The translations under genes were made by a program, and so were the position numbers. The notes beneath the pieces are model-generated. The model worked only from the letters and a program-made list of their open reading frames with translations. It did not search any database and was not told where the DNA came from. This document shows, one piece after another, positions 1 to 64,000 of a stretch of DNA of 64,000 nucleotides. The number at the start of each line of letters is the position of its first letter. Within the stretch, counting starts at the first letter, position 1. The DNA comes from Naegleria gruberi (lineage: Eukaryota), in NCBI GenBank assembly GCA_000004985.1, contig GG738860.1. One strand, 5' to 3'.

Positions 1-231
1 AAATATTTTGATAAGGTGCTCAACTTAATGAACTACTTCATTCAATAAAACTCAACTGTGCAAGCAAAATTCAAATAATGACTTTTAGGTGTGCACTTTA
101 TTCAAAAGTACAATTTCTATTCAATAATATAGTATTTGTAATGGTATTACAAAATATAAATCAAATTGAATCAAATTGGAGTTATTGCATAATGTTAATT
201 TACAAATTCTTAGAATTATTTACAAGGAAAA

Positions 232-766
232 TTAGAGAATGACACATCTGTGGTCATTCACACTCAACACTTCTATTTTACAAACAATACCAGATCTTGC
301 AGGTACATATGGAGGAGCTCCTTTTTCATAATCTTTGAATAAATTGTATTTCTAATTTCCAATACTTTATAATAAACTTACAAGCTTCTTGATAGGGAAT
401 AACCAGTTCGGCTGTTGTTCCTTCTTTGAGTTTTCCAGATAAAAAGGCTTTCTCCCAACCGTCTATCACTTTACGAGCTCCTGGATCAAGTTTAAATGTA
501 TATGGCTTTTTAATTAGCCAAGTATCATCAAAATCGTGATGTTGTCCTTGTACTCGCTATTGTAGTATGAAATATCATGATCATCACACCATTCCGAAAT
601 TAACAAAAATGTTTAATCATCTTCTTACCATTTTATAGTGTAGGGTGATATAATCGCCCTGCTTTGGTGTCTTTCCACGACCCTCCTTCATGATATTGAT
701 TTGGGTCTCGTTATTTGGATCGGCAGCATCACTCAAAAATAGTGCCATTTTTTTATCTTTGAACAT
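232..766 (-). CDS. FKBP-type peptidyl-prolyl cis-trans isomerase (cytosolic FKBP12-like), 3 exons approx 766-629, 556-382, 332-232
   Basis: Spliced translation gives MFKDKKMALFLSDAADPNNETQINIMKEGRGKTPKQGDYITLHYKM / RVQGQHHDFDDTWLIKKPYTFKLDPGARKVIDGWEKAFLSGKLKEGTTAELVIPYQEA / YYEKGAPPYVPARSGIVCKIEVLSVNDHRCVIL*. The FKBP hallmarks are present: HY..., FDSS-like, GW(E), IP..AY, and a C-terminal hydrophobic beta-strand. Introns begin GTAAGA and GTAAGT with AG acceptors. Confidence 0.6.
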
Positions 767-897
767 GAAATTTAAAAGAACCAAGTTCATAGTGCATTAA
801 TAAAATAATTAACATTATTCAAGCAAGAACAAAGTCATACAATAATTATAGTAAATTTCCTTGTTATATAAAACTAGTTTTCATCAATAAATGTAAG

Positions 898-978
898 TTG
901 AGGTGGCCGAGTGGTTAAGGCGCCAGCCTGCTAAGTTGGTGGAGTAATCCGCGTGGGTTCGAATCCCATCCTCAACGT
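898..978 (+). tRNA. tRNA-Ser (anticodon GCT)
   Basis: Cloverleaf fits by hand. There is a perfect 7-bp acceptor stem GTTGAGG/CCTCAAC and a 3-bp D stem GCC/GGC. The anticodon stem is CCAGC/GTTGG with loop CTGCTAA. A long variable arm is typical of Ser. The T arm is GTGGG-TTCGAAT-CCCAT and the discriminator is G. A T7 run follows immediately. Confidence 0.9.
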
Positions 979-985
979 TTTTTTA
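979..985 (+). terminator. Pol III terminator (T7 run) after tRNA-Ser
   Basis: The sequence ttttttt lies directly 3' of the tRNA. Confidence 0.7.
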
Positions 986-1070
986 CCAATCCATTTTTTG
1001 TTTGTCACAGCAAAATTTTGCTTTTCCTTTAGTTCACAACCAGAGAGTTACAAAGAATGATACAATTTAT

Positions 1071-1394
1071 TTAATCATCAAAATCATTATTTACACTACT
1101 CAAGCTTCTACTAGTATTGATTGCATTATCCACTTTAGTACTATTTGAAGAATTGAGTTTTTCTTGTAGATATTCATCGTAGGTGAGTGAGGCTTTGGAT
1201 GATTGATATCTTTCAGAATCGATTATCTCAAGTAATGAATCAGTTATTTTACCTCTATAGCCAGTTTTTCTGATGAGTGAGTGAATAGTCTCTTCTTGAT
1301 TCCATTCTTGCTCCTTGGAAACTTCAGGAAGATAGGTCTAAAATCAAAATTAGGTTGACCAAAAAATCAGTTAAACTTACACCACTATAACTCA
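1071..1394 (-). CDS. 3' terminal exon(s) of an unknown gene, truncated upstream by the 50-N gap
   Basis: An open frame on the minus strand ends TYLPEVSKEQEWNQEETIHSLIRKTGYRGKITDSLLEIIDSERYQSSKASLTYDEYLQEKLNSSNSTKVDNAINTSRSLSSVNNDFDD* with stop at 1071-1073. It runs into N at 1395. No family recognised. Confidence 0.35.
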
Positions 1395-1444
1395 NNNNNN
1401 NNNNNNNNNNNNNNNNNNNNNNNNNNNNNNNNNNNNNNNNNNNN
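1395..1444. other. assembly gap (50 N)
   Basis: Run of n. Confidence 1.
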
Positions 1445-1753
1445 TCAAAACAATGCTCACACATATCAGTGGAGGCTCTATTTTGTTCTGCCATTCTCTA
1501 TATTCCTGTTCTGTACTAGTATTATCAGCAATATATACTACAATTCTACAATCCAATCTTTGGAAAAACAATTCAAACCCTTCACTATGAAACAAAAGCC
1601 TGAAAATTTGCAATAATTAAATTCTCTCCTTGTTTTTCTAACTTGTTCTATTTTTGTTTTTTTGAAAACGTTGAGGAATTTGAAAAAGGGATGATAAACT
1701 GTTTCGGTACTAAATTCAATCAACGTATTGTTGTTTTATTCAGTTTATTGAGT

Positions 1754-2771
1754 TTATTGTTCTGTGGTGGTGGTGGTAGTAGAGGCAGACGCGTTGTTGT
1801 CATTATTCTTATTGTAAAGTTGATAATAATTGGTGTAGGATGGATAATTCATTTCAATTCTCTTTTGACAACCTTTAGCTGTTGTTTGGTGGAATTCTTT
1901 AGGGAGGAAGGTGAGTGCCCAATCATAAATAACATTGGGAATGAGGCCTCCAGGTGTAACCTGTGTGACACACCAAAATTCACATCTCTTTTTTATAATG
2001 ATTATTGTAAAATATTGTAAATTATTGTCAGCTTACATTTTCATCTATTGGGCTAACTTTCATACCCAAAAATAAAACAGTGGTTCTAACATATTCTGAT
2101 TTAGTTTCCTTTGGGAATGAATCTGCACTCTTACCAATCATCAAGTAGGTATTAGTTTTTTCATCGTATTTCTCTGCATTGACTGTCATTAAATCACGTG
2201 AGCTCACAATTAAATTCCCCTTCTTGACTAAATATTCCAAAACTTGATTTTGTGGCTAAATTATTTCCAATTATTATTATTATTAATATTATTTCACAAA
2301 ATAATTACCTTTCCAGGAATGTTAAAAATTTGTACAATTTCTCTTCCAGCTTCTCTGTTGTCCCACAAATAACGAAAATCATACGCTCTCAAAACATCAT
2401 AAAACACTTGAATTGGATAATTAACAATCATCTTGTACTTGTGTCTGACTGTTAAATGAGAATGTTCTTCACTAATGGTTTTAGATCCTCCTTCACCATT
2501 TAATTTCTTCCACATGATTCTATCCTCTTCCTCGAATAATAATTTATAGTCACCATCCTTATCCTCAATTTCACTCTCTAATTTATCAAAATCCGAAAAT
2601 TCCTATTTCCACAATTTTTCCTTGGTCAAGCATTAATTTCCATCACACAAAACATACCACAAGAGGAAATTTATATTGTTCAAATTTTTCAAAGCTATCG
2701 GAAACTATCTCTTCAAGCTTTGGTTTGATGAAGAGTGATTGTGCAGGTGTCGACGAGAACCATCCAGCCAT
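1754..2771 (-). CDS. START (StAR-related lipid-transfer / PCTP-like) domain protein, about 4 exons
   Basis: Exon translations are MAGWFSSTPAQSLFIKPKLEEIVSDSFEKFEQYKFPLV / EFSDFDKLESEIEDKDGDYKLLFEEEDRIMWKKLNGEGGSKTISEEHSHLTVRHKYKMIVNYPIQVFYDVLRAYDFRYLWDNREAGREIVQIFNIPGK / PQNQVLEYLVKKGNLIVSSRDLM...MKVSPIDEN / RCEFWCVTQVTPGGLIPNVIYDWALTFLPKEFHQ...*. YDVLRAYDFRYLWD matches the PCTP YDVLMDIDYRKQWD signature. Introns begin GTATGT, GTAATT and GTAAGC. Confidence 0.5.
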
Positions 2772-2895
2772 TTTTTATTGTTGTGTGTTGCAATAATTTG
2801 GAAGGTGTTGGAGGCATAGGCGGAATACTGAACTCCGCTGTACTTACTGATTTCTCGTCCCCAAGCAGGGCAAGACAATTAGTAATAGAGAGAGC

Positions 2896-4195
2896 TTATA
2901 AATTCCACATTGGACGATGATTTGGTTCTTTGAGGGATGGTACTGCTACGAGTTCATTATTGTTTTCCTTCACTTCAACAATTACATTGGACATTTCATC
3001 CATTTCATCAAAGATTAAATGTTCGAGTGATCTGAATGGTTTAACCCAGCCCTTTATCTGGGAAGCTCTCATTCTCTCATCTTTGCATCTGTAGGTGACA
3101 ATATTGAAATTGGATCTTTTCCAATAGGGAGCTAATTTAGCTTCCTCTTCATTGTCATTCTCAAAGAACGTTTCATTAATTCTCGAGAGGAAACCCTCAT
3201 GGGAGTCATGTTGACTTGCTGATGGTGGGGGTGTAATTAATTCTCTACCAACTGTTTGATTAATCATATCAGTACTCTTCTTTTTGAAATCAGTCCACTT
3301 TTCCCATAATTCTTGCTTGTTAAGAATAACTTTGGTGTATAATTTGATGCTCGCGTATTTAGGCCACATTGTTGAGCTATTTAAAATATGAGCTATTTTC
3401 AAACCATTTGATGTCCAATAGGCACAATTTCCTCTTTCTGCAATTCCAGAAAACCATGAAAAGCCCTTAAATAAGTTATAAATTGGTCCATTAACCATAC
3501 TATATTTGGCCATATTCAAATCACCCAATTTTTGAGTTTCCACAAAATATTCATGCATTTGTTTAATGTATTCTTCTGGCCATTCCTCAAATCTGAAAGA
3601 AATCATTGTTCTCGAATAAATTCCACCTTGTTCATTACCATCATCCACTGTACATTTACTGCATGTTTAATTCACAACATGTCAACCAATATATAATTAT
3701 TCCATTAAACATACCTCGGATGTCCAAACAAATAATCATCAGCAGGTATAAAATTCACCATTCTATGACCTGGTTTTCCAACAACTATTACAAAGATGAC
3801 AAAATATTCAGAATAATATTTCAACAATTAAAATACCTACTATTCATCACTATTGATTTTCCATCTTCTGGATTAGTATATCGAATAGCAGAGTGACCAT
3901 ACGGATTCACTGATGAATCCGAACTAAATATCCTCGTCGTTAACAATGAAGGAGTCACATAAATATATTCAAAAGCAGGAGCCTTCTTCTTCCCCAGCAG
4001 AGAATCAATCTCTGTTAATGCTGTTTCTTTATTAATCACCTCCCTCATATCTTGATGCTGAATTGCTTTAGAAAAACATTGTTTCTTCATCATTGCTCTT
4101 GAAAAAGGATAATCATTATTCTTGTTGATTAATAATTTCCGAGATAAAGTAAAAGCTGTAGTAGTTGTACTAAAACGCGATAATGATCTCAACAT
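2896..4195 (-). CDS. conserved hypothetical protein, possibly a permuted papain-fold (NlpC/P60-LRAT/PPPDE-like) His...Cys enzyme; 3 exons
   Basis: ORFs at 3821-4228 and 2896-3648 are joined by a small exon (VVGKPGHRMVNFIPADDYLFGHP). Splice sites are AG|GTATTT and AG|GTATGT. The likely ATG is at 4195 (aaaaaaATGTTGAGA). YGHSAIRY ... GNCAYWTS resembles the His-then-Cys arrangement of LRAT/PPPDE families. This is weak evidence. Confidence 0.4.
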
Positions 4196-4359
4196 TTTTT
4201 TGATTGAATTTCTTTCAGTAAAAGGCAAGGAATAGATTCAATCAAATTCATGTAGTTGCTACTGTGAACTTTCTATGCCATCAGATTGTTAATTGTCAGT
4301 AATTGGTGGAAATAAGTGATTACAAAATATTTTAAACCAATTCGAATATTAGAAAAAAC

Positions 4360-6042
4360 ATGTCAAAGAGACCAGCCGAATCTTCTTCCGAAGATGAAGA
4401 AGAAGATTACTCATCAGAGGAGGAGAATGTACAAGAATCGTCATCAATTAAAACTAAACCAATTCAAGTAAATCCACTCCATGCCGATAAGATTGTTCGA
4501 CAAATATTGATTAAACCCAAATGGCATGCCAAGATTGACAATAAGAGAATTATTAAAAAGTGGAGAGACGAATGTACCAAACAAGGTATATCAAACTCTA
4601 GTTTTGATGTTGGAATTGATATCTTACGTGATATCAAAGCAATTTCCCACTCTGTTCACTATTGTTGTGGATATTGTGGTGCTCAACCAAAGAAGAAACT
4701 ATTCTCTGATCCCGATAGTGATGCAGAAGAATTGAATGAAGATGAAGAACTTTTCGATGGAACTCTTGAAGATAAGAAACCGAGTAAAAAGAAGAAAAAA
4801 GTAATGAGGATTTCATATTCGGACGATGAGGAGTATAATGATGATGATGGTGAAAGAAGATCATATAGGAGGTCAACCAAGTTTTGTCTTTGTCCATGTG
4901 CTCATTGTGCATTTAAGGAACAGAAAGTTGGACCAGATGTATGTGTTGAGAAGGAAGATTGGATTCCAGAAGAGTTGACTGAAAGATTGAAGAAACATTT
5001 GAATTCTTTGGTGGAGAGTACACCTAAGGAGGAATGGGATTGGCATCCTGGTTCAAATCAACAAGTTCTCGATATTATCCATCCTTCATTGTATTGCTAT
5101 TCGAAAGAGCATAGTATTTTGAAAGGGGATACGAAAAAAAAGTTGGTAAAGAATATGAAACAGATTAACACTCAATGGCTACCAACAGATTTTGAAGTTG
5201 ACAAACAAGGAAATGTCAAACCACTTTCCTATATCAATAACATTAATCCAACATCACAGAAAGAATTACAAGATACTATTTGTGAGGTCTTGTCACATTT
5301 AACTCAACCAGTCAAGAAATTTGTCAAGTTCAAAAAGAAGGTTCAAGTAATTGTCAAGGCAGCAAATGTAATTGTCACTCCAGAACAAGGTTTCTATCCA
5401 GGTGGTACTTGGCACTCAGAAGGGGATACTGAGAATATTGTAGCTACTGCCATCTTTTATTATGAATGTCAAAATGTGAAGGAAAGTGTTTTGGAATTTA
5501 GATCTTCATTGGATGAGGAAAGTTTTTTTGGTATTGAGCAAGATAATGTAAAACAAGCTTGGGACAGATGTAATGTAAGTTACCTTAATTCAATATTCAT
5601 CAATTAATTTCTCAAATTTCTTTGAAAGATTCATGATCGTGATAAATTATTCACAATTTTGGGAAATGTCAAAACCACAGAAGGAAAATGCATCTTCTTC
5701 CCAAATACCCATCAACACAGAGTTAGACATTTCTTCCCAAAGGATCCAACTGAGGTTGCCACCAGAAAAATTCTTGTCTTTTTCTTTGTTGATCCAGAAA
5801 AGCCAATTGTTTCAACTTCAAACATTGATAATCAGAGGAGAGATGCTGCCATTTCGAATGCATTCCCTCTCGTTAAAAAGTTACCTTATCCAATTCTTAT
5901 TAAGGAGATTATTCCATTCCTTCCTTTGATGAGTAAGGCACAAGCCGAAGAGGTTCGTGAGCAATTGATGGAGAGTAGAAAGTACAAAAGGGATGAACAA
6001 AATGAATTATACGAAAGAGAATTCTCATTATGTGAACATTAA
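4360..6042 (+). CDS. DUF4246-like protein with acidic N-terminus, 2 exons (4360-5574, 5629-6042)
   Basis: A long ORF with a Ser/Glu/Asp-rich N-terminus. CRCN|GTAAGT gives a 54-nt intron, then ag|IHDRDKLFTILGNVKTTEGKCIFFPNTHQHRVRHFFPKDPTEVATRKILVFFFVDPEKP. The FPN..QHRV..F...DPT....RKIL.FF.VDP block is, from memory, the DUF4246 signature. Confidence 0.5.
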
Positions 6043-6159
6043 ATTCTACCAAATTATTGAAATTTATTCCTGGTTATTATTAATATTAATATTAAAAATT
6101 ACTAGAATGAAGTTGATGAACTCAACGCAATCACAATATTAATAAAACAATTAAAAAAA

Positions 6160-7539
6160 ATGATTAGAAGAAGAGTTTCGGATCAATCTTCATCATCTTC
6201 GGGTGCTTCTCCTTCATCATCAAAAACAAGACAACACCAACTATTAAATAATATAACTCTACCAAATACTAATACTAGCAATAGTGTACTACCATCAACA
6301 TCAGCATCTGTTGGATCGACTGCGGAATCGACTGCTAAAATTAATGAAAAAACAAAATATGAATTGAGTACATTGCTACATAAACATTGCTCAAAGGATG
6401 CTGATGCCTATGTTGAGGATGCAATTTTACATAAATTTAAATCAATACTAAAGCAAGGAGATGTCTATGTTGAGACTGCTTATCATCAATTGATAAAATC
6501 GATATTGACAAAGAAGAATTCCACCATTCGATATTTTGCATTGACTTTTATTCATGAAGCAATGAGAAGTAAACGATTTAGAACACTTCTGGCTCAGGAT
6601 TTTAAGGAATTTATTATATTGACAGTGGCAGGTAGTCCAGCAAGTAGGACGGATGCTGCCACTTCGAACGTTAGTAGTGGTAAAGATAATGCATTCCTAA
6701 CGAGGAAAAATTCAAAATATAGTGCTATTTGTGTGCCTGATGTGTTGCCTCCACCTGAGAAATCTGCAATGAAATTGAGAGCAAAGGCATTGGAATATAT
6801 TGAAAATTGGAGTGAAACATATGGTCAATTGTATCCATCTTTTCAAAAAGGATATGAGTATATTGAAAAGAAATTGAGATTTCAATTTCCTAAACTGAGA
6901 GAACATCATCTCAATCAAGTTCAAATTCGAAATGAAAGACAAAGACATAGACAAACTATTTTATTGGGAAAATTTAAGAATATTAAGGATAATGATTTTG
7001 AAAAGATGGCCCACATTGAAGTGTGTCTGAGACAACTCGAGGTTTGTCTCGAACAGATTATTCCATCATTTGAAGAAATGATGAAAATTGCAATTAGAGA
7101 GGACGAATCAGTCAATCCACCTGTCACTATTGATCCAAACTTTAATTATATTGAAACTATAAATTCAACCTCTGATGAGAATATAACCGAGCAAAATAAT
7201 GTACAAAACGATAATTATAATGTAAATATGGATAACTATGAAATAACTGCGGAGGAAAATGAAGAGGATGAATGGGAAGAGGTAACAGGTTATCAAGAGG
7301 AAGAGGATGAAAACTCTGTGCCTCTAGACATTGATGACATGATGAAAGATGTTGGTATCTTCTCGAATGATTATGAGATTACAATTGATTTGAAAGATAT
7401 TTTCCAAGACCAGGAAACTATTGACAATACCACACTCTTTGAAATTTGTAAGGAAAATTTACGTACACTGAGGAAGACATACTTTCCTCAAATTAAGGAA
7501 TGGATGAGAATAATGACTGCTATTAAAAGAACCAGGTGA
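6160..7539 (+). CDS. hypothetical protein with N-terminal VHS/ENTH-like helical region and acidic C-terminus
   Basis: Continuous 459-aa ORF. It has an N-terminal Ser-rich tract, then KYELSTLLHKHCSKDADAYVEDAILHKFKSILKQ...IRYFALTFIHEAMRSKRFRTLLAQDF (helical repeat). The C-terminus is Asp/Glu-rich. Confidence 0.45.
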   Translation: MIRRRVSDQSSSSSGASPSSSKTRQHQLLNNITLPNTNTSNSVLPSTSASVGSTAESTAKINEKTKYELSTLLHKHCSKDADAYVEDAILHKFKSILKQGDVYVETAYHQLIKSILTKKNSTIRYFALTFIHEAMRSKRFRTLLAQDFKEFIILTVAGSPASRTDAATSNVSSGKDNAFLTRKNSKYSAICVPDVLPPPEKSAMKLRAKALEYIENWSETYGQLYPSFQKGYEYIEKKLRFQFPKLREHHLNQVQIRNERQRHRQTILLGKFKNIKDNDFEKMAHIEVCLRQLEVCLEQIIPSFEEMMKIAIREDESVNPPVTIDPNFNYIETINSTSDENITEQNNVQNDNYNVNMDNYEITAEENEEDEWEEVTGYQEEEDENSVPLDIDDMMKDVGIFSNDYEITIDLKDIFQDQETIDNTTLFEICKENLRTLRKTYFPQIKEWMRIMTAIKRTR

Positions 7540-7763
7540 TATTTTCTCAATGTATTGACATGAAAACAAGATTACTACTGTATTTGACAAGTGTGAAAAA
7601 CTCAAAATTGAAAACTTTGAGGCAATAGAAAAGACCAAATCAATGGAAAAGCAAATTGAAGCAGCAAGGAAAATTGAAGAGGAAATTATTGAGGATTTGA
7701 TTCTTAAAAGAAAACGAAACAATACTGACTCTAGTAAAAATAAAAAGCAAAAGATGAAATAAT

Positions 7764-8936
7764 TTATGATTGTTGGGTAGTTGTTTGTTGTTCAGTTGTT
7801 GTGGATGGAGTTGAAGAAACAAAGAATGATTTGATAAGGGCAGCAAAATTGTTGGCCATGTCATCACTTGGGAATTGAGCAAAACCGTGGACAACCTTTG
7901 GAGTTCTGAAATGTTTGAGTGTAGATGTACCATTAGAAGCTTCAGTAACAACACGAGCAAATTCAGCAGCTTCATCTCTCAAAATGTCATATTCAGCAGT
8001 AATGACGAAACCTCCAGGAAGCTTTGAGTAAACCTTAGCTCTAGCATCAGGATCACGAGTATCCAATGCACTCATAACTGAAAAGTATGGATTGGCAGCA
8101 GCTTCTTCATCTGAAACTTGGGTTCCAAGAAGATATCTCCAAAACTTCTCAAGAACTGGACTATCCAAAACAAATCCAAAATCTCCAAATAATTTGTAAG
8201 ATTCAAACTTGGTTCTATTAGCAGGATAATAGTGAAGAGCTGGATAGAAGAGAGCTTGTTGATGAATTTTTGGAATTTGTTCCTTCTTGACAATTTCCTG
8301 ATCTGCCATCAATAACCTAACAAGGGCATGTGAAGTAATATGACCACCAGCAGAGTCACCAGAAACAGTGAGTTGATTAAGATTGGCATTATACTTTTCA
8401 TCCCTCAAATTCTTTCCAACCCAAGTCAATGCATTCAATAAATCATTCAAACAAGCTGGGAAAACATTTTCTGGAGCTTTTCTATATCCAACACTGACAA
8501 CTACAAATCCCTTCTCTGACATTTTTCTACAGAATGAATCATAAACGTCAATATGATTTAAAACCCATCCACCACCATGAGTATAAACTAATACTGGATA
8601 TCCACCTGGACGATGTTGTTTTGGTGTGTAAATTCTCAATAAATATTGTGCCATATCACTTGTTGAATCCATCTCTTTCAAATACAATTCCGATGATGAA
8701 ATATTATATTGAATTTGATGAGTAGTTTTTTGCAATAAACTAGATTCCATAGTAGTATTTCTAACCTTGTACAATTCCTGTCTGAATTTTACAATATCTG
8801 CAAATCTAACAGATAATTTAAATACCATACTCTTATAATATAATTGGAATGATAAATCAGGAAATAAAATCAACGGATACAATGCATAGGCAACAAGCAC
8901 CAACAAGAGTGCCAAAATTCCGAATGCCACCTTCAT
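7764..8936 (-). CDS. alpha/beta-hydrolase fold-3 esterase/lipase (arylacetamide deacetylase / HSL-like), N-terminal TM anchor
   Basis: HGGGW oxyanion motif (YTHGGGWVLN) and GDSAGG nucleophile elbow are present. The N-terminus MKVAFGILALLLVLVAYALYP is hydrophobic. The ORF track extends to 9167, but the first plausible ATG is at 8936. Confidence 0.8.
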   Translation of the reverse strand: MKVAFGILALLLVLVAYALYPLILFPDLSFQLYYKSMVFKLSVRFADIVKFRQELYKVRNTTMESSLLQKTTHQIQYNISSSELYLKEMDSTSDMAQYLLRIYTPKQHRPGGYPVLVYTHGGGWVLNHIDVYDSFCRKMSEKGFVVVSVGYRKAPENVFPACLNDLLNALTWVGKNLRDEKYNANLNQLTVSGDSAGGHITSHALVRLLMADQEIVKKEQIPKIHQQALFYPALHYYPANRTKFESYKLFGDFGFVLDSPVLEKFWRYLLGTQVSDEEAAANPYFSVMSALDTRDPDARAKVYSKLPGGFVITAEYDILRDEAAEFARVVTEASNGTSTLKHFRTPKVVHGFAQFPSDDMANNFAALIKSFFVSSTPSTTTEQQTTTQQS

Positions 8937-9235
8937 GATAATTCTAATGCTGCTGACCACTAAAACAAAAACACAAACTCCTGGTGTGCAAAGCTGCTGA
9001 TCTTTATATTTTTTTTTTAAAGCGAAAGAGCGAAAACCAAGCGAAAATTTATTATTATTCCCTTGCTCAATGCTCAATAAGAATTTCAATGGTTCAATTA
9101 TTTGGAAATAGAAGGTCAGATTTACATATTGAGGTGATTTTTGTGGAGTAAGGTGGGTGGTGTTCAATATTTTTTGAAGGTTAATTGGCGAAGTATCATC
9201 ATGATGTTGGGACTTGAGATTTTCTTGGTGGAAAT

Positions 9236-9418
9236 TTAGTACATTAAGCGAGTTATCATTGTATCGAGATTGTTTGCAGCCTCTGTGAAATCTATCTCTT
9301 CCATTCCTTGCTGAGTGTATTGCCAGAGGTGAATCTTTCTTTTGAAATTGGAGGTGAAGATAGAATGAAAATCTTGTAATGTCTTAGTGATTGAAGCAGA
9401 GTTGACGAGGTGAGACAT
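9236..9418 (-). CDS. small hypothetical protein (60 aa)
   Basis: ATG-initiated ORF MSHLVNSASITKTLQDFHSIFTSNFKRKIHLWQYTQQGMEEIDFTEAANNLDTMITRLMY*. No family recognised. Confidence 0.25.
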   Translation of the reverse strand: MSHLVNSASITKTLQDFHSIFTSNFKRKIHLWQYTQQGMEEIDFTEAANNLDTMITRLMY

Positions 9419-9628
9419 TTTCAAAGTGTCAGATTAGAATACTATTTGAGGGAATTGTAATTTTGTTACTATAATCGCCTCCTTTCAACTGAAGAGTTGG
9501 TCCCAATGCAGAAAGAGATCCATATGAATGAACTGACGTAAAGCATGCCTTTGGCTTCTGAATACTATCTAGAGTAGAAATTGTTTGGTTTAAATATTTC
9601 ACTTGGCAAATCATTCATCAGAGGATAG

Positions 9629-9939
9629 TCAAACTCTGAACATCCCATTTGAATAATGCACATCATCTGGAACTAGATTATTCCACATTTTCCTCAAATT
9701 TCCACGTGCAAATTCACCAGGAAATCGTAAAAAGCTGTTATTTTGTTCCCTAAGCCTTTTCACCAAGTTTTCATTACCAATACACCAATCTACCATCACA
9801 CTCCTCGACTTGAAACTCTGTGAATTGTCTTGATAAAAGTAAACATTCGGATCACCTTTTGGCTCATCCTCGGAGAGGGTTTGTTCTTCATAAATATTCT
9901 CGATAAAATCTCTTCCAATTCTTGTTCCTCCAATTCCAT
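9629..9939 (-). CDS. small hypothetical gene immediately downstream of PTH2; frame break (1-nt indel or 38-nt mini-intron)
   Basis: ATG at 9939 gives MELEEQELEEILSRIFMKNKPSPRMSQK. The downstream conserved-looking part SFKSRSVMVDWCIGNENLVKRLREQNNSFLRFPGEFARGNLRKMWNNLVPDDVHYSNGMFRV* is in another frame. The two are joined if gtgatccg...ttcacag is a 38-nt intron. Confidence 0.3.
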
Positions 9940-9967
9940 TTTGTTTTTGAAATATTTATTAATATTT

Positions 9968-10452
9968 TTACAATAATTTCAAATGTTTTGTAACAGTATC
10001 AATTAATTCTACAGGAGCTGGACCAATTCCAAGTACTGTTTTCGATCCAGCTTCAATTTGAGTTCTTCCAGCATCAACAACAAGATAACAATTCAAACGT
10101 TGTTGTAAACATTTTTGAAATAAATTATCCAATTCCTTATCACTATCTGCTTTAAGACAAATCTTAGCTTCAGCTGTTACTTCCCAGTCATGTAAATATT
10201 GTTTCCATTGTTGCATATCTTGGTTGGTGATTTGTGTTGGCTCTGAATTTGATGATGAAAATAATAATTGAGTTTGAGCAAAATAGGAGGTGTTTTCATA
10301 GAGAATATTTCTATAGAGACCGACAGCTGCATGACAACATTGAGCAGCAATCTTTCCTTTACCCATATTCAAATCATTTCTAACAACAAATACCATCTTG
10401 TAAGCCTTTGATGTCGGGAATGATTTCATCAAATATTCTTGATATTTTTGAT
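9968..10452 (-). CDS. PTRH2: peptidyl-tRNA hydrolase 2 (PTH2) catalytic domain; 5' part lost in the 491-N gap
   Basis: MVFVVRNDLNMGKGKIAAQCCHAAVG ... DAGRTQIEAGSKTVLGIGPAPVELIDTVTKHLKLL* matches the PTH2 family consensus, including its typical HLKLL end. Confidence 0.8.
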
Positions 10453-10943
10453 NNNNNNNNNNNNNNNNNNNNNNNNNNNNNNNNNNNNNNNNNNNNNNNN
10501 NNNNNNNNNNNNNNNNNNNNNNNNNNNNNNNNNNNNNNNNNNNNNNNNNNNNNNNNNNNNNNNNNNNNNNNNNNNNNNNNNNNNNNNNNNNNNNNNNNNN
10601 NNNNNNNNNNNNNNNNNNNNNNNNNNNNNNNNNNNNNNNNNNNNNNNNNNNNNNNNNNNNNNNNNNNNNNNNNNNNNNNNNNNNNNNNNNNNNNNNNNNN
10701 NNNNNNNNNNNNNNNNNNNNNNNNNNNNNNNNNNNNNNNNNNNNNNNNNNNNNNNNNNNNNNNNNNNNNNNNNNNNNNNNNNNNNNNNNNNNNNNNNNNN
10801 NNNNNNNNNNNNNNNNNNNNNNNNNNNNNNNNNNNNNNNNNNNNNNNNNNNNNNNNNNNNNNNNNNNNNNNNNNNNNNNNNNNNNNNNNNNNNNNNNNNN
10901 NNNNNNNNNNNNNNNNNNNNNNNNNNNNNNNNNNNNNNNNNNN
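10453..10943. other. assembly gap (491 N)
   Basis: Run of n. ORFs that span it are artefacts. Confidence 1.
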
Positions 10944-11296
10944 TGTGTTCTTGTGATGACATTTTTTAATGAGTTGGAATTATTTTGAAAATAATCACAT
11001 GAGGAATAAATTGCAGAATTGAACATCAATCTCGAGCCAATAAATTCACAAACAATTAAGAACTCTCCAATTAGACTTTAGATAGTTAAGGGATTGTTGA
11101 CGGAAGAGAATTTCATGTTTTATAGTTAGTATTTATAGAAATTAATAACAATAATAATTTGTACTTCACAACAGGAAAGTTGAAGAAACAATAATTTTCA
11201 AGTGGAAACTTTACAATTTCTTTCATCAAGAGGATTATCCAATCAATCAATTATTGAAATAAAAAAAAATTCAAATCACCCAGATCTTCTTTGAAC

Positions 11297-13741
11297 ATGG
11301 CCAGAACCAAGCAAACAGCGAGAAAATCGACGGGTGGCAAAGCTCCAAGAAAACAATTGGCTTACAAAGCTAGAAAAGCAAACAGACCTTTCCCTTCCCG
11401 TTCGTTGGCAGGTCCTTTTTCTGATGAGGAAAAAGCAATTTTTGTGAATGGTTTGAAAAGAGCCTTCGATGGAAGTGAAGAATCATCAAAATTTGATGTA
11501 AATACCTATGAAGGAGCTTCACAATTAGTCAAATTTTGGATTTTCCAAGATCAAAAAAGAAGAAAATTGAAACCAATGGTAGAGGAAGCTAAATGGAATG
11601 GCAGCTTTGAATTGCTTCACAATCTTCCTATGGATATCAAGTATGAAATTATTGATTTTATTCCAACCTTTTCCTTGAGAGATTTTTACAAAATCAAGTT
11701 AGACGAATTCACTGAACAGATGAAGCTGGCACAAGTTGAAGATATTTCTAAAATTGTATGCAAAGGACTGAATTTGTTTGAAACCTTTACAAAGAGATCT
11801 TTTCAAAATTTGTACTATTCAGATCCTCTCTATAGAAACTATTACAAGAAGAGACTAATTAACAGAGAATATGCATTAAGAATGAAACAAAGGATATTGA
11901 AGTTGGATGAGTTTGATATTACAGATATTGATTATGATATTGGTTCTGTAAAGAAAGACAAACTATTGCACTTCTTTTCGTTGGTTAAGGAGATGAATGA
12001 AATTGACACTGTTGACTTTAATGATGTGGTCATTCACAGAAATATTGAAAAAATCAAGTCATTGGTAAATGGAACCACCACAAAAAGAAATGAAGATGAT
12101 TACGAGTCACCTTGTGAAGAACCAATGGATGATACTGATTCAATTAGTAATGAGCCTAATGTAACTGTATCATTTGATGAAATGGAGCTACTTTCTGAGG
12201 AAGAAATGAAAAAGTTAGAATCAAAATCTATTGCCATACTGCAGGAATCAGAAAGAGGATATTATAATACTCGTAATTACAATAAGTTTAACAAGCAAGA
12301 TAGTAAATCTTTTAGAAAGCAAGCGATGTATTCGTATGCTATACCATTGGAACTAATAGGAACTGGTGCTATTCCACAAGAACAAAATTTTACTCGTGCC
12401 TTTTCTCACGAAGAGATTATGGAAAGGCTTAAGGAGTTTATTGGAATTAATTCATCCATTAAGAAACTTTCTGTCAGAGGTCTAGATGTCGGCTTTACAA
12501 ACACTGCCATGGACATCTGTAAAGGAATAACAGATCTTTCAATACTTTTATGTGAGTACGTGGATTATTTTGAGTGCTTTAAAGAAGTCCTACCAAATCT
12601 CAACAAGCTGACTATTAATGGAGTTTCTTCTCATTACTCAATTAGTTTTATGGAAAGCTTTATGATTGAGGAATATATTCAACCTAACTGTGTTGTTGAT
12701 TTAGGGTTTGCTACAGGCACTGACACATATTTCTCGGATTTTTTAAATCGTTATGTTGAAGATCAAAACGGTAACAAGACTCCATTGAAAATTACCTCAA
12801 AACTACTCTCAACTGAAAACGTAACCGAATATGCCGACTTTTTATTGAGGTTTATAGAAGGAGTATCTTTCGGCCAATTGTTTTCTGATTTTGATATGAA
12901 AAAGAAATTGGTAGATTACTTGGTAATTGAAGTTGGCATTCCAATTGAATGGCTTACGCTTACCACAAGTGGAGATACTATAATTACAGAATACTTAGCT
13001 TATCTTTCAAATGTTTATCAAAATGGGGCAATTAATTGTCCAAGCTCTATTATGTTACGAGCAGGCTTGATTCCAAATAATATAGCCAATGAATTGGTTT
13101 TTTCTAAATATGAATGGGATGTTGTTGAGTTATGTTTAGATTATTTAAAAAAGAGAGATGATATTGATGACTTTGTTTTGACCCTTAGAAATTTGCTCGT
13201 TTTCTATGTGTGTGATAGAAGTGATTCTCCACTCTTTGAACTATATTGTTACATTAAGAAGAATATTCCAGAAAGTCAATTCAAAGAAATTTTAAAGCCT
13301 ATCAAATGTATCATTCCAGAAGGCTACAAAGAAAAGAACAATGAAACCTTGCATACAGTTTCTATTCCCATCATTTGCTTCCCATTCTCAAATTACCAAT
13401 TCGCTAAAGCTATCGTGGATGATATGACAGACGAAGATTTGAAATTTGTTAATGAGCTTGGTGACTCATGTCTGCACATTTATTCTAGACATGACCATAG
13501 TATTTGGAGTAGAATAGTTGAAAGAGTACCAGAGGTAGTCAAACTCAGCAACCCTGAGGGAGTAACACCTTTACATATTCATACTACCAATATCCAGTCA
13601 TACATATTTGTATTAGACTTGTTGACAAGATTTGGTGCTGACCCAAATGCAAAAGATATTGAAGGAAGAAAAGCTATTGGTGAATTTTTTATATTTGAGA
13701 ATGGTATTTTGAAAGTTAACAACAGATCAATGGAATATTAG
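11297..13741 (+). CDS. histone-H3-tail-mimic protein: N-terminal 22 aa identical to the H3 tail, then an F-box-like motif, a long helical region and C-terminal ankyrin repeats
   Basis: ATG at 11297 gives MARTKQTARKSTGGKAPRKQLAYKARKA..., which after Met is ARTKQTARKSTGGKAPRKQLA = H3 residues 1-21. It then diverges completely (NRPFPSRSLAGPFSDEEK...). The 815-aa ORF is uninterrupted. LPMDIKYEIIDFIPTFSLRDFYKI is F-box-like. The C-terminus has GVTPLHIHTTN...LLTRFGADPNAKDIEGRKAIG (ANK). Confidence 0.7.
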   Translation: MARTKQTARKSTGGKAPRKQLAYKARKANRPFPSRSLAGPFSDEEKAIFVNGLKRAFDGSEESSKFDVNTYEGASQLVKFWIFQDQKRRKLKPMVEEAKWNGSFELLHNLPMDIKYEIIDFIPTFSLRDFYKIKLDEFTEQMKLAQVEDISKIVCKGLNLFETFTKRSFQNLYYSDPLYRNYYKKRLINREYALRMKQRILKLDEFDITDIDYDIGSVKKDKLLHFFSLVKEMNEIDTVDFNDVVIHRNIEKIKSLVNGTTTKRNEDDYESPCEEPMDDTDSISNEPNVTVSFDEMELLSEEEMKKLESKSIAILQESERGYYNTRNYNKFNKQDSKSFRKQAMYSYAIPLELIGTGAIPQEQNFTRAFSHEEIMERLKEFIGINSSIKKLSVRGLDVGFTNTAMDICKGITDLSILLCEYVDYFECFKEVLPNLNKLTINGVSSHYSISFMESFMIEEYIQPNCVVDLGFATGTDTYFSDFLNRYVEDQNGNKTPLKITSKLLSTENVTEYADFLLRFIEGVSFGQLFSDFDMKKKLVDYLVIEVGIPIEWLTLTTSGDTIITEYLAYLSNVYQNGAINCPSSIMLRAGLIPNNIANELVFSKYEWDVVELCLDYLKKRDDIDDFVLTLRNLLVFYVCDRSDSPLFELYCYIKKNIPESQFKEILKPIKCIIPEGYKEKNNETLHTVSIPIICFPFSNYQFAKAIVDDMTDEDLKFVNELGDSCLHIYSRHDHSIWSRIVERVPEVVKLSNPEGVTPLHIHTTNIQSYIFVLDLLTRFGADPNAKDIEGRKAIGEFFIFENGILKVNNRSMEY

Positions 13742-13834
13742 TAATTTTTCAACCCAAAAAGAAGCTTCTTATAATAAACTTACCGTAACAATTCTCACGT
13801 TGAATTGGAAAGATTACAAAGTGATAACAATTTA

Positions 13835-16800
13835 TTATACAATAACAGGAGGAAGTCTCTCTCTTGAAATTGGACGAGACAGAGCTCGCTTCTCTGCCTC
13901 ATATTCTTCTATTTTCTCTCTAAGGGATTGAATCTTGTGTCGTTGCATTTCGATTTCCTTCAAAGCTTGTTCTAATGATGTAATACCACCAAGGTCCTTT
14001 AGTTCCAAAGATGATGAAGTTATATCGGTGCTCTTCTTTCCAATCTTGGACTCGAGCTCCTTGTCTTTAAGTTTTTGCTTTAGAGATCTAACTTCCTTTC
14101 TCAGGTCATTAATTTCCTTGATGAGGACAACATTTTCATTCATGATTCTCTTATTATCTGACTTGGAGGTTTCTGTTGCTTTAACAAGCTTCTTCTTGAG
14201 TGATTCGACTGTTTTTTCGAGGTAGGATCTTTGTCTTTCATATTCCTTTTGAATGTCAAAGTCCATTTCTTGAGTAGTAATCTTTTCAGAGACGTAGGTT
14301 TGGTAAAGCTTGGTAACCTCTTCTTTAAGCTCCTTTGGCTCTTGAATTAATTGTGCAACCTTGTAAATATCTGCACGAATTCTCTTCAATAGAGTGTCAT
14401 TATCTTTGACTTTAAAGTTCAGTCTTTGAATTTCCTTGACTCTTCCATCAATCTTGAGTTCGAGATCCTTGATTGAGAGAATTAATCTATCATTCTTCTC
14501 CTTAGCCTTTTCCAATTCTTTTCTCATCTTCTTGGATTGCTTTCTTAAACTGGTAATTTCTTCCTTACTTGGTTTGATTTGTTCTTGGAGAGTTGAAATC
14601 TTGTATTCTAAAACAAATCTGAATTTTTCAAGTTCTTGGTTTTGTCTCTTCAACTTGAAAATTCTCTTTTCCTTGTCAATAATGGTTTCTTCTCTTTCCT
14701 TATTTTCCTCACTCATCTTTTGAATATCCTCTTGATATTGCTTATTGAGATTTTCTGCTCTTTGCTTCTTTTCTTCCAACTTTTCAATAAGTTCTAGTTT
14801 TTGTTTCAAAGTCTTTTGTAAGGCAATAAATCTGTCATTCCACTTGTTAGCTTCACTCTTGGCTTCATTGTAGCTGTCGTTCATCTTTAACAACTTCTTT
14901 TCATACATTTCTTTCAAGATCTTGATTTCCTTATCTTGATCCTCTTCCATTTGATTTTTAATTTCGGAAAATTTCTTGTCCAACTCGACCTTCTCATCTT
15001 GTAATGTAACAATAGATCCATCTTTTCTCTTAATTTCATCTTCATATTCTTCCGTAATATCTGTGAGCTCTCTCATGTGCATTTCCTCCTTATTCTTGGA
15101 ATCATCTAGGATTTGCTTCTTCTCCTTCTCTCTGTCTCTGTTGAGTTCGGAAATTTGTTCAAGAGAATTGTGCAATCTCTCGTTAAAGTCTTGTTCCAGA
15201 GCTTTGATTTTTTCTCTGTGTTTTTCTATCAACTCATCGATTTTCTTCTCGTACTCATCTGTTACACTTTTCTTCTCTTGCAAAATACTTTGAATTTCCT
15301 CTTGTTTCTTTGTAAGTTCAAGATTGAAGCTTTTTGCTTGTTCTCTGAGAGCATTATTGAATTCAATTTCCTTTTTCTTTTGCTCGTATTCATTGTCTGA
15401 CTTTAATTCTGCAACTTTTGCTTGAAGCTCAGCAATTGTGGTATTCTTTTCTTCCCATTCTGCTCCTGAAATCAAAATTTCTTCCGAATATTTTGTTTCC
15501 TTCTTAGTTTTACCTCCATCTCTGTCTCTTATTTCCACAATACCCAGCATACCATCTTCACCTGAACTGAATAAGAAAGAATCATCCCAAGCTTTAGAAA
15601 TTCTTGTCACAGGACCTGAGTGCAAGTATAGTTTGTCTTCTATATACTCCAGATTTGGAAATGAATGCACAGTAATAGCACCAGTCTCTAGACCACCAAA
15701 TATCATCTTTAATCCTTCAGAGTACTCCATACAAACCAATGTATTATCTCCCAAATCATATTCTGTTTGTGGATTACCTTCACTGAAGCCCTTAATCTTG
15801 TTATCTGATCCAGTAACAAAAATACTCTTTCCGTCTGTGGCGACAGATGTGTATCCAACATTCTTATTAGTATGGTGAATGGTTCTCTTCTCAGTTTTTA
15901 CAACATATTCGTACACAGCACCATCCATACCAACACTCAGTACTCTAGTATCATCATCAGTCCATTGAAGAGCTCTGATTTTACCATTGTGGCCCCTGAG
16001 GGCAGATATTAATTGGAGAGTGTAGGTATTGTAAACGTTGATTACGTTACCGTGAGCTGCTGCAAAGTAATGACCACCATTACTGAACTTTACCTCACCA
16101 CAATTTCTTACCAAGAAAGATTTCTGCTCTCTAATATCATCTCCCAAAATATCCATAAATCTCAGTTTATCTTGGAAACCAACAACCAAGTGCAAACCAC
16201 TAGGGTGAATTGCTATTGAGTAGGCCTCGGCTGGGAATTGTTTTACAATATTCAGTGTATTATCCAAGTAGTTCCATACTCTGACAGTCTTATCTGTACT
16301 GCAGGTCGCAATAATTGGCTTTCTAATAGCAGTATCCATTCCCGTTATGGCCTTTGAGTGGAATGGAATTGTGAGATATTCAAATTTAATGTCATCTTCC
16401 TTTTGTAAAATATCAGAACTACTGATATTCAAAGTAAATATTTGAGCTGAACTTGTTGAAAGGACCAAGTTTTCATTTGAAGGACTCAAATTAAAATTGA
16501 GAATTTTGTGATCGAGATAGGTTTCGCTCAGTTCCTTATATTGAGTGCTATTCATAACTCGTAAAGTCTTTGATCTTGAATACATTTCCTTTTCATCGGC
16601 CGATTTTTCAAATATTGAAACAACTCCATTCTCACCTCCACATACAAACCCAGTTCCATAAGGAATGAGTGCTGTTATACTAAGTCCATCTGATGGAGAT
16701 GAGGGTAAAATAAATTTAAATTCATTCTTTTCAACGAAAAATAAATCTCCGTTAGCATTTGAAACAACTAACTTCTCTTCATCTAACCAGGTATGAGACA

Positions 16801-17467
16801 GATAAGGCTCATGATCTCTTTTGCCAATACCGTCTGTCACAACTTTGAGTTTTTCTCTATCATCTAGGGTTAATAATTTAAATACACCATTACCAGTAAC
16901 ACAAATAGTTTTGCTATCTGGACTAATTGAACATTGAAAGACTGGATCTCCATCCACTGAAGATGTACAAATCGTATCAACTATCCTAGTTTTACCTTCC
17001 ATAGACCACAAAACTAAATTATATTCTGGACCTCCTCCTTGGGCTACCAAATATTTACCATCCAATGAGAAAGCCATACAAACAAATTCATGAGATCCAA
17101 CACCTGGATGAGAAATCGTCTTTTTGACTGTGTATGTTGTTGTTTCATAGAGTTTAATAAGAGGTGGGTTTTTTTTGAGGTCAGTGATCTTTACAGTTGA
17201 TGAAAGTGGTTTTGTTTTTTCTGCAACAGCCAAATATTTTCTATTAGGTGCTAGACAAAGAGCTGATATTCCTTCCGTATTATCGGACCCTGTTTTAATC
17301 TTCCTCACTCCATTTGTTTGATGAAAAACTAGGCATCTACCTGAAGGGTAAACGACACATGTATCGTTGACATTATCTCTAATGTACCAGATATTATTTT
17401 TTACCTTTGCATTAAGACCAAACACATTTTTAAGTGAGAGGATGTGGTTTTGAAATGGTTCAGTCAT
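13835..17467 (-). CDS. CFAP57: cilia/flagella-associated protein 57 (WDR65)-like: N-terminal WD40 propellers + C-terminal coiled coil
   Basis: A 1210-aa uninterrupted ORF. The N-terminus LKNVFGLNAKVKNNIWYIRDN..VVYPSGRCLVFHQ...LCLAPNRKYLAVAE parallels the CFAP57 N-terminus (..FGL...NNV.Y.D....IFPSG......SPNRRYLAISE). About 650 aa of WD-like repeats are followed by about 550 aa of E/K-rich heptad coiled coil. Confidence 0.65.
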   Translation of the reverse strand: MTEPFQNHILSLKNVFGLNAKVKNNIWYIRDNVNDTCVVYPSGRCLVFHQTNGVRKIKTGSDNTEGISALCLAPNRKYLAVAEKTKPLSSTVKITDLKKNPPLIKLYETTTYTVKKTISHPGVGSHEFVCMAFSLDGKYLVAQGGGPEYNLVLWSMEGKTRIVDTICTSSVDGDPVFQCSISPDSKTICVTGNGVFKLLTLDDREKLKVVTDGIGKRDHEPYLSHTWLDEEKLVVSNANGDLFFVEKNEFKFILPSSPSDGLSITALIPYGTGFVCGGENGVVSIFEKSADEKEMYSRSKTLRVMNSTQYKELSETYLDHKILNFNLSPSNENLVLSTSSAQIFTLNISSSDILQKEDDIKFEYLTIPFHSKAITGMDTAIRKPIIATCSTDKTVRVWNYLDNTLNIVKQFPAEAYSIAIHPSGLHLVVGFQDKLRFMDILGDDIREQKSFLVRNCGEVKFSNGGHYFAAAHGNVINVYNTYTLQLISALRGHNGKIRALQWTDDDTRVLSVGMDGAVYEYVVKTEKRTIHHTNKNVGYTSVATDGKSIFVTGSDNKIKGFSEGNPQTEYDLGDNTLVCMEYSEGLKMIFGGLETGAITVHSFPNLEYIEDKLYLHSGPVTRISKAWDDSFLFSSGEDGMLGIVEIRDRDGGKTKKETKYSEEILISGAEWEEKNTTIAELQAKVAELKSDNEYEQKKKEIEFNNALREQAKSFNLELTKKQEEIQSILQEKKSVTDEYEKKIDELIEKHREKIKALEQDFNERLHNSLEQISELNRDREKEKKQILDDSKNKEEMHMRELTDITEEYEDEIKRKDGSIVTLQDEKVELDKKFSEIKNQMEEDQDKEIKILKEMYEKKLLKMNDSYNEAKSEANKWNDRFIALQKTLKQKLELIEKLEEKKQRAENLNKQYQEDIQKMSEENKEREETIIDKEKRIFKLKRQNQELEKFRFVLEYKISTLQEQIKPSKEEITSLRKQSKKMRKELEKAKEKNDRLILSIKDLELKIDGRVKEIQRLNFKVKDNDTLLKRIRADIYKVAQLIQEPKELKEEVTKLYQTYVSEKITTQEMDFDIQKEYERQRSYLEKTVESLKKKLVKATETSKSDNKRIMNENVVLIKEINDLRKEVRSLKQKLKDKELESKIGKKSTDITSSSLELKDLGGITSLEQALKEIEMQRHKIQSLREKIEEYEAEKRALSRPISRERLPPVIV

Positions 17468-18049
17468 TTTTTTTGTAGATTATTAGAGAAAAGTTTTGGC
17501 GGGAGTTCTTTAACGGTTGATGGTTTGAGGTTGAAAGATTGTAAGTTGTATCAGTTTCTGATATCACTAAAAAACAAGAAAGTGTTGAATATTACAATGA
17601 AAGTATTTAAATATACTAAAACTGAATATCAAAGTGAACTCGTTACTAACAAAAGTGGTAATGTAGTACCTCAATAGTGATTACAGTTAACTAAGAATTG
17701 GAAATACGTAAACTTGTTTTGATACTTCATCACATTGTTATTATATATAATATAATAAATAGGGATTGAAGTATCGCTCGTTTATGGAAATGTGAAATGG
17801 CACATTTATGTATTTAAACAATGATGCATTCAATTTAGAACGAGCTGCTTGTCAATGCAAATAGAAACCTGAAGCGTTGGTCACTGAATCATCTTCCTTA
17901 TTTCTTGCCAACTCCGTTTTCAGTCTGTTCTGACGCCACCTTCTAAAAGAGCTTGTTAAAAGCAGCTATTCAGGTAGTCACTATTGCAACTTTCAAGAAC
18001 CTTCACCACAGAACTGTGGGCGAAAAAAAACAATATTTAACGTTAAAAA

Positions 18050-20470
18050 ATGGATGCCCGTGTTGCAGTAACGAAAGGTACGTTAAGAGAGAGATGAATT
18101 TAAGAATATTAAGGCCTCTGTTCATACATCATCAATATAATACCATTTTAATATCGGACTTGAATAAATAGATGATTTTGAGTATGGACAAATATTGGGT
18201 GAAGGTGCTTTTGGCCAAGTTCGTTTGTGTGTCCATAAAGCAACAGAACTTCAATACGCAGCTAAAGTATTGAAGAAGGAAAAACTTATTAAGGCCAAAC
18301 AAACGAAATATGTCAAATCAGAGAAGGAAATATTATTGGAGATGGATCATCCTAACATTTCAAAATTGTGTTATACCTTCACTGATGAAAAGAAGTTGTA
18401 CTTTGTGTTGGAACTTATTTCTGGAGGAGAATTATTTGAGTGTATTATAAAGAGCAATGTAGCAAATGATAATAAGGAATTGAAAAAAGTTGCTCAATTT
18501 TACATGGCTCAAATGTTGGAAGCACTGATCTATATTCACAGTCTTAATATTTGTCACAGAGATCTTAAACCCGAAAATCTAATGCTTACAGGATCTGGTA
18601 ATTTAAAATTGGTGGATTTTGGTATTGCAAAGAAAATTGATAGACCAGGTCCGAATACATTCTGGTAAGTTAAAATATGAAAATCTTGAAAATCTTAATT
18701 TCCAATAGTGGTACTGCTGAATATTTGGCGTAAGTTTTCTTATCAACTTGATTATATTGATGATTTCTCAATAGACCCGAAGTTGTCAGTAATAATGAAT
18801 ATGGTATTATGGTAGATTGGTGGTCTTATGGTTGTATTATTTACGAATTATTTTGTGGAAAGAGTCCTTTTTACAGCTCTAGTATGGCTGTAACTTGTCA
18901 AAAGATTGTTGATAGAGACATCTATTGGCCAAAGACAATGCCACCAGATGCCAAGGATTTAATTAATGGACTTCTCACTACAGACCCAGAAAAGAGAATT
19001 GGAGGTCCTGAATTAAGAAAGCATCCATTTTTCAAAGGAATTGATTGGAAGAATTTAAACAAGGCTGACCCACCTCTGGTTCCAGATCTTTTGTTCAATG
19101 ATGAAGATAGAGGTGTTGGTATTAAAATGTCCATGTTTGAACCTAGAGTGGATCAGGAAGACGTCATGATAAATGCTCACGTTTTCAAATCGAGATCAAG
19201 CAGTAAAGGATCAACGCAAGATGCAATCAAGAGAAGCAACTTGCTCAGAAAAATGTACCCTCAATTGTGTGCTCTCCCAGAGAGACCAAGACCAATCAAT
19301 TCAAGAATTATTCAAAACTCTGAAAATGTTCCAAAATCCAATGATAAGGTAGAAGAGGAGGAGGTAGATGATAGGGGTGATACTCAATCGGAATGTACTA
19401 GTGTCAATGAGGTCAGTAAGAAGGTCGTTATGATTCAAAATGCTGTCGGTTTGAAAACTCCTGTTATCAGGATTGCATTTGGAGAAGGTGACAAGATGGC
19501 TTGTAGTAGTAGTTTCCAAGCAAAAACATTTGGAATTGGAATTGACAGTGAATCTAATGTCATTTTCAATGAATATAAGAATTTATCAACTGTATCCACA
19601 TGTAATTACTTGGAATATTCTCCAAATGGTGAAACACTTGCCTTCGACATGCAAAGACATATTGGTTTGTTGGACTTGAAGAATCCAAAGAAAAAACCAA
19701 GACAATTGGTGGGGCATTCCCTTCCAATTACAAAGGTTTCTTGGCATCCAAAGAGCCACATGTTGGCTGCCGGAGGAAGAGATAACCTGGTGTACTTGTG
19801 GAATGTTGACAGCTCCAAACCAAAGCTTGAGGCTCAAATGGATTCACACAAATCATATATTTCAGATCTTCAATTCCATGCAAAAGATCATCTACTTGCC
19901 AGTGGAAGTGGAGATTTCAAAGTTGTATTCTACGACATTCAAAGTCAGAGAATTGTACAAAAGTACAGTTACCATGAAGATGCAATTCTTGGTGTGAGGT
20001 GGAATCCTAAATTCCCTGACATTTTTGTTTCCTGGTCTTTGGATAGAAGACTAATCTTCTCCGACCGCAGAACTTTCAAACCTATTAAGGTTCTAGCTCA
20101 TAATAGACCTGTGATTCATGCTCAATGGTCACCTGATGGATCAATGCTTGCCACCTGCAGCAAAGATTCCATTAGAATTTGGTCCTATCCATCAATTACC
20201 TCCTCTTTCGTCTACACCAATTCTGAAAGTCTTCCTGGTGAACATCTCTCTTTCGAATGTAATAGCAATTATTTGGCAGTATTGAAATGCAGAGATGATA
20301 CCTCTCCTTCAGTCATTGATACCTCTTCCTTTTCTTTTGTTTCTCCAAATCCACATCCTCAAAACTCACACAAACTCCCAATTACTAGTCTGCAATGGAG
20401 TAATAACAGACCATTCCTTGCCACTGGTTCCTATGATAAGTCTGTTATTTTGTGGGGTGTTGATGAATAA
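18050..20470 (+). CDS. AGC-type Ser/Thr protein kinase fused to C-terminal WD40 repeats; 4 exons (18050-18077, 18172-18664, 18709-18729, 18775-20470)
   Basis: Exon 1 is MDARVAVTK|GTACGT. Exon 2 is DDFEYGQILGEGAFGQV...AAKVLKK...HRDLKPENLM...DFGIAKK...NTFC|GTAAGT (44-nt intron). Exon 3 is a 21-nt micro-exon GTAEYLA|GTAAGT (45-nt intron). Exon 4 is PEVVSNNEYGIMVDWWSYGCIIYEL...HPFFKGIDW, then about 330 aa with WD40-like GH...WD repeats (LAAGGRDNLVYLWNV, LASGSGDFKVVFYDI, LATGSYDKSVILWGV). Confidence 0.8.
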
Positions 20471-20587
20471 ATTTTAAATAATTCAGTGACTTGTTGAATG
20501 GTTTCGGAAGAAGATCCTGTGTATTAAGTTTAGACTTATTTTTTCTAATAATTTACAATGAAATATTTAGTTATTCGAATAGATACC

Positions 20588-21676
20588 TTAGAATACACCA
20601 AATTTATATTGAGGAGGTATTGGAATGTCGTAACCCAATTCCTTCGCAGCTCTGATTGGCCAATATGGATCACCCAAATCCTTTCTTCCAATAAATACTA
20701 AATCAGCTTTTCCTTCTGTCAATATTTGATTGGCTTGTACTGGTTCAGTAATTTTACCAACAGCTGCCACAGGCATTACTTGTCTAACCCTTTCTGCATA
20801 TTTCACTTGATACATTGGAAATGCCATGAGAGCTTGGGATAGTAATCTTGATGAATTACCTCCTGATGAACAGTCAATTATATCAACTCCCAAATCTTTC
20901 AAAATTTCAGCTAACCTCACACTATCCTCAATATCCCAACCATCACTCACATACTCATCACATGATATTCTTACAAATAGAGGCATTGTCTCTGGAATGC
21001 AACTTCTTACTCGACTAACAATTTCAGTTAGAATTCTTATACGATTCTCAAAAGAACCACCAAATTTGTCTTTTCTCTTATTAGATGTTGGTGATAAGAA
21101 GGAATTAATCATATAACCATGAGCTGCATGTATCTCAATCACATCAAAACCAGCCAAGACAGCTCTCTTAGCAGCAGCTACAAAGTCTTCAATCAATTCT
21201 TCCACCTCATCTTCAGTCAACTCTCTCGGAACTCTATGTGATTCATCAAATGCAATTGGAGAAGGTCCAACCACTTCCCATCCTCCTTCTTCATCACTTA
21301 ATGCAGTTCTTCCTAGGGCTTCCCACAATGCACGTGTTGAACCTTTTCTCCCAGAATGAGCCAACTGAATACCAATATGTCCACCTTGTTCATGAGCTAA
21401 ATCCGTAATCTGTTTCAACATTTCCACATGTTCGTCCTTGTAAATTCCCAAACAATGAGGAGTAATTCTTCCAATTTCAGAAACAGCAGATGCCTCCACT
21501 ATAAACAAGCCAGCACCACCTACCACTCTACTGCCAATATGTTGCACATGCCACAGATTAGCAAAACCATCCTTGCTAGAATAGGTACACATTGGAGAAA
21601 CTACAATTCTATTCTTCAAAGTCAATCCTCTAATTGTGTAAGGTTGAAATAACATTGGAGTGTCTGAGGAGGGCAT
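20588..21676 (-). CDS. NADH:flavin oxidoreductase, Old Yellow Enzyme family (YqjM-like)
   Basis: MPSSDTPMLFQPYTIRGLTLKNRIVVSPMCTYSS.DG....WH..H.G.R..GGAGL..VEA.AV...GRI ...HSGRKGS... matches the YqjM-type OYE N-terminus. The ORF track extends to 21853, but the OYE-homologous Met is at 21676. Confidence 0.85.
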   Translation of the reverse strand: MPSSDTPMLFQPYTIRGLTLKNRIVVSPMCTYSSKDGFANLWHVQHIGSRVVGGAGLFIVEASAVSEIGRITPHCLGIYKDEHVEMLKQITDLAHEQGGHIGIQLAHSGRKGSTRALWEALGRTALSDEEGGWEVVGPSPIAFDESHRVPRELTEDEVEELIEDFVAAAKRAVLAGFDVIEIHAAHGYMINSFLSPTSNKRKDKFGGSFENRIRILTEIVSRVRSCIPETMPLFVRISCDEYVSDGWDIEDSVRLAEILKDLGVDIIDCSSGGNSSRLLSQALMAFPMYQVKYAERVRQVMPVAAVGKITEPVQANQILTEGKADLVFIGRKDLGDPYWPIRAAKELGYDIPIPPQYKFGVF

Positions 21677-22015
21677 GATTGCCTTTTTGGCTTCTGCCAA
21701 TCCTGTTAGAGCTTGAATAATAACACCAACCCAGTTGACCATGATGACGAAGATGTGAAGAGAATTTTTTCTAATAGTTTTTTCATGCTTGCTGAATATT
21801 TGTTGGACTTGAACAAAAGTGGTGCGAATTAATGCGAAGAACACCCCGTCCAATGAATCCGATCCTTAAATTGACAATTTTGTGCATTCTTCAAGCTCAA
21901 TATTTCGTATTTTGTGTTTTACAAATCCTCAAGATGCTAAACAAAGATAATAATATTTGCATTCACCTCTACTTAATAATATGGTGTTGTTGCGATCCTT
22001 TTTTAATAGAAAAAA

Positions 22016-23926
22016 ATGTTTAGACAAGCTTGTTCTTCATTGCTCTCATCATCTTTGCCAACAAAAACAACAAGAGCAAATTATTATTACAATAGGAGAT
22101 TGAATAATTCCTCTCTATTGAAATCCATCATTCAATACAATACCTTCTCTACATGTCTCTCACAAAATAATGCCTCGGAGAAGAAAACCAAATCATCAGC
22201 AGCAGCAACAACAACAGGAGGATTAATTACAACACCAATTTATTATGTAAATGGACCACCACATATTGGACATTTATTTACAACTATCCTCTCCGATTCC
22301 ATCTATTTGTACCATAAACAATTGAAGAATCGTCATGATATGATCTTTTCCACTGGTACTGATGAGCATGGTAGTAAAGTGCAAAGAACAGCCATTAAAA
22401 ATCTTCCCAATCAAAATACTTTGGATGATGAAACTATTAACAAGTCGTGTGTTGAATTTTGTGAGAAAATTTCTGAAACATTCAAGACCATGATGAAGGA
22501 TTTTAATATTCAATATACTCACTATTTAAGAACAAGTGCCACAAGGGAACATAGAGAAACAGTGGAAAGAGTTTGGAAGGAATTGGAAAAACGAGGAGAT
22601 ATTTATTTGGGAGAATATCAGGGATGGTATTGTACTACTGATGAAGCTTTCACAACAGATATTGAACAAGTTAAAATTACCAATGAAAAGGGAGAGGAAG
22701 AATTAGTGACATTGAGTAAAGCTTCAGGAAATAGATGTGAATTCGTGACTGAAAAGAATTATAAATTCAGATTGAGCAAATATATGGATAGAATTCAACA
22801 ATGGTTGGAAGAAAATCCAAATACAGTCAAACCAAAGGAAAGATACAATGAATTGATGGAATTAATTAAGAAGGAGAAGGAAAGAAGTCCAGAATCTCTC
22901 GATTTAAGTATTTCTAGAACAAGAGATCGTGTACAGTGGGGTATTCCAGTTCCAGATGATTCGGAACATACAATTTATGTTTGGCTTGATGCTTTGACAA
23001 ATTATCTTACTGCTGGTTCCACTCTCGCTAATGAATCACTCAATTGGCCACCAACTGTCCAAATTATTGGAAAAGACATTCTCAAATTCCATGGTATTTA
23101 CTGGCCTGCTTTTTTGATGGCTCTTGGAAAGGAACTTCCTGAAACCATTCTTGTTCACTCATATTGGCTTGTCAATGATGTAAAAATGTCCAAGTCTTTA
23201 GGCAATGTTGTATCACCATATGATTTGTTGAATCAAACTGGTGTTGAACATGACTTGTTACGTTACTATTTATTGAGTGAAGCTGTACTCAGTAATGATA
23301 GTAGTTTCAGTATGGTTAGATTCCCTGTTAAGGTGAATGAATTGGCTGATATTTTCGGAAATTTATTGACCAGAGCTTTTAATAAGAAATTCCATGCTGA
23401 AGAGGGAGAAATTCAATACAGAAATCTTCAATTTGATTGCCCTAATGCCGAACAAAATCCAAATCAAACTGCTCAAGAACTTATTGAATTACTCAATGAT
23501 TTACAAGAACAAGTTAGAAATGCCTATGAAGAAAGATGTGAAGTGAGATTTGCCAATCTTGCAGCCACAAAGATTTTAAAGAAGTGTAATCAATTATTTG
23601 ATGAAGTTAAACCATGGATTCTTGTTAAGGATGCAGTGGCTAATGCTCAACAAATTGAGGAGTTAATGTTTCTTGTTGCTGAAACTTTGAGAAACTGTTC
23701 TATTGCCCTTTACCCAGTTTTACCTCACAAGATGAATCAATCATTGAGCTTTTTCAATCAGTCCACACCATTGTTGGAAGATATTGGTTTCTGTAAGAAG
23801 GGTACTTCTATTCGCGTCAAATCCAATCCAGAAATCCTTTTCAAAAAGATAGAGGAAGTAAAACAACAAGAACATTCATCAAGAGGAAGAGGAAAGAACA
23901 AGGAAAAGAATGCTGAAAAGAAATAA
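22016..23926 (+). CDS. methionyl-tRNA synthetase, mitochondrial type
   Basis: Class-I aaRS HIGH motif (PPHIGHLFTT) and KMSKS motif (KMSKSLGNVV) are present, plus the MetRS-type anticodon-binding helical C-terminus. The N-terminal MFRQACSSLLSSSLPTKTTRANYYYNRRL looks like a mitochondrial presequence. Confidence 0.85.
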   Translation: MFRQACSSLLSSSLPTKTTRANYYYNRRLNNSSLLKSIIQYNTFSTCLSQNNASEKKTKSSAAATTTGGLITTPIYYVNGPPHIGHLFTTILSDSIYLYHKQLKNRHDMIFSTGTDEHGSKVQRTAIKNLPNQNTLDDETINKSCVEFCEKISETFKTMMKDFNIQYTHYLRTSATREHRETVERVWKELEKRGDIYLGEYQGWYCTTDEAFTTDIEQVKITNEKGEEELVTLSKASGNRCEFVTEKNYKFRLSKYMDRIQQWLEENPNTVKPKERYNELMELIKKEKERSPESLDLSISRTRDRVQWGIPVPDDSEHTIYVWLDALTNYLTAGSTLANESLNWPPTVQIIGKDILKFHGIYWPAFLMALGKELPETILVHSYWLVNDVKMSKSLGNVVSPYDLLNQTGVEHDLLRYYLLSEAVLSNDSSFSMVRFPVKVNELADIFGNLLTRAFNKKFHAEEGEIQYRNLQFDCPNAEQNPNQTAQELIELLNDLQEQVRNAYEERCEVRFANLAATKILKKCNQLFDEVKPWILVKDAVANAQQIEELMFLVAETLRNCSIALYPVLPHKMNQSLSFFNQSTPLLEDIGFCKKGTSIRVKSNPEILFKKIEEVKQQEHSSRGRGKNKEKNAEKK

Positions 23927-23945
23927 TATATCAGATTCAGTAAAT

Positions 23946-26900
23946 TTATTGGTTGTTTGAAAGAACAAAGTAGCTGTTTCTGCACTTGACAGCAGCCTTT
24001 CTGACCTTTCTCTTCTTATCGTCCAAGCATGCTTCTAAACCTTTAATAATGTCCTTCTTTAAAGGATAAATTTCATAATACTTGTATCCGTTAGTGAGCT
24101 CCAATAATGCCTCAACTGAGAGTATTCTTACTGCTTGGGATTTTTTGAATTTACAGGTATCAAGAAGGATTGGAACAATTGATGACAAGTGGACAGACAT
24201 TTCTTCCTTGGCATCTGATAATAAAGTTAAAGTAGTCTTGATTGCTGCATACAATAAATCTTCCGAATTATTGTCTTGCTCTATCAGAATTTGCCTCATT
24301 TCCAAAAACTTTAAAACAATAGGGAAAATATTCTTAACCTCACTGAGAATAACCTTTGTTGGCACATTATGAATTAAATTAGATAATGCTAAAAGAATGG
24401 AGCCAATGATATGTGGTTGGGTTACTGTGTTAATAGAGTCCATCAACTTTCTCACATTGGTGGCAAAGAAACGTTGTTTGTACAAGACTTGAATAATGGC
24501 ATGATTTTCCTTGTGGATGGATGTTTCATCCTCTCCAATAGCAATCAGAAAACCTTCAGCAACCTTCTTATTAACCTTTGAACTATTATATTCAAAGACG
24601 AGAGAACCACACAACAATGAAGAGTACCTGTCTGCGTGAGGAACATAGGCTCCTCTCATGACCAATCCTTTCAAAATCCACGATACCATCTCAATGTATC
24701 TTTCAGCACTCTCACTATCTCCATTATATACGGTAAGCATTTGTGAAAAAGCATCAAACACTGTGGCATTACAAATTGTAATCAATTGTTGGAATTCAGT
24801 AGAATCCAAAGGCAACTTGTTTAATACTGAACCAACAAGTTGGGCAATACATTTGGTGACCTGGCTAGGTTGTTCTCCCTTCAATGCCATTTGTAATAAA
24901 GAATCCGTCATTGTTATCAAATTACCCATTCCAACAGTTGGTCTGCATGCTATTACAATAGCAGATAAAACTGAAATAAAGTTTTTAAGTCCAGTGCTAG
25001 GAACTGAATTGGCATATTGTAAAACACTATCCAGTACAACTTGTTGTAATTCATTTTCCAAAGATCTACCCAATAAAAGTGTCAAGAAGGAGAAATTTCC
25101 TTGATTGTGATGAACATGTGCACATTCTGAATCACTGCAATCCATTGTATCAGAATCGTCAACCATTTGTGAGGATGAATCAGTAACTGACATTTTAACA
25201 ATTCTTTGAATATAAGAAACCTTATCATGGGCTGGTATCAGTGATACGTCCAACGAGGTAATAGTCTCAAAAACTTTCACTCTCTCGTGCTCATAATGAG
25301 ATTCAGAAATTGGAATGCTTTCAATTCTCTCGAATAGTCTATGTGTAATGGAAGGTGTCATGGATGGACATACCTTTCCAACTGCTGAAATATTAGAAAG
25401 AATACGATTAATATGTTCAGACTTATTTTCACAACCATACAATGCACCGAAAAGTGGTACCAAAATATCTTCGCTAACAATATCTGGAGCATATTTGTAA
25501 ATCCAAGCAATATCCTTAATGACTCTTTCCTTATACTCTTCCAGTGAAGTGGCATGCAGTAAACTGAAAGATTTGTTTTCTTCACCGTACGATTTGAGGA
25601 GTATCCTTGAAACATAGATATCCCTCAACAATGTAGATGGTATTCTGAAAATGGCAATTCTTGAAATAGTTTCGACCATGACTAGGATCATTTCCTTGTC
25701 ATTCTTTGAAAATTCCTCTTCATAAATGGATAAAAATACTGTCTGTACTTGGCTAATAAGATTGAATACAACTTCTGGAAGTTGATTCTCACCTTTTTGT
25801 TCTGCAACAGCTTGCAAGAGTTGTGTTATCATGAGTAAACTTCCATATAACTTATCCTTGGTATCAGATTCACTCAGAGTAGCAACCAATTCAGGCATTA
25901 CTCTATTAAATACCATCATGGAAATTTCAAATGTTGGAACAGCGCAAGCATAAATCATTCTGGCATATTGAGCTGCAAACTTTGGTTCTTTTGACTTGAG
26001 TTCCAATAGGGCAGTACGTAAAATAGCTTCAATATTTGGAATGTCAAATGGTTTGTTACTTGGATCGTTTGGAATGATAACTATTCTTGCAATCTTGGTG
26101 ATGGATTCATAGCACTTCTTCATGACATCCATAGAGTTGGTTTTGACTGATTCAGCCTTGATGTATGACCAAATTTCTGTCAAATATTCTCTACTATTTA
26201 CTTCTCCAAATTTCTCAATGCAATAACACAAATAGTCCAATGTCTCTAACTTGGTATCGACGAGATCACTAGAAAGCTTTTCCAAAAGGAATGGAAATAG
26301 TGTAGGTGCAAAGAATTTGTTGCACCCAAAACAAAGTTTCAAACTCCTAGATAAATCCTCTCTGGTTATTCCTCTTGTATCATTTGCTGGTGGTGTATAG
26401 GTAATTGGGAAATAACAACTAGTAATGTCAAACAAGTCATCAGATACTGCTGATAATATTTTAGAGCTCAGTTCAGAGTCATCAAATATAGCAATAACTT
26501 TAGGAATCAAATTGAAACAGTATAATAAATTGCCAGGATCTCTTTCACCTTCCAATGATTGAATAAAACCATTCAAAAAGTCAATTGTTCGAACAATGGA
26601 AGGAAATCTGTCTGCCAATAGAGAAAACCATTCAAAGCACAAACTTCTAGTTTTTGTTGCATGAGCCACACCTGAAGTACTTCCAATTGATTGAATATTG
26701 ACATTTTCAAAGAATTGAAGAACTACATTAATAGCTTGCTCACTTGAAATGTATGAACTCCACTTTTTAAATAAAGAAAACAAGCATGGTAATAATGTAG
26801 CTAGACAATCAAAATCATAAAATCTATCACCAATAAATCTCAAAAGACTTGCTACCAGCTTGAGTTGTGTTGTTTGTTTTGTTTCATCAGTTTCACTTCC

Positions 26901-27158
26901 TACATTATTTGGTATATTTTCTAATATCAAATCCAAGACAGCATAAGCTGCTCCTCTAATTCGATCATCAGTAGCATGATTCAAGTATTCTCCCAATAAT
27001 TTAATTCCTTCATTGATCGTTAATGTTCCATTCACTACAAATTCTATTAATTTACTTTTAAGAGACTCCTTGTTGGTGTTCGGAAGAGTTGGATTGCACA
27101 AACTATCAATCAGTGAAATCAATTCTTGTTCTCCATTGCTGTTGGATGATGTTTGCAT
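23946..27158 (-). CDS. MMS19: MMS19 (cytosolic Fe-S assembly targeting complex / NER protein) homolog, HEAT/ARM repeats
   Basis: A 1070-aa uninterrupted ORF. ...ERDPGNLLYCFNLIPKV...ITSCYFPITYTPPANDTRGITREDLSRSLK...LFPFLLEKLSSDLVDTKLETLDYL closely parallels human MMS19 (GEKDPRNLLVAFRIV...VTSCYFPIDFTPPPNDPHGIQREDLILSLR...LLPLLIEKVDSEVLSAKLDSLQTL). Confidence 0.75.
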   Translation of the reverse strand: MQTSSNSNGEQELISLIDSLCNPTLPNTNKESLKSKLIEFVVNGTLTINEGIKLLGEYLNHATDDRIRGAAYAVLDLILENIPNNVGSETDETKQTTQLKLVASLLRFIGDRFYDFDCLATLLPCLFSLFKKWSSYISSEQAINVVLQFFENVNIQSIGSTSGVAHATKTRSLCFEWFSLLADRFPSIVRTIDFLNGFIQSLEGERDPGNLLYCFNLIPKVIAIFDDSELSSKILSAVSDDLFDITSCYFPITYTPPANDTRGITREDLSRSLKLCFGCNKFFAPTLFPFLLEKLSSDLVDTKLETLDYLCYCIEKFGEVNSREYLTEIWSYIKAESVKTNSMDVMKKCYESITKIARIVIIPNDPSNKPFDIPNIEAILRTALLELKSKEPKFAAQYARMIYACAVPTFEISMMVFNRVMPELVATLSESDTKDKLYGSLLMITQLLQAVAEQKGENQLPEVVFNLISQVQTVFLSIYEEEFSKNDKEMILVMVETISRIAIFRIPSTLLRDIYVSRILLKSYGEENKSFSLLHATSLEEYKERVIKDIAWIYKYAPDIVSEDILVPLFGALYGCENKSEHINRILSNISAVGKVCPSMTPSITHRLFERIESIPISESHYEHERVKVFETITSLDVSLIPAHDKVSYIQRIVKMSVTDSSSQMVDDSDTMDCSDSECAHVHHNQGNFSFLTLLLGRSLENELQQVVLDSVLQYANSVPSTGLKNFISVLSAIVIACRPTVGMGNLITMTDSLLQMALKGEQPSQVTKCIAQLVGSVLNKLPLDSTEFQQLITICNATVFDAFSQMLTVYNGDSESAERYIEMVSWILKGLVMRGAYVPHADRYSSLLCGSLVFEYNSSKVNKKVAEGFLIAIGEDETSIHKENHAIIQVLYKQRFFATNVRKLMDSINTVTQPHIIGSILLALSNLIHNVPTKVILSEVKNIFPIVLKFLEMRQILIEQDNNSEDLLYAAIKTTLTLLSDAKEEMSVHLSSIVPILLDTCKFKKSQAVRILSVEALLELTNGYKYYEIYPLKKDIIKGLEACLDDKKRKVRKAAVKCRNSYFVLSNNQ

Positions 27159-27286
27159 TTTTTTGATTTTGCAAACAATGGAAGTCCGTGTTATTCTTTC
27201 ATGATTGTGCTGTACACAAGGATTTGAACAACATTTAAAGGTTGAATATTTAGGAAGCTATTGAAATATAATGTATTGAATTTTAA

Positions 27287-28600
27287 TTAAAAGGTTTTTG
27301 GAGTTAATTCTTCATCATCTTCCTCAGCACTTGCTTTCTTCTTCTTTTTCTTGGAGGCTTTCTTCTTTTTGGTGCTTGTAGATGCTGGGGGTTGAATAGC
27401 AAGAGAAGACCATTCATCACCTTGCACTTCTACAGTTTCGTGAAGTTGCTCTTGAGGTGATGTTGGAGAATCTGTAGGTGCTACAACAGGTGTTGTTATG
27501 TCTGTAGTGATGATGGCTTCACTTTCAGTGGTTATTGATTGTTCTTCTGTTGTTGTTGGAAGGGTTGGAACACTATCTGTTGGATCCATACTTGGTGCTT
27601 CTTGTTGCTCTGGAATTGTTGTGGATGTTAATAATTCATTTGTTGTGCATTGAATAGTTGGAGATGATTCCTCTGTTTTAGCTTCTTCTTGTGGAGTGAC
27701 AGGTTGTTGTGTTTCTTCTTCTTCTTGAATTGCTACTGGTTGTTCTGCTTCTACTTGTTGTTTTGGTTCATCCAGGATGAGTGGAGTAGAATTGGCCACT
27801 GTCAGAATGGTATTGTTCTTACCACTGACACTTCCATTATTACTTGATTGTCCACTCTTATTAGAGACATTGGCAACACTAGCAGTGGTACTCTTATTTG
27901 AAGCAGTGGCAACTTGTGCTTCGGAAGTTGTTGATTTTGATGAAGAAATGGCAGCTACTGTTGAATCTGTTACATTTGAAGGAGGATTTGATGTTGGTTG
28001 TACTGGGGAGGAAACAGCTGGAGTTGTTGCAGTGTGGAGTGATGAAATTGGTTGTTGAGGTTGTGTGGTAATGTTTGAAGGACGTGGTTGTTTTCTTGCT
28101 CCTTGTTGTTGAGTGTTTAGTTGTTGTACAAGTGGCACACTCACAAAATGGTTTTTCAATATCCGAATACTGTCTGAGAATATCCAAGGTGTGTTTGTGT
28201 TTATAGATTTACAGGCTAAGATCGCATAGTCGGCATCATAGATCTTTTCATTTACTTTCTTTGTTTTTAACATGTTCTGTTATTGTACAATAATATTTCC
28301 AATATTTTAATATAATATATAATTATTATTATAAAATAGATTATTGTTCAATAAAAGATTAATCCACAACAAACTTCCTACCTTTTGTTCAACCATCATT
28401 GGTACCTTTGTTCTTACGTGCTCCACAATTCTATACATTCCTACACTCGGTTCATTCATGATGTGATGAATATTCGAACTCCAAATATCACATAAATTTA
28501 AAACTGATTGTTTGGTATCAAGATCAAGAAAACGATCCGTAGAATCAGCAAGGGTTGGCACTGATCCCTTGTAGATTTCTCCTCTTGGTTGTCCTCTCAT
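27287..28600 (-). CDS. hypothetical protein: small N-terminal globular part + long Thr/Ser/Pro/Gln-rich low-complexity tail ending in a poly-Lys/acidic stretch; 2 exons (28600-28382, 28278-27287)
   Basis: MRGQPRGEIYKGSVPTLADSTDRFLDLDTKQSVLNLCDIWSSNIHHIMNEPSVGMYRIVEHVRTKVPMMVEQK|GTAGGA. A 103-nt intron follows, then ag|NMLKTKKVNEKIYDADYAILACKS...KKKKASKKKKKKASAEEDDEELTPKTF*. Confidence 0.45.
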
Positions 28601-28699
28601 TTTTTAATATGAAAGATTTTTTGAGTTTTCTTTTAAGGGTTGAAACAATAATGTGTAGTAATAATGTGTATTCATTAACTACATTTTGAATTCAGTTTA

Positions 28700-31399
28700 T
28701 TACAAGATAACACAACCACCTCCTCCACCTCCACTGCTACTGGGTCTTGGGATGTTATTAATTTGAGTTCGGAGGTCTTGATTTTGTCTGGTTAGTTCAT
28801 CGAATTTTCTTTGAAATAATTCCTCCTGATTAGAATATTTGGAATGTATTTGAGCAACTTGGGAAGAGTATTCTTTCTTAATTTCTGTTTCTTTTTTGTC
28901 CCATTCCAATTTGAAATGGTTGAGGTCTTGTTCATGAGCTTGTTGCTGCTCTATTAAGGTATGTAAATGTTTTTCATTTTGCAGTTTCATATCTTCTAGT
29001 TCTTGTAAACGAGTAAGTTGTTCTGATTCGAGTTTGGTAATTTCAAGCCTTTGTTGTTCTTGTTCTAACATTTGTATTACCTTTTCGGATTCGTAATCCT
29101 GTAATTTGGATAAATAGTTAGCACATTCGACAGTTAAATTCTCAATATCTTGCAAAAGGTAAGTTCTAACTTGCTCTCTACCTGGACCTTTGCATTGAGC
29201 TTCGAATTGTTTCATTTGTCTTTCAGCCTCTTTCTCTAAATCTTGAACTGTGGCATCGTGGGTTAAAGCTCTAATAAAGAGTGATATATTTTGTTTCATT
29301 TCGGATCGTACTTGCTCGCACAACCTAACAGATTTGTCCATATTGTTACTTTCTATTTGGGATCTCTCTTTTTTAATTAATTCAAACAACTTGTCAGAAT
29401 ATTCTCTCAATATCTTTTCATCTTTTTCAAACATGGAGTCTCTGTTGAATATGTCAAGAATTGTTGCCCATGTTTTTGTGTGTTGTTTACGGATTTCACA
29501 AATTTCATAAATACTGTTACTGTTCAAATGTTTCTTCATTTCCCTTTCGTATAAATTTACACATTTTTCAATTGTCTTATTGTAGGTATTTTCAATTACC
29601 ATTGTAAATTTGTCCTCAATATTAGGAATCATTCCATGTGTTTTAATGGTTTTCAAATATAATAATATTAAAGTAACATAGCGAGTTCCATCTAATAAAC
29701 CTCCATTCATATTTTGTTTTGGTTTAATATTGGATGGAACGAAACTGTTAACAAAAGTAGACATTTCCTTAATGAAGTTAGCATTCAGTAAATGTTCTAC
29801 GTATGGAATATCAGGAACACAACCTGTAGCAGGTGCTTCCATATGATATGTATCAAAAGTTTCAAAAGATTCAATTACTTTTTTTCTTGAATCATTGTTG
29901 CAAACCTTATTCAAAATAAAGGAGGTAAGAGTCTTAAATTCAGCTGGTATATTCAATTTGAAATCTCTGAACAACCAAATACATCTTGGTTTCATATAAC
30001 TATTGCACTCCGTATTGTTTTGATTGGATGATTTCAATTGAATGTTTTGAGTGAATCTGGTGGTAATTTCAAGTGTCTCCATACTACTTGCTGTAGGACA
30101 AGTTGTGGTATTATAAATAAACAGAGATGATAGTAATACACTTAGAATCATAATGTGATTATCATCAGAAGCGTTAGCAGATGCTGCATCAACACCTTCA
30201 GTGTCTATCAATAAAACTTTCAATTTCTGATTGCCGTAGACCATTTCAATTGGCTCTGACCATATCCAAATTCCAAATGTTTTAGCTTCTACTGTGTGTC
30301 CTAAATGAAAGCTATCTGCAGGAACATTATCACCAACTAATCTACTAAGAGAGTATGATTTACCTTCCCTTGTTCTTCCAGCAAGTACAATTGCTCCAAT
30401 AGGCTCCTTGATATTTTTGATTATGTCAAGAGCTTGTTTCTGGAAGATTAAACCCTCTCTACGTCCGTTCTCTGATAACAGAATGTATTGACCATTGGGA
30501 GTGACCACCATATTTTTAGGAAGTAAGAGAGGAATTGCTTTACCGTGGAGTTTAACAACTTGAAAAGCAGGGTTTTGGGATGAGTTGTCTCCAGCAAATA
30601 CTAAAAGACCCCAATCGCCAAAATAATCCACGTTAACAACAATATTGTTTTCCATACAGAGGTAAATACTTTGATTTGTTGTAATATTTTCTCCAACATG
30701 ACATTGTCCATAAATGGTAAAGGTAGCATAATTTTTTTGATAATAGCCATTCTCAACTTCAAATCTATTAACATTTGGTGAAAGTACTAACTTTCTATGG
30801 ACTCTTGAAGAATAGATAAATACTGTATCTCCAGATTTAACAATACCATCTTTTGATTGATCATTAGCATTTACAAAATACAGTAGATCGTTTTCAGCAG
30901 AAAAGTGAGGGAGAGCTACTAATACATTTTGCTCCTTCAATCCCACATATAGATTGGTATTTGAGTTCATGATGGCTACTGGCTCTTTGTAAAATAAATT
31001 AGTATCTTTACACTTTTCAACAAATGGATCAAATATGCTATCTGAAACTAAATCAGGGTCTGCTTCCATTTCTTTAAGAATATCCTTTGAAGAGTTTGGT
31101 ACTTTGGAATCATTATCTATGGGTTGATCAAAGTCCATGTCAAGATAACTGAATGATTCGGCCAAATCTTCGAGACTATCATTAATAGCTTTTCTTTCTG
31201 AAGTATGAATGAAAGTGTAATATTCAATGGCGTCTTCAAGATGACCCATGCTATTTTGGATGGCTTCAAACACTAAATTCAAATCCGACAAATCCATTTC
31301 TATCATTCTCCAGAATGTTGAGGTGGCTAAATCGCAAGCTTCTTTTCCATACTCCTCAAAGTGTTTCTCGATTTTATCCAATACTGTGTGGTGATCCAT
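28700..31399 (-). CDS. guanylate-binding-protein (GBP)-like large GTPase, paralog 1: ~330-aa N-terminal extension + GBP GTPase domain + coiled coil + Gly run + CaaX (CVIL)
   Basis: AIVLAGRTREGKSYSLSRL (P-loop), EAKTFGIWIW (GBP TKGIW signature), LLIDTEGVD (G3), then ...HIMILSVLLSSLFIYNT. The C-terminus is ...RPSSSGGGGGGCVIL*, which is prenylatable. Confidence 0.8.
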   Translation of the reverse strand: MDHHTVLDKIEKHFEEYGKEACDLATSTFWRMIEMDLSDLNLVFEAIQNSMGHLEDAIEYYTFIHTSERKAINDSLEDLAESFSYLDMDFDQPIDNDSKVPNSSKDILKEMEADPDLVSDSIFDPFVEKCKDTNLFYKEPVAIMNSNTNLYVGLKEQNVLVALPHFSAENDLLYFVNANDQSKDGIVKSGDTVFIYSSRVHRKLVLSPNVNRFEVENGYYQKNYATFTIYGQCHVGENITTNQSIYLCMENNIVVNVDYFGDWGLLVFAGDNSSQNPAFQVVKLHGKAIPLLLPKNMVVTPNGQYILLSENGRREGLIFQKQALDIIKNIKEPIGAIVLAGRTREGKSYSLSRLVGDNVPADSFHLGHTVEAKTFGIWIWSEPIEMVYGNQKLKVLLIDTEGVDAASANASDDNHIMILSVLLSSLFIYNTTTCPTASSMETLEITTRFTQNIQLKSSNQNNTECNSYMKPRCIWLFRDFKLNIPAEFKTLTSFILNKVCNNDSRKKVIESFETFDTYHMEAPATGCVPDIPYVEHLLNANFIKEMSTFVNSFVPSNIKPKQNMNGGLLDGTRYVTLILLYLKTIKTHGMIPNIEDKFTMVIENTYNKTIEKCVNLYEREMKKHLNSNSIYEICEIRKQHTKTWATILDIFNRDSMFEKDEKILREYSDKLFELIKKERSQIESNNMDKSVRLCEQVRSEMKQNISLFIRALTHDATVQDLEKEAERQMKQFEAQCKGPGREQVRTYLLQDIENLTVECANYLSKLQDYESEKVIQMLEQEQQRLEITKLESEQLTRLQELEDMKLQNEKHLHTLIEQQQAHEQDLNHFKLEWDKKETEIKKEYSSQVAQIHSKYSNQEELFQRKFDELTRQNQDLRTQINNIPRPSSSGGGGGGCVIL

Positions 31400-31482
31400 C
31401 TAAATAGTTTTTTGTTGTTGGGTTGAAAAATTCTAAATTGTTTTCTCTTTTAAATTGCAAGCACCATCCGTTTTAATCAACA

Positions 31483-31559
31483 AAACGTGATTGTAGACTC
31501 AAATAAGTAACACTCATCACGTTTTACTAAACGAACAATACAACAGGGCGATCACGTTT
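31483..31559. promoter_or_regulatory. recurrent AAACGTGAT / ATCACGTTT motif cluster in the 5' region of GBP paralog 1
   Basis: AAACGTGAT sits at 31483-31491. Its reverse complement ATCACGTTT sits at 31516-31524 and again at 31551-31559 (GCGATCACGTTTC). The same 9-mer pair recurs as a palindrome upstream of the other two GBP genes. Confidence 0.35.
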
Positions 31560-31625
31560 CAGCATTTTTTAATATTTTTATTATTTTCAATTTTAAATTA
31601 AATGTGTTTAAATAATTATATTTAT

Positions 31626-34154
31626 TTACAAAATATTACAAAAACCAGATGATCTATTATTCATATTTGCAAGACTACTGGTTAGATTAGAAATTTGTCT
31701 TGAACTATCAGCAGATTGTTGTTGTAAAACATTAATCATTTGAGTCATTCTTTGTTCGGATTGAGCTTGCTGTTGAGTAAACATTTGATTCATATTTTGG
31801 AGATTTTCCTTATGTTCAAAGAGGAGTCTTTCTTGGAGTTCTTGCATTTTCTTCTTTTCATCATTTGATGCAGCAAGCATTTCTTTTTGGAATTCTTTGA
31901 TTTTGTCCATTGTTTCCTTGTATAATTCTTCTTTGGCTTTTTCAGATTGTTCGAGGTTTTCTAATTGCTGTCTGACTTTTGCAGTTTCTTGTTGGATGGC
32001 TTGATTTTTCAGTCGTTGTTGAATCAAATCTTCCTTGTAGCTCTTAACTTTCTTCAACTTGTTTTTATCTAATTCACTTCTTTCTTCAAAGAAGGTTTTA
32101 AGTACTTCAGTCTTGGCTGGTCCTTTTGCTCTCTGATCGTATAATTTACCAATCTGATCAAAGACAAGCTCAATATCTTCCATTGACTTGTTCTCAATAT
32201 CATTTTCAAGAGATTCAACTGCTTGTTTGTGAAGAGAGGAGATTATCTCATGACATTGCTTTCTAGATACTTCACGATTCTTCAAAAAGAAAGAGTGAAT
32301 TAAACCTCCAGTGATATTGCCAGACTTATCTGTGGTCATGAATGAATTTGCCAATTTTTCAAACTCCTTCTTGATAACATCTTCATCGGTAAAGACAACA
32401 TTTTGGGAAAATCTTTTTCCCAATGTTGCAATAATGTTTCCATGAATTTCCAATAGTTCAGTATGCTCAATAGGCAAAGGGCATTCAACGATCTTTTCAT
32501 TCATCATGGTAGTGTACAATTCAGGGAGTAGTTGCTCTTCCTTTCTGAGTGATGTTTCAGAAATGAGAGAAATTGGATCAGAGAATGAAGGAACCATTCC
32601 AGGAGTATTCAACTTGAAAATATAATTGAACAATACTACTGGCAAATGATCTATTGTCATTTGAGCCTTTGATCCATGTTTGTTGTGGAAATATTTTGGT
32701 GGTGCATTTTGAACAATTTCATAAACGACCTGTTCCACCTTTTGCAAGAACTCTGGGTTCAGATAATGCCAATAATCTGCAATGGAGGTAAGAATTTGGG
32801 TACTGACATGTGGAGGTGGAATAGTATCATATCTCCTGTTTTGGAAATACATGACGATATCCCTAACAATATTATCCAATTGGTCATCTCCACGTTTAAG
32901 AATTTCTCTTTCCATGTAGCTGTCAAGAGTCTGGCCATATGGAAGTTGTAAAAACACGTCCCTCATTATCCAGTGGAAAAATGGTGAATAGGAGCCTTTC
33001 TCCAAACTAAGGGTTTCAGCAATTTTGGATACAAATGACAAATGGTGCAAGTCAGATCTTTTTGGTGAGCTTTGTGAGTTGTAAACAAAGTAAGATGAAA
33101 TCAAAACTGAAAGAATTAAGAGCAAGTAATCATTATCATTTGAAGCGTCAGTTGAGTTCATGCCTTCACAGTCCAAAACGAGCAACAAAGTCTCTTTTCC
33201 TTCAACAAGAGAGCAAGACATCCAGATTCCTTTGGTTTTAGCAATCACTTCATTACCCAATTCAAATGCAGTAAAAGTTCTGTCATTAATCAATCGACAT
33301 GACAAGAGACTTTTACCTAATCTCATAGGTCCTGATACAGTTACGATACCAATAGGAATTTTGCCAAAATTCTTGACCATTGTTCTTATAGCCTGAACTG
33401 ATTCTCTGACGAGATACAATCTATCAGGAGCTCTACAATTGGAATCAACGAGACCAGTTTGAGGATTGACATATCCTTCACTTCCATTCAATTTCACCAT
33501 TTGACTTGTTTGTGGATCAAAGTAGTGATCTGTAAATTGAACAAGAGGAATACTTTTCATGCCCTCTAGGGGAAAACTTTCGCCTTCATCAAAAAACTCC
33601 TCGTCCTTAACATATTCAGGGATTGATTCAATACTAATTGGTCTAGTATCACCTCTCGTAGTGGCTCTTTTAGTTACTGTTTGAGGAAATGATCTTGGAA
33701 TACTTGGTGAAGGTCGTATATGGGCTCTCCTTTCAAATTGGTCAGAGTGCTGAGAATTGTTACCAACAAAACCTGGAGAAAATTGATACATTGGCTGTGG
33801 ATTATTTTGAAATGGATTCACATTGAAGTATTGGTAAGGAGGAAGATGATTACCAAATGAAACAGGAGTGCTAGCTCCATCAAATGTTGATTCTGGTAAA
33901 TAAGCTTGTCCAGTAACTTCATGTTGTTGAGGATTTCCAAACGCCATGGGATAGAATCCATTGTTTACATTATTGTTCATTTGTGGTTGAGGAATAATAT
34001 AACGTGGAAATGGCATTTGAGAATTGTAATAGGACGGAACACCAACCGAGAAATCACTCATTTGAGAGTTTGGAGTGGTCGTTCTTGGACAATAGTTTGA
34101 ATCTCCCTTATTGCTTTGCATTGTTTTTTTTGTTTTACTTGCAGAAATGATCAT
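31626..34154 (-). CDS. GBP-like large GTPase, paralog 2: Q/N/P-rich prion-like N-terminus + GBP GTPase domain + helical/coiled-coil domain + CaaX (CNIL)
   Basis: IGIVTVSGPMRLGKSLLSCRL (canonical G..R.GKS P-loop), AKTKGIWM, LVLDCEGM, ILSVLISSYFVYNS. The C-terminus is ...NNRSSGFCNIL* (CaaL box; human GBP2 ends CNIL). The first ATG in frame is at 34154 (the ORF track starts at a TTG at 34163). Confidence 0.8.
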   Translation of the reverse strand: MIISASKTKKTMQSNKGDSNYCPRTTTPNSQMSDFSVGVPSYYNSQMPFPRYIIPQPQMNNNVNNGFYPMAFGNPQQHEVTGQAYLPESTFDGASTPVSFGNHLPPYQYFNVNPFQNNPQPMYQFSPGFVGNNSQHSDQFERRAHIRPSPSIPRSFPQTVTKRATTRGDTRPISIESIPEYVKDEEFFDEGESFPLEGMKSIPLVQFTDHYFDPQTSQMVKLNGSEGYVNPQTGLVDSNCRAPDRLYLVRESVQAIRTMVKNFGKIPIGIVTVSGPMRLGKSLLSCRLINDRTFTAFELGNEVIAKTKGIWMSCSLVEGKETLLLVLDCEGMNSTDASNDNDYLLLILSVLISSYFVYNSQSSPKRSDLHHLSFVSKIAETLSLEKGSYSPFFHWIMRDVFLQLPYGQTLDSYMEREILKRGDDQLDNIVRDIVMYFQNRRYDTIPPPHVSTQILTSIADYWHYLNPEFLQKVEQVVYEIVQNAPPKYFHNKHGSKAQMTIDHLPVVLFNYIFKLNTPGMVPSFSDPISLISETSLRKEEQLLPELYTTMMNEKIVECPLPIEHTELLEIHGNIIATLGKRFSQNVVFTDEDVIKKEFEKLANSFMTTDKSGNITGGLIHSFFLKNREVSRKQCHEIISSLHKQAVESLENDIENKSMEDIELVFDQIGKLYDQRAKGPAKTEVLKTFFEERSELDKNKLKKVKSYKEDLIQQRLKNQAIQQETAKVRQQLENLEQSEKAKEELYKETMDKIKEFQKEMLAASNDEKKKMQELQERLLFEHKENLQNMNQMFTQQQAQSEQRMTQMINVLQQQSADSSRQISNLTSSLANMNNRSSGFCNIL

Positions 34155-34228
34155 ATCAGACAAAACGTGTGAGTGTATTATGCTTCATCTCATTACACGT
34201 TTCGATTTCAGGTTTGTAATAATAGAGT

Positions 34229-34248
34229 AAACGTGATCCATCACGTTT
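34229..34248. promoter_or_regulatory. perfect palindrome AAACGTGAT-CC-ATCACGTTT in the 170-bp divergent promoter between GBP paralogs 2 and 3
   Basis: aaacgtgatccatcacgttt: 9-nt arms, 2-nt spacer. Two further half-site variants sit at 34163-34170 (AAACGTGT) and 34195-34202 (ACACGTTT) in the same intergenic region. Confidence 0.4.
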
Positions 34249-34323
34249 GGTATTAAAGTGGTTTCAATTTTAAAGTAATTAAAGCCAGCTCTAGCTTTAC
34301 TATAATGCAATAATTAAAAAACA

Positions 34324-36759
34324 ATGCAATCTGCTAAACCTCTCATATTATTCAAAAGCTCTGTTAATGGAGAATTAAATTCATCTGATTGTGGTGAACC
34401 TTTTCTGGTTCAAGAAACAGTCAATGAATTACTACAATTGACCGATTTACTCAACAAACCAGTCAAGGTAATTGGAGTATGTGGTCCAAAGAGGGCTGCT
34501 AAAACTTCTCTTGCCAATTATCTTGCTCAATCTGTATCATTTGAAGTTGGACATTCAATTGAGTCCAAAACAAAGGGTATTTGGTTGTTTGTAGTTGATA
34601 AACAAGATCATTCCTTAATCATTTTGGATTCTGAGGGTTTTGATGAAGCCTCAACTGCCCAAGATCAACTCTTGTTCATTATCCTGTACTTTTTGTGTTC
34701 CCTCCTTGTTTTCAATACCAGTCATGTGCCAACAAGACAAAATGTTCAAGATTTACAATTTCTAGCCGAATTTAAATCCAAGCTACTTGTATCTGAAGCT
34801 TCAACCCATAACAAATCTGTTCATCCAACCTTCTTGAATTCATTTGGTCCAAACTTTTTATGGTTGATTAGGGATAAATTCTTGAATATTCCCAACGAAT
34901 TTCAAGACATGGAAGATTTCATGTTGAGAGTAGTCCTGGCAAAATCAAATGATGGAAAGGATCATTTGAGAGAAAACATTCTCACCATCTTCAATAGAGT
35001 CTTCTTTGATTTTTTACCTGTACCTGGAGAGCCATCATTCCAGTCAAAATTGGAACATGTTACAATGAATGTTATTTTGGCTAATGTTCCATTAAAAAAA
35101 TTGGTCAATCCTGAAGATATTGGCGATAGAGAAAGTGTTACTTTGGAAACATTCCTTAAATTGGTTGAACTTGTTATTCATCAAATGACTCGAACTCTTA
35201 ACAAGATTCCAGTAATTGACAATATTTTTCATACCATCACCTCCAATAAGGAAATTTACAATTTAAAACGTGCCGTTCAAGTATACGTTGATCACATGAG
35301 CAGGGAACTTGATGATATTGACCCAGTTGACTATGACATATTCACTGAAATAGATAAGCAAGCTGTTGCTAAGGCAACCAAAACCTATTTTGAAGGAATT
35401 CCATCTTCAACTGCAGATTCGAATAGATTACTTTCTGATCTCATGCAAAAGAAGAAGAGTTTCATTGACGACCAAAATGAAAAATCCAAAACATATTGTA
35501 CCTCTCTCATCAAACAATTGTACTCGAAAATGGTTGCTCCCCAAGTAAAACAGTTAATGAATGTCAGAGGTGATATTTCCATGTTGCTTGACACTATTGA
35601 TAAATTCAAGAAGGAATACCATTCGAAAGCTAAAGGAAACATGGCAGTCTCTGTTTTGAATGGCTATTATAATCATCATATTACTAAGGATTTGAATAAT
35701 TTGAGTTCAATAAGAGAGTATGAAGAGAATGTGAAGAATATTAAGGAAGAATTTTCTCACAACTTGGTTCAGTTGAAGGAAGCTGAAAAATCTCTTGTCA
35801 CATTTGAGAACAATATTTCTCAAAATACAAACTATCAACAAATGCTAGAAATGCAAACAAAACTGCAATCTGAACTCTTTAAAGAAGTGATGATTGCTCA
35901 GAGGGAATCACAAGCTAATACTCTAGTCTCCATTGATATGCTCTCAAAGAGTATGCATGACTCTCAGAGACAAGCTCTTAGCATGTATTCTGCAATGCAA
36001 CAATCTCAGCAACAAGCACAAACTCAACAATTAGCTCTCGTTCTAGAGCATAATAGAATTGCAAGTGAGCAACTTAATCAAGCAATGGAAAAAACTACTC
36101 AAGCAGTAATTCAGTATAATGCCAATAGAGAAGATGATTCTTTTTTGGGAAAGGTTGGAAAGATTGGTTTAATAGTTGGTTTAGGTGCTTTGGCACCTGC
36201 ATTGGGTGCCATTCCACATGTTGGATCTGTCCTCTCTGCAACAGCTACAGGAATGAGTGCAGTTATGGGAAAGCAATTGCTCGGACAAGAATATGACCCA
36301 AGACTAATTCAAACCAATACTACTCCTACTCCTCCAAAGGTTAGTCATAGTCCATCAGTCAATCGAGACTCCTTATTATCTCAATTCACAACCAATGCTC
36401 TCTCACAACAAGTGCATCCACAAAATCAACAAGTAACCAACAGCCATCAACCAAGAGCTGTTGTTAGCCAGCTGCCAAGAAAGAATCCTATTGTGCAACC
36501 TCAAAAATCTTCAATCACAGAGTCCACAAAATATGAATTGGGTGGAGAGTTTAAACAAGTTGGCCTCAATGGATCTTATTCCAATACTGTTACAAAAGAT
36601 ATGTTTCCTTATGGCTGTCAATGGGGATGTGGACGTGAAAATGTTTGTTCAAAGCCAGGCCATTCATGTGGAAGACCATCATGCAATGAGGAAAGAAATA
36701 AGAAATCCTATTTCAAAGGCACACTTGGTGTAATGTCAACAACAAGAAACAAGTTGTGA
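34324..36759 (+). CDS. GBP-like large GTPase, paralog 3 (divergent: degenerate P-loop, Gly-rich hydrophobic segment, Cys-rich C-terminus, no CaaX)
   Basis: VKVIGVCGPKRAAKTSLANYL (P-loop with AKT in place of GKS), ESKTKGIWLF, LIILDSEGFD, LFIILYFLCSLLVFNTS. Downstream is a helical domain, then GKVGKIGLIVGLGALAPALGAIPHVGSVLSATATGMSAVMG (glycine-zipper/TM-like) and a Cys-rich tail YGCQWGCGRENVCSKPGHSCGRPSCNEE. Confidence 0.7.
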   Translation: MQSAKPLILFKSSVNGELNSSDCGEPFLVQETVNELLQLTDLLNKPVKVIGVCGPKRAAKTSLANYLAQSVSFEVGHSIESKTKGIWLFVVDKQDHSLIILDSEGFDEASTAQDQLLFIILYFLCSLLVFNTSHVPTRQNVQDLQFLAEFKSKLLVSEASTHNKSVHPTFLNSFGPNFLWLIRDKFLNIPNEFQDMEDFMLRVVLAKSNDGKDHLRENILTIFNRVFFDFLPVPGEPSFQSKLEHVTMNVILANVPLKKLVNPEDIGDRESVTLETFLKLVELVIHQMTRTLNKIPVIDNIFHTITSNKEIYNLKRAVQVYVDHMSRELDDIDPVDYDIFTEIDKQAVAKATKTYFEGIPSSTADSNRLLSDLMQKKKSFIDDQNEKSKTYCTSLIKQLYSKMVAPQVKQLMNVRGDISMLLDTIDKFKKEYHSKAKGNMAVSVLNGYYNHHITKDLNNLSSIREYEENVKNIKEEFSHNLVQLKEAEKSLVTFENNISQNTNYQQMLEMQTKLQSELFKEVMIAQRESQANTLVSIDMLSKSMHDSQRQALSMYSAMQQSQQQAQTQQLALVLEHNRIASEQLNQAMEKTTQAVIQYNANREDDSFLGKVGKIGLIVGLGALAPALGAIPHVGSVLSATATGMSAVMGKQLLGQEYDPRLIQTNTTPTPPKVSHSPSVNRDSLLSQFTTNALSQQVHPQNQQVTNSHQPRAVVSQLPRKNPIVQPQKSSITESTKYELGGEFKQVGLNGSYSNTVTKDMFPYGCQWGCGRENVCSKPGHSCGRPSCNEERNKKSYFKGTLGVMSTTRNKL

Positions 36760-36923
36760 ACAGATAGTAGCTCTATGGTTGTTAGTAAAATTGGTAATAA
36801 ATAACTTATTTGTTTATTATTCACATTATTAGGGTTAGGGATTTAGGGTGTTATTGTCATTAGAAAACACAATGTTGCTCGATAGAGTGTTGTTACAATT
36901 GACTATTTACATGTTATGAAACT

Positions 36924-38006
36924 CTAGATATTGTCACAAGAAAAGTACAAGTTGAATTCCTTCAACTCTTCCACTAACATTTCGTATTGTTCCTTGCAAT
37001 CTGAATGTGAAAGTACAGTCATACCAGTAATATCCTTCAGCTCAATTTCAGGTTCATTGATTGGCGTGTCTGGATTAAATAATTGAAATATTGTCAAATT
37101 TTGTGGTTTTTGTCTAAAGAATGGCATATTAATAAGATCATTAGAGGGGAGAGAGAATCTTCTTGGTCTCTCTTCATAAACTTGATCCACAACACAATCA
37201 TCATCCAAATTCATTTGGTCAGAACAGTTGGGACTTGTTAAGCCACTACCTCCACTGCTATGATTACTATTTGGTGAAGCATTACTGGCAACAGAAGGAG
37301 TATTACTGCTACCACCTATCATGTGTTTTTTCATGTGTGCAAGAGGAGGAGGAGAACTAATTGCTCTATCTCTTGAACCACTGCTACCATTGAACGAAAA
37401 TGGACTCAAATTACTAGTACCAAAGGCATGGGAGGATGGTGATGGAGCTGTTATGGCCAATGAACGTTGTGTGGTAATGACGATTGGTGGAGAGGATTGT
37501 GTCGATGATTCATGGTGGACATTATTCAGACAAGAGGTGGTATTGTTATTATTATGATGATTACTTTGGCAAGTCGACACTGATGAAGATTGGTATTGTT
37601 GTTTTGGATGTATCGTCGACGATGGAGAGTCATGAATCATGGTTGTACTGGTGGAGAGTTGCTGCTGATGACAATCGCCACCATTATTCAAGTCTAATTG
37701 CTGTGAGGGTGAACCAACATACTCATTAGAAAGTTGATGAAACCCCTGATGATGATGTCCAATGTTCAAACTATGACCCGTCGTCGTTAATGATGATGAT
37801 GAACATATCATTGTTGGTGATGAGAAGTATGGTGAGATGCAATTTGTTGTTCTTCTTGTTGTTGTTGGTTCATTTTTAAAAACTTGTGAGGGAGAACTTT
37901 TATGTATTGATGAAAATGTCGAGTGTTCTCGTTTTGTGTTTTTGACTTGTAAAGGGCAGAATCTGTGTTGTCCTCTCTTCTCTGGTGTGTTGATGATGAT
38001 TCTCAA
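36924..38006 (-). CDS. hypothetical Ser/Thr/His/Asn-rich low-complexity protein
   Basis: A 360-aa ORF, mostly low complexity (SSSS, HHNNNNTT, poly-S/T), ending in a short ordered C-terminus ...LKDITGMTVLSHSDCKEQYEMLVEELKEFNLYFSCDNI*. The true start is uncertain. Confidence 0.35.
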   Translation of the reverse strand: MRIIINTPEKRGQHRFCPLQVKNTKREHSTFSSIHKSSPSQVFKNEPTTTRRTTNCISPYFSSPTMICSSSSLTTTGHSLNIGHHHQGFHQLSNEYVGSPSQQLDLNNGGDCHQQQLSTSTTMIHDSPSSTIHPKQQYQSSSVSTCQSNHHNNNNTTSCLNNVHHESSTQSSPPIVITTQRSLAITAPSPSSHAFGTSNLSPFSFNGSSGSRDRAISSPPPLAHMKKHMIGGSSNTPSVASNASPNSNHSSGGSGLTSPNCSDQMNLDDDCVVDQVYEERPRRFSLPSNDLINMPFFRQKPQNLTIFQLFNPDTPINEPEIELKDITGMTVLSHSDCKEQYEMLVEELKEFNLYFSCDNI

Positions 38007-38620
38007 GGTAATAATGGAATCTTTTTTCTAATGTGGTGCCAAGATAGCAACAAGTACTTGGTGTGTCAAATAGAGATGAAGATTTAATGCTGACAATTCA
38101 GAGAATAAGCGAGCAGTTGATTTGTTTTTTTTAAATGATATTTATGTCCAATTTGGTTTTCATGGGGGTTGTTGGTGATGTTGTGAGATGTTGGTGGTGG
38201 CATCTTTGCTTCTAGCTATGAAATTTAAAGATGGATGTTGAATCGAGAGAACACTTGAGAAAATGGTATTGATTCGGTTAACGGTCGACATTATCTCTAT
38301 TACAGTGTGGTGTTATGAGTTTTCAACTCTTGGCGCCAATATTTTAAAATGCATGTTCGATTCAGCAATACTTAGTTTCCTGAATTAGAATATCTCTATT
38401 TTTCTTCATCAATTCGCGACACTACAGTGACTAACAATGAAGTTAAATCTCTTCAAACAGTAGTTCTAGACCGCCAAATGATTTCCAAACCTTATTATTA
38501 CTTGTTTAAAAAAGAAGATTTGAATTGCTCAATAAATATTCGAAACTCCAATTCACTGAATGCTTCAATCCAATGAAGCACCTTACCTATTAATCTCTTC
38601 CTTAATAAAGTCCTGATTCT

Positions 38621-40000
38621 TTGCACATGAGCTGTTCTGCACCTCTAACCAACAGTCATCAAAAAAAAATGGTCCAACAACCCCATCACACCACCCCTTC
38701 TACCTTACCTCTTCATCCACCATCGCCCGCTCACATTGGTGCTAATATTTTCCACCCGAAAAGTTTGGAGGAGTATCATACTGTGCTCTTCAAATCAATA
38801 TCTAGTGTTGTAATGATAAAATCAGAGTGGTGTCCAGTCTCTAAGAAGCATGAATCACTTTTATTTCAATTATCGAAATCGAGACCTGATTTGAATTTTA
38901 TATTTGCTGATATGGAGAAGATACCACAGATTAAGGGAGAGCTGAATGTAAAAACTCTTCCGACTGTATTTATATTGTTGAATGAAACTGTGCATTCGAG
39001 AATTGATGGTGCAAGTGAGCATGTAGAGGTGCATATCAAGGAAATGGAAAAGGAGAAGCATTTGAGGGAATTGATTTATAACAACTTGAGGACTGTTGTA
39101 TATTTTCATAGTAGATCGGGATGTAGTTCTGTAGAGTCGAAGTATGATGACTATTCTAAAAAGTATGGAAACACCATAAGGTTTGAAAAATTAATTTATG
39201 AAGAGTGTCCTCGATTACATAGAAGTTTTGTGAGGGCAACACAGGTTCCTTGTTTTTGCTTTTTTAAGGGAGGAAAGTTAAAGAAGAGATTGGAAGGTCA
39301 TAATTGTAACAATCAACTCGAGGGAGCTATTCATGATCTTACCTCAGACAATCTTGATTATGATGCTCTTGATTTACTACCATCATTTGACAATTTTATA
39401 ACAATCGTTGACTCTGGAGATAAGCTTCAAAAGGTTCTTGATGAAAATGACATTGTAGTAGGTATGTTTCAAATAATATTAGCGATTTATATTAATTGGA
39501 TTGAATAATTGAACTTAGTTGGAGTTTTCTTACAACAACAGCTGAACGAAAAAACACCAGCATTTGGACAATTTGCGAGCTCAGTATCTCCTCAAGCAAA
39601 ATGTGTTTGTATAAATGTTAATCAATTCCCTTCTTTAAGAACACAGGAGGGAATAGATACAGTCCCAACATTTATGTTCTTCCTTAATGGACACTTATTC
39701 AAGAAAGCCAGAGGAAATAGGTATGAATTGGATAGGGAACTTAAGGAAATGATTGCACAACAATCTAAAGATGAATTCAAGAGAGTTGAAAAATCTCATT
39801 ATTTTCACTTTTCTCGAGATATCACCTCTCCAACTCCACAAACAAAGAAGGTTGTGGCTACAACCTCTTCCTGTCCACTGAAAGTTGGCACAAGATCGGC
39901 CAACTCCACTCCACAACCAGCACATCATTCTAAGGACTCTCAACAACACTCTAAATCTTCCCTAGGCGTCAGAACTTCAACAACAAGTATTAAAAAATAG
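38621..40000 (+). CDS. protein with three tandem thioredoxin-like fold domains (degenerate active sites), 2 exons (38621-39461, 39519-40000)
   Basis: Domain 1 is VVMIKSEWCPVSKKHESL...LPTVFIL (WCxxS in place of WCGPC). Domain 2 is VVYFHSRSGCSSVES...VPCFCFFKGGKL. Domain 3 follows the GTATGT...AG 57-nt intron: CVCINVNQFPSLRTQEGIDTVPTFMFFLNGHL. The C-terminus is S/T/P-rich. Confidence 0.5.
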
Positions 40001-40034
40001 ACTAAAAACTGTAATATTTCAGAATAAAACTTAT

Positions 40035-42242
40035 TTATTTTCCAATAACGGAAAGAACCTTCTTGGTATCTTCTTGGTAGTCCAACACATCCACAAGAAT
40101 GTGCTTCAAGTATCTTACATCTGCATTCCATTGTTGAATTTGGTGTTTCTCTCCATTTTTTGGTGGTGAGACAGCTTCAGAAAGTAATATAAGAGTCTCC
40201 TTACAAATATTTTCAATCCAGAGCGAAACATGATCATCATTCTTTAAAATTTCCAATTGTTCTGGTAACTTGATGAGATATTCACCAACTTGTGAAATGT
40301 ATTTGGAAGGGTGTATGGAATGTTCCAAATCTGGAAGATGGATATCATCTACATATTCCACATTTCCAATAGAGTTTTGAAGTGACAGGTAATAATTTGT
40401 TGAGGTGTACTTTGTCGAAACACTGCTGAGTATAGTGGAAATATATGATACAAGTGTGGTCTTGACTAATTCTTGGGAGGGTTGGAGGATATTCAAATCT
40501 ACTGACTTTGAAGCCATGGAAAATATTGGGAATTGAGTTTCTTGTAAACTATTGTAGAAATGAGACAATTGCTTGAAGGTTTGCTCTGTCTGAATTTTTA
40601 CATAATACTCAGCCATATTCTTTGCAAGAACTTCTTTGAGTACTTCCAAGAGTTTTGTTTTGATTTTTTCTTCCAATTCTTCAAGCTTTTTCTTTACACC
40701 CTGATCCTTATCATTGACCAATTCAAATAATTTGAGAGCATTCTGTATGAGTTCTCTATCCTTCACAGAGAATGAAGCCATTTCTGATAATGTTGGTACC
40801 TTTCTATTCTTGAGACTCTTATTAATTTCATTACTGACAGTCTTTTTGATGGATTGACCAAAATCATCGAAAACTTGGTTGATAACCTTGATAAAGCTTT
40901 GTGATTCAATACCATAGGTAAAGGTTATACATCTCTCGAGGGCATTTTCACATTCTGTGAAAAGGAAATTCAAAGCTTCATCAATACACTCTACAAAATT
41001 ATCACTCATCGACAAGTGAGGTCTAACTTGCTTCAAGAGGTAGTCCTTCTCCTGGGTGGAAAGATATTTGGCTTGAAGAGTTGCATAAGGTTCGAATAAT
41101 AATTTTTGAATGGTTTCTGATTTGGAGAGGTCATCCAATTGTTTGAAAAAGGTCTTTGTTGATCTATATTGATTCATGACCAATTGTTGGAGATCTTCAG
41201 TTTGAAGCAGTGAACAATTCTTATGTTTGAAGCAAAATTCTACCAATTTTACCTTTACATTTGTTCTAATTTCATCAGGTGATGAAAAACTTTGGAATAA
41301 CTTCCTATAAATTAAATCTTCTTGTTTGAGTATGTACAAAATTTGATTGAAGAATTGTTGCTGCTTCTTTTGTTGTTCAATAATTTCCTTATAATTCTTC
41401 TCATAATATAGTTCGAATATAGTATTGACACCATTACTGGAATCAATTCTTTGAACCAGTTCAATTAATTCTCTACAAGCTTCTATATTTTTCTTTTCTG
41501 GGCTTTCCATCATTTCACTAATAAACTTTCCACCAATCAATGTTTTAATTAATTTTTCCTTATATTGCAAAAGTTTAGGTTTTGATTTAGTCTTGACTTT
41601 TTCACTGTAAGGTTCCAAAGTTTTAACACCTTCCTCTACACAACAAATTTGATTTGTCATTTCTCTAAGTGTTTCCATTGAAATTTCCACTTGTGGTTCA
41701 TTAAATCCACCACTATTATTCATATTTGGACTCGTAACAGGTGATTTTGCAAGACTTGGTGATGATTGTACACCTGTTGTTGTTCCGATAAGATTGTTCA
41801 CCTTGTCTCTAAATAATAAATCTAATTGTTGCATTGATTTTGTCAATGATTTTGATTGTTCCAAAGTAACTAGAATAGAACTGATGGCCATTTTGAATTG
41901 TACTAATTGTTTTAAAGTATCAAAATGTTTGTTTCCTTCATAACATTCCGAATTAATTTTCTCAACCTTTTTATATAGGTTTGTGATGGCAATAAATAAA
42001 TTAATTGATTGTTCCTGCATCCTTTCAATTTCAAATAGAGCGTTAGGAATCTTTTGCATTGATATTTTAACTTCTTGTTCCATATGTTGTCCCAAATCAG
42101 AAAACAAAACCTGAACCTTTTGTATAATTTGATAAACACTAACAGTAATATCAGTCTGGGGAGAACTCGTCTCCGATGATATCACTTCATTAATCCAAGT
42201 CTTCGGATCAAAATCGTCGGCTTGAAACTTTGATGGATCCAT
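40035..42242 (-). CDS. COG7: conserved oligomeric Golgi complex subunit 7 (COG7)
   Basis: The N-terminus MDPSKFQADDFDPKTWINEVISS matches human COG7 [21 protein letters not shown]. It is an all-helical ~735-aa protein. The ORF track extends to 42353, but the COG7-homologous Met is at 42242. Confidence 0.75.
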   Translation of the reverse strand: MDPSKFQADDFDPKTWINEVISSETSSPQTDITVSVYQIIQKVQVLFSDLGQHMEQEVKISMQKIPNALFEIERMQEQSINLFIAITNLYKKVEKINSECYEGNKHFDTLKQLVQFKMAISSILVTLEQSKSLTKSMQQLDLLFRDKVNNLIGTTTGVQSSPSLAKSPVTSPNMNNSGGFNEPQVEISMETLREMTNQICCVEEGVKTLEPYSEKVKTKSKPKLLQYKEKLIKTLIGGKFISEMMESPEKKNIEACRELIELVQRIDSSNGVNTIFELYYEKNYKEIIEQQKKQQQFFNQILYILKQEDLIYRKLFQSFSSPDEIRTNVKVKLVEFCFKHKNCSLLQTEDLQQLVMNQYRSTKTFFKQLDDLSKSETIQKLLFEPYATLQAKYLSTQEKDYLLKQVRPHLSMSDNFVECIDEALNFLFTECENALERCITFTYGIESQSFIKVINQVFDDFGQSIKKTVSNEINKSLKNRKVPTLSEMASFSVKDRELIQNALKLFELVNDKDQGVKKKLEELEEKIKTKLLEVLKEVLAKNMAEYYVKIQTEQTFKQLSHFYNSLQETQFPIFSMASKSVDLNILQPSQELVKTTLVSYISTILSSVSTKYTSTNYYLSLQNSIGNVEYVDDIHLPDLEHSIHPSKYISQVGEYLIKLPEQLEILKNDDHVSLWIENICKETLILLSEAVSPPKNGEKHQIQQWNADVRYLKHILVDVLDYQEDTKKVLSVIGK

Positions 42243-42427
42243 TTTTAATTTTTTTTGAATGTTAATAAATTTATTATTGTGATCAAACCAATCAAAAGAT
42301 GTGTGAAAGATCACGACTGATTCAGATGTTAGTTGTGTGAAAAAAGTAAGCAAGTTAACTTCTTAAATCAATATTTTCAACAAGAAATGAGTAATTGTGA
42401 GATGAAATCAAGATTTGAGAAAACAAT

Positions 42428-43678
42428 CTATTTCTTCTTTTGCTTGGCAATTCGTTCTTCCATTCTTACAATCATTTCCTTAATACGTTGTCTATAAATT
42501 TCCATCAATTCATGTCTTTGATTGAGTACCATTCCCTTGGTTTCAATTGGCTCACCCATTACTACATAAGCCTGATTTCCTGAATAAATTTTCCAATCAT
42601 CATATGGCCAAATATGATCAATGCCATAATGAATCACTGGAACAATTGATGCTTGAGTTTCAATGGCGAGAACAAAGAGACCCATCTTGTAAGGGAGGAG
42701 TTCTTTGCTGGAGGAGGTTTGTCTATCACCCTCTGGGTAAATGTAGGTCTGGAATAGACCTCTCTTCATTAATCTTCTCATATTATCAATGACTTCCCAA
42801 GATTGTTTTGGTATTTGACGAATAATAACCTCGCTACCAACTCCATAACTAATCCAACCAAAGAATGGGAAAAGGGCCATCTCAACATTCATTATAGTAA
42901 CAGAGTTTTGAGTCTTGTAGGCTAATTCAACTATTCCATCAGCCAAGCTTCTCTGATTTCCAATTGCGAATATGAATGGACCCTTTTCTCTAATTGTTTG
43001 TTCTTCCTTTAATGAGAGAGTTTTTGTAACTTTCACATTTGGATTTTTCTCATTAATCAAATGATAATACTCAAAAGCATTGAGCTTATTCAAATTTCTA
43101 GCAATATCACTCTCGTATAATACAGTTAAACTATTAAAGAATGCCCAGAAGAATAATTTACAAAAGAATACAATAATTGGATGGATCAAATAGAGATGTG
43201 TGAGAATGACATAATCCTTAGCTCTTTGCTCCTTTTCGTGGAGTGTCATTCCCTCCTTGTTTGTAGTTGTACTTTTTTTGAAATACCTAGCTATTAATCT
43301 TTCCTTTAATCGAAGAAGAGGAAAAATTACATTCTTAATTGTTCCTACTGTCATGTTTCTTACAATTCTAGAAAAAATTGTAATAATCAAACATGGTGTG
43401 GCACCAATTACAATAATCATCCACTTGGAGAAGTGAAACATATTCATTAAAGTTTCCTTCCATTCCTTCTTTTTGCTATTTTTCAATACCAATGAATTAG
43501 GTGATGAAGTAGAAGAATTAGAGTTGTCTTTGGCAGAACAAGTTGATAAATTCAAACCTTGTCCTCCTCCACCAATAGAAAGGGATATAGTTCCAATTAA
43601 ATGTTTTCCTATTACATTCAATCTCCTTCGTATGATGGGATTATTAATATTTAAATTATTCCCACTCGTTAAATTCAT
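42428..43678 (-). CDS. lysophospholipid / 1-acylglycerol-3-phosphate acyltransferase family (LPLAT/AGPAT-like) membrane protein
   Basis: Hydrophobic TM segments precede FIFAIGNQRSLADGIV (NHQS..D-type motif I variant), then FPFFGW, YPEGDRQ (motif III PEGTR variant) and VPVIHYG (motif IV). Confidence 0.65.
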   Translation of the reverse strand: MNLTSGNNLNINNPIIRRRLNVIGKHLIGTISLSIGGGGQGLNLSTCSAKDNSNSSTSSPNSLVLKNSKKKEWKETLMNMFHFSKWMIIVIGATPCLIITIFSRIVRNMTVGTIKNVIFPLLRLKERLIARYFKKSTTTNKEGMTLHEKEQRAKDYVILTHLYLIHPIIVFFCKLFFWAFFNSLTVLYESDIARNLNKLNAFEYYHLINEKNPNVKVTKTLSLKEEQTIREKGPFIFAIGNQRSLADGIVELAYKTQNSVTIMNVEMALFPFFGWISYGVGSEVIIRQIPKQSWEVIDNMRRLMKRGLFQTYIYPEGDRQTSSSKELLPYKMGLFVLAIETQASIVPVIHYGIDHIWPYDDWKIYSGNQAYVVMGEPIETKGMVLNQRHELMEIYRQRIKEMIVRMEERIAKQKKK

Positions 43679-44245
43679 ACTAATTATATTGTGTTCATAT
43701 TCTTGCTGATGGGAAGAAGAAGTGTCTCCAGTCAGATTAATCTTATTCGGATATATTTTGCTGCTGTTGATTTATACAAATCCTACTCGATGACTTTCTT
43801 GATTCAAGATAATAATCATCACGGCCATCACGTGGTTGATTATCATGCATTTTTATTATTGGTTTGTAAACATCATCTCCATCCTTGTCTTGCGTAATCT
43901 TTGTTTATTCCGATTGCAATAAAAACATCAGCTGAAAGAACAATGTTATTTTCCTAAAGTCCATCCTTTCTCTCTTCTTCTATAAGAGTCAGTAAATCAA
44001 AAAATTGTTAGAACCATGTAGGACACGACACTCTTTTCAAACAGAATCAGGTGCATTGAAAGCTCTAGTTAGCTACTATCACACCTCTGGCTCTAAGTAC
44101 CTCTCCCGTATGAATGAAAGAAGTAATTAGTGTTGAGGGTTACGTTGCTTTGAAAGCCTATCATCTGCAGGCAATCAATTTAAGCGTTAGAGTGAGGGAA
44201 AAGGCGCCAACTTTTTGGTTTTTTAAAAATAATCATTAAAAAAAT

Positions 44246-46723
44246 ATGAGACGAAGTGCTGGTTGTTCAATGCAAGCAATGTGGAGGAAGGGTTTTCTTC
44301 TTCGGAATGGAGCACTTCTTGGAAAGGGATGTTCAGCACAATTTTTGTGTGGTGCTAATGGTAATAGTAATAATAATAACGGAGGAATGTATTTTGGATC
44401 AATAGTGGTTAGGAGAGCACATTCACCAATATTTAAATTGAATCAATTGAAAGAAAATGGAGAGGTGGATAATAGTGAAAAGATTGAAGAATTAAGTTCG
44501 GAAAAGTTACCTGATTTTGATTCATTGCCAAAACCTGTGCAGGAATATCTGATGAAAATTTCTGAAAATCCAGAACAACAAAGGGTATCTTTTGCCATGA
44601 GAGCAATGCATTCAATTTTGAAACAATATGAAAATAATTTATCAGTACTGACACCCTCATTCTACAATATTATTGCCTTCAATGTAGCAAGGAAACACAA
44701 GCACTTGAAATCAACAATCAAGTTGATTGAGTTGTTTGAAGATTTGGGAGTAATGTCACCATTACTTCACCGTTATGCAATAATATGCATGACTGATAGT
44801 TCGAATATTGGACAAACACCTCTCGGAGAAGTTTGGAAGTTTTTATTCAAGTACGATTTCACTCCTCATCCAGAGTCATTCAGAAAGTTCTTAATAGCCC
44901 TCATTGATCATGGAATGGAGGATAGTTCATTTGACAAAATTATTTTCGAAATGGATCCAGAAGCTTCACAAAAATATGGAAACAAGTTGCCAGTCCATGT
45001 AAAAATTAGATTCGTGCTAATTCACATGGTAAAATATGATATATCACTAACTTGGAAGCACTATAGACCTCTAGTTTTAGCACTTATTCGAGAAAATCAA
45101 AAGGATTTAATCACTACATTTTTTGAAACTCTCTATTCCAATAATAGGGTTTATGAAAATAGTGAATATTCACCATTTGAAGCTATTTCAGCAAGTTCTG
45201 TGCCTGGTTTTTCTCATTTAAATATTGAGAAAGATGGTAAACCTTATCATCAACCACTGTGGCCTTTGAGAAAAACAGGTAAAATTCAACTCATTTCACT
45301 TTTTGTCAAGGAATGCTCGGCAAGTAAGCTTTCAGATGTTGCGCAATATATTTTTAAAAAAACAACCAAGTACGTGAGTGTAGATACCAAGAGTATTAAT
45401 GCCATTTTGAATACAATGATTGAATCAAATGATATTCATGTATTTGACCTCTATAATGAGTTTAAGAGAGCCTATTCTCCTCTTATTAATATTGCAACCA
45501 TTACAATCATGCTCAAAGGATATACAAAGTTTATAGGACTCACCACCGATAGTTCTCTTCAAGTTTTACTTTACAAACAAGGATCAGAATTACAACAACA
45601 AGTACAAGACCTAAAAATTCATACAGACAAGTCCTACTTTAAGAATGTCATGTGGTTTTACCATGCTTGTAATTCATTTATTGATGTTGATATGAATAAC
45701 GTTGAAAATTTGTTACGATTTATGAGAAAATGTGGAATTAGAGCTGATGATGATTTTACAGTGTATATAATGATGGCACTTTCAAATAGCCCCGATGGTA
45801 TCAGCTTTTTCAAAAAGTATGCATCAAAGGCAAATCCTATCGATGTAAATATCTTGAATTGGGCCCTTAAAACGAGTCTCAACACTGAATGTTTTGAAGA
45901 TAGTGTAGACATTCTTTCATATCTTGGATCAGAACGAGATTCATACGTAGTGTGTTATAATGAAGAAACTTTCAAGATTTGCTTTAATATTTGGAAAAAG
46001 CTCATCTTGGTGGGTAAACCAGACGAGTTTCCAATCCACAAAGTTTTACAAGATATGGAAAAATGCTTCGCCAACAACACCCTTGAACCAACAGAGGACC
46101 TTCTCTCTTTTCTTGGGTCTGTTTTACTTAAATTTTACGAGAGTAAGAATATTGTTGGCGAAGATCTTTTGAAGAATACCATGACAGTCATTACAAAGTA
46201 TTATCCAAGTGAACTCATAGTAACCAAACCAAAATTGGTATCTTTAGCATTGAGTTCAGTTATTGGAAAGGGTTCTGTTGATATTAACCTTTTGGAGAAG
46301 ACTGTGACAATGTTGGAGACCTATGACGAAAATTTCTTTGATACCATTCACTATACACAATTATTGAGGATTATCAACAAGAGCAATACACCAAACAGAT
46401 GGAAACTAATGAGAATAATTTTACAAAAAATGACAAACACTAAAAAACACCCAAATCTGGTGACACTTCAAACAATAGTAGAGATAATTCTGAAAGAAAT
46501 GCCACACATGTACACACTACTTTTGCAAATATTGTCAATAATGAAAAATAGATTAATCTTTGACTCTGAGGCCACTGAAGTACATGTGAGAAGTAAGCAA
46601 CAATTGAGCTTGTGGTTGGAAGAAGTTACCGACTTGATATCTAAAGTGCGAGATCAAGAGACAGCTTTAGCTGAAAAGCAGATGGAAGCAAAATCTAATA
46701 GTTCAGAAGATTTACAAACCTAG
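44246..46723 (+). CDS. helical-repeat (PPR/TPR-like) protein with predicted mitochondrial presequence
   Basis: An 825-aa uninterrupted ORF. The N-terminus MRRSAGCSMQAMWRKGFLLRNGALLGKGCSAQFL is Arg-rich and amphipathic. The remainder is an all-alpha, ~35-aa periodic Leu/Tyr/Phe pattern. No catalytic motif found. Confidence 0.45.
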   Translation: MRRSAGCSMQAMWRKGFLLRNGALLGKGCSAQFLCGANGNSNNNNGGMYFGSIVVRRAHSPIFKLNQLKENGEVDNSEKIEELSSEKLPDFDSLPKPVQEYLMKISENPEQQRVSFAMRAMHSILKQYENNLSVLTPSFYNIIAFNVARKHKHLKSTIKLIELFEDLGVMSPLLHRYAIICMTDSSNIGQTPLGEVWKFLFKYDFTPHPESFRKFLIALIDHGMEDSSFDKIIFEMDPEASQKYGNKLPVHVKIRFVLIHMVKYDISLTWKHYRPLVLALIRENQKDLITTFFETLYSNNRVYENSEYSPFEAISASSVPGFSHLNIEKDGKPYHQPLWPLRKTGKIQLISLFVKECSASKLSDVAQYIFKKTTKYVSVDTKSINAILNTMIESNDIHVFDLYNEFKRAYSPLINIATITIMLKGYTKFIGLTTDSSLQVLLYKQGSELQQQVQDLKIHTDKSYFKNVMWFYHACNSFIDVDMNNVENLLRFMRKCGIRADDDFTVYIMMALSNSPDGISFFKKYASKANPIDVNILNWALKTSLNTECFEDSVDILSYLGSERDSYVVCYNEETFKICFNIWKKLILVGKPDEFPIHKVLQDMEKCFANNTLEPTEDLLSFLGSVLLKFYESKNIVGEDLLKNTMTVITKYYPSELIVTKPKLVSLALSSVIGKGSVDINLLEKTVTMLETYDENFFDTIHYTQLLRIINKSNTPNRWKLMRIILQKMTNTKKHPNLVTLQTIVEIILKEMPHMYTLLLQILSIMKNRLIFDSEATEVHVRSKQQLSLWLEEVTDLISKVRDQETALAEKQMEAKSNSSEDLQT

Positions 46724-46741
46724 TTTTTTATTATTAATAAA

Positions 46742-49700
46742 TTAGTGAATAGTTTCATACAACTCCATTGCAGTATCAAGCAATAAAGTATCAAATAGTT
46801 GGTCAGTAATAAAGTTTTTGATCATTTCTTCTTCGAGGTTTGAGGATTTCCATTTTTCTGCAGGTTTGAGGATACCAGGAATTAAAGGAATTGAATGTTT
46901 TGGAAGGTATTCATTTTCCATGTCAGAGAGTGTATGATCAACAAATTGCTCATTCTTGGATAATTCAAAGGATTTAACAAGGCTATCAAACACAAATTGG
47001 AAAGGAGTCAATTGATGAACATTGGTGTAATTATTCTTTTTCTTTCTAATATTTTCTTCTCTTCCAAAGACGTGACCCTTAAATGCAACTCCAACGTGTT
47101 CAGATTGCATGATGGTGTTGTATTCACTCAGGTAAAAATTGAATGATTCCAAGACGAGTTGATTAAAAGCATCTTGATTAGGATTGGATGACTTTTCAAG
47201 AACTGATACGTCAACAAGATTACAGACAGATCCAACCTTGTCTAGATTCTTATCCTTAGAATTGTTGTGAATAATATTTAGAAGATTTTCTACATGTTCC
47301 CTAGTTTGAATAATTTCTCCTGATCTTGGTTTTTCTTTGAGGGAAGGTAATGGACCTAGTTTAGTATTGAAAACATGGTATTCGTCATGATCGTGAATGT
47401 GCATATCTGATAAAGTTTCTCCAGTAAAGTCTTCATCTTCGTCGTGATGATCAACTTGCTGTGGAGATTGTTGCTCGTGTAAGTGAATATCATCATCACC
47501 AATAGTATTTTCGTCTTCAATAGAATCGCTGGAAAAGTCAAAGTCATCTTGCTCCAATACTTCTTCTTCCACGTGGAACTTTTCAGTTTGAGGTGATGGT
47601 TCTGAGTCAACCTTGTTTTCGTCGAAATCTTCAAAATCAGAACTAATATCATCATCAAAATCTGATTGAGCAAGCATTTGTTGCTGTTTAGCATCTTCTT
47701 CGTCATTGAGCTTCTTTAACCTAAGTTCTTCTTGTCTTTGCTCTTCCTTTCTGAGTTCTTCTTGACGTAACTGTTCCTTTCTCAATTCTTCTTGTCTTTG
47801 TTCTTCTCTTCTGACTTCCTCCAACTCTTGTTGTTTTTGTTGTTCCTTTCTTAATTCCTCTCTTCTGAGCTCTTCTTGACGTAATTGCTCTTTTCTTAAC
47901 TCCTCTTGTCTCAGATCTTCCTTTCTTTGTTCTTCTCTTCTGATTTCGTCTTGACGAGTTAATTCCTTTTGGTTTTGTTCTTGTTGCTTCAACTCGTCTT
48001 TCAATTTGAGGATTCTGAGCTCTTCCTTTCTCAATTCTTCCTTTCTGAGCTCTTCCTTTTCGATTTCAGCTTGTTTACGTTTCTCCTGTCTAATACGTTC
48101 GTCCTCAAGCTCTTTGTTCCTTAATTGCTCCTTTCGTTTGATTTCCTCTTGTTGCTCTTGCAGCATTTCCATCTTTTTTCTAATTTCTTCTTCAGATGCT
48201 TCTTGCTTTTTGAGTGAATTCTTCAACAATTCTTCTTGCTTTTCCTTCTCCCTTCTGAGTCTTTCTTCTTCTTTTCTCAACTCTTCCTTTTTCTTTGAAT
48301 AGGTAAGTCTTTCTTCTTCAAGTCTTGCCTTTTCTTCATCGAGTTGTTGCATTTTGAGTTTTTCTTGCTCTACTCTGTCTTGTTGTCTTCTTTGGAACTC
48401 TTGCTTTTCTTGTTCTAATTGCTCCTGTTCCTCATGAAGTCTTTCGAGCTCTTCCCTAATGCTATCCTCTCTTTCAGAATCTTGTAAGAGTAACTCCCTC
48501 TTGAGCTTTTCTTGCTTCTCTTGTTCCTTCTTGAGAAGAATTTCCTTTTGTTTTACAAGCTCTTGTTCCATCTTTTTGGCAAGCTCTTCTTCCTTTCTTT
48601 TGGCAACTTCCATCTCAATGTGTTTACGAAGATTATCTTCCTGTTCCAATTGATTTCTTCTCATTTCATCCTCATGTTCTTTGGCAAGACGTTGTTGATC
48701 TTCGAGCTGCTGTTTACTTTCATTGAGCTTGTTTTCAAGTTGCTTTCTGAGAGACTTTTCTTTTTCGAGCATTTCTCTCAACCTATTCTCTTCTTGAATC
48801 TTTCTTTCAGTCTCTTCTTCGAGTTCTCTTCTCTTTCTTTCTTCATTGAGCAATTTTTGTCTAAGAACCTCTTCCTGACCCTTGAGTTTAACAAGATTTT
48901 GTTCTTCTTCTAACTTTTTTCTGAGAGCTTCTTCCATCTTTTTAGAAAGCTCCTCTTCCTTTCTTTTGGCAATGAGCTCAATTTGTTTTCTAATTATTTC
49001 TTCCTGCTCGGCCTGTCTTCTCTTTAATTCTTCTTCTTGTTCCTTCAAGAGCCTTTGTTGTTCCTCTTTATGTTTGAGAAGTTGTTGTTCCATCTTTCTG
49101 TCCATCTCTTCCTCTTTTCTTTTAGCGACTTCCATTTCGATCTGGACACGAAGCTTTTGCTCTTGGTCGAGTTGCTTTCTCTTAAGGTCATCTTCTTGCT
49201 CACGAACAATACGTTGTTGCTCTTCAAGTTGCTGCTTACTCTTGCTGAGCTTGTCTTCAAGTTGCTTACGTAAAAGTTTTTCTCTTTCAAGCATATCCTT
49301 AAGCTGAGACTCTTCTTCAAAGAACTTTTCAGTTGTTTGTTCGAGTTCCCTCCTCTTTCTCTCTTCAGATAAGAGCTTGTGTCTCAAAGCTTGCTCTTCA
49401 TTCTTGAGTTTGAGAATATTATTTTCTTCCTCCAACTTTCTCTTCAACTCTTCTTCCATATTTCTGGAGAGTTCATCGTCCTTTCTCTTAGAGACAAGTT
49501 CAAGCTGCTTACGAATAATGTCTTCTTGTTCAATATGTCTTCTTCTCATTTCCTCTTCTTGTTCTCTAGCAAGACGTTGTTGTTCTTCGAGTTGTTGTTT
49601 ACTCCTACTGAGCTTATCTTCAAGTTGCTTACGTAAAAGTTTTTCCTTCTCAAGCATGTCTTTCAATTGCTTATCCTCTTCAGATAGCTTTTCATTGGAA

Positions 49701-51813
49701 TCTTTGAGTTCGCGTCTCTTGGCCTCTTCTTCGATGAACTGAGTGATGATTGACTCTCTTTGGGCAAATTGTTGTTCAAGTCTCAACCTCATCTCTTCAT
49801 CCCTCTTTCTACGTTCATTATCGATTTCTTCTAACTTTTTTCTAATAATTTCCTCTTCTATTTGTCTCTTCATTACATAATCTTGTTCTATCTTCTTCAG
49901 AAGATTTTCCTTAATTTCATTTTCAATTTTTGCCTTGAGATCCTCTTGAGTGATTTCTTCATCAACTCTCTTCAGCTTTTTTCTCTTTACAGAATTCGAT
50001 ACAGGAGAAGTAGAAATTTCCTCAGATGATGTTTCGCTTTCATAAGAGGTTTCTGAAAGCTTTTTATCTTGAATCATGAGTTCATTCTTGACCTCCTTGA
50101 TCTTTTGCTCTATCTTCTTGGAACGAAGCAATTGTTGTATCTTGGCCTCTTGCTTCTTCTTTTTGGAACGAAGAGCTTTGAGTTCCATTTTCATATTCTC
50201 AATGTTTCTTTCTCTCTCTTCGAATTCTGTTGAAACACTCAGTGTTTCTTCAAAAGACATACTCGAAGTAGTATCCATCAAAGATTCTTCTCTAAGAAGT
50301 TGACTATTATGAATATTTTCAGCCTTTTTACCCAGCATTTCAAGAGCTTCTTCTTCTTTTTTAATTTCATTTTCCAACTTCTTTTCGAGCAAGCTAGCTC
50401 TTTTGATGTTTATCGAAAGAATACTCTCTTCTGATTGTTTGATTTTCTCAATTACATTGAGAGAATCAATTAATCGCCTTGAGATGTCTTCCTTAGACTT
50501 TTCATCAGGCTTTTTACCTTGAGGAGAAGTACCAACTTGGGCATCCATCGTTAGTTTTGGTTTTTCAACTTCTTTAAAAATTTCTCTATCAACAAAGTTT
50601 GGATGAGAAACAAAATTAGGTGAAGGCTTAGTGTAAACAATGTTTGTAGGTTGGCGTCTTAGAAGGTCATCAGTACTAGGTAATTCAAGTATCTCTGGAC
50701 TTGATGGTCTCTGTTCAGTCCAAGCTTGTTTTATGGTATTATTGTTCGATGGATGGTTTTGAATATAGGACGAGTTATGATTATCTTGGTGGGATGTCAC
50801 AATTACTTTTGACATTGGTGGAGAGGAATGGATTGGGCTGAATGGTTGTTGAGCGAAAATGGTTGGCTCTGTTTTGTACATTTCCTTTCGTATCTCTGAG
50901 TATACGTGTGGGAACATGACTTCTCGTCTGTCAATCTCGGAAGGGTATAGATTATGATCATAATATAATGGTGCAGAATATGGCCTAGTGTCCGTTTCTG
51001 ACTTGGTCTTTTTAACTTTCTTTTTCTTTGCATCTCCACTTGATTTTTCCCCTTCCTTTTTTTTAGATTTTTCTTCTTTTCGTATTGAGGAAGAAGGTGG
51101 AGTCTTAGATCTATGTTTCTTTAAAAGAGAATCCAAAGTTGTTACTATTTTTTGTTCTTGTTCGGATGTCATCTTTTTCATCTTCTTCTTTGGAGAAATA
51201 GATTTCTTCTTAGGTTTTGGCACTGTCTTGCTTACATATGCTTCTAATTTTTGAAGTGTTTGTTCTCTCTTTGTCCTTTCGGCTTCCTTTGCCTTATTAA
51301 TCTCTGCTTTTTGATTAAATATTTCCTTCTGCTTCTTTTTCATAAACTCTTTTACTTTATCCTCATCATAGGGTTTCTTTCTATCCATATAATAAGGCTT
51401 TAAATCAACCTTAGGTTCTTCCTTAGGTTTTGTTATTGGAGCTTTTTGAAGGACTGGTGGTGTTGTGGAGGAAGACTTTTTTGGTGGAGCTGAAGATGGT
51501 CTTGTTTCATAGGGTGATTTTTTGCTCGGTGTTGATGATTTACTACTCAAAGAAAACAAGGTTAGAATTTATCAAGAATTCAAGAATTCAACACTTACGA
51601 TGTGTTTGTTGTTGTGGCTGTATTGGGTTGTTGTTGATCTGTTGCTGTATTGTTGTAGCTGTTTGTAAATAAAACTCGTGATGTTATTGTTGGTATGGCT
51701 GTATTATAACCAGAAAAGAAACTATCTTCCTCATGTATTGGATCCCTAACTACCTCAGGAGATGCCGATTTTTCTTGGACGACATTGTGAGGCGATTGGG
51801 AATGTGTGGACAT
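46742..51813 (-). CDS. giant (~1.67k aa) Glu/Lys/Arg/Gln-rich trichohyalin-like coiled-coil protein, 2 exons (51813-51599, 51545-46742), with internal ~129-aa repeats and a globular C-terminal domain
   Basis: Exon 1 is MSTHSQSPHNVVQEKSASPEVV...NTATTTNTS|GTAAGT, then a 53-nt intron. The central part contains at least 3 copies of L(K/R)(D/E)MLEKEK(L/S)LRKQLE(D/N)KL..SKQQLE(E/D)QQR(L/I)..E.E..., then short EELRKEQLRQ-type octad repeats. The C-terminal ~330 aa are non-repetitive. Confidence 0.7.
48400..49800. repeat. imperfect tandem DNA repeats (~0.39-kb unit, at least 3 copies) inside the coiled-coil gene; approximate bounds
   Basis: The same antisense Ser/Leu/Cys-rich pseudo-peptide (CCSSSCCLLLLSLSSSCLRKSFS) recurs at about 49236 and about 49623. 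The sense protein repeats are listed above. Shorter 24-nt GA-rich repeats continue to about 47700. Confidence 0.55.
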
Positions 51814-52003
51814 TTTTTTTTGTATTTGGATGAAATTTAGGCGCCAAATTTTGGTACGAAAATGTAAAGAGTTTGGCGCCAAGGATTTCCTGAATCAATA
51901 ACAATGAAAATGGAAAATTATTTTCATCATTCAAGTGTTCTGAATGAATTTGTTGTTTTTTCCACTTTCACAAGTTTGAAAATGTAATGATTACAACAAT
52001 ATT

Positions 52004-52744
52004 TTACATGCATAATGTAAAATACAATAATACTAGTAAGGTGATCAAAGTTGTAGTACCTCCTGATAGACTTGAATGTAGTGTCATTGAATTGCCTGTA
52101 CACATGACAGAATCTGCCATATCAAAACTCTTCCAAGAACCTTGATAAACTCTATTAATTCCATTACTTGTTGATAGACATCTAAAATCTATCAACTCTC
52201 TCGAGTTACAACTTGCATAATAATTCTCACACGAGGACATGCAGAGATTGTAAATTTGTGTTGACTCGTCCCTACTCACATCACATAGTGGAAAGAAGTG
52301 TTGACAAATGTAACGTCTTGCTGCATTGTAGCACTGACTTTTTTGAAATAATCCCTTGTGATAGACTTCCGAGTTGAATGATAATAATGCCTGTCTATCA
52401 CTCAATTTTAAATAATCAACAATTGTCAAGTTGTAAGAGTCAAAGGTTGATGAAGAATTGGTGAGTGTTAAATTATTAGATATGCAAATTCGTATCGATT
52501 CGTTGAGTGTCATGTACTCGTTGATAGTTTCCAAGCAGAAAGTTTCGTTTGCATTCGTTTGCGAAATAAAATCATAGAGAAGAGGAGAAGATAGAGAGGT
52601 ACATTCACCCGAACAAGATCCATAGAAATTGTTATTGTTTAATGTTTCCGATTCGTTCATAAGTGTGAACACCAAGAGAATGACAAGAAAGAATGAAGGA
52701 TTTTTCATGTTGTTGGAATTTTTTTTGATTTGTGAATTGGCCAA
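52004..52744 (-). CDS. secreted/GPI-anchored-type Cys-rich protein (signal peptide, many N-glyc sequons, C-terminal hydrophobic tail); possible Frizzled-like CRD
   Basis: The N-terminus MKNPSFFLVILLVFTLMNES is a signal-peptide candidate. There are 14 Cys with spacing ...CQHFFPLC...LCMSSCENYYASC...C..., multiple N.T/N.S sequons, and a C-terminal GGTTTLITLLVLLYFTLCM* (GPI-signal-like). Confidence 0.5.
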   Translation of the reverse strand: MANSQIKKNSNNMKNPSFFLVILLVFTLMNESETLNNNNFYGSCSGECTSLSSPLLYDFISQTNANETFCLETINEYMTLNESIRICISNNLTLTNSSSTFDSYNLTIVDYLKLSDRQALLSFNSEVYHKGLFQKSQCYNAARRYICQHFFPLCDVSRDESTQIYNLCMSSCENYYASCNSRELIDFRCLSTSNGINRVYQGSWKSFDMADSVMCTGNSMTLHSSLSGGTTTLITLLVLLYFTLCM

Positions 52745-52812
52745 TAATTATAATCACCTCAATTTTTGTCTCGAAACGAGGATGTGCTTGCAATTTAAAT
52801 TTTAAAAAAAAA

Positions 52813-53327
52813 ATGATGTCAGCAACAGGAAATCATCATGAACAACAAAATAATGAACAACAGCAGTCGGAAAGAGCCAACCGTAAAAAGATTTTAGATG
52901 CTGTCTTGGAGTATTATTCAGAGGCTTTTTCTATAGAAAAAAGTAACGAGCAAATTAAAAACAAAATGGACCTTTGTTTACCGAAACATGTCTGTAAGCG
53001 TATTTCATTTAAATTATTGAAAACAGGAGCAAATATAAATTCCATTAGTGAGAAAGTTTTGAAAATTCCAAAAAAAGAAAAGAAAATTGAAAATCATGAA
53101 GAAGTGCTTCTTTCCCAAGCAGACTTGGATGATTTTAATAAGGAACCAACACAACATGACACTGAGGAGAAAAAAAAACAAATAATGGAGTATACTGAGC
53201 AGTATGTTCAGAAAAAGTCACAGAGTGTGCTTTCACAGATGGATAGTATTACTTTTCCCAAAAAGATTAGAGCAAGACTTGATCAAATTTCTAATATTAT
53301 TGCTAAAACCTGTATTCATCTAGAAGA
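52813..53327 (+). CDS. 5' part of a hypothetical gene running into the 1484-N gap
   Basis: ATG at 52813: MMSATGNHHEQQNNEQQQSERANRKKILDAVLEYYSEAF... is open to the gap edge. No family recognised. Confidence 0.4.
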
Positions 53328-54811
53328 NNNNNNNNNNNNNNNNNNNNNNNNNNNNNNNNNNNNNNNNNNNNNNNNNNNNNNNNNNNNNNNNNNNNNNNNN
53401 NNNNNNNNNNNNNNNNNNNNNNNNNNNNNNNNNNNNNNNNNNNNNNNNNNNNNNNNNNNNNNNNNNNNNNNNNNNNNNNNNNNNNNNNNNNNNNNNNNNN
53501 NNNNNNNNNNNNNNNNNNNNNNNNNNNNNNNNNNNNNNNNNNNNNNNNNNNNNNNNNNNNNNNNNNNNNNNNNNNNNNNNNNNNNNNNNNNNNNNNNNNN
53601 NNNNNNNNNNNNNNNNNNNNNNNNNNNNNNNNNNNNNNNNNNNNNNNNNNNNNNNNNNNNNNNNNNNNNNNNNNNNNNNNNNNNNNNNNNNNNNNNNNNN
53701 NNNNNNNNNNNNNNNNNNNNNNNNNNNNNNNNNNNNNNNNNNNNNNNNNNNNNNNNNNNNNNNNNNNNNNNNNNNNNNNNNNNNNNNNNNNNNNNNNNNN
53801 NNNNNNNNNNNNNNNNNNNNNNNNNNNNNNNNNNNNNNNNNNNNNNNNNNNNNNNNNNNNNNNNNNNNNNNNNNNNNNNNNNNNNNNNNNNNNNNNNNNN
53901 NNNNNNNNNNNNNNNNNNNNNNNNNNNNNNNNNNNNNNNNNNNNNNNNNNNNNNNNNNNNNNNNNNNNNNNNNNNNNNNNNNNNNNNNNNNNNNNNNNNN
54001 NNNNNNNNNNNNNNNNNNNNNNNNNNNNNNNNNNNNNNNNNNNNNNNNNNNNNNNNNNNNNNNNNNNNNNNNNNNNNNNNNNNNNNNNNNNNNNNNNNNN
54101 NNNNNNNNNNNNNNNNNNNNNNNNNNNNNNNNNNNNNNNNNNNNNNNNNNNNNNNNNNNNNNNNNNNNNNNNNNNNNNNNNNNNNNNNNNNNNNNNNNNN
54201 NNNNNNNNNNNNNNNNNNNNNNNNNNNNNNNNNNNNNNNNNNNNNNNNNNNNNNNNNNNNNNNNNNNNNNNNNNNNNNNNNNNNNNNNNNNNNNNNNNNN
54301 NNNNNNNNNNNNNNNNNNNNNNNNNNNNNNNNNNNNNNNNNNNNNNNNNNNNNNNNNNNNNNNNNNNNNNNNNNNNNNNNNNNNNNNNNNNNNNNNNNNN
54401 NNNNNNNNNNNNNNNNNNNNNNNNNNNNNNNNNNNNNNNNNNNNNNNNNNNNNNNNNNNNNNNNNNNNNNNNNNNNNNNNNNNNNNNNNNNNNNNNNNNN
54501 NNNNNNNNNNNNNNNNNNNNNNNNNNNNNNNNNNNNNNNNNNNNNNNNNNNNNNNNNNNNNNNNNNNNNNNNNNNNNNNNNNNNNNNNNNNNNNNNNNNN
54601 NNNNNNNNNNNNNNNNNNNNNNNNNNNNNNNNNNNNNNNNNNNNNNNNNNNNNNNNNNNNNNNNNNNNNNNNNNNNNNNNNNNNNNNNNNNNNNNNNNNN
54701 NNNNNNNNNNNNNNNNNNNNNNNNNNNNNNNNNNNNNNNNNNNNNNNNNNNNNNNNNNNNNNNNNNNNNNNNNNNNNNNNNNNNNNNNNNNNNNNNNNNN
54801 NNNNNNNNNNN
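53328..54811. other. assembly gap (1484 N)
   Basis: Run of n. Confidence 1.
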
Positions 54812-55584
54812 ATTTAATTAACAATATGGAAATTAAATATTTAGGATTAAAAAATGAAATTTTTATTTCAATTTTATCACCAACAATTGTGTGGTATGAT
54901 TACTTTGTTTCAAATTATTGTAAAATTTATCCATTAAAAGATTATAAATTAATTTTATTATTAATTATTAAATTATTTATTGATAATTTAAATGGATTAA
55001 AATTATTACATGAATTAAATATTTCACATATTGATTTTAACATTTTAAATTCTAACATAATATTAAATAATTGTTCTGATTTAATTAGTAAATATTTAAA
55101 AGAAAATAATTTACCAACATTTAATATGGTATTAATTGATTTTAATAGTTCAAAATTAGAAAGTCAATTATTATTTACAAATGAATACATTCCAAAAACA
55201 ACACATTATCCTCCTGATTATAAATTATATTATGATAATATAAAACCAAATATATCATTTACAAAAGCACATGATATTTATTCATTATCTATTGTAATGA
55301 TTCAATATATTAACATTTTGATTAATTGTTATGGGAATAATTGCTTTCAAATGAAATCAAATACTATTAGATATATAAATCAATCACATAGAAACAAAGA
55401 CGAACCATTCAATATTGATTTTAATATTTTAAATTTTAATATTTTAAATAGTTTTGAAAAGGAAATTTTTAATGAATTATTTGAAATGATAAGAGAAATG
55501 AATTTAAACCCTTGGAAAATTATTAATGAAAAAGATTATTGTTTACAACAATTAGAAAAATTACAAAATAATGTATTGAATTAG
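54812..55584 (+). CDS. extremely AT-rich protein-kinase-like C-lobe fragment (possible pseudokinase); 5' end lost in gap
   Basis: It is open from the gap edge to TAG at 55582-55584. LHELNISHIDFNILNSNIIL (HRD-region-like with HID), LIDFNSS (DFG-like DFN), PPDYKLYYDN (APE-like), DIYSLSIVM (DIWSLG-like). Composition is about 85% A+T versus about 65-70% elsewhere. Confidence 0.35.
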
Positions 55585-56023
55585 AATATTTCTGATACAT
55601 CTTCTTCATCACCTATAATTAATAGTGAAATGAAAAATTCACATCAAATGAAACAATGATATTGTCAAATGATTCTTTTTTCCTCAAATTTAATAGTCTC
55701 CCAATATAATCACTTTTGGCAACTTGTATTCCCTAAATATCATTGTCAATTATAATATTTCATTTCACCACAGAAGAGATTTTCTAAAAAATCAATTTTC
55801 TCATCAATTAAATTCCTAATTGTTCAATTTTTACGATATGTTTCCGATAAAATTGAAGAATTTGTTTCCAATAGAATGTATCTATTGCGATACGATTGTA
55901 AGTTGATTTGTTGATCAATAAAATGTTTCGAATATGTTTTAATTAGAGGTAATTAAAGGAAATATTTCGGTTTGTAATCCTGAGGAAAACTAAAAGTTTC
56001 TTATAAATATTGGAAATCAAAAA

Positions 56024-58735
56024 ATGAAAAGAAAACCAATCACGTCATCCTCTGCCAGCAAGAAGGCGAAAACTACCAATACAGAACAGCAACCAATAAT
56101 CATTTCATCACAAGATTCGAATAATGAAGAATCGAACAATGATCAATATTATGATCCGGATACTATCTTTCTATTAGATTCCAATGGTGAGTTTGTGATA
56201 ATCCCCGATGACCAAGAACCAATTTCATCAGAAGAAACAGAAGAAACTAATTTATTAGTTTCATCATCGCAATCACCACCTTTTGATTATTCGATTTATA
56301 CTAGTATCGATCAATTTCTAATAATTCCCACACACAACTTGATAAAGGAAATTCCACACGAAATTATCGCAAATTGGATGTTCTACATGGACAAACAAAC
56401 TCTTTTCAATTTCATTAGAGTTTCTCGAGAAGTTTACAATATATTTGATGAAATTTATGCAGAGAGTGTGGAAAGATTGAGATTGGAAATTTTAAATAAC
56501 AAGAGAAAGAGTAGTGATTTGAATCGATTATTGGATTTGTTTTCGAATGAAAGTCGAGAGAGAAGTGGTGAGAAAGTTATGCTGACCTATGATGACTATT
56601 TCAGAATGAGAAGTTTTACACCGTGGCCTTTGAGTTATTTTCATGATAGGACTCGGTTTGAGAGTGTTGTGAATGAAAATGATCCTCAAATTAAAGTTAT
56701 TAATGAAAAGGCAGATGAACAGATGGCACGTCTATTAGAAATGAATAATGAACAAATGAACAAAGAAACTGCTCAATATGAAAAGGTATTGCCATATGGA
56801 GTTTTTCCAAGAAAAGACATTTACTATTTGACTTTTAATCAATTGGTAAAGAGAAAGTGTGTCAAAAATCTGAAAGAAGACTTGTACATGTATACAGATC
56901 AAGCATATAAAATTGAAAGAGTGATAACAAGTGATTTATATGCAAATGAGGAGAAGAAATATAGTGTGGATTATCATACATATGTGGATAAACACAGTCA
57001 TCCAACAACTGTATATATTGAGAGAATTGTTCGGTTTTTCAAACATCCAAATGAAATGACATTCTCTGACTTTGATAATAGATTCAAGAATAATTTTCTT
57101 AGTGAACTAGCAAGAATATTAGTATATGATTGTGTATTTGAATATAACAAATCAACCAAGACAAGAGAAAGATTTGTTGTATCTGGTGGATCACTGCTTC
57201 ACACTCTTACTGGATGTGGCTGTCAAGATATTGACATTTTTATTATCAATAATCAAGAACCCGATGAAATTGTCAATCAAGCAATCAAACAGGTTTTATT
57301 GAAATTTGAAGAAAAAACCTCAAACTTTACCTATAATATAATGGGTTCAAAAACTACTATTAATATTTGTGAAGAAAGACCTAAAATGAGTATTGCAAAT
57401 GGTTATAGAGTTGAGACCAATCAGAATATTCAGATTGTTCTTTTGAGATATGATTCCATTGAAGAGTTATTACTATTCTTTGATTTGGATTGCTGTAAAT
57501 TGGCATTTGATGGAATTAGAGTTTACACAGTATTGGAATGTTTGAGATCTTTAAAATATAAGATTAACTTTCTTCCAAAACGGACAGGAAATACAGAAAT
57601 CAACAGAGCTAGGGCTTTAAAATACGGTTTTAGAGGTTTTTTTACTTTCACACTCGATACAGATCATCCTCTCTCTCATGCCATGCATTGTGACTTTGTT
57701 GTTGAGAAGCTCAGAAAAAAGATAACAACAGAATACAAAGAGACCCGAATTGATGATATTTACAATGGTAGACGAAATCCTACGACTCAGTTCTTTGTGC
57801 AACCAAAAGATTTTAGCTTTGCAGCACCTATGAAGGAATCGTCAGATCTCGATGAATCAAATTACCTCTATCCATTGATATTGAGAAATGTGGATTATCA
57901 TTTTGTTGATTTGTGTAAATCTATTGGACTCGGTGCTGCATTGTGGAAATTGAAAAAAAACATTTCGAGAGAACGTTCTTGTTACATATTTGATTTCCTT
58001 CTCGATGGAGATACTAAAAGCAAGGCCCTATTCACTTCTGAATTGAAATTAGAAAATTCTGAAAGAAAGGGTGGTTCTGAAATGTTAGAAAAGCTAATTT
58101 CATTAGATGGCTACACATTCTTAGATAGACCTTCTGAACTTTTCAAAAACCTGCAACAAGATTATAATCTCGTCAAAAACAAGTATTCATACTCTCACCT
58201 AGTTCAGAAATATAATATTGTGAATTGTGCCAAATGTTCCAACTATATTTATTCAACACAAATTGCATCTCAATTGAGGTTAAAGAAGAGACAACATGAC
58301 TCGTCCATTGAAATTCCAAAATTTGACACAATTAACGAAAATAATTTCAATCCAGAAATTCATTTCTGTTGTGATTCCTGTTTAAGGAAGGTGAATGGCA
58401 TGATAAAGTTTAGAGCTTTTATCCAATCAACAAGTTATGGAGTTTCTGGAGCTGAAAAAGGAATTGTAACTCTGTTAGTGGAACAAGATCAGAATTCAGG
58501 AATTTCAAAGAGGAAAATCTTTATATATTTGGAAGGGGCTTATGGACTGGAAGAATTGCAAATTGCATTTTATTCCTTACTGAATTATAGGAAATATATT
58601 GAGTACATTTCAGTGGATGATGAAATTCATGTAAAATTGGCAAACACAACAATTGTTTCGTCTGACTATGAAGTTCTCTATCCTCCAAAAACTTACCCTC
58701 CAAAATTTGATTGGATGTTCAATGGATCAATGTGA
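56024..58735 (+). CDS. 903-aa protein with F-box-like motif, a Pol-beta-type nucleotidyltransferase core motif and C-terminal Cx2C...Cx2C pairs
   Basis: Uninterrupted ORF. LIIPTHNLIKEIPHEIIANWMFYMDKQTLFNFIRVSREVYNIF is F-box-like. FVVSGGSLLHTLTGCGCQDIDIFI fits h[GS]S-x11-DhD (cGAS/OAS/Cid1-type NTase signature). A candidate third acidic residue sits about 83 aa later (LLFFDLDCC). Cys pairs are CAKC...CCDSC. Confidence 0.55.
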   Translation: MKRKPITSSSASKKAKTTNTEQQPIIISSQDSNNEESNNDQYYDPDTIFLLDSNGEFVIIPDDQEPISSEETEETNLLVSSSQSPPFDYSIYTSIDQFLIIPTHNLIKEIPHEIIANWMFYMDKQTLFNFIRVSREVYNIFDEIYAESVERLRLEILNNKRKSSDLNRLLDLFSNESRERSGEKVMLTYDDYFRMRSFTPWPLSYFHDRTRFESVVNENDPQIKVINEKADEQMARLLEMNNEQMNKETAQYEKVLPYGVFPRKDIYYLTFNQLVKRKCVKNLKEDLYMYTDQAYKIERVITSDLYANEEKKYSVDYHTYVDKHSHPTTVYIERIVRFFKHPNEMTFSDFDNRFKNNFLSELARILVYDCVFEYNKSTKTRERFVVSGGSLLHTLTGCGCQDIDIFIINNQEPDEIVNQAIKQVLLKFEEKTSNFTYNIMGSKTTINICEERPKMSIANGYRVETNQNIQIVLLRYDSIEELLLFFDLDCCKLAFDGIRVYTVLECLRSLKYKINFLPKRTGNTEINRARALKYGFRGFFTFTLDTDHPLSHAMHCDFVVEKLRKKITTEYKETRIDDIYNGRRNPTTQFFVQPKDFSFAAPMKESSDLDESNYLYPLILRNVDYHFVDLCKSIGLGAALWKLKKNISRERSCYIFDFLLDGDTKSKALFTSELKLENSERKGGSEMLEKLISLDGYTFLDRPSELFKNLQQDYNLVKNKYSYSHLVQKYNIVNCAKCSNYIYSTQIASQLRLKKRQHDSSIEIPKFDTINENNFNPEIHFCCDSCLRKVNGMIKFRAFIQSTSYGVSGAEKGIVTLLVEQDQNSGISKRKIFIYLEGAYGLEELQIAFYSLLNYRKYIEYISVDDEIHVKLANTTIVSSDYEVLYPPKTYPPKFDWMFNGSM

Positions 58736-58989
58736 GCTAGATACAAAAGTATTATTTTGTTTGGATCATTGTCCTTCAGTTTGTAGTGGAATTTAAATAA
58801 ATTTCTGAATTTCTCATACAATTTTTATTAGATAAAGCCCTAATGTTGGAATACCTGAAATGATGAGAGTGTGGAATTCAAATACCAATAATCCACAACA
58901 CTCTTTGGTTTACATAAAAAGTCAAATGAATTCAGAAAGCAAGAGCTGCTCAAACGCAAAACCACAATCTTGATAAATTAAAAACAATT

Positions 58990-59063
58990 TACCGACAATG
59001 GGGCTCGAACCCACGACCCCAGGATTAGAAGTCCTGTGCTCTATCCAACTGAGCTATGACGGC
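58990..59063 (-). tRNA. tRNA-Arg (anticodon TCT) candidate
   Basis: The reverse complement is GCCGTCATAGCTCAGTTGGATAGAGCACAGGACTTCTAATCCTGGGGTCGTGGGTTCGAGCCCCATTGTCGGTA. D stem GCTC/GAGC, anticodon stem CAGGA/TCCTG with loop CTTCTAA, and T arm GTGGG-TTCGAGC-CCCAT are all well formed. The acceptor stem has G1.T72 and T5.T68 non-Watson-Crick pairs. AAATTGTTTT follows the 3' end. Confidence 0.6.
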
Positions 59064-59532
59064 TACATGTTGAAAATGAAAAATTTCACACAAAACCGTG
59101 ATCAACCTTACACCTAGCATAAAATTTTCCTTAACGAACCCAATCTCCACTAGTAATTTCAGTTCCCTCCCGTGTACTCTAAAGTTTTATTGTCCAATAA
59201 CCACTTCCGACCACTCCCTACCTTATCAAAACATGCATTCTTATTCAATCATCCCTATCACATACCTTCTCCCAATACTTGTTCTAACCATTAATTCAAA
59301 AAAACATTACCTTGCATTCAACAGAATGTGTGTTTAAGAAAATAATTCTAGTAACACCAAGCCAAACACATGCAAATCTTACCAAAAGCATAAAATTAAG
59401 CGCACATTCATAAATTGAAAAATTATTCCGTTGCCTAAAACCGAGCTCAAGGAAAATACCACACAAACACATGTTTGCCAATTGGTAATTCAATGGTTTA
59501 ACACGAAATAAACAACACAACATTTAAACAAA

Positions 59533-61245
59533 ATGGTACTACATGATGCTTCCCCAACAACAACGAGTAGTGCGGTTGACCAACAAATTAAACAATACAG
59601 GTTTAAAATAGAGGCTGTTTTTGACCACAAGGAGGCGAGAGAAATATTTAGGGAATATATGAAGAAGGATTGTCTCAATGAAGGTGAGTTTACTTTTACC
59701 TTTCGAATAATAATTATTGTGTTATTGTGATGGTTTCGAATTATCACCACCAATCAAAATAATCAATTAATTTCAAACACAACTCTCAATTAAAAATTTG
59801 AATAAGAACCCTTGTTATTTTACGAAAGTGTTGAAAAATACTTGAACACCCGATTAGATAAGAATCGATTAGAATTGGCTGCTGATATCACTGAACATTT
59901 CATCACAGTTAGCCAACATGAATTAAACCTCTCCATGTCTATTCGAAATGATATCCTAACCCGATGGGAACAAATCGAAGAAAGAAACAAGAATGTCATT
60001 GATGATGATTTAATTGCCTGTCCAATTGATTTATTCAGCAGAGCTCAGGATGTAATTTTCATCGAGATGAAACAAGATAATTTTTCAAGATTTGTCGATT
60101 CTGATATTTTCAAAAAGTTTCTAATAAGAGAATTGAAGAAGAATGATCATATTTTGGAATCTTTGGGCACGTGTAAATTCAATTCAAGAACTGGCTCTTT
60201 GGGAAGTTTATCATCTGAGGATTTGATGAATAATTTGACACCAGTTTCATCTTCCATTTCATCTTCACCATTACATGCAATTTCACATTCACAACCAAAT
60301 AATTCTAGTTTTTCTGGGAATGTGAATTTAACTCCAAGAAGTTCTCAAGATAGTGAGAGTGATTCACTCGATGAGAAAATTGCAACTTTCTATGAGAAAC
60401 AAAATGATTCGAATGAAAGTTTACTCTTGCCAATTATTGATGATATGAGTCCATATATAACTCCAAAAGATTATGATTTGGGAATGAAACTTGTAAATTC
60501 ATTGAATGATTCGAATATGTGGAAAACTATTGATGAAAAAGTTGGACTCAAGACACTTGTCAGTAATCCTGTTTTTAGTTTTTCTCCAAGAAAGAGTGAA
60601 AGTGGGAAGATAATTGTCTGCAATTCTGGAATTCTCACTGGTAAACCAAGAGATTGGTTGAATTTGTTATTCTCTGATTCTATCAATAAGATGATTCATG
60701 AAAAGATGAAGAAGAGATTCCAAGTTGACTATATCAAAATTAATCCAAAGAATGGAGCTCACTACCCAAACACAATAGTATACACTGAAGCTCAATTTCC
60801 ATTTCCATTGACTAATAGAGATTTCATCTTTTGTAGAAGTGTAATTCCAGATCTTTACAATGAAACTACTGGAGAATATGACAGATATGTCTTTATTCAA
60901 AAACCAACTCAACATCACGAATATCCAGCCAGAAACTCACCAATCAGAGCACTCCACTACATTTTCTACATTGTTGAAAAGAAGACTCAATCCAGTGTTA
61001 AATATTCAGTATTCGAAACTGGAGATCTCTCCGGCAAAATTCCACCAAAGATTGTTTCAAGCTTTTTCAAGACTATTGCTAATGCCATGCACAAGAAAGT
61101 CATCAAAGCATGTGAAAAGATCTATAACGAAGAAATCGTTTCCAAAGATGCTGATGGCGCCCTATCAACCCTCACTGAAATGCTCAAATATTTGGAACAT
61201 GAAAGAGCTAACAAGTCAAACTCAACAATAGCTGAAAAACATTAA
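59533..61245 (+). CDS. RGS domain + START (Bet v1-like lipid-binding) domain protein, 2 exons (59533-59683, 59807-61245)
   Basis: Exon 1 is ...YRFKIEAVFDHKEAREIFREYMKKDCLNE|GTGAGT, with a 123-nt intron. Exon 2 is EPLLFYESVEKYLNT...IDLFSRAQDVIFIEMKQDNFSRFVDSDIFKKFL (RGS box C-terminal signature). The C-terminal ~200 aa are RDFIFCRSV...IRALHYIFYIVEKKTQSSVKYSVFETGDLSGKIPPKIVSSFFKT (START-like). Confidence 0.65.
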
Positions 61246-61394
61246 TACTTGTGTAAAATATATTCATCATCATCATGGATTTCAATATCAGAATTTTTGA
61301 GAGTTTCTGATATTTTTGTAAATTCAATAAATTTTTGAAAACAGATTTGAAAACTTTACAAAATTTCTTAGCTGAAAAATCAATAATTAAAAAA

Positions 61395-62429
61395 ATGCAA
61401 ACAAAATTAAATGAATTACCGTTAGAATTGATAAGAGAAGTTCAATGTTACTCTAGTCGTGTTGAATTGATATTTTTGTGGAGTTTTACTTGTCGGAATT
61501 GGAGGCGAATGGTTTGTGAATTGATTTGGGAAGATTACAATGAAGTGATTAAGAAATTTTCCAATAACAGATACGAAATGAATTTCAATGATGATTATGA
61601 AAACTTTCTCTATTCGAAAGAAGGAAGAAAGTTTACTAAATATTTAATTAGAAAGCATGTTTACGAAATGGCTTGTCTCCTATCCGAAGAAGAAGAAATG
61701 ATTGCACAACATTTTGATTCAGTTTCGGAACGATGGATTGATGAACAATTGAAATATTTGAAAAATGTTTTTAATCAATTCTCAGATTTGAAATTAGAAA
61801 AACAAAGTTCAATTGAACTATCCAGATCAACACTATTCGACAATGCTCTTTCCTTCATAGGCTCCTTCTTCTTGCCAAATAATTCTTCAAATGATGTGAA
61901 GGATTTCGATTTCCTTTCAAAAATCCTATTGGAAGGAGAAAGATCGAGTGGAAAGTCATCGTTCCTCTATTGTGCAATGAATAATGGTGAAATTATTCAA
62001 AATTCAATGCCTCCAATTGCCTGTTTTGCTCGGAAAATATTAACAATTGGTCAAGAAAGAGTTAAGATTGAAGTGTGGGAAAGTGGTGGAGAAAGATATC
62101 GGCCTCTGATTGCTGCCAATTATCGAAGAGTTGAATTTATTTTGATATTTGTGGATCCTTTCAAATGGAATTCGAAACAGTCCACTGAATTATTGAGCAA
62201 AATCAAGGAAGATATTGAGAAATATTCATCGAAAAAGATTGAGGTTATCTTTATTACAACAAGGAAAGACATTGAACAAGAGAAACGAAACCTTTCTAAT
62301 GAAAAAGCAGATGAATATGCTTTTGATAATTATTTTGGAGCTCTACATTTCAATATTACAAATAATCAAGCTGAGGAACCAAAAAGAATCATTTGGTATT
62401 GCACATTACTCAAGTATTTACTTTCGTAA
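61395..62429 (+). CDS. F-box-like motif + divergent Ras/Rab-like small GTPase domain (catalytic Gln absent)
   Basis: LNELPLELIREVQCYSSRVELIFLWSFTCRNWRRMV is F-box-like. GERSSGKSSFL is G1, VWESGGERYR is G3 (DTAGQE with the Q missing), and ITTRKD is G4 (NKxD variant). Confidence 0.55.
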   Translation: MQTKLNELPLELIREVQCYSSRVELIFLWSFTCRNWRRMVCELIWEDYNEVIKKFSNNRYEMNFNDDYENFLYSKEGRKFTKYLIRKHVYEMACLLSEEEEMIAQHFDSVSERWIDEQLKYLKNVFNQFSDLKLEKQSSIELSRSTLFDNALSFIGSFFLPNNSSNDVKDFDFLSKILLEGERSSGKSSFLYCAMNNGEIIQNSMPPIACFARKILTIGQERVKIEVWESGGERYRPLIAANYRRVEFILIFVDPFKWNSKQSTELLSKIKEDIEKYSSKKIEVIFITTRKDIEQEKRNLSNEKADEYAFDNYFGALHFNITNNQAEEPKRIIWYCTLLKYLLS

Positions 62430-62498
62430 CAAATTATTGTAAATTCCCTTAACTTGAATTATTTAAAAGTAATATTAAAATATTAAAAATTTATTGAA

Positions 62499-63202
62499 TT
62501 AGTTGATAGCAACAACTTCAACATCGAAAATCAAAACACTGTTAGCTGGAATTTTACCCATAGCCTATTGAGTAATAAATCATAAAAATTGTAATTATAA
62601 ATCAAATCAGTAAAATTATAAAATCAATAACTAACCCTTGATCCATATCCCATTTCACTAGGAATAACCAACTTTCTCTTTTCACCAACACAAGCTCCTC
62701 TGTATTAATAATGTAATTATACGACATTACATGAATTGTTAATCCACACTTTGTTTAACGTCAACTTACTGAAGACCAGCATCCCATCCTTTAATAACAC
62801 TACCTTGTCCAATCTGATTATTATTAAAATAATTAATGATGTCAAGTGGTATCCAATTCATTCCGATAACACGTGTTAAAATATCAAATCATCAATTATA
62901 TTTTGTTTGATCGGAATGTATTATTAAAATATTGATCAATAAATAGATAATATAACACTCATACATACAGTGAAGGAGAATGGTTGATTTCTGCTATAAC
63001 TAGAATCAAATTCAGTACCATCAGTCAAAGTACCTCTGTAGTGAACATCAATTTTATCACCATCCTTGATCTTTCTATCACAATCATTTGGTCTATACTT
63101 GACACCAACTTGCAATCTCTTCAAATCTTCATACTTGGCAAAGGAGGATGAAACACAGAAGGTAACAACCAACAACAAGGCAACAACAAGAGTAAATCTC
63201 AT
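62499..63202 (-). CDS. ER-type FKBP (FKBP13/FKBP2-like) with signal peptide, 4 exons (63202-62969, 62813-62770, 62699-62636, 62564-62499)
   Basis: Spliced product is [78 protein letters not shown] / [15 protein letters not shown] / [22 protein letters not shown] / [21 protein letters not shown]. It is near-colinear with human FKBP2. Introns begin GTATGT, GTAAGT and GTTAGT, all with AG acceptors. Confidence 0.8.
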
Positions 63203-63299
63203 TTTTTTTAATTAATTTAAAAAATATTTAATTCTATAGGTATTAAATTTTAAAAGATATTAAATATTAAAAGATCTAACTGTTGCAGACATCACTAGT

Positions 63300-64000
63300 T
63301 TATTCTACATCATCATCATCATCTAGCATGGTATGAGTAATTTGTTCCTTAATTATGTACCTTTCGATTGATTCCCTTACTTGGGTTTGATAGGTATCGA
63401 GATTATCAAAGTAAATTCTTGGAACTGTACAAATTTCAATATAGTAAATCATTAAATAATTAACTAATACTTACTCAAATCACCAAATCCATTGACTTCA
63501 ACAATAAAGTGCTCTTGGAAATTCTCAGAAAACATCAAATCAACACCCAAACATAATGAGTTTGGAAAGCATTCATTAGCAATGCTCTCGCAAGTAACTT
63601 TCACCTTATCCCACGACCCAGGAGCCTTATATTCAAGTAACCTTAAAAAGTCATCACATTCTCCTCTCTTATTTCCTAAATGTAAATTGGTCATTGGATT
63701 TCTGGAAGTTCTTACAACGAAATTCATAATTTTTCCGCCTACAACTACAATTCTCAGATCGAAATTACCACGACCCATATAATCGGCTTTTTCAACCCAC
63801 TCCTCAACAATAGCTCCCTCAGCCAATACAAAATCTATTACTTGCTTAATATCCTCATTCTTTGTGTATCGTCTTATTCTCAATGAATTGTAAACTTTAA
63901 AGTATTGAGGGAAGTTTCTATCTCTAACTAGTTCAGAAGAGGTGGTTGCCAACTCTTTGAATACTGTCTCGGTAGATCCTATAATCCTCTGCTCAACAAA
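63300..64000 (-). CDS. RimK-type ATP-grasp ligase (RIMKL / alpha-L-glutamate ligase-like), 5' end beyond window; last intron 63425-63474
   Basis: FDLRIVVVGGKIMNFVVRTSRNPMTNLHLGNKRGE and LCLGVDLMFSENFQEHFIVEVNGFGDL align with RimK DIRVFVVGGKVVAAMRRQ...FRSNLHRGG and LDVAGVDIL....PLVMEVNSSPGL. The final exon IPRIYFDNLDTYQTQVRESIERYIIKEQITHTMLDDDDDVE* follows a 50-nt GTAAGT..AG intron. The frame stays open to position 64000. Confidence 0.6.

Follow-up and report, generated by a model that had tools for sequence, protein, structure and literature searches.

A predicted AGC-group protein kinase of Naegleria gruberi with a C-terminal WD40 propeller and a 21-nt micro-exon

Regulation through a C-terminal tail normally defines the AGC kinases, and in most of them the tail domain and its hydrophobic motif stabilise the active N-lobe. 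PDK1 is active despite having no hydrophobic motif. Kinase domains followed by a C-terminal WD40 propeller for protein interaction are known from LRRK2/ROCO, Vps15, the Dictyostelium STE11, CMGC, CZAK and alpha-kinases (MHCK A-D) and bacterial PkwA; most propellers of the known kinase-WD40 fusions are seven-bladed. None of these kinase domains belongs to the AGC group, unlike that of the N. gruberi protein described here. Fourteen kinases with WD40 repeats have been reported in the Dictyostelium kinome (PMC1420674), and both that paper and those on Phytophthora kinomes pair WD40 only with non-AGC kinases. Within a 64,000-nt stretch of N. gruberi DNA (the window), we analyzed a locus at which an AGC-type kinase domain and a WD40 region lie next to each other. 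We put the probability at roughly 80% that this locus is a single protein-coding gene in which three short spliceosomal introns separate four exons, and that its product is a 745-aa AGC-group Ser/Thr kinase with a WD40 propeller.

Joining the four exons (Table 1) yields a coding sequence of 2238 nt for 745 aa on the plus strand. The start codon is the ATG at 18050, with an in-frame TAA two codons 5' of it, and the stop codon is the TAA at 20468-20470. The predicted protein consists of a kinase domain (aa 13-267), a linker of ~130 aa and an eight-bladed WD40 propeller (~aa 397-745). Support for the splicing of the N. gruberi gene is comparative and comes from relatives whose annotated proteins we mapped back onto their genomic loci. 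This mapping revealed an identical four-exon structure in Naegleria lovaniensis, Willaertia magna and Naegleria fowleri. In all three, the first intron interrupts the identical codon in the same phase, and the ...VTKDDFEY produced by the splice of exon 1 in N. gruberi matches their sequences. The position of intron 1 is kept at loci L001 (111 nt), L002 (49 nt) and L006 (121 nt), and that of intron 3 at L001 (78 nt), L002 (38 nt), L004 (40 nt) and L006 (82 nt). At the other end of the gene, the product of exon 4 is colinear with its orthologues down to the last residues, ...SYDKSVILWGVDE. The 94-nt intron 1, located behind the 28-nt exon 1, is absent from the first-pass annotation of this DNA.

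Table 1. Coordinates of the kinase-WD40 gene and of the features of its product (window numbering).
Feature	Position	Strand	Details
Exon 1	18050..18077	+	28 nt; MDARVAVTK and the first base of Asp10
Intron 1	18078..18171	+	94 nt, GTACGT...AATAG
Exon 2	18172..18664	+	493 nt; kinase N-lobe and catalytic loop, to activation-loop Thr172
Intron 2	18665..18708	+	44 nt, GTAAGT...AATAG
Micro-exon (exon 3)	18709..18729	+	21 nt, TGGTACTGCTGAATATTTGGC; phase 2 to phase 2
Intron 3	18730..18774	+	45 nt, GTAAGT...AATAG
Exon 4	18775..20470	+	1696 nt including TAA; uninterrupted frame from Pro182-Glu183 of APE through the propeller
HPFF	19022..19033	+	aa 264-267; aligns with AKT1 'HRFFAGIVW' inside the kinase domain
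Linker motif IKRSNLLRKMYPQLCALPERPRP	19226..19294	+	aa 332-354; family signature outside both domains
WD40 beta-propeller, eight-bladed	19421..20467	+	~aa 397-745

A Pfam scan of the spliced protein found both domains, with Pkinase assigned to aa 13-267 (E 1.7e-75). The catalytic residues are complete (GEGAFG 19-24, Lys41, Glu60, HRD 138-140, DFG 158-160 and APE 181-183), and an alignment of the family revealed that these motifs are conserved across it. The activation segment NTFCGTAEYLAPE (aa 171-183), which is encoded jointly by exon 2, the micro-exon and exon 4, aligns with KTFCGTPEYLAPE of AKT1. Its sequence fits the pattern T-F-C-G-T-x-E-Y-x-A-P-E, and its activation-loop threonine, Thr172 in NTFCGT, is of the PDK1 type. 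When the protein was searched against the PDB with phmmer, the best scores were those of AKT1 (235 bits), AKT2 (230), SGK1 (218), yeast Tpk1 (210), PDK1 (205), PKA (~200) and PKC (197). All 60 of the 60 best PDB sequence matches were AKT, SGK, PKA, PDK1 or PKC, with E values from 1e-68 to 1e-57 for AKT1/2, SGK1, PKA and PDK1. Foldseek gave PDK1 as the best fold match (TM 0.82-0.86, 37-38% identity), and its top matches were PDK1, PKA and PKC. The AGC-type kinase called in the first-pass annotation is thus borne out, with AKT1/2, SGK1, PKA and PDK1 as its best sequence relatives and PDK1 as its best fold match. On this sequence comparison, placement of the kinase domain in the AGC group is supported; no subfamily stands out, and we assigned none because the bit scores of AKT, SGK, PKA, PDK1 and PKC lie close together.

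The catalytic domains of AKT/PKB, SGK and PKA have the highest sequence similarity to that of the N. gruberi kinase, with which they share TFCGTxEYLAPE, the HxFF..I.W end motif and the PPxxP start of the C-lobe tether. Unlike AKT, SGK and PKA, the N. gruberi kinase is without Pkinase_C, the turn motif, F-x-x-F-S/T-Y, a PH domain and regulatory-subunit logic, and in place of their tail it has the linker and the eight-bladed WD40 propeller. Indeed, the alignment with AKT1 ends just past PPLVPD (i.e., at the start of the C-lobe tether), so that only the initial PPxxP stretch aligns. An HPFF sequence had been taken for the AGC hydrophobic motif. HPFF is present, but because it aligns with HRFF of AKT1 inside the kinase domain, it is the subdomain-XI motif at the domain end, and the tail holds no true hydrophobic motif. 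A regex scan for F-x-x-[FYW]-[STDE]-[FYW] found the hydrophobic motif absent from the expected tail position in 10 of 10 family members. The sole match, FEPYSY in the metagenome homologue P0003, lies at the position of the active-site tether and is probably coincidental, and RSK controls in the same scan do give a hydrophobic motif (FRGFSF). Pfam returned no match of any kind, Pkinase_C (PF00433) included, in the tail and linker of the N. gruberi protein or of the Andalucia homologue at E<=10. Furthermore, no member of the kinase-WD40 family has PF00433 among its precomputed domains, and many RSK matches do.

The most conserved element outside the two domains is a 20-residue linker motif with the pattern R-S-x-x-L-R-x-M-Y-P-x-L-x-x-L-P-x-R-P, in which the columns of R334, S335, L338, R339, Y342, P343, L345, P349, R351 and P352 are invariant or nearly invariant. 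We modelled the full-length W. magna orthologue with AlphaFold2 (only 11 sequences, mean pLDDT 72). Residues 285-395 are mostly disordered by prediction, except for the linker motif, which is predicted to be helical. The pLDDT of this helix is below 50, and the W. magna model therefore lends no support to docking of the linker onto the kinase. The propeller was modelled from the N. gruberi exon-4 sequence itself, which gave a closed fold of eight blades. In the Pfam scan, WD40 (PF00400) scored 111 bits against a gathering score of 27, with four stretches reported. The C-terminal WD40 repeats noted in the first pass are present, but they extend over ~350 aa with eight blades and not over ~330 aa. 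The eight-bladed propellers of Rsa4/Notchless, TBL1XR1/Sif2, ODA16, Cdc4/Fbw7 and Sqt1 have 12-24% identity to that of N. gruberi, and none of them is joined to a kinase. The propeller of PkwA was also among the PDB matches.

The hydrophobic motif is absent from this family, as it is from PDK1, and the N-lobe must therefore be controlled differently. We tentatively hypothesized that these proteins form a new AGC subfamily, whose named members are all Discoba and in which the linker motif and the eight-bladed propeller have replaced the tail and hydrophobic motif; the N-lobe would then be regulated intramolecularly via the linker and propeller, and not via hydrophobic motif and PIF pocket. We regard this as a possibility that is less likely than not. 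By analogy with described AGC kinases, the enzyme is probably an active Ser/Thr kinase that needs phosphorylation of Thr172 to be switched on, and it would probably share the preference of AGC kinases for basic substrate sites. The propeller would most likely serve as a docking platform for peptides or proteins, either recruiting substrates or anchoring the kinase in a complex. As an intramolecular regulatory element, the linker motif is the strongest candidate, and it may do some of the work of the missing tail. A conserved family in which the tail is replaced by a linker motif and a WD40 propeller offers a natural test case for other ways of controlling the AGC N-lobe.

A less likely reading is that the protein fills the role of PDK1 in these organisms, as a master kinase without a hydrophobic motif, whose PIF pocket docks other AGC kinases and whose propeller replaces the PH domain as the targeting module. 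In PDK1 as in the N. gruberi kinase, a linker is followed by a non-catalytic C-terminal targeting domain and the hydrophobic motif is lacking; among the fold matches, the PDK1 kinase domains come first, with 37-38% identity. There also seem to be local resemblances to PDK1, namely GTA in the P+1 loop, Q in ..QKI.. and HPFF..W.NL. However, AKT1/2 and SGK1 outrank PDK1 by sequence score. Furthermore, Pfam found no PH domain in the N. gruberi protein, which ends in a WD40 propeller where PDK1 ends in a PH domain. A catalytically dead kinase domain, with the protein serving only as a WD40 scaffold, is improbable. The normal supports of the active conformation (i.e., the canonical AGC tail and hydrophobic motif) are missing, which would fit such a scaffold; yet the protein retains the Gly-rich loop, Lys41, Glu60, HRD, DFG and APE, all of which the family conserves, and PDK1 works without a hydrophobic motif.

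In addition to the unusual architecture of the protein, the locus contains a very short exon. Two introns of about 45 nt around a seven-codon micro-exon had been proposed from the DNA, and we found them as introns of 44 and 45 nt around a 21-nt exon at 18709-18729. The micro-exon begins with the third base of the Cys174 codon, continues with codons for G-T-A-E-Y-L and closes with two bases of the Ala181 codon. The resulting (C)GTAEYL(A) is the P+1 loop of the activation segment and completes the motif TFCGTAEYLAPE, which is nearly invariant across the family. The claim that the micro-exon encodes the APE motif stands for the A alone, since P and E lie in exon 4; its main content is the P+1 loop. 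A 21-nt exon in the same phase is present in five genomes, namely those of N. gruberi, N. lovaniensis, N. fowleri and W. magna and the Naegleria-like metagenome contig L004. Differences among the five micro-exons fall mostly at third codon positions and are mostly synonymous, with one amino-acid change in L004 (GTCEYL), and the introns that flank them are 38 to 150 nt long and cannot be aligned among the genomes. The arrangement is no product of chance, and the micro-exon is most likely a constitutive exon coding for the P+1 loop.

The only intron of Acrasis kona, of 35 nt, is located elsewhere, and the homologue P0008 is a single intronless ORF. The micro-exon is absent from both and thus dates to the Naegleria/Willaertia lineage, in which two introns 21 nt apart would have given rise to it. 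For an intron-poor protist it is a clean case of a constitutive exon of 21 nt, and one whose origin can be dated. Mis-splicing would inactivate the kinase, as had been predicted. Retention of intron 2 leads at once to a TGG TAA stop (the ORF at 18195-18668 ends ...NTFW*), and skipping of the micro-exon in N. gruberi produces a TG|A stop at the junction; the effect of skipping in N. lovaniensis and W. magna would be an in-frame deletion of 7 aa. The gene models of N. fowleri were built by BRAKER1 with RNA-seq (PMC6831594) and, being RNA-seq-guided, provide indirect transcript support for the micro-exon. The expectation that automated annotation would miss this exon failed for the N. fowleri, N. 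lovaniensis, W. magna and partial N. gruberi models, all of which include it. The same expectation held for metagenome data, where ORF-based callers break the gene in two at this exon.

An intron scan also gave an in-frame GT-AG candidate of 125 nt (18665-18789, acceptor ...GTTGTCAG) with long open frames on both sides, a choice that an ab initio predictor might make. As the main splicing of the gene, this single intron would leave no micro-exon and a protein without GTAEYLAPEVVS, and we consider it highly improbable. It would remove the P+1 loop and APE, which are nearly invariant in all family members. In addition, codon-level conservation of the 21-nt segment extends across five genomes whose flanking introns are not alignable, and the micro-exon is used in the partial N. 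gruberi RefSeq model as well as in the models of N. fowleri, N. lovaniensis and W. magna.

Exon 4 by itself is free of stop codons from the kinase C-lobe through to the propeller, which upholds the first-pass view that kinase and WD40 region belong to one gene. Both domains are also found in the one intronless 842-aa ORF of P0008, in the complete 869-aa ORF of a Percolomonas sp. WS MMETSP transcript (P0004) and in the full-length models of N. fowleri (770 aa) and W. magna (752 aa). The alternative of two genes, one for the kinase and one for the WD40 region, is effectively refuted. A Table-11 ORF listing does split the locus at 18668/18809 (157-aa and 553-aa ORFs), and prokaryote-style calls on metagenome and Logan contigs do give a kinase of 155-167 aa and a WD40 protein of 524-575 aa (167 + 524 aa on L004, 155 + 575 aa on N. 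fowleri contigs). However, the 553-aa ORF (MVDWWSYGC...) starts partway through the kinase C-lobe, so that neither ORF corresponds to a complete domain, and splicing brings the two into a single frame. P0008, the Percolomonas transcript and the full-length eukaryotic models carry both domains, and the split arises only from ORF-based callers at the micro-exon.

The named relatives of the single N. gruberi gene product are those of N. lovaniensis (734 aa, 77% identity), N. fowleri (770 aa), W. magna (752 aa, 62% identity), Percolomonas sp. WS (869 aa, 43% identity), A. kona (822 aa, 42% identity) and the jakobid Andalucia godoyi (789 aa, 40% identity). All named members of the family are Discoba (i.e., Heterolobosea and the one jakobid), and the family also has several environmental members. 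When the exon-4 protein was searched exhaustively with phmmer against 1.84 billion cluster representatives, only about nine family-like clusters came up, with generic multi-WD40 proteins below them. With a profile of linker and propeller, scores fell steeply from the family members, at 406 bits or more (truncated P0158: 243), to generic WD40 proteins, at 258 bits or less, and the search with this profile yielded no further named taxa. Searches of the literature for AGC and WD40 in Naegleria or Heterolobosea, and for the accession and locus tag, found no description of the family. The kinase-WD40 family is a rare, lineage-restricted and uncharacterised variant of the AGC kinases. Protist kinomes hold many lineage-specific architectures, and for this reason the family will not be very surprising to a specialist.

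The named taxa of the family (Naegleria, Willaertia, Percolomonas, Acrasis and Andalucia) overlap with the taxa that are positive for Gsp proteins of the mitochondrial type II secretion system. Among the family clusters there was no malawimonad or hemimastigote member, and those without a named taxon are environmental sequences. The Gcp proteins that co-occur with the mitochondrial secretion system include no listed kinase, and Gcp1-3 are Pex7-like WD40 proteins (PMC8134430). That the patchy distribution of the family follows this secretion system is a weak lead. If the link were true, phylogenetic profiling would have missed the family because the N. gruberi model is a kinase-only fragment.

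This reference model, EFC46008.1/XP_002678752.1, is a "predicted protein, partial" of 267 aa that runs from IDDFEYGQ to GIDWKNL and falls in one cluster with the N. lovaniensis orthologue. It includes the micro-exon peptide and is without exon 1 and everything past residue 276 (i.e., the linker and the WD40 half). Searches of a collection of 5.8 billion sequences returned no N. gruberi protein covering the linker or the propeller, and both the exact 745-aa protein and the product of the 553-aa ORF were absent from the collection. Some 470 aa, including the whole propeller, are thus missing from the public protein sets searched. Because XP_002678752.1 covers the kinase domain only, proteome-based surveys of domain architecture or orthology will misclassify the gene. 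The orthologues are already in databases as hypothetical proteins, and the truncated N. gruberi reference model is a useful by-product of this analysis.

The neighboring ORF at 22016-23923 encodes a methionyl-tRNA synthetase identical to XP_002678753.1 of N. gruberi NEG-M. The gene order CFAP57, kinase-WD40 and MetRS is common to the N. gruberi locus and the Naegleria-like contig L004, and MetRS lies nearby at L001, L002 and L006 as well. The G+C content of the window is 32.8%.

The neighbourhood of the kinase-WD40 gene (the AGC-type kinase and WD40 propeller fusion) is rearranged within the genus, with its linkage to the methionyl-tRNA synthetase (MetRS) gene retained. In N. fowleri and N. 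lovaniensis an actin-family gene is the upstream neighbour, and downstream lie a gene of ~1078 aa and then MetRS, whereas CFAP57 occupies the upstream position in N. gruberi and the Naegleria-like metagenome contig L004.

The CFAP57 gene of the window encodes an orthologue of the axonemal protein (match to human CFAP57, PDB 8j07, E 2e-218). Its exact sequence was absent from the N. gruberi reference set, the sole occurrence being a metagenome record in ENA. At this locus, too, the reference model probably differs, like that of the kinase-WD40 gene.

Between the kinase-WD40 gene and MetRS, the window carries a gene for a bacterial-type old yellow enzyme of the YqjM/Thermus chromate reductase class (E 1e-101, versus 1e-34 for plant OPR). 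Searches with tblastn found no match to this gene at the related loci, and in L004, which is otherwise syntenic with the window, MetRS directly follows the kinase-WD40 gene with nothing between them. The old yellow enzyme gene looks like a lineage-specific insertion at the N. gruberi locus, possibly one that originated by horizontal transfer.

A prokaryotic gene caller was used to annotate L004, a eukaryotic contig, and it broke the kinase-WD40 gene at the 21-nt micro-exon, giving a kinase of 167 aa and a WD40 protein of 524 aa. The gene is likewise split (155 aa + 575 aa) on N. fowleri contigs in the gene calls from Logan and ENA. The N. lovaniensis model (XP_044550716.1, 734 aa) ends in an aberrant C-terminal tail, ...TKPDLSSMLRYSRTMLTSSQ, and a one-base frame shift masks the final propeller blade; in the +1 frame the locus runs on as ...KQPVTSLQWSNNRPFLATGSFDKTVNLWGVE followed by a stop, in agreement with N. 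fowleri.

Features of the window and of related loci
Feature	Location	Strand	Remark
Candidate short intron	window 5575-5628	+	crude GT-AG scan
Candidate short intron	window 25339-25373	-	crude GT-AG scan
Candidate short intron	window 39462-39518	+	crude GT-AG scan
Candidate short intron	window 51543-51598	-	crude GT-AG scan
ORF in overlapping set	window 9968-11029	-	
ORF in overlapping set	window 10408-10956	+	
CFAP57 orthologue, 1210 aa	window 13835-17467	-	upstream of kinase-WD40 gene, divergent
Old yellow enzyme, bacterial-type	window 20588-21853	-	kinase-WD40 gene on one side, MetRS on the other
Kinase-WD40 gene, Naegleria-like eukaryotic contig ERZ27315067 k141_1298306	L004 2301-4583		
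Frame shift, N. lovaniensis kinase-WD40 orthologue	L001 (PYSW02000015.1) about 8400-8560		one base

A crude scan of the window for in-frame GT-AG introns flanked by long open frames returned further candidates of 35-57 nt beyond the kinase-WD40 gene, which suggests that about 45-55 nt is the usual intron size in this region. Separately, four mutually overlapping ORFs of 176-353 aa lie on both strands at 9968-11029; such overlap is a usual sign of low-complexity or compositionally biased sequence.

Follow-up and report, generated by a model that had tools for sequence, protein, structure and literature searches.

Three neighbouring genes for large GTPases of the GBP family were identified within a 64,000-nucleotide stretch of Naegleria gruberi NEG-M DNA (hereafter the window). 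We regard it as about an even bet that the trio constitutes an ancient GBP module, jointly regulated and assembled on membranes, most likely for cell-autonomous defence. What the present evidence describes is family members whose architecture is of interest; a new mechanism is not demonstrated by it.

The three ORFs, all intact and without introns, occupy positions 28700-36759, a span of 8,060 bp with no N. GBP-A (28700-31399, minus strand) encodes 899 aa and GBP-C (34324-36759, plus strand) encodes 811 aa, and both are exact matches to database entries named only 'predicted protein' (EFC46141.1 / XP_002678885 and EFC46010.1 / XP_002678754, respectively). Between them lies GBP-B (31626-34154, minus strand; ORF as listed, 31626-34163), with 842 aa as counted from the first ATG at 34154. 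GBP-B and GBP-A are aligned head-to-tail with 226 bp between them, while GBP-B and GBP-C are aligned head-to-head with start codons 169 bp apart. This layout agrees with the first-pass annotation, which had described three large GTPases in both arrangements within about 8 kb and had considered a unicellular or early-branching flagellate; N. gruberi is a unicellular amoeboflagellate.

The public protein set of N. gruberi apparently lacks a gene model for GBP-B. None of its eight ATG-start versions was present in a collection of 15 billion proteins, and UniProt D2VAU3, D2VAU4 and D2VAU5 correspond to MMS19, GBP-A and GBP-C, GBP-B not being among these. The apparently unannotated GBP-B would be an addition to the gene set of this organism. 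The neighbours of the trio in the window are MMS19, MetRS, OYE, thioredoxin and COG7, and tblastn with nine GBP queries detected no other GBP-like sequence in the 64 kb. A low-GC block at 52-56 kb turned out to be an assembly gap of Ns, with no biological feature. In the literature, no paper on Naegleria GBPs and no citation of the trio accessions was found.

Family assignment and G motifs

The Pfam profile PF02263 (GBP; curated cut-off, 21.1 bits) was matched by GBP-A (110.6 bits, 9.5e-32), GBP-B (78.3 bits, 7e-22) and GBP-C (71.0 bits, 1.1e-19). For PF02841 (GBP_C; cut-off, 24.3 bits), the scores were 39.0 bits for GBP-A (8.3e-10), 37.8 bits for GBP-C (1.9e-9) and 21.6 bits for GBP-B, the last being below the cut-off; the GBP-B ortholog described below scored 43.8 bits, and GBP-B itself aligns to human GBP1 (hGBP1) up to residue 565. 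The best E-values against human GBP1, GBP2 and GBP5 were 5e-31 for GBP-A, 8e-17 for GBP-B (with hGBP1/2) and 2e-19 for GBP-C (1.8e-19 with hGBP1). Residues 311-880 of GBP-A aligned to residues 18-583 of hGBP1 (1dg3; E 5e-30), a protein with a long helical stalk, giving full-length coverage. In contrast, atlastin-1 was matched by GBP-A (2e-5) and GBP-B (1.5e-5) over about 95-150 residues of the G domain and by GBP-C not at all, which puts atlastin 12 to 26 orders of magnitude behind GBP for the trio. The RHD3/Sey1 profile PF05879 gave no match in any of the three proteins at E<=0.1.

Judged by these profile and pairwise comparisons, the trio are true GBP relatives, new members of a known family that forms one branch of the dynamin superfamily. 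That they are ER-fusion GTPases of the atlastin/Sey1/RHD3 type mistaken for GBPs is extremely improbable, even though PF02263 takes in atlastins too and GBP-C carries a hydrophobic segment near its C-terminus. Atlastin, Sey1 and RHD3 share with the trio a G domain of the same GB1/RHD3-type superfamily, but they are ER-fusion proteins with two adjacent TM helices and without a stalk of the GBP_C type. GBP_C stalks were found in the trio; GBP-A and GBP-B have no hydrophobic segment but only a CaaX box, and the single 36-residue uncharged segment of GBP-C comes after a GBP_C stalk of about 280 aa. The atlastin-1 matches, near 1e-5 on a short part of the G domain and lacking for GBP-C, stand against 1e-17 to 1e-31 for GBP1/2/5, and the profile searches ruled out this placement. 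The GBP claim of the first-pass annotation was thus borne out by the HMM check that it had proposed, with PF02263 and PF02841 matched and GBP1/2/5 far above atlastin, while the placement with atlastin, Sey1 or RHD3 that it had set as the opposing outcome was not observed.

The LG motifs of human GBP1, GBP2 and GBP5, namely GxxRxGKS including its Arg finger, the Thr of switch I, DxEG, and xxRD instead of NKxD, recur in the trio. In the order A, B, C, the P-loops read GRTREGKS, GPMRLGKS and GPKRAAKT, the switch I regions AKTFGIW, AKTKGIW and SKTKGIW, the G3 boxes DTEG, DCEG and DSEG, and the G4 boxes LFRD, IMRD and LIRD. The R, K, T-G-W, D-E-G and R-D columns were invariant among the trio, the ortholog and the GBPs of animals (rabbit-family), oomycetes and plants. 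As read from this alignment, all three proteins retain the Arg finger and Lys of the P-loop, the Thr of switch I, DxEG and, for guanine specificity, the RD motif. The sole exception noted in the P-loop Gly column is GBP-C (34483-34506, plus strand), in which Ala before the Lys replaces the Gly of GK[ST]; its ortholog has the canonical GLKRCGKS. Two patterns given at first pass needed correction. The pattern (S/T).TKGIW is exact in GBP-C, but GBP-A and GBP-B start with Ala and GBP-A has F for K. The block ILSVL.SS is present in GBP-A and GBP-B, off by one residue, while GBP-C reads IILYFLCSLLVFN.

Domain architecture and membrane anchors

In GBP-A, a complete GBP is preceded by some 310 aa of N-terminal extension. 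Residues 1-87 (31139-31399, minus strand) are predicted to form a four-helix UBA-like or SOUBA-like domain, confident for residues 1-66, the call being made on an AF2 model from 3 sequences with non-significant Foldseek E-values. No UBA or CUE sequence profile matched the N-terminus at E<=10, and the MGF loop of the UBAP1 SOUBA/UBA domains is not kept (MDL / DGI). Residues ~135-300 (30500-30997, minus strand) form a beta-rich orphan region with a pLDDT <50, for which the guess of a beta-trefoil was dropped. The AF2 model of the whole N-terminal 320 aa had a pLDDT of 42, and its Foldseek matches (BamB, WD40) were meaningless. Besides the protein itself, an exhaustive profile search with the N-terminus against 1.84e9 representatives returned only a piece of its ortholog (P0068) and one match judged spurious, to a bacterial protein of cohesin/dockerin repeats (P0069; E 7e-4). 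The large-GTPase core, with GRTREGKS, AKTFGIW, DTEG and LFRD, covers residues 317-493 (29921-30451, minus strand), and the helical GBP_C domain covers residues 568-860 (28820-29698, minus strand; 39 bits vs the cut-off of 24.3). The last four codons (28703-28714, minus strand) specify the CaaX box CVIL, which is CTIQ in the ortholog. Since CaaX boxes with X = L are of the geranylgeranyl type, CVIL is predicted to be geranylgeranylated.

GBP-B begins with a region of 176 residues (33627-34154, minus strand) that is rich in P, S, N and Q, contains aromatics, has low charge and is disordered by its composition. The N-terminus of the ortholog is alike in composition but not in sequence. The last four codons of GBP-B (31629-31640, minus strand) specify the CaaX box CNIL, which is also the box of human GBP2, and the ortholog ends in CIIL. 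The prenylation boxes that had been proposed for these two paralogs are indeed present, lipidation being predicted, and as far as the encoded C-termini tell, the CaaX motif is conserved in the orthologs of both. As in GBP-A and GBP-B, human GBP1, GBP2 and GBP5 carry a C-terminal CaaX, and they too are found as several paralogs per gene cluster. In contrast to the human prenylated GBPs, GBP-A and GBP-B have no polybasic patch ahead of CaaX, and relative to human GBPs the 310-aa extension of GBP-A and the 176-aa disordered N-terminus of GBP-B are additions.

In GBP-C, residues 614-649 (36163-36270, plus strand) are a candidate membrane anchor or hairpin, 36 residues without D, E, K, R, Q or N. 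This segment is hydrophobic and Gly/Ala-rich with prolines inside, and is borderline as a classic TM helix. The Kyte-Doolittle maximum of a 19-mer was 1.72 for GBP-C and 1.71 for its ortholog (residues 644-669), and the two segments align. No such segment was detected in the C-terminal 40% of GBP-A, GBP-B and their orthologs (KD at most 1.0), indicating that it is kept in the C orthologs only. Beyond residue 660, the GBP-C tail is low-complexity and lineage-specific. Pfam gave no match on this tail, on the tail of the C ortholog or on the GBP-B N-terminus. Each of the three proteins has its own terminal elaboration, as first described.

Conservation, age and selection

Orthologs of GBP-A, GBP-C and GBP-B were found 1:1 and side by side on a metagenomic contig of another eukaryote (L001/L002). 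The three ortholog pairs scored 526, 238 and 475 bits with identities of 26-38%; the GBP-B ortholog on L001 is 38% identical (E 4e-159), and the GBP-C ortholog lies at L001:3196-5343 (E 8e-72). The B/C pair has the same copy number and gene order in the window and on L001, while the L001/L002 flanks (VWA-Vint, TPR) are unlike those in the window. The N. gruberi paralogs show about 20-25% identity among themselves (86-176 bits, ~24-31% local identity), a distance similar to that from plant, animal or protist GBPs. Unlike human GBPs, these paralogs are ancient and not recent duplicates. A word-indexed homolog search yielded two matches for GBP-B and one for GBP-C, missing the latter's own cluster, and metagenome scans by GBP-B patterns gave no confirmed locus.

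In a neighbor-joining (NJ) tree of 27 taxa without outgroup, the ortholog pairs were supported by bootstrap values of 97.5-99.5%, the (B,C) clade by 99.5%, and the separation of (A,B,C,P0065) from all other GBPs by 96%; GBP-C formed the longest branch. Based on this bootstrap support, all three duplications are placed before the split from the L001 organism. Taken with the gene order, the tree describes the trio as an ancient, differentiated module that was kept together while the flanks changed.

The local tandem expansion that the first-pass annotation had called typical of arms-race families was not supported. That reading sees in the trio a recent, fast-diversifying tandem array from a host-pathogen arms race, like the vertebrate GBP/IRG clusters. 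The genes are adjacent with diversified termini, ortholog identity is merely 26-38%, the disordered N-terminus of GBP-B is near-neutral against a close strain (pN/pS 0.88 on 9 changes, 2 synonymous and 7 non-synonymous, in one strain pair), and a 25-nt frameshifting deletion in the GBP-C of a wild allele (L003) may represent presence/absence-type polymorphism. Against it stand paralogs about as far apart from each other as from plant and animal GBPs, 1:1 syntenic orthologs, three duplications predating the L001 split, and a B/C pair unchanged in gene order and copy number. No recent lineage-specific duplicates (high paralog identity, variable copy number) were detected in the 64 kb and the L001 comparison. 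Moreover, GBP-C gave a pN/pS of 0.15 against the close strain (22 substitutions, 14 synonymous and 8 non-synonymous, in one strain pair and partial sequence), a ratio that points to purifying selection between strains on its GTPase and stalk. On this evidence the arms-race expansion is largely refuted, and we consider it quite improbable.

Because of the Ala for Gly in its P-loop and the frameshifting deletion in L003, GBP-C may be catalytically impaired or dispensable. A stronger proposal, in which GBP-C is degenerating or dead and the module consists of two working GBPs and a relic, would also account for the longest branch and the lineage-specific tail past residue 660. It is improbable, since the 811-aa ORF is intact, the pN/pS is low on 22 substitutions, the remaining catalytic residues are all conserved, and an ortholog is kept whose P-loop is canonical and which has the hydrophobic segment too. 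Even a regulatory pseudo-GTPase would still belong to the module.

Promoter motifs and proposed function

The GBP-A promoter (31400-31625) contains three copies of AAACGTGA, at 31483-31490 (plus), 31517-31524 (minus) and 31552-31559 (minus), which places them 84, 119 and 154 nt ahead of the start codon with a spacing of 35 nt. The divergent GBP-B/GBP-C promoter of 169 bp (34155-34323) contains AAACGTG at 34163 (plus), 34196 (minus), 34229 (plus) and 34242 (minus), the last two together forming the palindrome AAACGTGATCCATCACGTTT. None of these four sites differs in the close strain L003. The GBP promoters, 395 bp in all, contain 7 of the 10 AAACGTG sites in the 64 kb (binomial P ~4e-14) and five of the six AAACGTGA sites, a total of 6 being reached in 0 of 100 shuffles. 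On L001, all six TGTGATAA sites are in GBP promoters (P ~8e-8; 0 of 200 shuffles reach 6). This shared arrangement suggests that the trio is probably co-regulated. In each species all GBP promoters have copies of a repeated motif that is absent from the rest of the neighbourhood. This motif differs by species, AAACGTGAT in N. gruberi vs TGTGATAA in the other organism, a difference counted against a regulator common to both species. In the variant contig L006, one of the two copies upstream is missing. The short motif is a reagent for finding the regulon and its regulator.

In the module proposed at the outset, one dedicated transcription factor would turn on all three genes together, and the proteins would assemble via GTP-dependent dimerisation of their LG domains as in hGBP1; hetero-oligomerisation of the trio is pure inference. 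Assembly would take place on a cytosol-facing endomembrane that each protein reaches differently. GBP-A would be attached by geranylgeranylation of CVIL and would carry the N-terminal UBA-like reader and the orphan beta-rich domain. GBP-B would be geranylgeranylated at CNIL, and its Q/N/P-rich disordered region could drive multivalent clustering. GBP-C would be held by the hydrophobic anchor near its C-terminus, much as the Dictyostelium GBP is anchored in the ER. By analogy, the most likely job would be to survey or restrict vacuoles that derive from phagosomes or contain pathogens in this bacterivorous amoeba.

Animal GBPs are central effectors of cell-autonomous immunity, plant GBPs too act in defence, and in nature Legionella, chlamydiae and giant viruses all infect Naegleria. 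To our knowledge, N. gruberi has no interferon system, in contrast to the setting of the human interferon-inducible GBPs. Beyond animals and plants, the Dictyostelium GBP is, as far as we know, the sole one tested and, among protist GBPs, the only one with demonstrated antimicrobial activity. This protein of Dictyostelium discoideum (DDB_G0281639) is encoded by a single gene, has a C-terminal TM without CaaX, is located in the ER at its contacts with the Legionella vacuole, and acts to restrict L. pneumophila (PMC12040241). An immune role of the trio is plausible by analogy with animal GBPs and with this restriction of Legionella (PMC12040241). The amoebal protein shares with the trio the conserved P-loop and extended helical domain, and with GBP-C a hydrophobic C-terminal anchor in place of CaaX. 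It differs from GBP-C, in which no signal-peptide-like N-terminus was seen, and its one gene contrasts with a trio that uses both anchoring modes. Dictyostelium belongs to Amoebozoa and Naegleria to Discoba, different supergroups, and the trio would thus offer a second, phylogenetically distant protist system for the ancestral GBP role, uniting prenyl- and hydrophobically anchored members with a possible ubiquitin-reader fusion.

Stable 1:1 orthology, purifying selection and the lack of recent copies are as compatible with a housekeeping membrane function as with defence. The three proteins could be endomembrane GTPases that remodel or tether ER, phagosomal or contractile-vacuole membranes, their co-regulation reflecting a developmental or feeding programme with no dedicated immune role. 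We find this somewhat unlikely. In its favour, the orthologs have long been kept 1:1 with no recent duplicates in the 64 kb, GBP-C shows its pN/pS of 0.15, the neighbouring genes are housekeeping genes, and the Dictyostelium GBP resides in the ER and has an effect on cell migration as well (PMC12040241). However, proteins of the GBP proper are defensive in each tested lineage, animals, plants and also Dictyostelium (PMC12040241), the ortholog identities are low (26-38%), and a UBA-like reader domain would suit target recognition more than bulk membrane work.

A more elaborate form of the defence module is doubtful. It would be a co-induced three-part machine older than the split of two heterolobosean-like lineages, in which GBP-A uses its UBA-like domain to read ubiquitin, or some other tag, on vacuoles that are damaged or contain pathogens, the prion-like region of prenylated GBP-B serves to amplify the coat, and membrane-embedded GBP-C is the platform. 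In mammals, ubiquitin-guided GBP targeting needs separate adaptors; if the proposal were true, a discoban protist would have it as a single polypeptide, and cell-autonomous immunity by GBPs would have been invented early in eukaryote evolution, with a cis-regulatory programme of its own.

The plant GBPLs, among the best external matches, have a GBP LG domain and GBP_C like the trio. They differ in their long C-terminal extensions and in the absence of CaaX from the sequences seen, and lie outside the Naegleria clade in the NJ tree. In plant GBPL defence circuits, disordered regions drive condensate formation, and the N-terminus of GBP-B is a possible parallel to these regions.

Family membership and organization of the GBP trio

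The three neighboring large GTPases, GBP-A, GBP-B and GBP-C, all matched the Pfam GBP profile PF02263 (E-values of 9.5e-32, 7e-22 and 1.1e-19, respectively), in agreement with the family claim of the first-pass annotation. For GBP_C (PF02841), GBP-A scored 39.0, GBP-C 37.8 and GBP-B 21.6 bits, the last being below the curated cut-off of 24.3 bits. The top matches among PDB sequences were human GBP1/2/5 for all three, with E-values of 5e-31 for GBP-A (residues 311-880 aligned to 18-583 of human GBP1, hGBP1), 7.8e-17 for GBP-B and 1.8e-19 for GBP-C. Atlastin-1 matched only a portion of the G domain in GBP-A (2e-5) and GBP-B (1.5e-5), and did not match GBP-C in this search. Since human GBPs score far better than atlastin-1, the trio is classified as GBPs proper, and the placement with atlastin/Sey1/RHD3, which the annotation had named as the competing one, is rejected. 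The family assignment as such is not new, because PF02263 and PF02841 matches for GBP-A were already precomputed in a public database.

Alignment of the trio with one mammalian, one plant and one oomycete GBP indicated conservation of the catalytic set, the invariant columns being G/R/K of the P-loop, T-G-W of switch I, D-E-G and R-D, which correspond in hGBP1 to R48 (the Arg finger), K51, T75, DTEG and the guanine-specificity motif TLRD. The motif strings given in the first-pass annotation were roughly right, though not exact to the letter. The P-loop is canonical in GBP-A (GRTREGKS) and GBP-B (GPMRLGKS); in GBP-C (GPKRAAKT), Ala replaces the Gly preceding Lys, and the GBP-C ortholog carries the canonical GLKRCGKS.

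The window comes from strain NEG-M of Naegleria gruberi. GBP-A (28700-31399, minus strand, 899 aa) is identical to EFC46141.1/XP_002678885, and GBP-C (34324-36759, plus strand, 811 aa) to EFC46010.1/XP_002678754; both, as well as the annotated MMS19 protein upstream (23946-27158), are recorded merely as 'predicted protein' or 'uncharacterized protein'. GBP-B (31626-34154, minus strand, 842 aa counted from the first ATG) is in tandem with GBP-A, with a gap of 226 bp, and divergent from GBP-C, the start codons being 169 bp apart. Its ORF is intact (ortholog 38% identical), and the trio region contains no N. In the public protein set of N. gruberi, no gene model seems to exist for GBP-B: none of its eight ATG-start versions was present in a collection of 15 billion proteins, and UniProt D2VAU3/4/5 run in the order MMS19, GBP-A and GBP-C. 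A homolog search with GBP-B gave no N. gruberi match, such searches being liable to miss self-matches. No GBP beyond the trio was detected by tblastn across the 64-kb window.

Two candidate ORFs flank the trio, 27287-28273 (minus strand, 328 aa, seemingly unannotated) and 36924-38006 (minus strand, 360 aa), both of low complexity, rich in S/T/P/Q/N and with no Pfam match. Elsewhere in the window, N runs (assembly gaps) are located at 1395-1444, 10453-10943 and 53328-54811; because of these runs, GC is very low at 10-12 kb and 52-56 kb, and the long 'ORFs' 52732-55584 and 53316-54824 are artefactual, as probably are those at 9968-11029 and 10408-10956. The ORF at 46742-51559 (minus strand, 1605 aa), within a strongly strand-skewed stretch (at 48-50 kb, the skew is -0.48 for AT and -0.28 for GC), probably encodes a repetitive or low-complexity protein.

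The orthologous trio and the age of the cluster

The first-pass annotation interpreted the cluster as a tandem, arms-race expansion. The observation of a GBP cluster stands and its interpretation is supported in part, but not the expansion: global identity between paralogs is only about 20-21%, and BLASTP scores between paralogs (86-176 bits) are no higher than those against external GBPs (90-163 bits). The sole close full-length relative of GBP-A in a database of 5.8 billion clusters was P0005 (33% identity, 99% coverage, the alignment including the N-terminal extension), encoded on a metagenomic contig of 10 kb, L001, also found as L002 in a JGI sample. Three GBP genes are located side by side on L001, including the orthologs of GBP-C (L001:3196-5343, minus strand; E 8e-72, 26% identity, C-terminal hydrophobic segment included) and GBP-B (L001:5595-8201, plus strand; E 4e-159, the 38% identity extending over 672 aa, C-terminus CIIL). 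The three-gene arrangement is conserved with its divergent B/C pair, the A ortholog being on the opposite side of the pair relative to the window. The flanks differ, encoding MMS19, MetRS, an OYE oxidoreductase, thioredoxin and COG7 in the window and VWA-Vint and TPR proteins in L001/L002; GC is 39% for the L001 organism versus 33% for the window.

A neighbor-joining tree was built for 27 GBPs over 552 columns with 200 bootstraps, without an outgroup and with limited taxon sampling. In it, each protein was grouped with its L001 ortholog (bootstrap 99.5% for A, 97.5% for B and 98.5% for C), B and C formed a clade (99.5%), and A, B, C and P0065 were set apart from every other GBP, whether animal, plant, oomycete or from elsewhere (96%). 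These groupings indicate that the duplications are lineage-specific, yet older than the split of N. gruberi and the L001 organism. The cluster is thus old and conserved, with no recent expansion, and we consider the arms-race model highly improbable. P0065, encoded on contigs of very low GC (L004/L005, 25-27%), is a lone GBP of 658 aa ending in CTIF; as a guess, its source may be another low-GC heterolobosean such as a Willaertia-like organism.

Repeated elements in the GBP promoters

One motif, AAACGTG(A/T), often in the form AAACGTGAT, is packed into both the GBP-A promoter (31400-31625) and the divergent B/C promoter (34155-34323). Seven of the ten AAACGTG sites of the 64-kb window fall within 395 bp of GBP promoters, against about 0.06 expected (binomial P about 4e-14), and the motif is absent from all other promoters in the window. 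For AAACGTGA, five of six window sites lie within GBP promoters, and none of 100 window shuffles gave six sites. The sites 5' of GBP-A are spaced by 35 nt, and two sites of the B/C promoter together form the palindrome AAACGTGATCCATCACGTTT.

The motif on L001 differs. All six copies of TGTGATAA in the 10 kb are located in GBP promoters (zones 330-360 and 5365-5560), with two copies 5' of the A ortholog and four between the divergent C and B genes (0 of 200 shuffles reached six; binomial P about 8e-8); no enrichment of TGTGATAA was found in the window. Based on the counts in both organisms, each trio gene therefore bears a locus-specific repeated element, which is good evidence for coordinated transcription and suggests a dedicated regulator. 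The common GTGAT core allows a guess that both motifs may derive from one element. The A-ortholog locus has another variant in the same metagenome (L006 4700-5060 versus L001 110-480; promoter about 88% identical). This variant, with TPR, malonyl-CoA decarboxylase and Ras-like genes among its neighbors, keeps one TGTGATAA copy, the other of the two A-upstream copies being altered or lost.

Putative targeting modules, possible function and strain variation

The CaaX boxes reported from the initial reading, CVIL in GBP-A and CNIL in GBP-B, are real, and C-terminal anchors are conserved in the orthologs. GBP-C lacks CaaX, and its residues 614-649 form a hydrophobic segment that is uncharged and rich in Gly, Ala and Pro, with a Kyte-Doolittle 19-mer maximum of 1.72 (1.71 for the ortholog counterpart, 644-669); no comparable segment exists in the C-terminal 40% of GBP-A, GBP-B or their orthologs (at most 1.0). 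At the other end, GBP-A has about 310 additional residues, for which Pfam recognized no domain and a HMMER profile search, run exhaustively over 1.84 billion representatives, detected the ortholog lineage only. The AF2 model of residues 1-130 predicts a four-helix unit at 1-66 (pLDDT >90), and residues about 135-300 are beta-rich. UBA and CUE domains dominated the Foldseek list for this model with non-significant E-values, and UBA gave no match at the sequence-profile level; a UBA-like fold is a reasonable lead, and ubiquitin binding would be speculation. The 176-residue N-terminus of GBP-B has a high content of P, S, N and Q, contains aromatic residues and carries little charge; its composition, not its sequence, is kept in the ortholog.

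Literature searches gave no paper that deals with Naegleria GBPs or with these accessions. In function, the closest precedent is the only GBP of Dictyostelium. [quoted passage not shown] GBP-C is similar to it in type, while GBP-A and GBP-B resemble the prenylated hGBP1/2/5. The trio are further members of a known family with conserved genomic and domain organization; what is new here is that the trio is conserved, that its promoters carry locus-specific motifs, that GBP-A has an N-terminal fusion and that GBP-B seems to have no gene model. By analogy with hGBP1 and the Dictyostelium protein, one factor would co-induce all three genes, GBP-A and GBP-B would be geranylgeranylated, GBP-C would insert into the membrane, and the LG domains would dimerize and polymerize, driven by GTP, on cytosol-facing membranes; the three proteins may cooperate and help to restrict intracellular microbes. 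We give about an even chance to a conserved, co-regulated, membrane-targeted module most likely acting in defence. A less probable though serious alternative is a housekeeping role at membranes, unrelated to immunity.

The contig of a close N. gruberi-like strain, L003 (ENA ERZ929261), is 96.6% identical to window 33733-35637. It lacks 25 nt at 35151-35175, a deletion that shifts the frame of GBP-C after 279 aa; this reflects an error of assembly or else a natural null allele. In a small test on this single strain pair, 437 codons of GBP-C carried 14 synonymous and 8 non-synonymous differences (pN/pS 0.15), and the disordered N-terminus of GBP-B 2 and 7, respectively (pN/pS 0.88).

Follow-up and report, generated by a model that had tools for sequence, protein, structure and literature searches.

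Predicted CaaX prenylation signals on two of three clustered GBP-family GTPases of Naegleria gruberi

Through prenylation, the human GTPases GBP1, GBP2 and GBP5 are able to coat pathogen vacuoles and bacteria. GBP1 is farnesylated at a CTIS terminus next to a polybasic RRR patch; GBP2, which ends with CNIL, is geranylgeranylated, and GBP5 ends with CVLL. The CNIL box of GBP2 has been shown experimentally to be prenylated and to be required for membrane association (PMC2998424). The human genes form a tandem cluster in which some paralogs are prenylated and others are not. In reviews, GBPs are considered ancient but their CaaX boxes are discussed for vertebrates only, with plant GBPs described as containing a disordered region and a Dictyostelium GBP as containing a predicted transmembrane segment (the latter in PMC8565484). 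We found no mention of Naegleria GBPs, or of CaaX boxes in protist GBPs, in the literature.

The window examined here, that is, the whole analysed stretch of 64,000 nucleotides of Naegleria gruberi DNA, contains three adjoining GBP GTPase genes, two of which encode proteins with a CaaX tail (Table 1), a tandem arrangement of putatively prenylated and non-prenylated paralogs that parallels the human cluster. The open reading frame of paralog 1 matches the NCBI entry 'predicted protein [Naegleria gruberi]' (P0001) with 100% identity from end to end, so its C-terminus is not an artefact of ORF calling, and for paralog 3, there is an N. gruberi protein of the same length (EFC46010.1). For paralog 2, a homology search of the public protein collection returned no identical or near-identical protein, not even a self match, and an exact look-up of three start variants came back empty; because the annotated paralog 1 was missed by the same look-up index as well, this index apparently does not include the assembly. 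Paralog 2 is likely to be unannotated in public databases. Elsewhere in the window, an apparent region of extreme AT-richness at 52-56 kb was rejected as an assembly gap consisting of Ns rather than biology.

Table 1. Coordinates of the three GBP genes in the window and of their principal features
Feature	Position	Strand	Basis or remark
GBP paralog 1 (OG1), 899 aa	28700-31399	-	ORF and translation; Pfam GBP and GBP_C
CaaX box CVIL, paralog 1 (Cys896), putative	28703-28714	-	stop codon 28700-28702
Ser3-Gly6 linker, paralog 1	28715-28741	-	directly upstream of box; flexible
Helical middle/effector region, paralog 1 (GBP_C, residues 568-860)	28820-29698	-	Pfam, AF2
LG domain, paralog 1 (residues 317-493, Pfam)	29921-30451	-	GxxRxGKS, T374, DTEG, RD motif
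OG1-specific N-terminal extension, paralog 1 (residues 1-285)	30545-31399	-	shared by OG1 orthologs
GBP paralog 2 (OG2), 842 aa from first ATG	31626-34154	-	ORF, Pfam GBP
CaaX box CNIL, paralog 2, putative	31629-31640	-	stop codon 31626-31628
Q/N/P/S/Y/F/G-rich low-complexity N-terminal region, paralog 2	33564-34154	-	composition
GBP paralog 3 (OG3), without CaaX box	34324-36759	+	Pfam GBP; transcription divergent from paralog 2
Hydrophobic Gly/Ala/Pro-rich segment, paralog 3 (residues 605-641)	36136-36246	+	hydropathy scan, alignment

Paralogs 1 and 2 are GTPases of the GBP family within the dynamin superfamily, which bears out the original prediction that both genes are GBP paralogs. The Pfam GBP N-terminal domain is detected with E-values of 9.5e-32 and 7e-22, respectively; the PF02263 scores of paralogs 1, 2 and 3 (110.6, 78.3 and 71.0 bits) all exceed the cut-off of 21.1 bits. 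The GBP C-terminal helical domain (PF02841, cut-off 24.3 bits) is recognized in paralog 1 (39.0 bits) and paralog 3 (37.8 bits), and paralog 2 narrowly misses the cut-off with 21.6 bits but can be aligned along its entire length with its own orthologs and with paralog 1. The closest sequences with solved structures are those of human GBP1, GBP2 and GBP5 (PDB, E-values from 5e-31 to 7e-27), and chains of the same three proteins make up the top ten Foldseek matches of the paralog 1 AF2 model (mean pLDDT 70.9), with E-values from 5e-25 to 9e-19 and up to 640 aligned columns. GBP1 is the best match in both sequence and structure; atlastins come after the GBPs and are matched over the G domain and the middle domain only. 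Among the G motifs, R344, K347, T374, D399, E401, G402, R478 and D479 are invariant or nearly so in the alignment, and the Arg finger and the RD motif of the GBPs are retained, with (T/L)xRD in G4 in place of NKxD. The P-loop of paralog 3 deviates from this pattern (GPKRAAKT).

The LG domain G motifs, the helical middle/effector region and the terminal CaaL tetrapeptide are shared with human GBP2 and GBP5, although overall identity to these proteins is only about 20-25% and there are clear differences. Human GBP1 Ser73 corresponds to Ala in both paralog 1 and paralog 2, a replacement owing to which their GTPase kinetics may differ. The C-terminal helical region of paralog 1 is much longer than those of GBP2 and GBP5: in the AF2 model, residues 540-876 are all-helical, with one predicted helix of 116 residues (741-856) and another at 859-876 after it, and in this extended effector helix, paralog 1 is similar to 8r1a, a model of membrane-bound GBP1. 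Also lacking from GBP2 and GBP5 are the 285-aa N-terminal extension and the Gly-run linker of paralog 1, and the Q/N/P-rich low-complexity N-terminus of paralog 2. The extension has no significant Pfam match and contains no known domain; in the AF2 model, residues 1-83 form a confidently predicted helical part, and residues 130-283 a beta-rich part with confidence below 50. The Q/N/P/S/Y/F/G share of the paralog 2 N-terminal region is 57%, compared with 62% and 75% in two orthologs.

At the opposite end, the reading frame of paralog 1 on the minus strand closes with TGT GTT ATC TTG TAA (28700-28714), that is, C-V-I-L-stop, and that of paralog 2 with TGT AAT ATT TTG TAA (31626-31640), that is, C-N-I-L-stop. 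Both boxes therefore directly precede the stop codon, as had been proposed, the one of paralog 2 lying outside the range 28700-28714 quoted at the time. The description of both tails as Cys-aliphatic-aliphatic-Leu is accurate for CVIL but only partly so for CNIL, in which a2 and the terminal Leu conform and a1 is Asn, a non-aliphatic residue. Both tetrapeptides have Cys at -4, an aliphatic a2 and an X that is read by FTase or GGTase-I. The predicted GGGGGG hinge of paralog 1 is likewise present, encoded by six mixed GGA/GGT codons (28715-28732) that are preceded by three Ser codons, so that the tail reads SSSGGGGGG-CVIL-stop; that of paralog 2 reads SSGF-CNIL-stop. In the AF2 model of paralog 1, no secondary structure is found after residue 876 and pLDDT stays under 50 over residues 881-899, in agreement with the accessible flexible segment that is expected before a CaaX box. 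Neither tail contains a polybasic stretch or an extra Cys beside the box, so the choice of a particular membrane must come from elsewhere. The window contains 41 stop-to-stop ORFs of 150 aa or more; only 3 of them end with Cxxx, and two of the three are GBP paralogs 1 and 2.

The same three orthogroups (OG1-OG3) are represented in Willaertia magna and in a metagenomic relative, with only 30-38% identity. The OG1 tails in the three lineages are CVIL, CTIQ and CILM (the latter two in the metagenomic and Willaertia orthologs), with an invariant Cys, and the OG2 tails are CNIL, CIIL and CTIL, with a final Leu throughout, whereas in OG3, the box is absent in all three lineages. In each of the six or seven OG1 and OG2 tails, Cys is located exactly four residues from the stop, and this distance remains constant even though the preceding linker is rich in indels and, in the OG1 orthologs, Gly-rich and variable in length. 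Loss of the box in orthologs, for which the original prediction had called for a check, was not observed: both Willaertia and the metagenomic relative keep CaaX in OG1 and OG2 at about 65-70% divergence. Given this retention at 30-38% identity, the box is apparently under selection in both orthogroups, and the CVIL and CNIL tetrapeptides are very likely to be genuine CaaX prenylation signals that are maintained by selection. The last residue, and with it the predicted type of lipid, is not conserved in OG1. No orthologs from N. fowleri or N. lovaniensis were seen; given that the representative library has gaps (it lacks P0002, although this protein belonged to the query profile), their absence is no evidence of loss. 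Three metagenome loci with 28-40% identity were rejected as orthologs; their genes contain introns and encode GBPs with a fused Hint domain. In NJ trees, OG1 received 85% and OG2+OG3 82% bootstrap support; the three orthogroups together were monophyletic in only 1.5% of the bootstraps, and the deep nodes were unsupported.

In place of the linker and the CaaX box of paralogs 1 and 2, paralog 3 contains an aligned hydrophobic segment, which is a candidate alternative membrane anchor. A comparable segment was detected by hydropathy scan in all three OG3 orthologs and is absent from OG1 and OG2. Because the orthogroup without the box possesses such a segment at the same place, the C-terminus appears to be a membrane-anchoring module, and paralog 3 might reach the membrane through a hairpin-like structure rather than through a linker and a lipid. 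The Dictyostelium discoideum protein Gnbp, with its predicted C-terminal transmembrane domain and no lipid (PMC8565484), and the atlastins, GBP/atlastin-type GTPases with a hydrophobic-segment anchor, are comparable in this respect. However, the segment of paralog 3 is only moderately hydrophobic, Gly/Ala/Pro-rich and hairpin-like rather than a classical transmembrane helix, and paralogs 1 and 2 differ from these proteins in having no hydrophobic segment at all. The relationship of OG3 to OG2 also resembles the 'molecular tinkering' of Rheb, where an ancestral CaaX anchor is reported to have been swapped for other modes of attachment in several lineages (PMC5869587); Rheb, a small GTPase of another family, is comparable only in the pattern of anchor exchange.

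GBPs with CaaX boxes are far more widespread than a coincidence between Naegleria and vertebrates. Among the 150 best GBP cluster representatives, 41 (27%) end with Cxxx, compared with about 1.2% expected from Cys frequency alone; the sources of those with CaaX ends include cnidarians, amphioxus, a centipede, vertebrates, a fungus, Amoebozoa and Rhizaria, and a separate search added an oomycete GBP ending with CVIQ. A GG pair within six residues of the Cys is found in 16 of 48 CaaX-bearing GBP tails (background 1.3%) and N-x-P in 9 of 48 (background 3.3%), and the order helix end, N-x-P, Gly run, CaaX is common to OG1 and to amphioxus, Nematostella and reptile GBPs. The tail design of paralog 1 recurs in the dictyostelid protein DFA_08813 of Cavenderia fasciculata, with GBP and GBP_C regions and a ...SGGGGGG-CNIL terminus; Strigamia (GGGD-CVIL), Branchiostoma (GGGG-CVVM) and Cavostelium (GG-CAIM) have GBPs with the same combination of Gly run and CaaX. 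DFA_08813 and these other Gly-run GBPs are uncharacterised database proteins, and in the NJ tree, none of them is orthologous to the genes of Naegleria.

How the tails originated is a separate issue, and parsimony and a two-state Markov model, both applied to the NJ tree, did not separate an ancient origin from repeated gain. It is quite conceivable, if somewhat short of probable, that the heterolobosean CaaX tails are independent of the metazoan ones and that the box was gained repeatedly because membrane anchoring of GBPs was selected for. Motifs this short are easily gained at a C-terminus, CaaX tips fall into 32 separate clades of the tree, and the tail types vary by lineage (Gly run, polybasic, extra Cys); moreover, under the Markov model, gain and loss occur at about the same rate (0.48 and 0.49), and CaaX receives a probability of 0.01 at the midpoint root, compared with 0.28 at the node where OG1 meets OG2/3. 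Conversely, losing such a motif is mechanistically much simpler than acquiring one, and the gain rate looks higher than it is because of errors in the gene models and the NJ tree. Both the occurrence of the box in more than a quarter of the closest representatives, spanning Discoba, Amoebozoa, Fungi, Metazoa and Rhizaria in addition to the oomycete, and the above-background recurrence of the N-x-P and GG elements speak against convergence. The alternative, a possible but rather doubtful scenario, is that the last common ancestor of most eukaryotes already possessed a CaaX-anchored GBP comprising the helical effector, the linker and the box, and that free-living amoebae such as Naegleria still run a small multi-paralog system of GBPs. 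Under this scenario, the members of the system would be a prenylated protein with a sensor-like N-terminal domain, a prenylated protein with a prion-like low-complexity region and a protein anchored by a hydrophobic segment, and the system would act cell-autonomously in defence against intracellular bacteria or giant viruses. In that case, membrane-coating immunity of the human GBP1/2/5 type would be older than both animals and interferon by more than 1 billion years. To our knowledge, interferon is absent from protists, and the amoeba has no interferon system.

A CaaX-tailed GBP is a known kind of feature, and the present finding extends existing knowledge rather than overturning it. GBPs of the type that is predicted to carry a lipid anchor, as in human cell-autonomous immunity, are encountered also in a free-living protist, a bacterivorous amoeba and natural host of intracellular bacteria, with conserved CaaX tails on two proteins and apparently a different anchor on the third, and such tails are common in GBPs of several eukaryotic supergroups. 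The origin of lipid-anchored GBP immunity is now directly testable in a tractable protist, and the three paralogs constitute a natural system for studying the division of labour between anchor types and accessory domains.

Lipidation, the type of lipid, the target membrane, including the pathogen vacuole that was suggested originally, and defence against intracellular bacteria or giant viruses are all features that we infer for these proteins. Conceivably, Cys896 of paralog 1 and its counterpart in paralog 2 receive an isoprenoid from a cytosolic CaaX prenyltransferase, after which the last three residues would be cleaved off and the new C-terminus methylated. A disordered Ser/Gly linker, with which the long alpha12/13-like helical effector region ends, would carry the lipid, and GTP-driven dimerisation could expose this lipid, so that the GTPase would bind to and assemble on cytosol-facing membranes like human GBP1, GBP2 and GBP5; for GBP1, lipid release and membrane assembly following GTP-driven dimerisation are described (PMC9005921). 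In contrast to GBP1, the Naegleria tails have no polybasic patch, and their X points to a C20 lipid instead of a C15 one. The CaaX system appears to be used in this lineage, given that an N. gruberi G-gamma subunit ends with CMIM (PMC3508898), that an FTase gene is present in N. fowleri (PMC7560193) and that a Ras-family gene adjoining the GBPs in Willaertia ends with CLIQ.

The terminal Leu points to GGTase-I as the putative enzyme. That the boxes are functional but the lipid is not specifically geranylgeranyl, the modification being due to FTase or to a single CaaX prenyltransferase of broad specificity, such that the mammalian equation of CaaL with geranylgeranyl would be inapplicable, seems to us unlikely. 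In favour of this possibility are the terminal Q and M of the OG1 orthologs, which are FTase-type or cross-prenylated residues and bring CTIQ and CILM nearer to the farnesyl type of human GBP1; and FTase being the only such Naegleria gene documented in the literature that we found. A GGTase-I of Naegleria was not confirmed by a search of a collection of 5.8 billion proteins with human PGGT1B (query sequence validated against PDB 1n4p_B), but the best 120 matches listed, all metazoan, are uninformative in this respect. Yet the Leu of OG2 in all three lineages is what a Leu-reading GGTase-I would lead one to expect, and CVIL (as in yeast Rho5), CIIL and CTIL are canonical geranylgeranylated sequences of yeast, that is, GGTase-I sequences (PMC11304957). 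The Leu of the originally suggested geranylgeranyl type is conserved in OG2 only, the OG1 orthologs having tails of the farnesyl or mixed type. A terminal Cys serving only palmitoylation, disulfide formation or metal binding, or else a functionless chance ending, would be in keeping with the lack of a second membrane signal next to the box but is highly improbable: the pattern C-x-[VILMF]-[LFMSQAC] is expected at a C-terminus with a probability of about 8e-4 given the amino-acid composition of the window, six independent tails combine Cys at -4, an aliphatic a2 and a permitted X, the fixed distance from Cys to stop behind a variable linker is a hallmark of CaaX recognition, and the same motifs are proven substrates elsewhere (PMC2998424, PMC11304957). 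The identity of the paralog 2 box to the CNIL of human GBP2, correctly pointed out at the outset (PMC2998424), is probably coincidental because the a1 position varies among the OG2 orthologs (N, I, T).

Two of the three clustered GBP-family GTPase genes of Naegleria gruberi, paralogs 1 and 2 (P1 and P2), encode proteins with a CaaX box directly before the stop codon: P1 ends in TGT GTT ATC TTG TAA (Cys-Val-Ile-Leu-stop) and P2 in TGT AAT ATT TTG TAA (Cys-Asn-Ile-Leu-stop). Both boxes of the original prediction are thus real, although the coordinates it quotes cover that of P1, and the box of P2 falls outside them. The P1 open reading frame (899 aa) is 100% identical over its full length to the public 'predicted protein [Naegleria gruberi]', so that its C-terminus agrees with the public gene model. 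Upstream of CVIL there are three Ser codons and then six Gly codons, with GGA and GGT mixed, so that the Gly run of the proposed 'hinge' is present. The chance of an ending of the form C-x-[VILMF]-[LFMSQAC], as expected from the amino acid composition of the window, is ~8e-4, and P1 and P2 account for two of the three Cxxx endings among the 41 window ORFs of at least 150 aa. Unlike human GBP1 and many other GBP tails in this dataset, P1 and P2 have no polybasic stretch and no further Cys beside the box. A 360-aa ORF adjoining P3, without a Pfam match, ends in CDNI, a non-canonical Cxxx that is probably of chance origin.

Positions of the GBP genes, their parts and the other loci considered
Feature	Sequence	Position	Strand
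P1, GBP-family GTPase	window	28700-31399	-
CaaX box of P1 (CVIL) and stop codon	window	28700-28714	-
N-terminal extension of P1 (~285 aa)	window	30545-31399	-
P2, GBP-family GTPase	window	31626-34154	-
CaaX box of P2 (CNIL) and stop codon	window	31626-31640	-
Low-complexity N-terminus of P2 (~200 aa)	window	33564-34154	-
P3, GBP-family GTPase, divergent from P2	window	34324-36759	+
Hydrophobic segment of P3, residues 605-641	window	36136-36246	+
Same segment, metagenomic ortholog	protein	residues 639-671	
Same segment, Willaertia ortholog	protein	residues 695-717	
ORF ending in CDNI	window	36924-38006	-
Assembly gap, ~1.5 kb of Ns	window	~53329-54811	
Artefactual ORF	window	52732-55584	+
Artefactual ORF	window	53316-54824	-
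Ras-family protein, Willaertia	L003	19681-21168	+
Gene with Hint-like part	L001	8494-10074	+
GBP homologue with introns	L004	7743-10798	
GBP homologue with introns	L006	7953-10785	

The same three-gene family is present in two comparison lineages, one represented by a metagenomic contig and the other by the heterolobosean Willaertia magna; the orthogroups containing P1, P2 and P3 are denoted here OG1, OG2 and OG3. The 10-kb metagenomic contig L001 (also L002) carries, side by side, a 904-aa OG1 protein (P0002), a 715-aa OG3 protein and an 868-aa OG2 protein. In Willaertia, contig L003 encodes P0065 (OG1) and P0067 (OG2), with ~7 kb between them, and a 27-kb contig encodes a second OG1 copy, P0212, together with the OG3 protein P0073, their NCBI accessions and locus tags being five apart. 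In a neighbor-joining (NJ) bootstrap analysis, monophyly was supported by 85% of replicates for OG1 and by 82% for OG2+OG3.

C-terminal tails of OG1 and OG2 proteins
Lineage	OG1	OG2
N. gruberi	..NNIPRPSSSGGGGGG-CVIL	..ANMNNRSSGF-CNIL
Metagenomic contig	..NNMPRPSSGGSRGF-CTIQ	..SNMDRGG-CIIL
Willaertia magna	..SNMPRGGGGGRRG-CILM; second copy GGGGGGGG-CILM	..SNMGSGGGF-CTIL

Loss of the box in close orthologs had been named as the observation that would count against the original prediction; instead, both OG1 and OG2 retain it in Willaertia and in the metagenomic lineage, with sequence identity across the lineages of just 30-38%. None of these tails lacks the Cys, a2 is Ile or Leu without exception, and the Cys-to-stop spacing is fixed at three residues despite the variable length of the linker. 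Retention of the box in such diverged lineages strongly suggests that it has been under purifying selection since the Naegleria-Willaertia split or earlier.

In OG3, the CaaX box is absent in all three lineages, and the equivalent place is occupied by a moderately hydrophobic Gly/Ala/Pro-rich segment that is conserved in both comparison lineages and has no counterpart in OG1 or OG2. P3 would be anchored constitutively via this segment, an arrangement resembling that of Dictyostelium Gnbp, for which a transmembrane segment has been predicted (PMC8565484). Thus, judging from the aligned tails, the GBP C-terminus here appears to behave as an exchangeable membrane-anchor module. Beyond the hydrophobic segment, P3 has a long S/T/P/Q-rich tail followed by a Cys-rich end (CQWGCGRENVCSKPGHSCGRPSC). 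In the metagenome contig WLWD01006260.1 (L004, L006), the ORF that follows a GBP homologue with introns encodes an autoprocessing domain of the Hint/Hedgehog type (..STGG-CFLAGTKVMLSGG..); should they be spliced together, these ORFs would form a GBP-Hint fusion, in which a C-terminal sterol-type modification might be a third way of lipid-anchoring a GBP. The gene adjoining the metagenomic GBP cluster on L001 also has a Hint-like C-terminal part (GGS-CFDGNSRILMADD), along with a putative vWA-like N-terminal part read by eye from the translation.

An exhaustive search of 1.84 billion cluster representatives with a profile of P1, P0002, P2 and P3 retrieved 5834 GBP homologues. Among the best 150 of these, 41 end in Cxxx, and 39 of the 41 fit the canonical pattern. 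They include proteins from Branchiostoma (CTIL and CVVM), Strigamia (GGGD-CVIL), Nematostella (CIIL), Stylophora (CVVM), Glandiceps (CSIQ), Anolis (GGGGI-CTIL), Albula (CVLS), Lerista (CVIS), the fungus Basidiobolus (CNVM), Cavenderia fasciculata (SGGGGGG-CNIL), Cavostelium (CAIM) and the rhizarian Lapot gusevi (CIVM); a separate, earlier word-indexed search yielded Phytophthora palmivora (CVIQ). A Gly pair at most six residues before the Cys is found in 16 of 48 CaaX tails, against a background of 1.3%, so the Gly-run 'hinge' is a recurrent design rather than a peculiarity of Naegleria. The last helix ends with an N-x-P motif in 9 of the 48 tails, against 3.3% in the background; OG1 has this motif in common with the GBPs of amphioxus, Nematostella and reptiles.

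Phylogenetic analysis is compatible with both a convergent and an ancestral origin of the boxes. The 46 CaaX tips of a 162-sequence NJ tree are spread over almost all clades and form 32 CaaX-only clades, with 31 changes under parsimony. A two-state Markov model gives a gain rate close to the loss rate and puts the probability of CaaX at 0.98 in the ancestor of OG1, at 0.68 in that of OG2+OG3, at 0.28 in the deeper node uniting them and at 0.01 in the midpoint root. The deep nodes, however, are without bootstrap support, and gene-model truncations and tree error inflate the apparent gains. Conservation within Heterolobosea is directly evident from the tails; homology with the boxes of Metazoa is plausible in view of how widely the box occurs and of the common tail architecture.

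The assignment to the geranylgeranyl (CaaL) type fits both N. gruberi boxes and OG2, where the final residue is Leu in all three lineages, but does not extend to the OG1 orthologs, in which it is Gln or Met. OG1 therefore seems to conserve prenyl anchoring itself rather than the identity of the lipid. In yeast, the sequences listed as canonical for geranylgeranylation include CVIL, CIIL and CTIL (PMC11304957), and the P2 box is, as claimed, identical to the CNIL of human GBP2, on which prenylation and membrane association of that protein depend (PMC2998424). A farnesyltransferase gene is documented in N. fowleri (PMC7560193), and the N. gruberi G-gamma subunit ends in CMIM (PMC3508898); in a search for GGTase-I, the best 120 matches listed were all metazoan. 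A 495-aa Ras-family protein of Willaertia, whose gene is ~7 kb away from that of the OG1 GBP, ends in CLIQ, which indicates that CaaX tails are in use on small GTPases of this lineage.

The box and its conservation are observed, and each step of the following mechanism is drawn by analogy with human GBPs. The Cys would be modified by a prenyltransferase, the last three residues cut off and the new C-terminus methylated; the lipid, carried on a disordered linker past alpha12/13-like helices, would be exposed through GTP-dependent dimerisation via the LG domain, and the GBP would then be anchored and assembled on cytosol-facing membranes. In a bacterivorous amoeba, defence against intracellular bacteria or giant viruses would be an appealing function. 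Reviews record GBPs in protists, amoebae, plants and algae but discuss CaaX for vertebrates only; plants are treated in terms of intrinsically disordered regions (IDRs), and Dictyostelium in terms of a transmembrane segment. We found no mention of Naegleria GBPs or their boxes in the literature searched. The prevalence of CaaX tails across the GBP family and the paralog cluster with its three anchors seem worth pursuing.

The GBP identity of the three proteins is clear. All pass the Pfam threshold for the GBP N-terminal domain, and P1 and P3 that for GBP_C, with P2 just under it; in sequence comparisons with solved structures, P1 comes closest to human GBP1, GBP2 and GBP5 (E 5e-31 to 7e-27), with atlastins ranking far below. 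The GBP-specific G motifs were found, namely, the P-loop GxxRxGKS (including an internal Arg), the Thr of switch I, DxEG and the RD motif, the P-loop of P3 being deviant (GPKRAAKT). The position of human GBP1 Ser73, a contributor to catalysis, is Ala in P1, P2 and their orthologs (switch I AKT versus SHT) and Ser in P3. The AF2 model of P1 (mean pLDDT 70.9) consists of an LG domain and a helical middle domain, with a 116-residue helix (741-856), a short helix (859-876) and a tail (881-899) of pLDDT <50. Foldseek places it closest to model 8r1a, in which human GBP1 is extended and membrane-bound (E 5e-25), a likeness that may in part reflect over-extension of long helices by AF2.

The N-terminal extension of OG1 is conserved, without a Pfam match, and is modelled in P1 as a confident helical bundle (1-83) and a low-confidence beta-rich part (130-283); it is possibly a sensor or targeting domain. 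The P2 N-terminus is rich in Q/N/P/S/Y/F/G (57%; 62% and 75% in two orthologs), reminiscent of prion-like or condensate-forming regions, among them the IDRs of plant GBPLs. The public annotation of N. gruberi possibly lacks the P2 gene: P2 has no self match in a 5.8-billion-protein collection where P1 and P3 occur as N. gruberi proteins, and exact look-ups of three P2 start variants were empty, in an index that lacks P1 too. An apparent extreme AT-rich stretch in the window (GC 12-22%, 2-kb bins) is an assembly gap, and the two long 'ORFs' spanning it are artefacts. The genes around the GBP cluster are ordinary housekeeping genes, including those for MMS19, MetRS, COG7 and thioredoxin-like proteins.

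Follow-up and report, generated by a model that had tools for sequence, protein, structure and literature searches.

The GBP cluster and its upstream regions

The window, that is the whole 64-kb stretch of Naegleria gruberi DNA that was analysed, carries a cluster of three GBP genes. The genes and the two regions upstream of them are located as follows.

28700-31399, minus strand: GBP-1 (NAEGRDRAFT_65980), 899 aa, Pfam GBP and GBP_C, C-terminal CaaX box CVIL
31400-31625, minus strand: GBP-1 upstream region, 226 bp, which doubles as the GBP-2 3' flank
31626-34121, minus strand: GBP-2, 831 aa, Pfam GBP (7e-22), CaaX box CNIL
34122-34323, assigned to neither strand: divergent GBP-2/GBP-3 promoter, 202 bp between the start codons
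34324-36759, plus strand: GBP-3, 811 aa, Pfam GBP and GBP_C, P-loop GPKRAAKT, without a CaaX box

The GBP GTPase domain (PF02263) is present in all three proteins with E values of 1e-19 to 1e-31, and the D-x-E-G and RD motifs are invariant across them. GBP_C (PF02841) scores above the cut-off in GBP-1 and GBP-3 and just under it in GBP-2 (21.6 vs 24.3 bits). The mutual identity of the three paralogues is only 23-27%. The divergent spacer, to which the first-pass annotation had given 170 bp, actually measures 202 bp from ATG to ATG, the GBP-2 start codon beginning at position 34121, and a 14-nt identity, AAAAAACAATGCAA, covers the start codons of both GBP-2 and GBP-3. No transcription-factor gene lies beside the cluster, either in the 64-kb window or by the corresponding cluster of the relative described below. 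In vertebrates, GBPs are induced by interferon and act as central effectors of cell-autonomous immunity; our literature search returned no paper on Naegleria GBPs, on NAEGRDRAFT_65980 or on Naegleria promoter motifs.

A motif over-represented upstream of the three genes

Seven related elements with the consensus AAACGTG(AT/TR) are located in the two upstream regions.

31483-31491, plus strand: site 1, AAACGTGAT, 84-92 bp upstream of the GBP-1 ATG
31516-31524, minus strand: site 2, AAACGTGAT, forming with site 1 a perfect 10-nt inverted repeat around a 24-nt spacer
31551-31559, minus strand: site 3, AAACGTGAT, 35 bp from site 2 and 67 bp past the GBP-2 stop codon
34163-34171, plus strand: site 4, variant AAACGTGTG, 42-50 bp upstream of the GBP-2 ATG
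34194-34202, minus strand: site 5, variant AAACGTGTA, forming with site 4 a perfect 8-nt inverted repeat around a 24-nt spacer
34229-34237, plus strand: site 6, AAACGTGAT, left arm of a 20-bp head-to-head pair
34240-34248, minus strand: site 7, AAACGTGAT, which completes the head-to-head pair as its right arm and lies 76-84 bp before the GBP-3 ATG

The coordinates that the first-pass annotation had listed for the 9-mer AAACGTGAT are all correct, and these five copies, at 31483(+), 31516(-), 31551(-), 34229(+) and 34240(-), are the only exact ones in the 64 kb. The two half-site variants described with them, AAACGTGTG at 34163-34171(+) and AAACGTGTA at 34194-34202(-), are likewise present. What had been called a perfect palindrome at 34229-34248 is an inverted repeat without mismatch over its 20 bp, the element AAACGTGATCCATCACGTTT being composed as AAACGTGAT-CC-ATCACGTTT. 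Upstream of the ATGs the sites are found at distances of 42-160 bp and in either orientation; their centres are approximately 32-35 bp apart, with one head-to-head pair 12 bp apart. Each site contains a CpG; the spacer is otherwise CpG-poor, with 25-30% GC. Site alignment and repeat analysis found the flanks of the seven sites to be unrelated, which, together with the 23-27% identity of the paralogues, indicates a discrete motif that is neither a duplicated promoter nor a repeat.

Over-representation was assessed against the 64 kb of N. gruberi and 178 kb of other loci. In the window AAACGTGAT was observed five times vs 0.42 expected, and none of 100 dinucleotide shuffles reached five. The 7-mer AAACGTG has 10 matches in the window, seven of which fall in the two GBP upstream regions (428 bp together) and three inside ORFs (19178, 32891 and 35266). 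The remaining ~10.7 kb outside long ORFs, which comprise about 20 other intergenic regions of the window, contain no copy of AAACGTG, in agreement with the earlier statement that the motif is missing from them. The excess within the 428 bp corresponds to a Poisson P of ~1e-12, or ~1e-8 when corrected for all 7-mers. Among 990 intergenic tile pairs used as a control, the GBP pair ranked first with seven copies; the runner-up, with five, was the E2F-like GGCGCCA, which provides this screen with a positive control. An unbiased k-mer screen of the two GBP promoters likewise gave the AAACGTG motif as the top match at k = 7-9. No enrichment was seen for words that differ from the 9-mer at one position (16 observed vs 20 expected). 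The frequency of the 9-mer elsewhere was approximated on the ~178 kb of other loci, which include 44 kb from N. fowleri and N. lovaniensis; a single copy was found there, within a coding region.

Orthologous promoters in other amoebae

An orthologous GBP trio was detected in a Naegleria-like metagenome relative, on contigs L004 and L005, which are identical in sequence and therefore count as a single independent comparison. Its proteins Rel_A, Rel_C and Rel_B correspond to GBP-1, GBP-2 and GBP-3, respectively, and the divergent GBP-2/GBP-3 arrangement is kept. The promoters of the relative contain a different word, TTGTGATAAA, which has only GTGAT in common with AAACGTGAT and possesses neither an ACGT core nor a CpG. 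It is present in five exact copies and one copy with a single mismatch, exclusively in the two GBP promoters of that cluster; none of 200 shuffles matched this count, and 10.9 kb of a further contig from that metagenome sample do not contain the word. In the divergent spacer TTGTGATAAA also forms a head-to-head pair, and one site lies ~35-44 bp upstream of the GBP-2 orthologue, vs 42-50 bp in N. gruberi. When N. gruberi was compared with the relative for further conserved motifs, the longest matches were ATCAC and A-rich 6-mers.

The GBP promoters of Willaertia magna contain neither AAACGTGAT nor TTGTGATAAA. A weak shared word of that species, TTATTCGAA/ATTCGAA, has three of its four distinct loci in the two GBP upstream regions and is not significant over the whole locus. 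In N. fowleri and N. lovaniensis the MetRS-anchored loci lack GBPs, and a protein search returned no GBP homologue from either species. Apart from three distant GBP loci that contain introns (WLWD01), in which neither motif nor any clearly repeated word was seen, the metagenome scan gave nothing further; two Logan contigs were uninformative for orthologous clusters.

Across the orthologous promoters, the word thus differs in the relative and is missing in Willaertia, whereas the layout (multi-copy, promoter-restricted, with a head-to-head pair) is kept in the relative. Because the motif is unconserved in the former and absent from the latter, classical phylogenetic footprinting fails. On the other hand, the multi-copy motif of the relative, specific to its cluster and placed at the corresponding positions, argues for a shared cis-regulation of the trio that has been maintained. 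The proteins themselves are 26-37% identical between N. gruberi and the relative and the neighbouring genes 66-84%, a contrast that, if read as accelerated GBP evolution, presumes that L004/L005 and L009 represent one organism.

Proposed regulation and its likeness to known systems

The AAACGTG sites are likely to be binding sites of one transcription factor that coordinates the three GBPs. Protein binding and co-regulation are what we infer from the motif excess, its restriction to the GBP promoters, the unrelated flanks, the orientation independence and the parallel in the relative. The first-pass annotation had proposed a dimeric-factor site co-regulating the cluster, and the element is indeed discrete, specific to GBP 5' regions within the 64 kb of N. 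gruberi covered, and orientation-independent, with the head-to-head pair expected of such a site; the co-regulation in that proposal is likewise putative. The best reading is a factor site particular to this cluster that would co-regulate the GBPs and has turned over between species. One sequence-specific factor, probably in the form of a dimer or a larger oligomer, would occupy the seven AAACGTG(AT/TR) elements and coordinate transcription of the clustered paralogues, the four sites in the 202-bp divergent spacer serving GBP-2 and GBP-3 bidirectionally and the other three serving GBP-1. The ~32-35 bp spacing amounts to approximately three helical turns, so that the sites would face the same side of the helix; with the head-to-head pair 12 bp apart, this fits co-operative occupancy.

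It could be argued that the sites have no present function, being left over passively from an ancestral promoter that underwent duplication together with the GBPs, or having been homogenised by gene conversion among the promoters of the paralogues. The three paralogues do share one cluster, and the 14-nt AAAAAACAATGCAA identity extends across two of the start codons. We regard this as improbable: the paralogues share only 23-27% identity, and the trio is older than the split from the relative. Neutral 9-mers would not have stayed intact five times while all flanks diverged, and conversion tracts would bring flanking similarity, of which the repeat analysis detected none. Copy orientation and number also differ between the promoters. 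Moreover, the relative has swapped the word at all promoters and kept multi-copy promoter-restricted sites, which implies selection.

A function at the level of DNA, as a boundary or insulator, in nucleosome positioning or as CpG targets of the N. gruberi cytosine methylation/TET system, is hardly probable either. The CpG in each site of a CpG-poor spacer (25-30% GC) would suit such an element, and the regular ~33-bp spacing could mean a structural array. However, the equivalent motif of the relative has no CpG, elements of this type would be expected in other intergenic regions as well, where none was found, and restriction to the promoters of one family together with head-to-head pairing is typical of regulon-specific factor sites.

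The inverted repeats of 8-10 nt around 24-nt spacers, of which there are two, resemble a MITE-like unit, AAACGTGAT-N24-ATCACGTTT, and the 9-mers might mark the termini or footprints of a small mobile element, or of a dispersed repeat, that inserted near the GBPs by chance. We consider this very improbable, since the two 24-nt spacers are unrelated in sequence, neither target-site duplications nor extended terminal similarity are present, and the 178 kb of other loci gave one coding match only. Membership of a dispersed repeat, which had been named as the finding that would overturn the earlier proposal, is contradicted by unrelated interiors, by similarity extending over only 8-10 nt and by the lack of further copies in the window. 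The relative, in addition, confines a different word to its promoters in the same way. Coincidence, whether by chance or through the composition of an AT-rich genome, a concern with a short motif first noticed post hoc, is effectively refuted by the shuffles (0/100), the corrected P of ~1e-8, the first rank among 990 tile pairs and the independent parallel in the relative (0/200 shuffles).

The sites probably represent a new cis-element of an ordinary kind, with nothing mechanistically unprecedented. A more far-reaching view, which we put forward as speculative and rather unlikely, is that in Naegleria-type amoebae the GBP trio forms a regulon, ancient and physically conserved, under a dedicated regulator, in which the word was exchanged in concert at all three promoters (AAACGTGAT vs TTGTGATAAA) and the GBPs diverge much faster than their neighbours. 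If this were true, the factor and its site would co-evolve with a fast-evolving, prenylated, possibly defence-related GTPase module, and the motif would provide, for the first time outside animals, a cis-regulatory handle on inducible cell-autonomous defence. The 20-bp head-to-head site could be used as bait for the regulator and a motif scan could define the regulon, which would permit testing the response of the GBPs to bacteria, chlamydiae and giant viruses. That the motif seems to have been replaced wholesale, with the architecture kept, offers a clean small case of regulatory rewiring in a little-studied eukaryotic supergroup.

As to the class of the factor, the ACGT core of the T/G-box AACGTG hints at a bHLH or bZIP protein, an assignment that we hold only tentatively because it is weakened by the motif of the relative, which has no ACGT core. 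The bZIP/bHLH-like ACGTG core claimed in the first-pass annotation is not conserved (TTGTGATAAA does not contain ACGTG), and the label derives from resemblance to the T/G-box and the G-box (CACGTG), ACGT-core elements to which bHLH factors, such as MYC2 of plants, and bZIP factors bind. CACGTT is known as a variant of the yeast Pho4 site. AACGTG, the T/G-box, is a documented bHLH (MYC2) site (PMC6021540), and the AACGTG/CACGTT hexamer is matched exactly in all seven N. gruberi sites. Like T/G-boxes and G-boxes, these sites are multi-copy, independent of orientation and within ~160 bp of the start codon; they differ in that conserved flanks (AAA 5', AT 3') reach past the hexamer, and in that the orthologous promoters of the relative use TTGTGATAAA instead. 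Five of the sites read ATCACGTT, one base from the ATCACGTG of two other promoters in the window, and the canonical palindromic CANNTG/CACGTG is present in neither N. gruberi GBP promoter. The asymmetric ACGTG core is also that of the hypoxia response element, which with xenobiotic response elements (RCGTG core) is a target of bHLH-PAS heterodimers and differs in its flanks; nothing ties the three N. gruberi GBPs to hypoxia, and bHLH-PAS factors are regarded as a metazoan family.

The N. gruberi proteins are bona fide members of the GBP family, and their CaaX boxes resemble those carried by human GBP1, GBP2 and GBP5. The comparison with ISRE/GAS elements drawn earlier is no more than an analogy: in vertebrates and in N. 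gruberi alike, short multi-copy elements are shared by clustered GBP promoters and offer a route to coordinated expression. It does not extend to the sequences, which are unrelated to the AAACGTG motif. The GAS consensus TTCN3-4GAA is absent from both GBP promoters, and the ISRE pattern GAAANNGAAA has a single promoter match, GAAATCGAAA at 34200-34209(-), which is at chance, the pattern occurring 26 times in the window (background level). HSE, CRE and GATA patterns are absent from both promoters or at chance level there, and no IRF or STAT factors are known from Heterolobosea.

The yeast GAL7-GAL10-GAL1 cluster follows the same three-gene plan, a divergent pair with a tandem neighbour, and the Gal4 UAS is distributed similarly, the divergent spacer holding some four dimer sites and the third gene fewer. 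The N. gruberi genes differ in being paralogues and not steps of one pathway, and the motif and presumably the factor family differ as well. The likeness may include evolutionary turnover: in the N. gruberi case, which draws on two species only, the cluster is conserved between species and the cis-motif, hence the regulator, would have been replaced, as in the rewiring of the GAL cluster in Candida reportedly described by Martchenko et al. in 2007.

GBP genes and their surroundings

The window, with a GC content of about 33%, is densely filled with long intron-free eukaryotic-type ORFs, such as MMS19, COG7 and MetRS, the last being 74% identical to its N. fowleri and 70% to its N. lovaniensis counterpart. 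Runs of N (assembly gaps) occupy 1395-1444, 10453-10943 and 53328-54811; two apparent features were rejected as artefacts of these runs: a GC content of 11-22% at 52-56 kb, and ORFs at 10408-10969, 52732-55584 and 53316-54824. The assignment of three genes to the guanylate-binding proteins (GBPs) in the first-pass annotation is borne out, all three matching the Pfam GBP GTPase domain.

GBP genes of the window
28700-31399, minus strand: GBP-1, GBP GTPase domain, GBP_C above cut-off
31626-34121, minus strand: GBP-2, GBP GTPase domain, GBP_C just under cut-off
34324-36759, plus strand: GBP-3, GBP GTPase domain, GBP_C above cut-off

The 899-aa product of GBP-1 matches the predicted N. gruberi protein NAEGRDRAFT_65980 at 100% identity, and the first ATG of GBP-2 starts at 34121. 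Pairwise identity among the three proteins is only 23-27%. GBP-1 and GBP-2 end in CaaX prenylation boxes (CVIL, 28700-28714; CNIL, 31626-31640), and CTIQ, CIIL and CILM close orthologues from a metagenome relative (L004, Rel_A and Rel_C) and Willaertia magna (L003, 10001-12802). No such box is present in GBP-3 or its orthologue, and in place of GxxxxGKS the GBP-3 P-loop has GPKRAAKT, which suggests a set of two membrane-anchored members and one divergent partner. A 14-nt sequence, AAAAAACAATGCAA, is identical across the GBP-2 and GBP-3 start codons (34116-34129, 34316-34329), both proteins starting with MQS; it is probably a common A-rich start context, and Rel_B in the relative carries a similar ACAAAATGCAA.

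A promoter-restricted motif

The 64-kb window holds exactly five copies of the 9-mer AAACGTGAT. The expectation from dinucleotide shuffling is 0.42, and no shuffle out of 100 gave as many as five. The coordinates in the first-pass annotation all held on recheck, including a perfect head-to-head pair with CC between the arms (34229-34248) and two half-site variants, AAACGTGTG and AAACGTGTA, which define AAACGTG as the invariant core.

Sites 1-7, by coordinate
31483 (+): AAACGTGAT
31516 (-): AAACGTGAT
31551 (-): AAACGTGAT
34163: AAACGTGTG
34194 (-): AAACGTGTA
34229 (+): AAACGTGAT
34240 (-): AAACGTGAT

Site positions, bp upstream from the A of ATG
GBP-1: -84/-92, -117/-125, -152/-160
GBP-2: -42/-50, -73/-81, -108/-116, -119/-127
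GBP-3: -76/-84, -87/-95, -122/-130, -153/-161

From centre to centre, the ACGT cores of the GBP-1 promoter stand 34 and 35 bp apart. In the divergent spacer the distances are 32, 34 and 12 bp; the one close pair aside, each step comes to about three turns of the helix.

Seven of the ten AAACGTG copies in the window lie within the GBP-1 upstream region (226 bp) and the GBP-2/GBP-3 divergent spacer (202 bp), and there are none in the remaining ~10.7 kb outside long ORFs. The excess has a Poisson P of ~1e-12 (~1e-8 corrected for all 7-mers), and when the k-mers of both promoters were screened without bias, the motif word came out first at k = 7-9. As an empirical control, the whole intergenic DNA of the window was tiled and each tile pair scored for a common rare 7-mer. 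The GBP pair was the sole top outlier with seven copies; second, with five, came GGCGCCA, an E2F-type site, which indicates that the screen finds genuine factor motifs. One-mismatch versions of AAACGTGAT are not enriched in the window, and 178 kb of other loci, of which N. fowleri and N. lovaniensis contribute 44 kb, hold a single copy of the 9-mer itself, in a coding region.

The other three AAACGTG copies are in coding sequence, two of them within GBP-2 (32891-32897, minus) and GBP-3 (35266-35272, plus); this is marginal (P about 0.05 by a rough estimate), and they could be chance occurrences or intragenic sites. The E2F-type word TGGCGCCA/GGCGCCA clusters in three further intergenic regions (8 matches in the window versus 0.5 expected).

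E2F-type sites
38331-38338
44203-44209
51840-51846
51874-51881

A general core-promoter or terminator signal is rejected, since about twenty other intergenic regions of the window lack the motif. Nor do the sites belong to a longer repeat, to a MITE or to a promoter stretch spread by gene conversion, because their flanking bases are unrelated and repeat analysis finds similarity of 8-10 nt only.

GBP promoters in related lineages

Profile search recovered two GBP-1 orthologues, in Willaertia magna and in metagenome contigs. The contigs L004 (ENA) and L005 (JGI 3300002220) are identical in sequence and carry three GBP genes, and thus represent one independent comparative cluster. Reciprocal BLAST pairs Rel_A with GBP-1, Rel_C with GBP-2 and Rel_B with GBP-3; the divergent GBP-2/GBP-3 arrangement is preserved, but GBP-1 lies in a different position and none of the flanking genes is the same. 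The same JGI sample also holds a MetRS with 70% identity to the N. gruberi protein; next to it lies a 1210-aa WD40 gene, syntenic with the window and 84% identical. GC is 0.38 in the MetRS contig and 0.39 in the GBP contig. If both contigs derive from one organism, the relative would be Naegleria-like, and its GBPs would have changed at a far higher rate than its housekeeping genes: GBP orthologues (28700-36759 versus L004 417-8201) are 26-37% identical, versus 66-84% for four other genes (same-sample contig L009 versus 7812-23893; three at 13.8-23.9 kb, one at 7812-8936).

AAACGTG is absent from the promoters of the relative's cluster, which carry another word, TTGTGATAAA.

TTGTGATAAA in the relative
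Upstream of Rel_A: two direct copies, 58-81 bp upstream
251-bp divergent spacer: head-to-head pair, 5 bp between copies
251-bp divergent spacer: extra exact copy, 35-44 bp upstream of Rel_C
251-bp divergent spacer: one 1-mismatch copy

No exact copy falls outside these two promoters in the 10-kb contig, none of 200 shuffles equalled the count, 10.9 kb of another same-sample contig has none and the entire N. gruberi window has one. The two motifs have only GTGAT/ATCAC in common. The relative therefore follows the N. gruberi design with a different word: several copies confined to the promoters and running either way, two of them head to head in the divergent spacer and one lying about 40 bp from where GBP-2 starts. 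We read this as a sign that common cis-control of the GBP trio is under selection, while the motif has turned over and, with it, the factor or what the factor recognises.

The Willaertia magna GBP locus has neither an AAACGTG-type word nor TTGTGATAAA. ATTCGAA/TTATTCGAA is present in both of its GBP upstream regions (L003 3185-3192, 3280-3286, 9932-9938), which hold three of its four distinct loci in 22.8 kb of Willaertia sequence; as a third lineage-specific GBP promoter word it is a poor candidate, too faint to count. Profile search recovered no GBP homologues of N. fowleri or N. lovaniensis, which may reflect loss in that lineage; at their MetRS-anchored loci, synteny with N. gruberi is lost downstream of MetRS.

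Proposed regulation and factor class

The best-supported explanation, and a likely one, is that the seven copies are putative binding sites of one sequence-specific factor, which would co-regulate GBP-1, GBP-2 and GBP-3 and act bidirectionally in the divergent spacer. The first-pass annotation had likewise proposed a cluster-specific factor site with a bZIP/bHLH-like core. That reading is partly supported: the site itself is likely, in view of the promoter restriction and the relative's parallel design, whereas the class of the factor and the likeness to immune control are tentative.

An ACGT core is a common mark of sites bound by bZIP and bHLH dimers. ATCACGTT, present in five sites, is one base off ATCACGTG, which two non-GBP promoters of the window contain, and the hexamer AACGTG is the T/G-box recognised by bHLH MYC2-type proteins (PMC6021540). 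On these grounds a bHLH or bZIP factor is a reasonable but tentative guess, against which count the lack of a canonical CANNTG in the two GBP promoters and the lack of ACGT in TTGTGATAAA. Of the window's seven canonical CACGTG E-boxes, four are intergenic (2195, 9703, 43829, 62870), two of these reading ATCACGTG; they may represent a bHLH-type motif in its own right, akin to the GBP word.

Neither GBP promoter contains a GAS pattern, and their one ISRE-like match, GAAATCGAAA at 34200-34209 (minus), abutting site 5, is at chance level, as the pattern is found 26 times in the window. The likeness of the N. gruberi motif to the ISRE/GAS elements of metazoan GBP promoters would be one of functional analogy only. 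The motif is probably a new cis-regulatory element of a familiar kind, and the GBP clusters of N. gruberi and its relative offer an instructive example of a promoter motif being exchanged while the gene cluster is conserved.

Follow-up and report, generated by a model that had tools for sequence, protein, structure and literature searches.

A GBP-family protein with an alanine-variant P-loop and a plausible membrane anchor in the three-gene GBP cluster of Naegleria gruberi

The window analyzed here, a 64-kb stretch of N. gruberi DNA, carries a cluster of three GBP genes. We propose that one of them, GBP-3, encodes a maintained anchor-type GBP that is embedded in membrane through a hairpin and acts as a weak GTPase prone to the nucleotide-free state. 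We hold this explanation, the best we found for the observations taken jointly, with middling confidence. GBPs are central to animal cell-autonomous immunity, and recent work reportedly shows them restricting Legionella in Dictyostelium. Naegleria, an amoeboflagellate that feeds on bacteria, belongs to a very remote branch of the eukaryotes. A conserved cluster of three GBPs, two of them prenylated and the third anchored, would be a compact system for studying the evolution of GBP targeting, lipid tail versus fixed anchor. In addition, the natural Gly-to-Ala P-loop variant described below provides a ready test for the repeated evolution of nucleotide-impaired regulatory GBP paralogs. A literature search on Naegleria GBPs found no paper.

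GBP-3 is a genuine N. gruberi gene that had been catalogued previously. Its ORF (811 aa; 34324..36759, + strand) is 100% identical to XP_002678754.1 (NAEGRDRAFT_48045, UniProt D2VAU5), labeled in the database as "predicted protein", and a search of the ORF for a hidden intron revealed zero AT-rich dips and zero GTAAG donors. Profiles, fold and G motifs all place it in the GBP family. Pfam identified both the GBP domain (PF02263, E 1e-19, 71 bits against a cut-off of 21.1) and GBP_C (PF02841, E 2e-9, 37.8 bits against a cut-off of 24.3), and the PDB sequence search matched human GBP1, GBP2 and GBP5. The large GTPase (G) domain spans approximately aa 30-290 (34411..35193, +), as delimited by Pfam, the PDB alignment and an AlphaFold model with pLDDT mostly >85. 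It is followed by a helical GBP_C-type domain (35194..36123, +; Pfam and AlphaFold/Foldseek), which includes a long terminal helix at aa 441-600. Both domains were modeled with high confidence (pLDDT >85 over most of aa 30-470), and the best Foldseek matches of the model were again human GBP1/2/5 (target-normalised TM-score 0.66-0.79), with the atlastins next. The relatives of GBP-3 discussed here came from an exhaustive phmmer search; a word-indexed homolog search, run with the full-length protein, with aa 1-470 and with the tail (aa 596-811), yielded a clam GBP and a 279-aa strain fragment as its sole matches, none of them to the tail.

The two other members of the cluster lie on the opposite strand. 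GBP-2 (831 aa from the ATG at 34121; 31626..34121, −) and GBP-1 (899 aa; 28700..31399, −) have the canonical P-loops GPMRLGKS and GRTREGKS and end in the CaaX boxes CNIL and CVIL, respectively. The original prediction that GBP-3 is transcribed divergently from GBP-2 off a shared palindromic promoter agrees with what we observed: the 202-bp intergenic region (34122..34323) contains AAACGTG at 34163(+), 34196(−), 34229(+) and 34242(−), forming two inverted-repeat pairs. Upstream of GBP-1 (31400..31625) there are three AAACGTGAT sites (31483+, 31518− and 31553−) with a 35-bp spacing. AAACGTG(AT) motifs are common to all three GBP promoters. The 64-kb window contains 10 AAACGTG sites, and 7 of these are concentrated in 428 bp of DNA upstream of the GBP genes (Poisson P ~1e-12). 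The shared motif suggests that GBP-3 may be co-regulated with its CaaX paralogs. On a metagenome contig from another heterolobosean (L004), the synteny of the three GBP paralog classes is conserved, and the GBP promoters have an analogous shared motif.

We next consider the P-loop, G54-P-K-R57-A-A59-K60-T61, which is encoded by GGT CCA AAG AGG GCT GCT AAA ACT (34483..34506, +) within the string GVCGPKRAAKTS present in GBP-3. It had been described as reading AKT instead of GKS/T, with altered spacing. The spacing is in fact normal, as GPKRAAKT aligns without gaps to human GBP1 GLYRTGKS (G54-x4-A59-K60-T61 versus G-x4-G-K-S) and also to GBP-1 and GBP-2. The change of Gly59 to Ala is real, but Lys60 and Thr61 are intact, so the Lys and Ser/Thr that were named beforehand as evidence for a working pocket are found in GBP-3. 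Nor does the alanine stem from a sequencing error, because an independent contig from a second N. gruberi-like strain (L003) has identical P-loop codons. The AlphaFold model of the G domain gives this region a canonical beta1-loop-alpha1 geometry with pLDDT 90-93.

Gly59 to Ala is the sole non-conservative change in the P-loop and G motifs of GBP-3 (S61T being conservative). In a family sample of 174 aligned GBP P-loops, which includes two N. gruberi GBP-3 sequences, the position before the Lys is Gly in 172; the two exceptions, both with Ala, are these N. gruberi sequences. K56, A58 and T61 are also unusual for the family in this sample. The other catalytic residues, R57, K60, T83, D102, E104, G105, R183 and D184, are kept, the Arg finger, switch I Thr, DxxG (DxEG) and RD motif are all intact, and 23/28 family-conserved G-domain positions are retained. 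Judged from sequence, Ala59 could do anything to nucleotide binding, from abolishing it to being tolerated. The engineered mutants Ras G15A, Rac1 G15A and RhoA G17A have Gly exchanged for Ala at exactly this Walker A residue, the one before the Lys. Small GTPases bind nucleotide very tightly and depend on GEFs, while GBPs bind weakly and exchange spontaneously, and because of this the consequence in GBP-3 may differ in degree. Experimentally, Rac1 G15A and RhoA G17A serve as nucleotide-free mutants (PMC3608494).

The positional ortholog of GBP-3 on the syntenic contig (P0003, here X3) has the P-loop GLKRCGKS, and a Willaertia magna relative (P0004, KAL9647966.1) also has a canonical GKS P-loop; since both carry GKS, the Ala before the P-loop Lys is derived. 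A metagenome scan with an alignment of the GBP-3 class returned two distant GBPs only, with canonical P-loops, and no further orthologs. X3 and the W. magna protein, the two closest relatives of GBP-3, share its architecture, including a hydrophobic segment with a proline turn and the lack of a CaaX box, and the W. magna protein even ends in NKL, as GBP-3 does. X3 is arranged divergently with a CaaX GBP, like GBP-3, while the W. magna gene is not clustered with other GBPs. In contrast to GBP-3, the two proteins have GxxxxGKS P-loops and no long linker or Cys-rich module, and their identity to it is 25-27%.

GBP-3 is also the fastest-evolving of the three classes: between N. gruberi and the taxon of the syntenic contig, G-domain identity is 32% for the GBP-3 class and 46-47% for classes 1 and 2. 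With W. magna outgroups, Tajima relative-rate comparisons of the G domain assigned more substitutions to N. gruberi GBP-3 (Ng3) than to X3 (39 vs 21 and 42 vs 25; P 0.02-0.04), with no rate excess in the helical domain. The outcome varies with the outgroup and is not decisive, as the excess was not significant with GBP-2-class outgroups and the GBP-2 pair was likewise biased towards N. gruberi (Ng2 vs X2, 35 vs 22). The gene is under purifying selection, with a dN/dS of 0.146 over 429 codons between the two strains' copies. In the second-strain copy, 25 nt between ATTC repeats are missing (35155-35179 of the window), which causes a frameshift and a stop after aa 279. Only one metagenome contig shows this deletion, which may have arisen in assembly.

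As predicted, GBP-3 lacks a CaaX box. It ends in TTRNKL, so that RNKL stands where the paralogs have CVIL and CNIL, and no CaaX-ending exon was found downstream in any frame before the next gene. What it has instead is a hydrophobic Gly/Ala-rich segment at aa 607-654 (36142..36285, +), whose core (aa 614-649) is a run of 36 residues without charge, bounded by the lysines K613 and K650. GBP-3, X3 and the W. magna protein, from three species, have the central turn P625-x-L-G-x-I-P631-x-V-G634 in common. This segment had been presented as a 40-aa glycine zipper. The hydrophobic stretch is there, but the zipper is not, as GxxxGxxxG is absent, a single GxxxG occurs (G615-G619), and small-xxx-small triplets are confined to the weakly hydrophobic second half. 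As a transmembrane helix the segment is marginal: it scores 1.72 on the Kyte-Doolittle scale and −1.8 kcal/mol on the Wimley-White octanol scale, but its Hessa deltaG-app is +4.8 kcal/mol. This Hessa value, together with the two Pro and one His at its center, the 163 residues that lie C-terminal to it and the low AlphaFold confidence, argues against a single-pass transmembrane helix or tail anchor, for which one inserting helix of ~20 residues would be expected, placed in a tail anchor no more than ~30-50 residues from the C-terminus. The low-confidence model places helices at 607-621 and 634-647 with a break between them, and the segment looks more like a putative membrane hairpin than a strict glycine zipper.

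A membrane anchor formed by this segment is plausible because the ER-anchored GBP of Dictyostelium is analogous. That protein (Gnbp, DDB_G0281639, Q54TN9, of D. discoideum) has no CaaX box, a predicted C-terminal transmembrane segment and protease-accessible termini, and localizes to the ER (PMC12040241, PMC8565484). Like GBP-3, it is a protist GBP with a C-terminal hydrophobic segment and an extended helical part, and its published description, in the ER with both termini cytosolic (PMC12040241), is the topology that we propose for GBP-3. An anchored GBP as such is therefore not new. The Dictyostelium protein differs in that its P-loop is reported to be conserved and that it is reported as the sole GBP of its genome, against three or more in N. 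gruberi, of which only GBP-3 would be of the anchor type. A second parallel comes from atlastin and Sey1 (RHD3), the closest non-GBP structural relatives in Foldseek, whose G domain is cytosolic and whose membrane anchor is a hydrophobic C-terminal hairpin, as proposed here. They have two clear transmembrane helices and a three-helix-bundle middle domain, in contrast to the GBP_C helical domain and the single marginal 36-residue segment of GBP-3. Human GBP1, GBP2 and GBP5, which are interferon-induced and CaaX-prenylated, share with GBP-3 the two-domain fold, the P-loop spacing, the Arg finger, Lys, switch I Thr, DxxG and RD elements and membership of a clustered multigene family, at ~19-20% identity. 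They differ from it by having neither the Ala before the P-loop Lys, nor the hydrophobic segment, nor the 160-aa tail with its Cys-rich module, by having a CaaX box, and by a shorter terminal helix.

In our model, the three GBP genes form an ancestral, apparently co-regulated cluster, in which GBP-3 is the member of the anchor type. GBP-1 and GBP-2 would use their CaaX prenylation boxes, while GBP-3 and its orthologs carry the Gly/Ala-rich double-proline-turn segment after the long helix. This segment most likely holds GBP-3 constitutively in an endomembrane, probably as a hairpin with both ends cytosolic. The otherwise invariant Gly in front of the P-loop Lys would have been replaced by Ala solely in the lineage of N. 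gruberi, with the remaining nucleotide-binding and catalytic residues kept. Ala59 most likely results in weaker or faster-exchanging nucleotide binding and in altered GTPase kinetics, which would make GBP-3 a weak GTPase prone to the nucleotide-free state rather than a fully degenerate pseudoenzyme. If GBP-3 partners with its prenylated paralogs, it would presumably do so through the conserved G-domain dimer interface.

A stronger version, closer to the original prediction, is that Ala59 abolishes nucleotide binding altogether and that GBP-3 is a true pseudo-GTPase, an anchored non-catalytic partner or guard that restrains or recruits prenylated GBP-1 and GBP-2. We consider this unlikely, though it is the most serious of the alternatives. 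The residue is Gly in 172/172 of the other P-loops, K56, A58 and T61 are further unusual positions, the G-domain rate excess over X3 with W. magna outgroups (P 0.02-0.04) is absent from the helical domain, and the shared promoter motif suggests co-regulation with the CaaX paralogs. Against this, the G motifs contain only one non-conservative change, with the Lys and Thr, the Arg finger, the switch I Thr, DxxG and RD all present; the rate excess is lost with GBP-2-class outgroups and has its counterpart in Ng2 vs X2 (35 vs 22). Moreover, GBPs bind nucleotide weakly without a GEF, and a lower affinity need not empty the pocket at cellular GTP concentrations. The sequence does not establish GBP-3 as a dead "pseudo-GTPase": that hypothesis hinges on one residue and is only partly supported, and a role as decoy or heterodimer partner would be speculative. 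The nucleotide-free Rac1 and RhoA mutants with this substitution are used for GEF pull-downs (PMC3608494). Precedents can be found elsewhere. For Arabidopsis GBPL1, a paralog within the GBP family, impaired catalysis and control of the active paralog GBPL3, by sequestering it, have been proposed (PMC10473214). GBPL1 acts in nuclear condensates via a disordered region and has no membrane anchor, while GBP-3 deviates at just one catalytic residue. In the mouse, the IRGM (GMS) proteins, endomembrane residents with a variant P-loop, control the canonical effectors of their own family and keep GKS IRGs inactive on membranes that are 'self' (PMC2532785, PMC3681737); they belong to another GTPase family, their variant is Lys to Met, and they still bind nucleotide.

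Conversely, Ala59 may be tolerated, as a neutral or mildly adaptive lineage variant, and GBP-3 may be a fully competent GTPase, an ordinary endomembrane-resident GBP like its orthologs and the Dictyostelium protein. We find this improbable. It is consistent with the conservation of all other catalytic residues, with purifying selection (dN/dS 0.15), with the canonical P-loops of orthologs of the same architecture and with the modeled P-loop geometry (pLDDT 90-93); the latter is weak evidence, as AlphaFold is insensitive to single substitutions. However, none of the 172 other, diverse GBP P-loops has Ala here, and in small GTPases this change strongly lowers nucleotide affinity by experiment (PMC3608494). 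If the variant is neutral, GBP-3 would be just an ordinary paralog.

By analogy with the IRGM proteins and their GKS IRGs, or with plant GBPL1 and GBPL3, a constitutively endomembrane-anchored, nucleotide-free GBP-3 might mark 'self' membranes and keep co-expressed GBP-1 and GBP-2 inactive there, or recruit them, in a guard/effector arrangement that evolved independently in this free-living heterolobosean amoeba. This is a long shot, slightly more doubtful than a tolerated Ala59. If true, the control of immune dynamin-like GTPases by variant-P-loop paralogs would be either ancient or repeatedly convergent.

Finally, the least probable reading is a gene on its way to loss, in which a P-loop mutation disabled the protein, constraint then slackened and the NEG-M ORF is intact by recency alone: the frameshifting 25-nt deletion in the second strain (protein ending after aa 279), if real, argues for dispensability, and the class's fast evolution also speaks for loss, but dN/dS is 0.13-0.18 on either side of the deletion, the 811-codon ORF is unbroken in an AT-rich genome, the deletion is known from one possibly misassembled metagenome contig, and the Cys-rich tail matches a sequence of another organism with 70% amino-acid identity, with DNA differences that on inspection are largely synonymous.

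This tail begins after the hydrophobic segment with an S/T/P/Q-rich linker (aa 655-759; 36286..36600, +), predicted to be disordered and missing in the orthologs, and ends with a Cys-rich module (aa 760-803; 36601..36732, +) of the form C-x3-C-x5-C-x6-C-x4-C plus His780. The five Cys, at 765, 769, 775, 782 and 787, bear out part of the earlier description of a C-terminal Cys-rich knot; the knot itself does not hold up, as AlphaFold pLDDT is ~30-45 throughout the tail (mean 44 for the tail alone). The module matched no known Cys-rich or zinc-binding domain, with pLDDT ~40 and no profile above its cut-off: Pfam on the tail with E up to 10 gave only noise (Di19_C 0.17 and a PSI fragment 0.026, both below cut-offs). 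The 70% match of the module is to a stand-alone 50-aa ORF on two metagenome contigs (L001 and L002). Eight GBP queries found no GBP body upstream of this ORF on L001; therefore, the module is no evidence for a GBP-3 ortholog there. In our model, linker and module are a lineage-specific addition, and zinc binding and S-acylation are candidate roles for the module.

The gene for GBP-3 occupies 34324-36759 on the plus strand and encodes 811 aa, in an AT-rich (~34% GC), gene-dense, eukaryotic window whose long ORFs run apparently without interruption. Its product is 100% identical to a Naegleria gruberi protein (XP_002678754.1 / EFC46010.1 / NAEGRDRAFT_48045 / UniProt D2VAU5). The window thus comes from N. 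gruberi, a heterolobosean amoeboflagellate, and a public model of this gene already exists under the bare label 'predicted protein'. GBP-3 matches the Pfam profiles for the GBP N-terminal G domain (E 1e-19) and for the GBP_C helical domain (E 2e-9), and the same two domains occur in the upstream minus-strand ORFs GBP-1 (28700-31399, C-terminus CVIL) and GBP-2 (31626-34121, C-terminus CNIL). GBP-2 is counted here from its real ATG; the TTG start (34163) in the bacterial-code ORF list is too far upstream. Structure prediction gave a GBP fold: the AlphaFold2 model (51 sequences) has pLDDT >85 over the bulk of residues 30-470 and a long terminal helix spanning residues 441-600. In the PDB it is closest to human GBP1, GBP2 and GBP5 (target-normalised TM-score 0.66-0.79), with atlastins next. 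The ORF contains no intron-like AT-rich dips or donor motifs that would indicate hidden introns, and no CaaX-ending exon was found downstream. Ahead of the G domain, GBP-1 and GBP-2 carry N-terminal extensions of ~290 aa and ~220 aa, the latter Q-, N- and P-rich; GBP-3 has none.

We then considered the P-loop, which the original prediction described as degenerate, with AKT and altered spacing. The string GVCGPKRAAKTS is present (codons 34483-34506), AKT included, and GPKRAAKT aligned without gaps to GLYRTGKS of hGBP1 (HMMER) and to GPMRLGKS of GBP-2 and GRTREGKS of GBP-1 (MAFFT); thus the spacing is canonical and that part of the claim is wrong. The key change is Gly59 to Ala, directly preceding the Lys, while S61T is conservative. 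Among 174 aligned P-loops, drawn from the paralogs and the 150 top-ranking representatives of the family, the residue before the Lys is Gly in 172 and Ala in two N. gruberi sequences only. This Walker A substitution is real, lineage-specific and, in the sample, family-unique. Nor is it a sequencing error, as a metagenome contig from a second N. gruberi-like strain (L003, ERZ929261; DNA 97% identical to the window) has the same P-loop codons, GCT GCT AAA ACT, and an identical promoter. In the same sample, conservation reaches 85% or more at 28 positions of the G domain. GBP-3 retains 23 of them, including the Arg finger R57, K60, switch I T83, D102/E104/G105 and R183/D184; it deviates at five (G59A, S61T, L120I, L123F, S125C). 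GBP-1 and GBP-2 deviate at two each, all non-catalytic.

What would this substitution do? At about even confidence, and ahead of three rivals, we favor a GBP-3 that would be a weakened GTPase, still nucleotide-responsive, because its other catalytic residues are all kept and because GBPs in general bind nucleotide weakly and exchange it without a GEF. The same change in Rac1 G15A and RhoA G17A is in use to obtain nucleotide-free mutants (PMC3608494), a precedent suggesting that nucleotide affinity is probably reduced in GBP-3. A dead pseudo-GTPase serving as a regulator is rather doubtful: plant GBPL1 (PMC10473214) and mouse GMS IRGM proteins (PMC2532785, PMC3681737) are precedents for regulatory P-loop-variant paralogs, and by analogy a regulatory-partner role is a legitimate idea, but every catalytic residue other than Gly59 is kept. 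It is unlikely that the Ala is a neutral variant. Least probable is a decaying gene, since GBP-3 is a genuine GBP on which purifying selection acts: 429 comparable codons of the window and L003 differ by 14 synonymous and 8 non-synonymous changes (dN/dS 0.146). L003 also carries a 25-nt deletion (window 35155-35179; L003 ~1426-1434) flanked by ATTC repeats, which would shift the frame after residue 277 and introduce a stop after residue 279. Protein-level identity beyond it is still 98%, and the deletion may be genuine, truncating the protein, or may have arisen in assembly.

In an exhaustive search, the closest full-length relatives of GBP-3 (~27% identity) were P0003 (715 aa, metagenome origin) and P0004 (771 aa, Willaertia magna KAL9647966.1); no ortholog was retrieved from another Naegleria species. 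P0003 lies on L004, a 9.1-kb metagenome contig from another heterolobosean on which each of the three paralog classes is represented. A GBP-2-like gene with a CaaX box is divergent from P0003 and is followed by a 912-aa GBP-1-like gene with C-terminus CTIQ. The latter keeps the N-terminal extension, its alignment with GBP-1 being nearly full-length. Ng1-X1, Ng2-X2 and Ng3-X3 (Ng, window paralogs; X, L004 counterparts) pair both by reciprocal best score and in a neighbour-joining tree. Thus, the three-gene cluster is older than the split, and P0003 and GBP-3 are positional orthologs. Within this ancestral cluster, GBP-3 is the putative anchor-type member. Since P0003 (GLKRCGKS) and P0004 (GPMRTGKS) have canonical P-loops, the Ala is a derived state of the N. 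gruberi lineage. Of the three classes, GBP-3 evolves fastest, with 32% G-domain identity for Ng3-X3 and 46-47% for the other two. With W. magna outgroups, Tajima's relative-rate test counted more G-domain substitutions on the N. gruberi branch (39 vs 21, 42 vs 25; P 0.02-0.04); with GBP-2-class outgroups there was no such excess, and Ng2 vs X2 showed a comparable N. gruberi bias (35 vs 22). Relaxed constraint confined to the G domain of GBP-3 is at most weakly supported by these tests.

As proposed originally, GBP-3 lacks a CaaX box (C-terminus TTRNKL), as do P0003 and P0004. All three carry a homologous uncharged segment directly after the terminal helix; its centre is conserved as (S/A)P-x-L-(G/A)-x-(I/T)-P-x-(V/L)-G. 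In GBP-3 it comprises 36 residues between K613 and K650 (7 Gly, 7 Ala, 2 Pro, 1 His). The glycine-zipper label did not hold, with one GxxxG and no GxxxGxxxG. As a transmembrane helix the segment is only marginal (Kyte-Doolittle 19-residue maximum 1.72; Wimley-White octanol -1.8 kcal/mol; Hessa deltaG-app +4.8 kcal/mol), and its hydrophobic moment is low. AlphaFold pLDDT there is 30-56; the tail modelled alone gave, at low confidence, helices 607-621 and 634-647 with a break at the prolines. A tail anchor was rejected because 163 residues follow. The best fit is a predicted monotopic hairpin whose two flanks face the cytosol, the topology also reported for the Dictyostelium discoideum GBP, which has no CaaX box, a predicted C-terminal TM segment, ER localisation and two protease-sensitive termini (PMC12040241, PMC8565484). 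Hydrophobic C-termini also occur in about a dozen other GBP family representatives, including one lungfish and one euglenid protein. By these parallels, a membrane-anchored GBP would be plausible, but not new.

Beyond the segment, GBP-3 has an S/T/P/Q-rich linker (aa 655-759) and a five-Cys module (aa 760-803; C-x3-C-x5-C-x6-C-x4-C; FPYGCQWGCxRENVCSKPGxSCGRPxCN), both absent from the orthologs. AlphaFold did not fold the module confidently and no Pfam family matched it, so the 'knot' lacks support, and a role in zinc binding or S-acylation would be a guess. At 70% identity, the module also occurs on its own, as a 50-aa ORF with a stop two codons upstream, on two eukaryotic metagenome contigs (L001 6344-6496, L002 1534-1686). 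An RPS6e gene lies nearby, and no GBP was found upstream or within 6 kb. It looks like an independent small module acquired by N. gruberi GBP-3. Overall, the original observations are largely right, apart from spacing, 'zipper' and 'knot', and the anchored pseudo-GTPase interpretation is partly supported. GBP-3 (window 36754-36756) and P0004 (QRNNKL) both end in NKL, which could be a conserved C-terminal signal or coincidence; P0003 ends in ENK.

The divergent arrangement of GBP-2 and GBP-3 was confirmed: the 202-bp spacer separating them holds four AAACGTG sites as two inverted pairs. The two start codons share an identical 14-nt context, AAAAAACAATGCAA, forming a perfect inverted repeat (34116-34129 and 34316-34329), and each protein starts with MQSxK. 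Upstream of GBP-1, a 226-bp stretch contains three more AAACGTG sites, at 35-bp spacing. These two regions hold 7 of the 10 AAACGTG sites in the 64-kb window (Poisson P ~1e-12) and all five exact copies of AAACGTGAT. The AAACGTG(AT) sites span 31483-31559 (spacing 35/35 bp) and 34163-34248 (33/33/13 bp) in both orientations, and are the same in L003. L004 uses a different common motif, TATCACAAA, in the same positional role (2759-2945; 7960-7982): the divergent spacer has four copies and the X1 upstream region one or two. Its ATCAC core is also found when the N. gruberi motif is reverse-complemented. AAACGTG(AT) is probably a cis-regulatory element shared by the three GBP genes, and their co-regulation would be a reasonable inference; motif sharing has no bearing on the catalytic competence of GBP-3.

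A telomere-like run, TTAGGGTTAGGGATTTAGGG, lies at 36829-36848, where GBP-3 and the next gene converge and a short spacer separates their 3' ends. Further along, 52000-56000 is extremely AT-rich (GC 0.12-0.22), and the long ORFs inside it (52732-55584, plus; 53316-54824, minus) look spurious and low-complexity.
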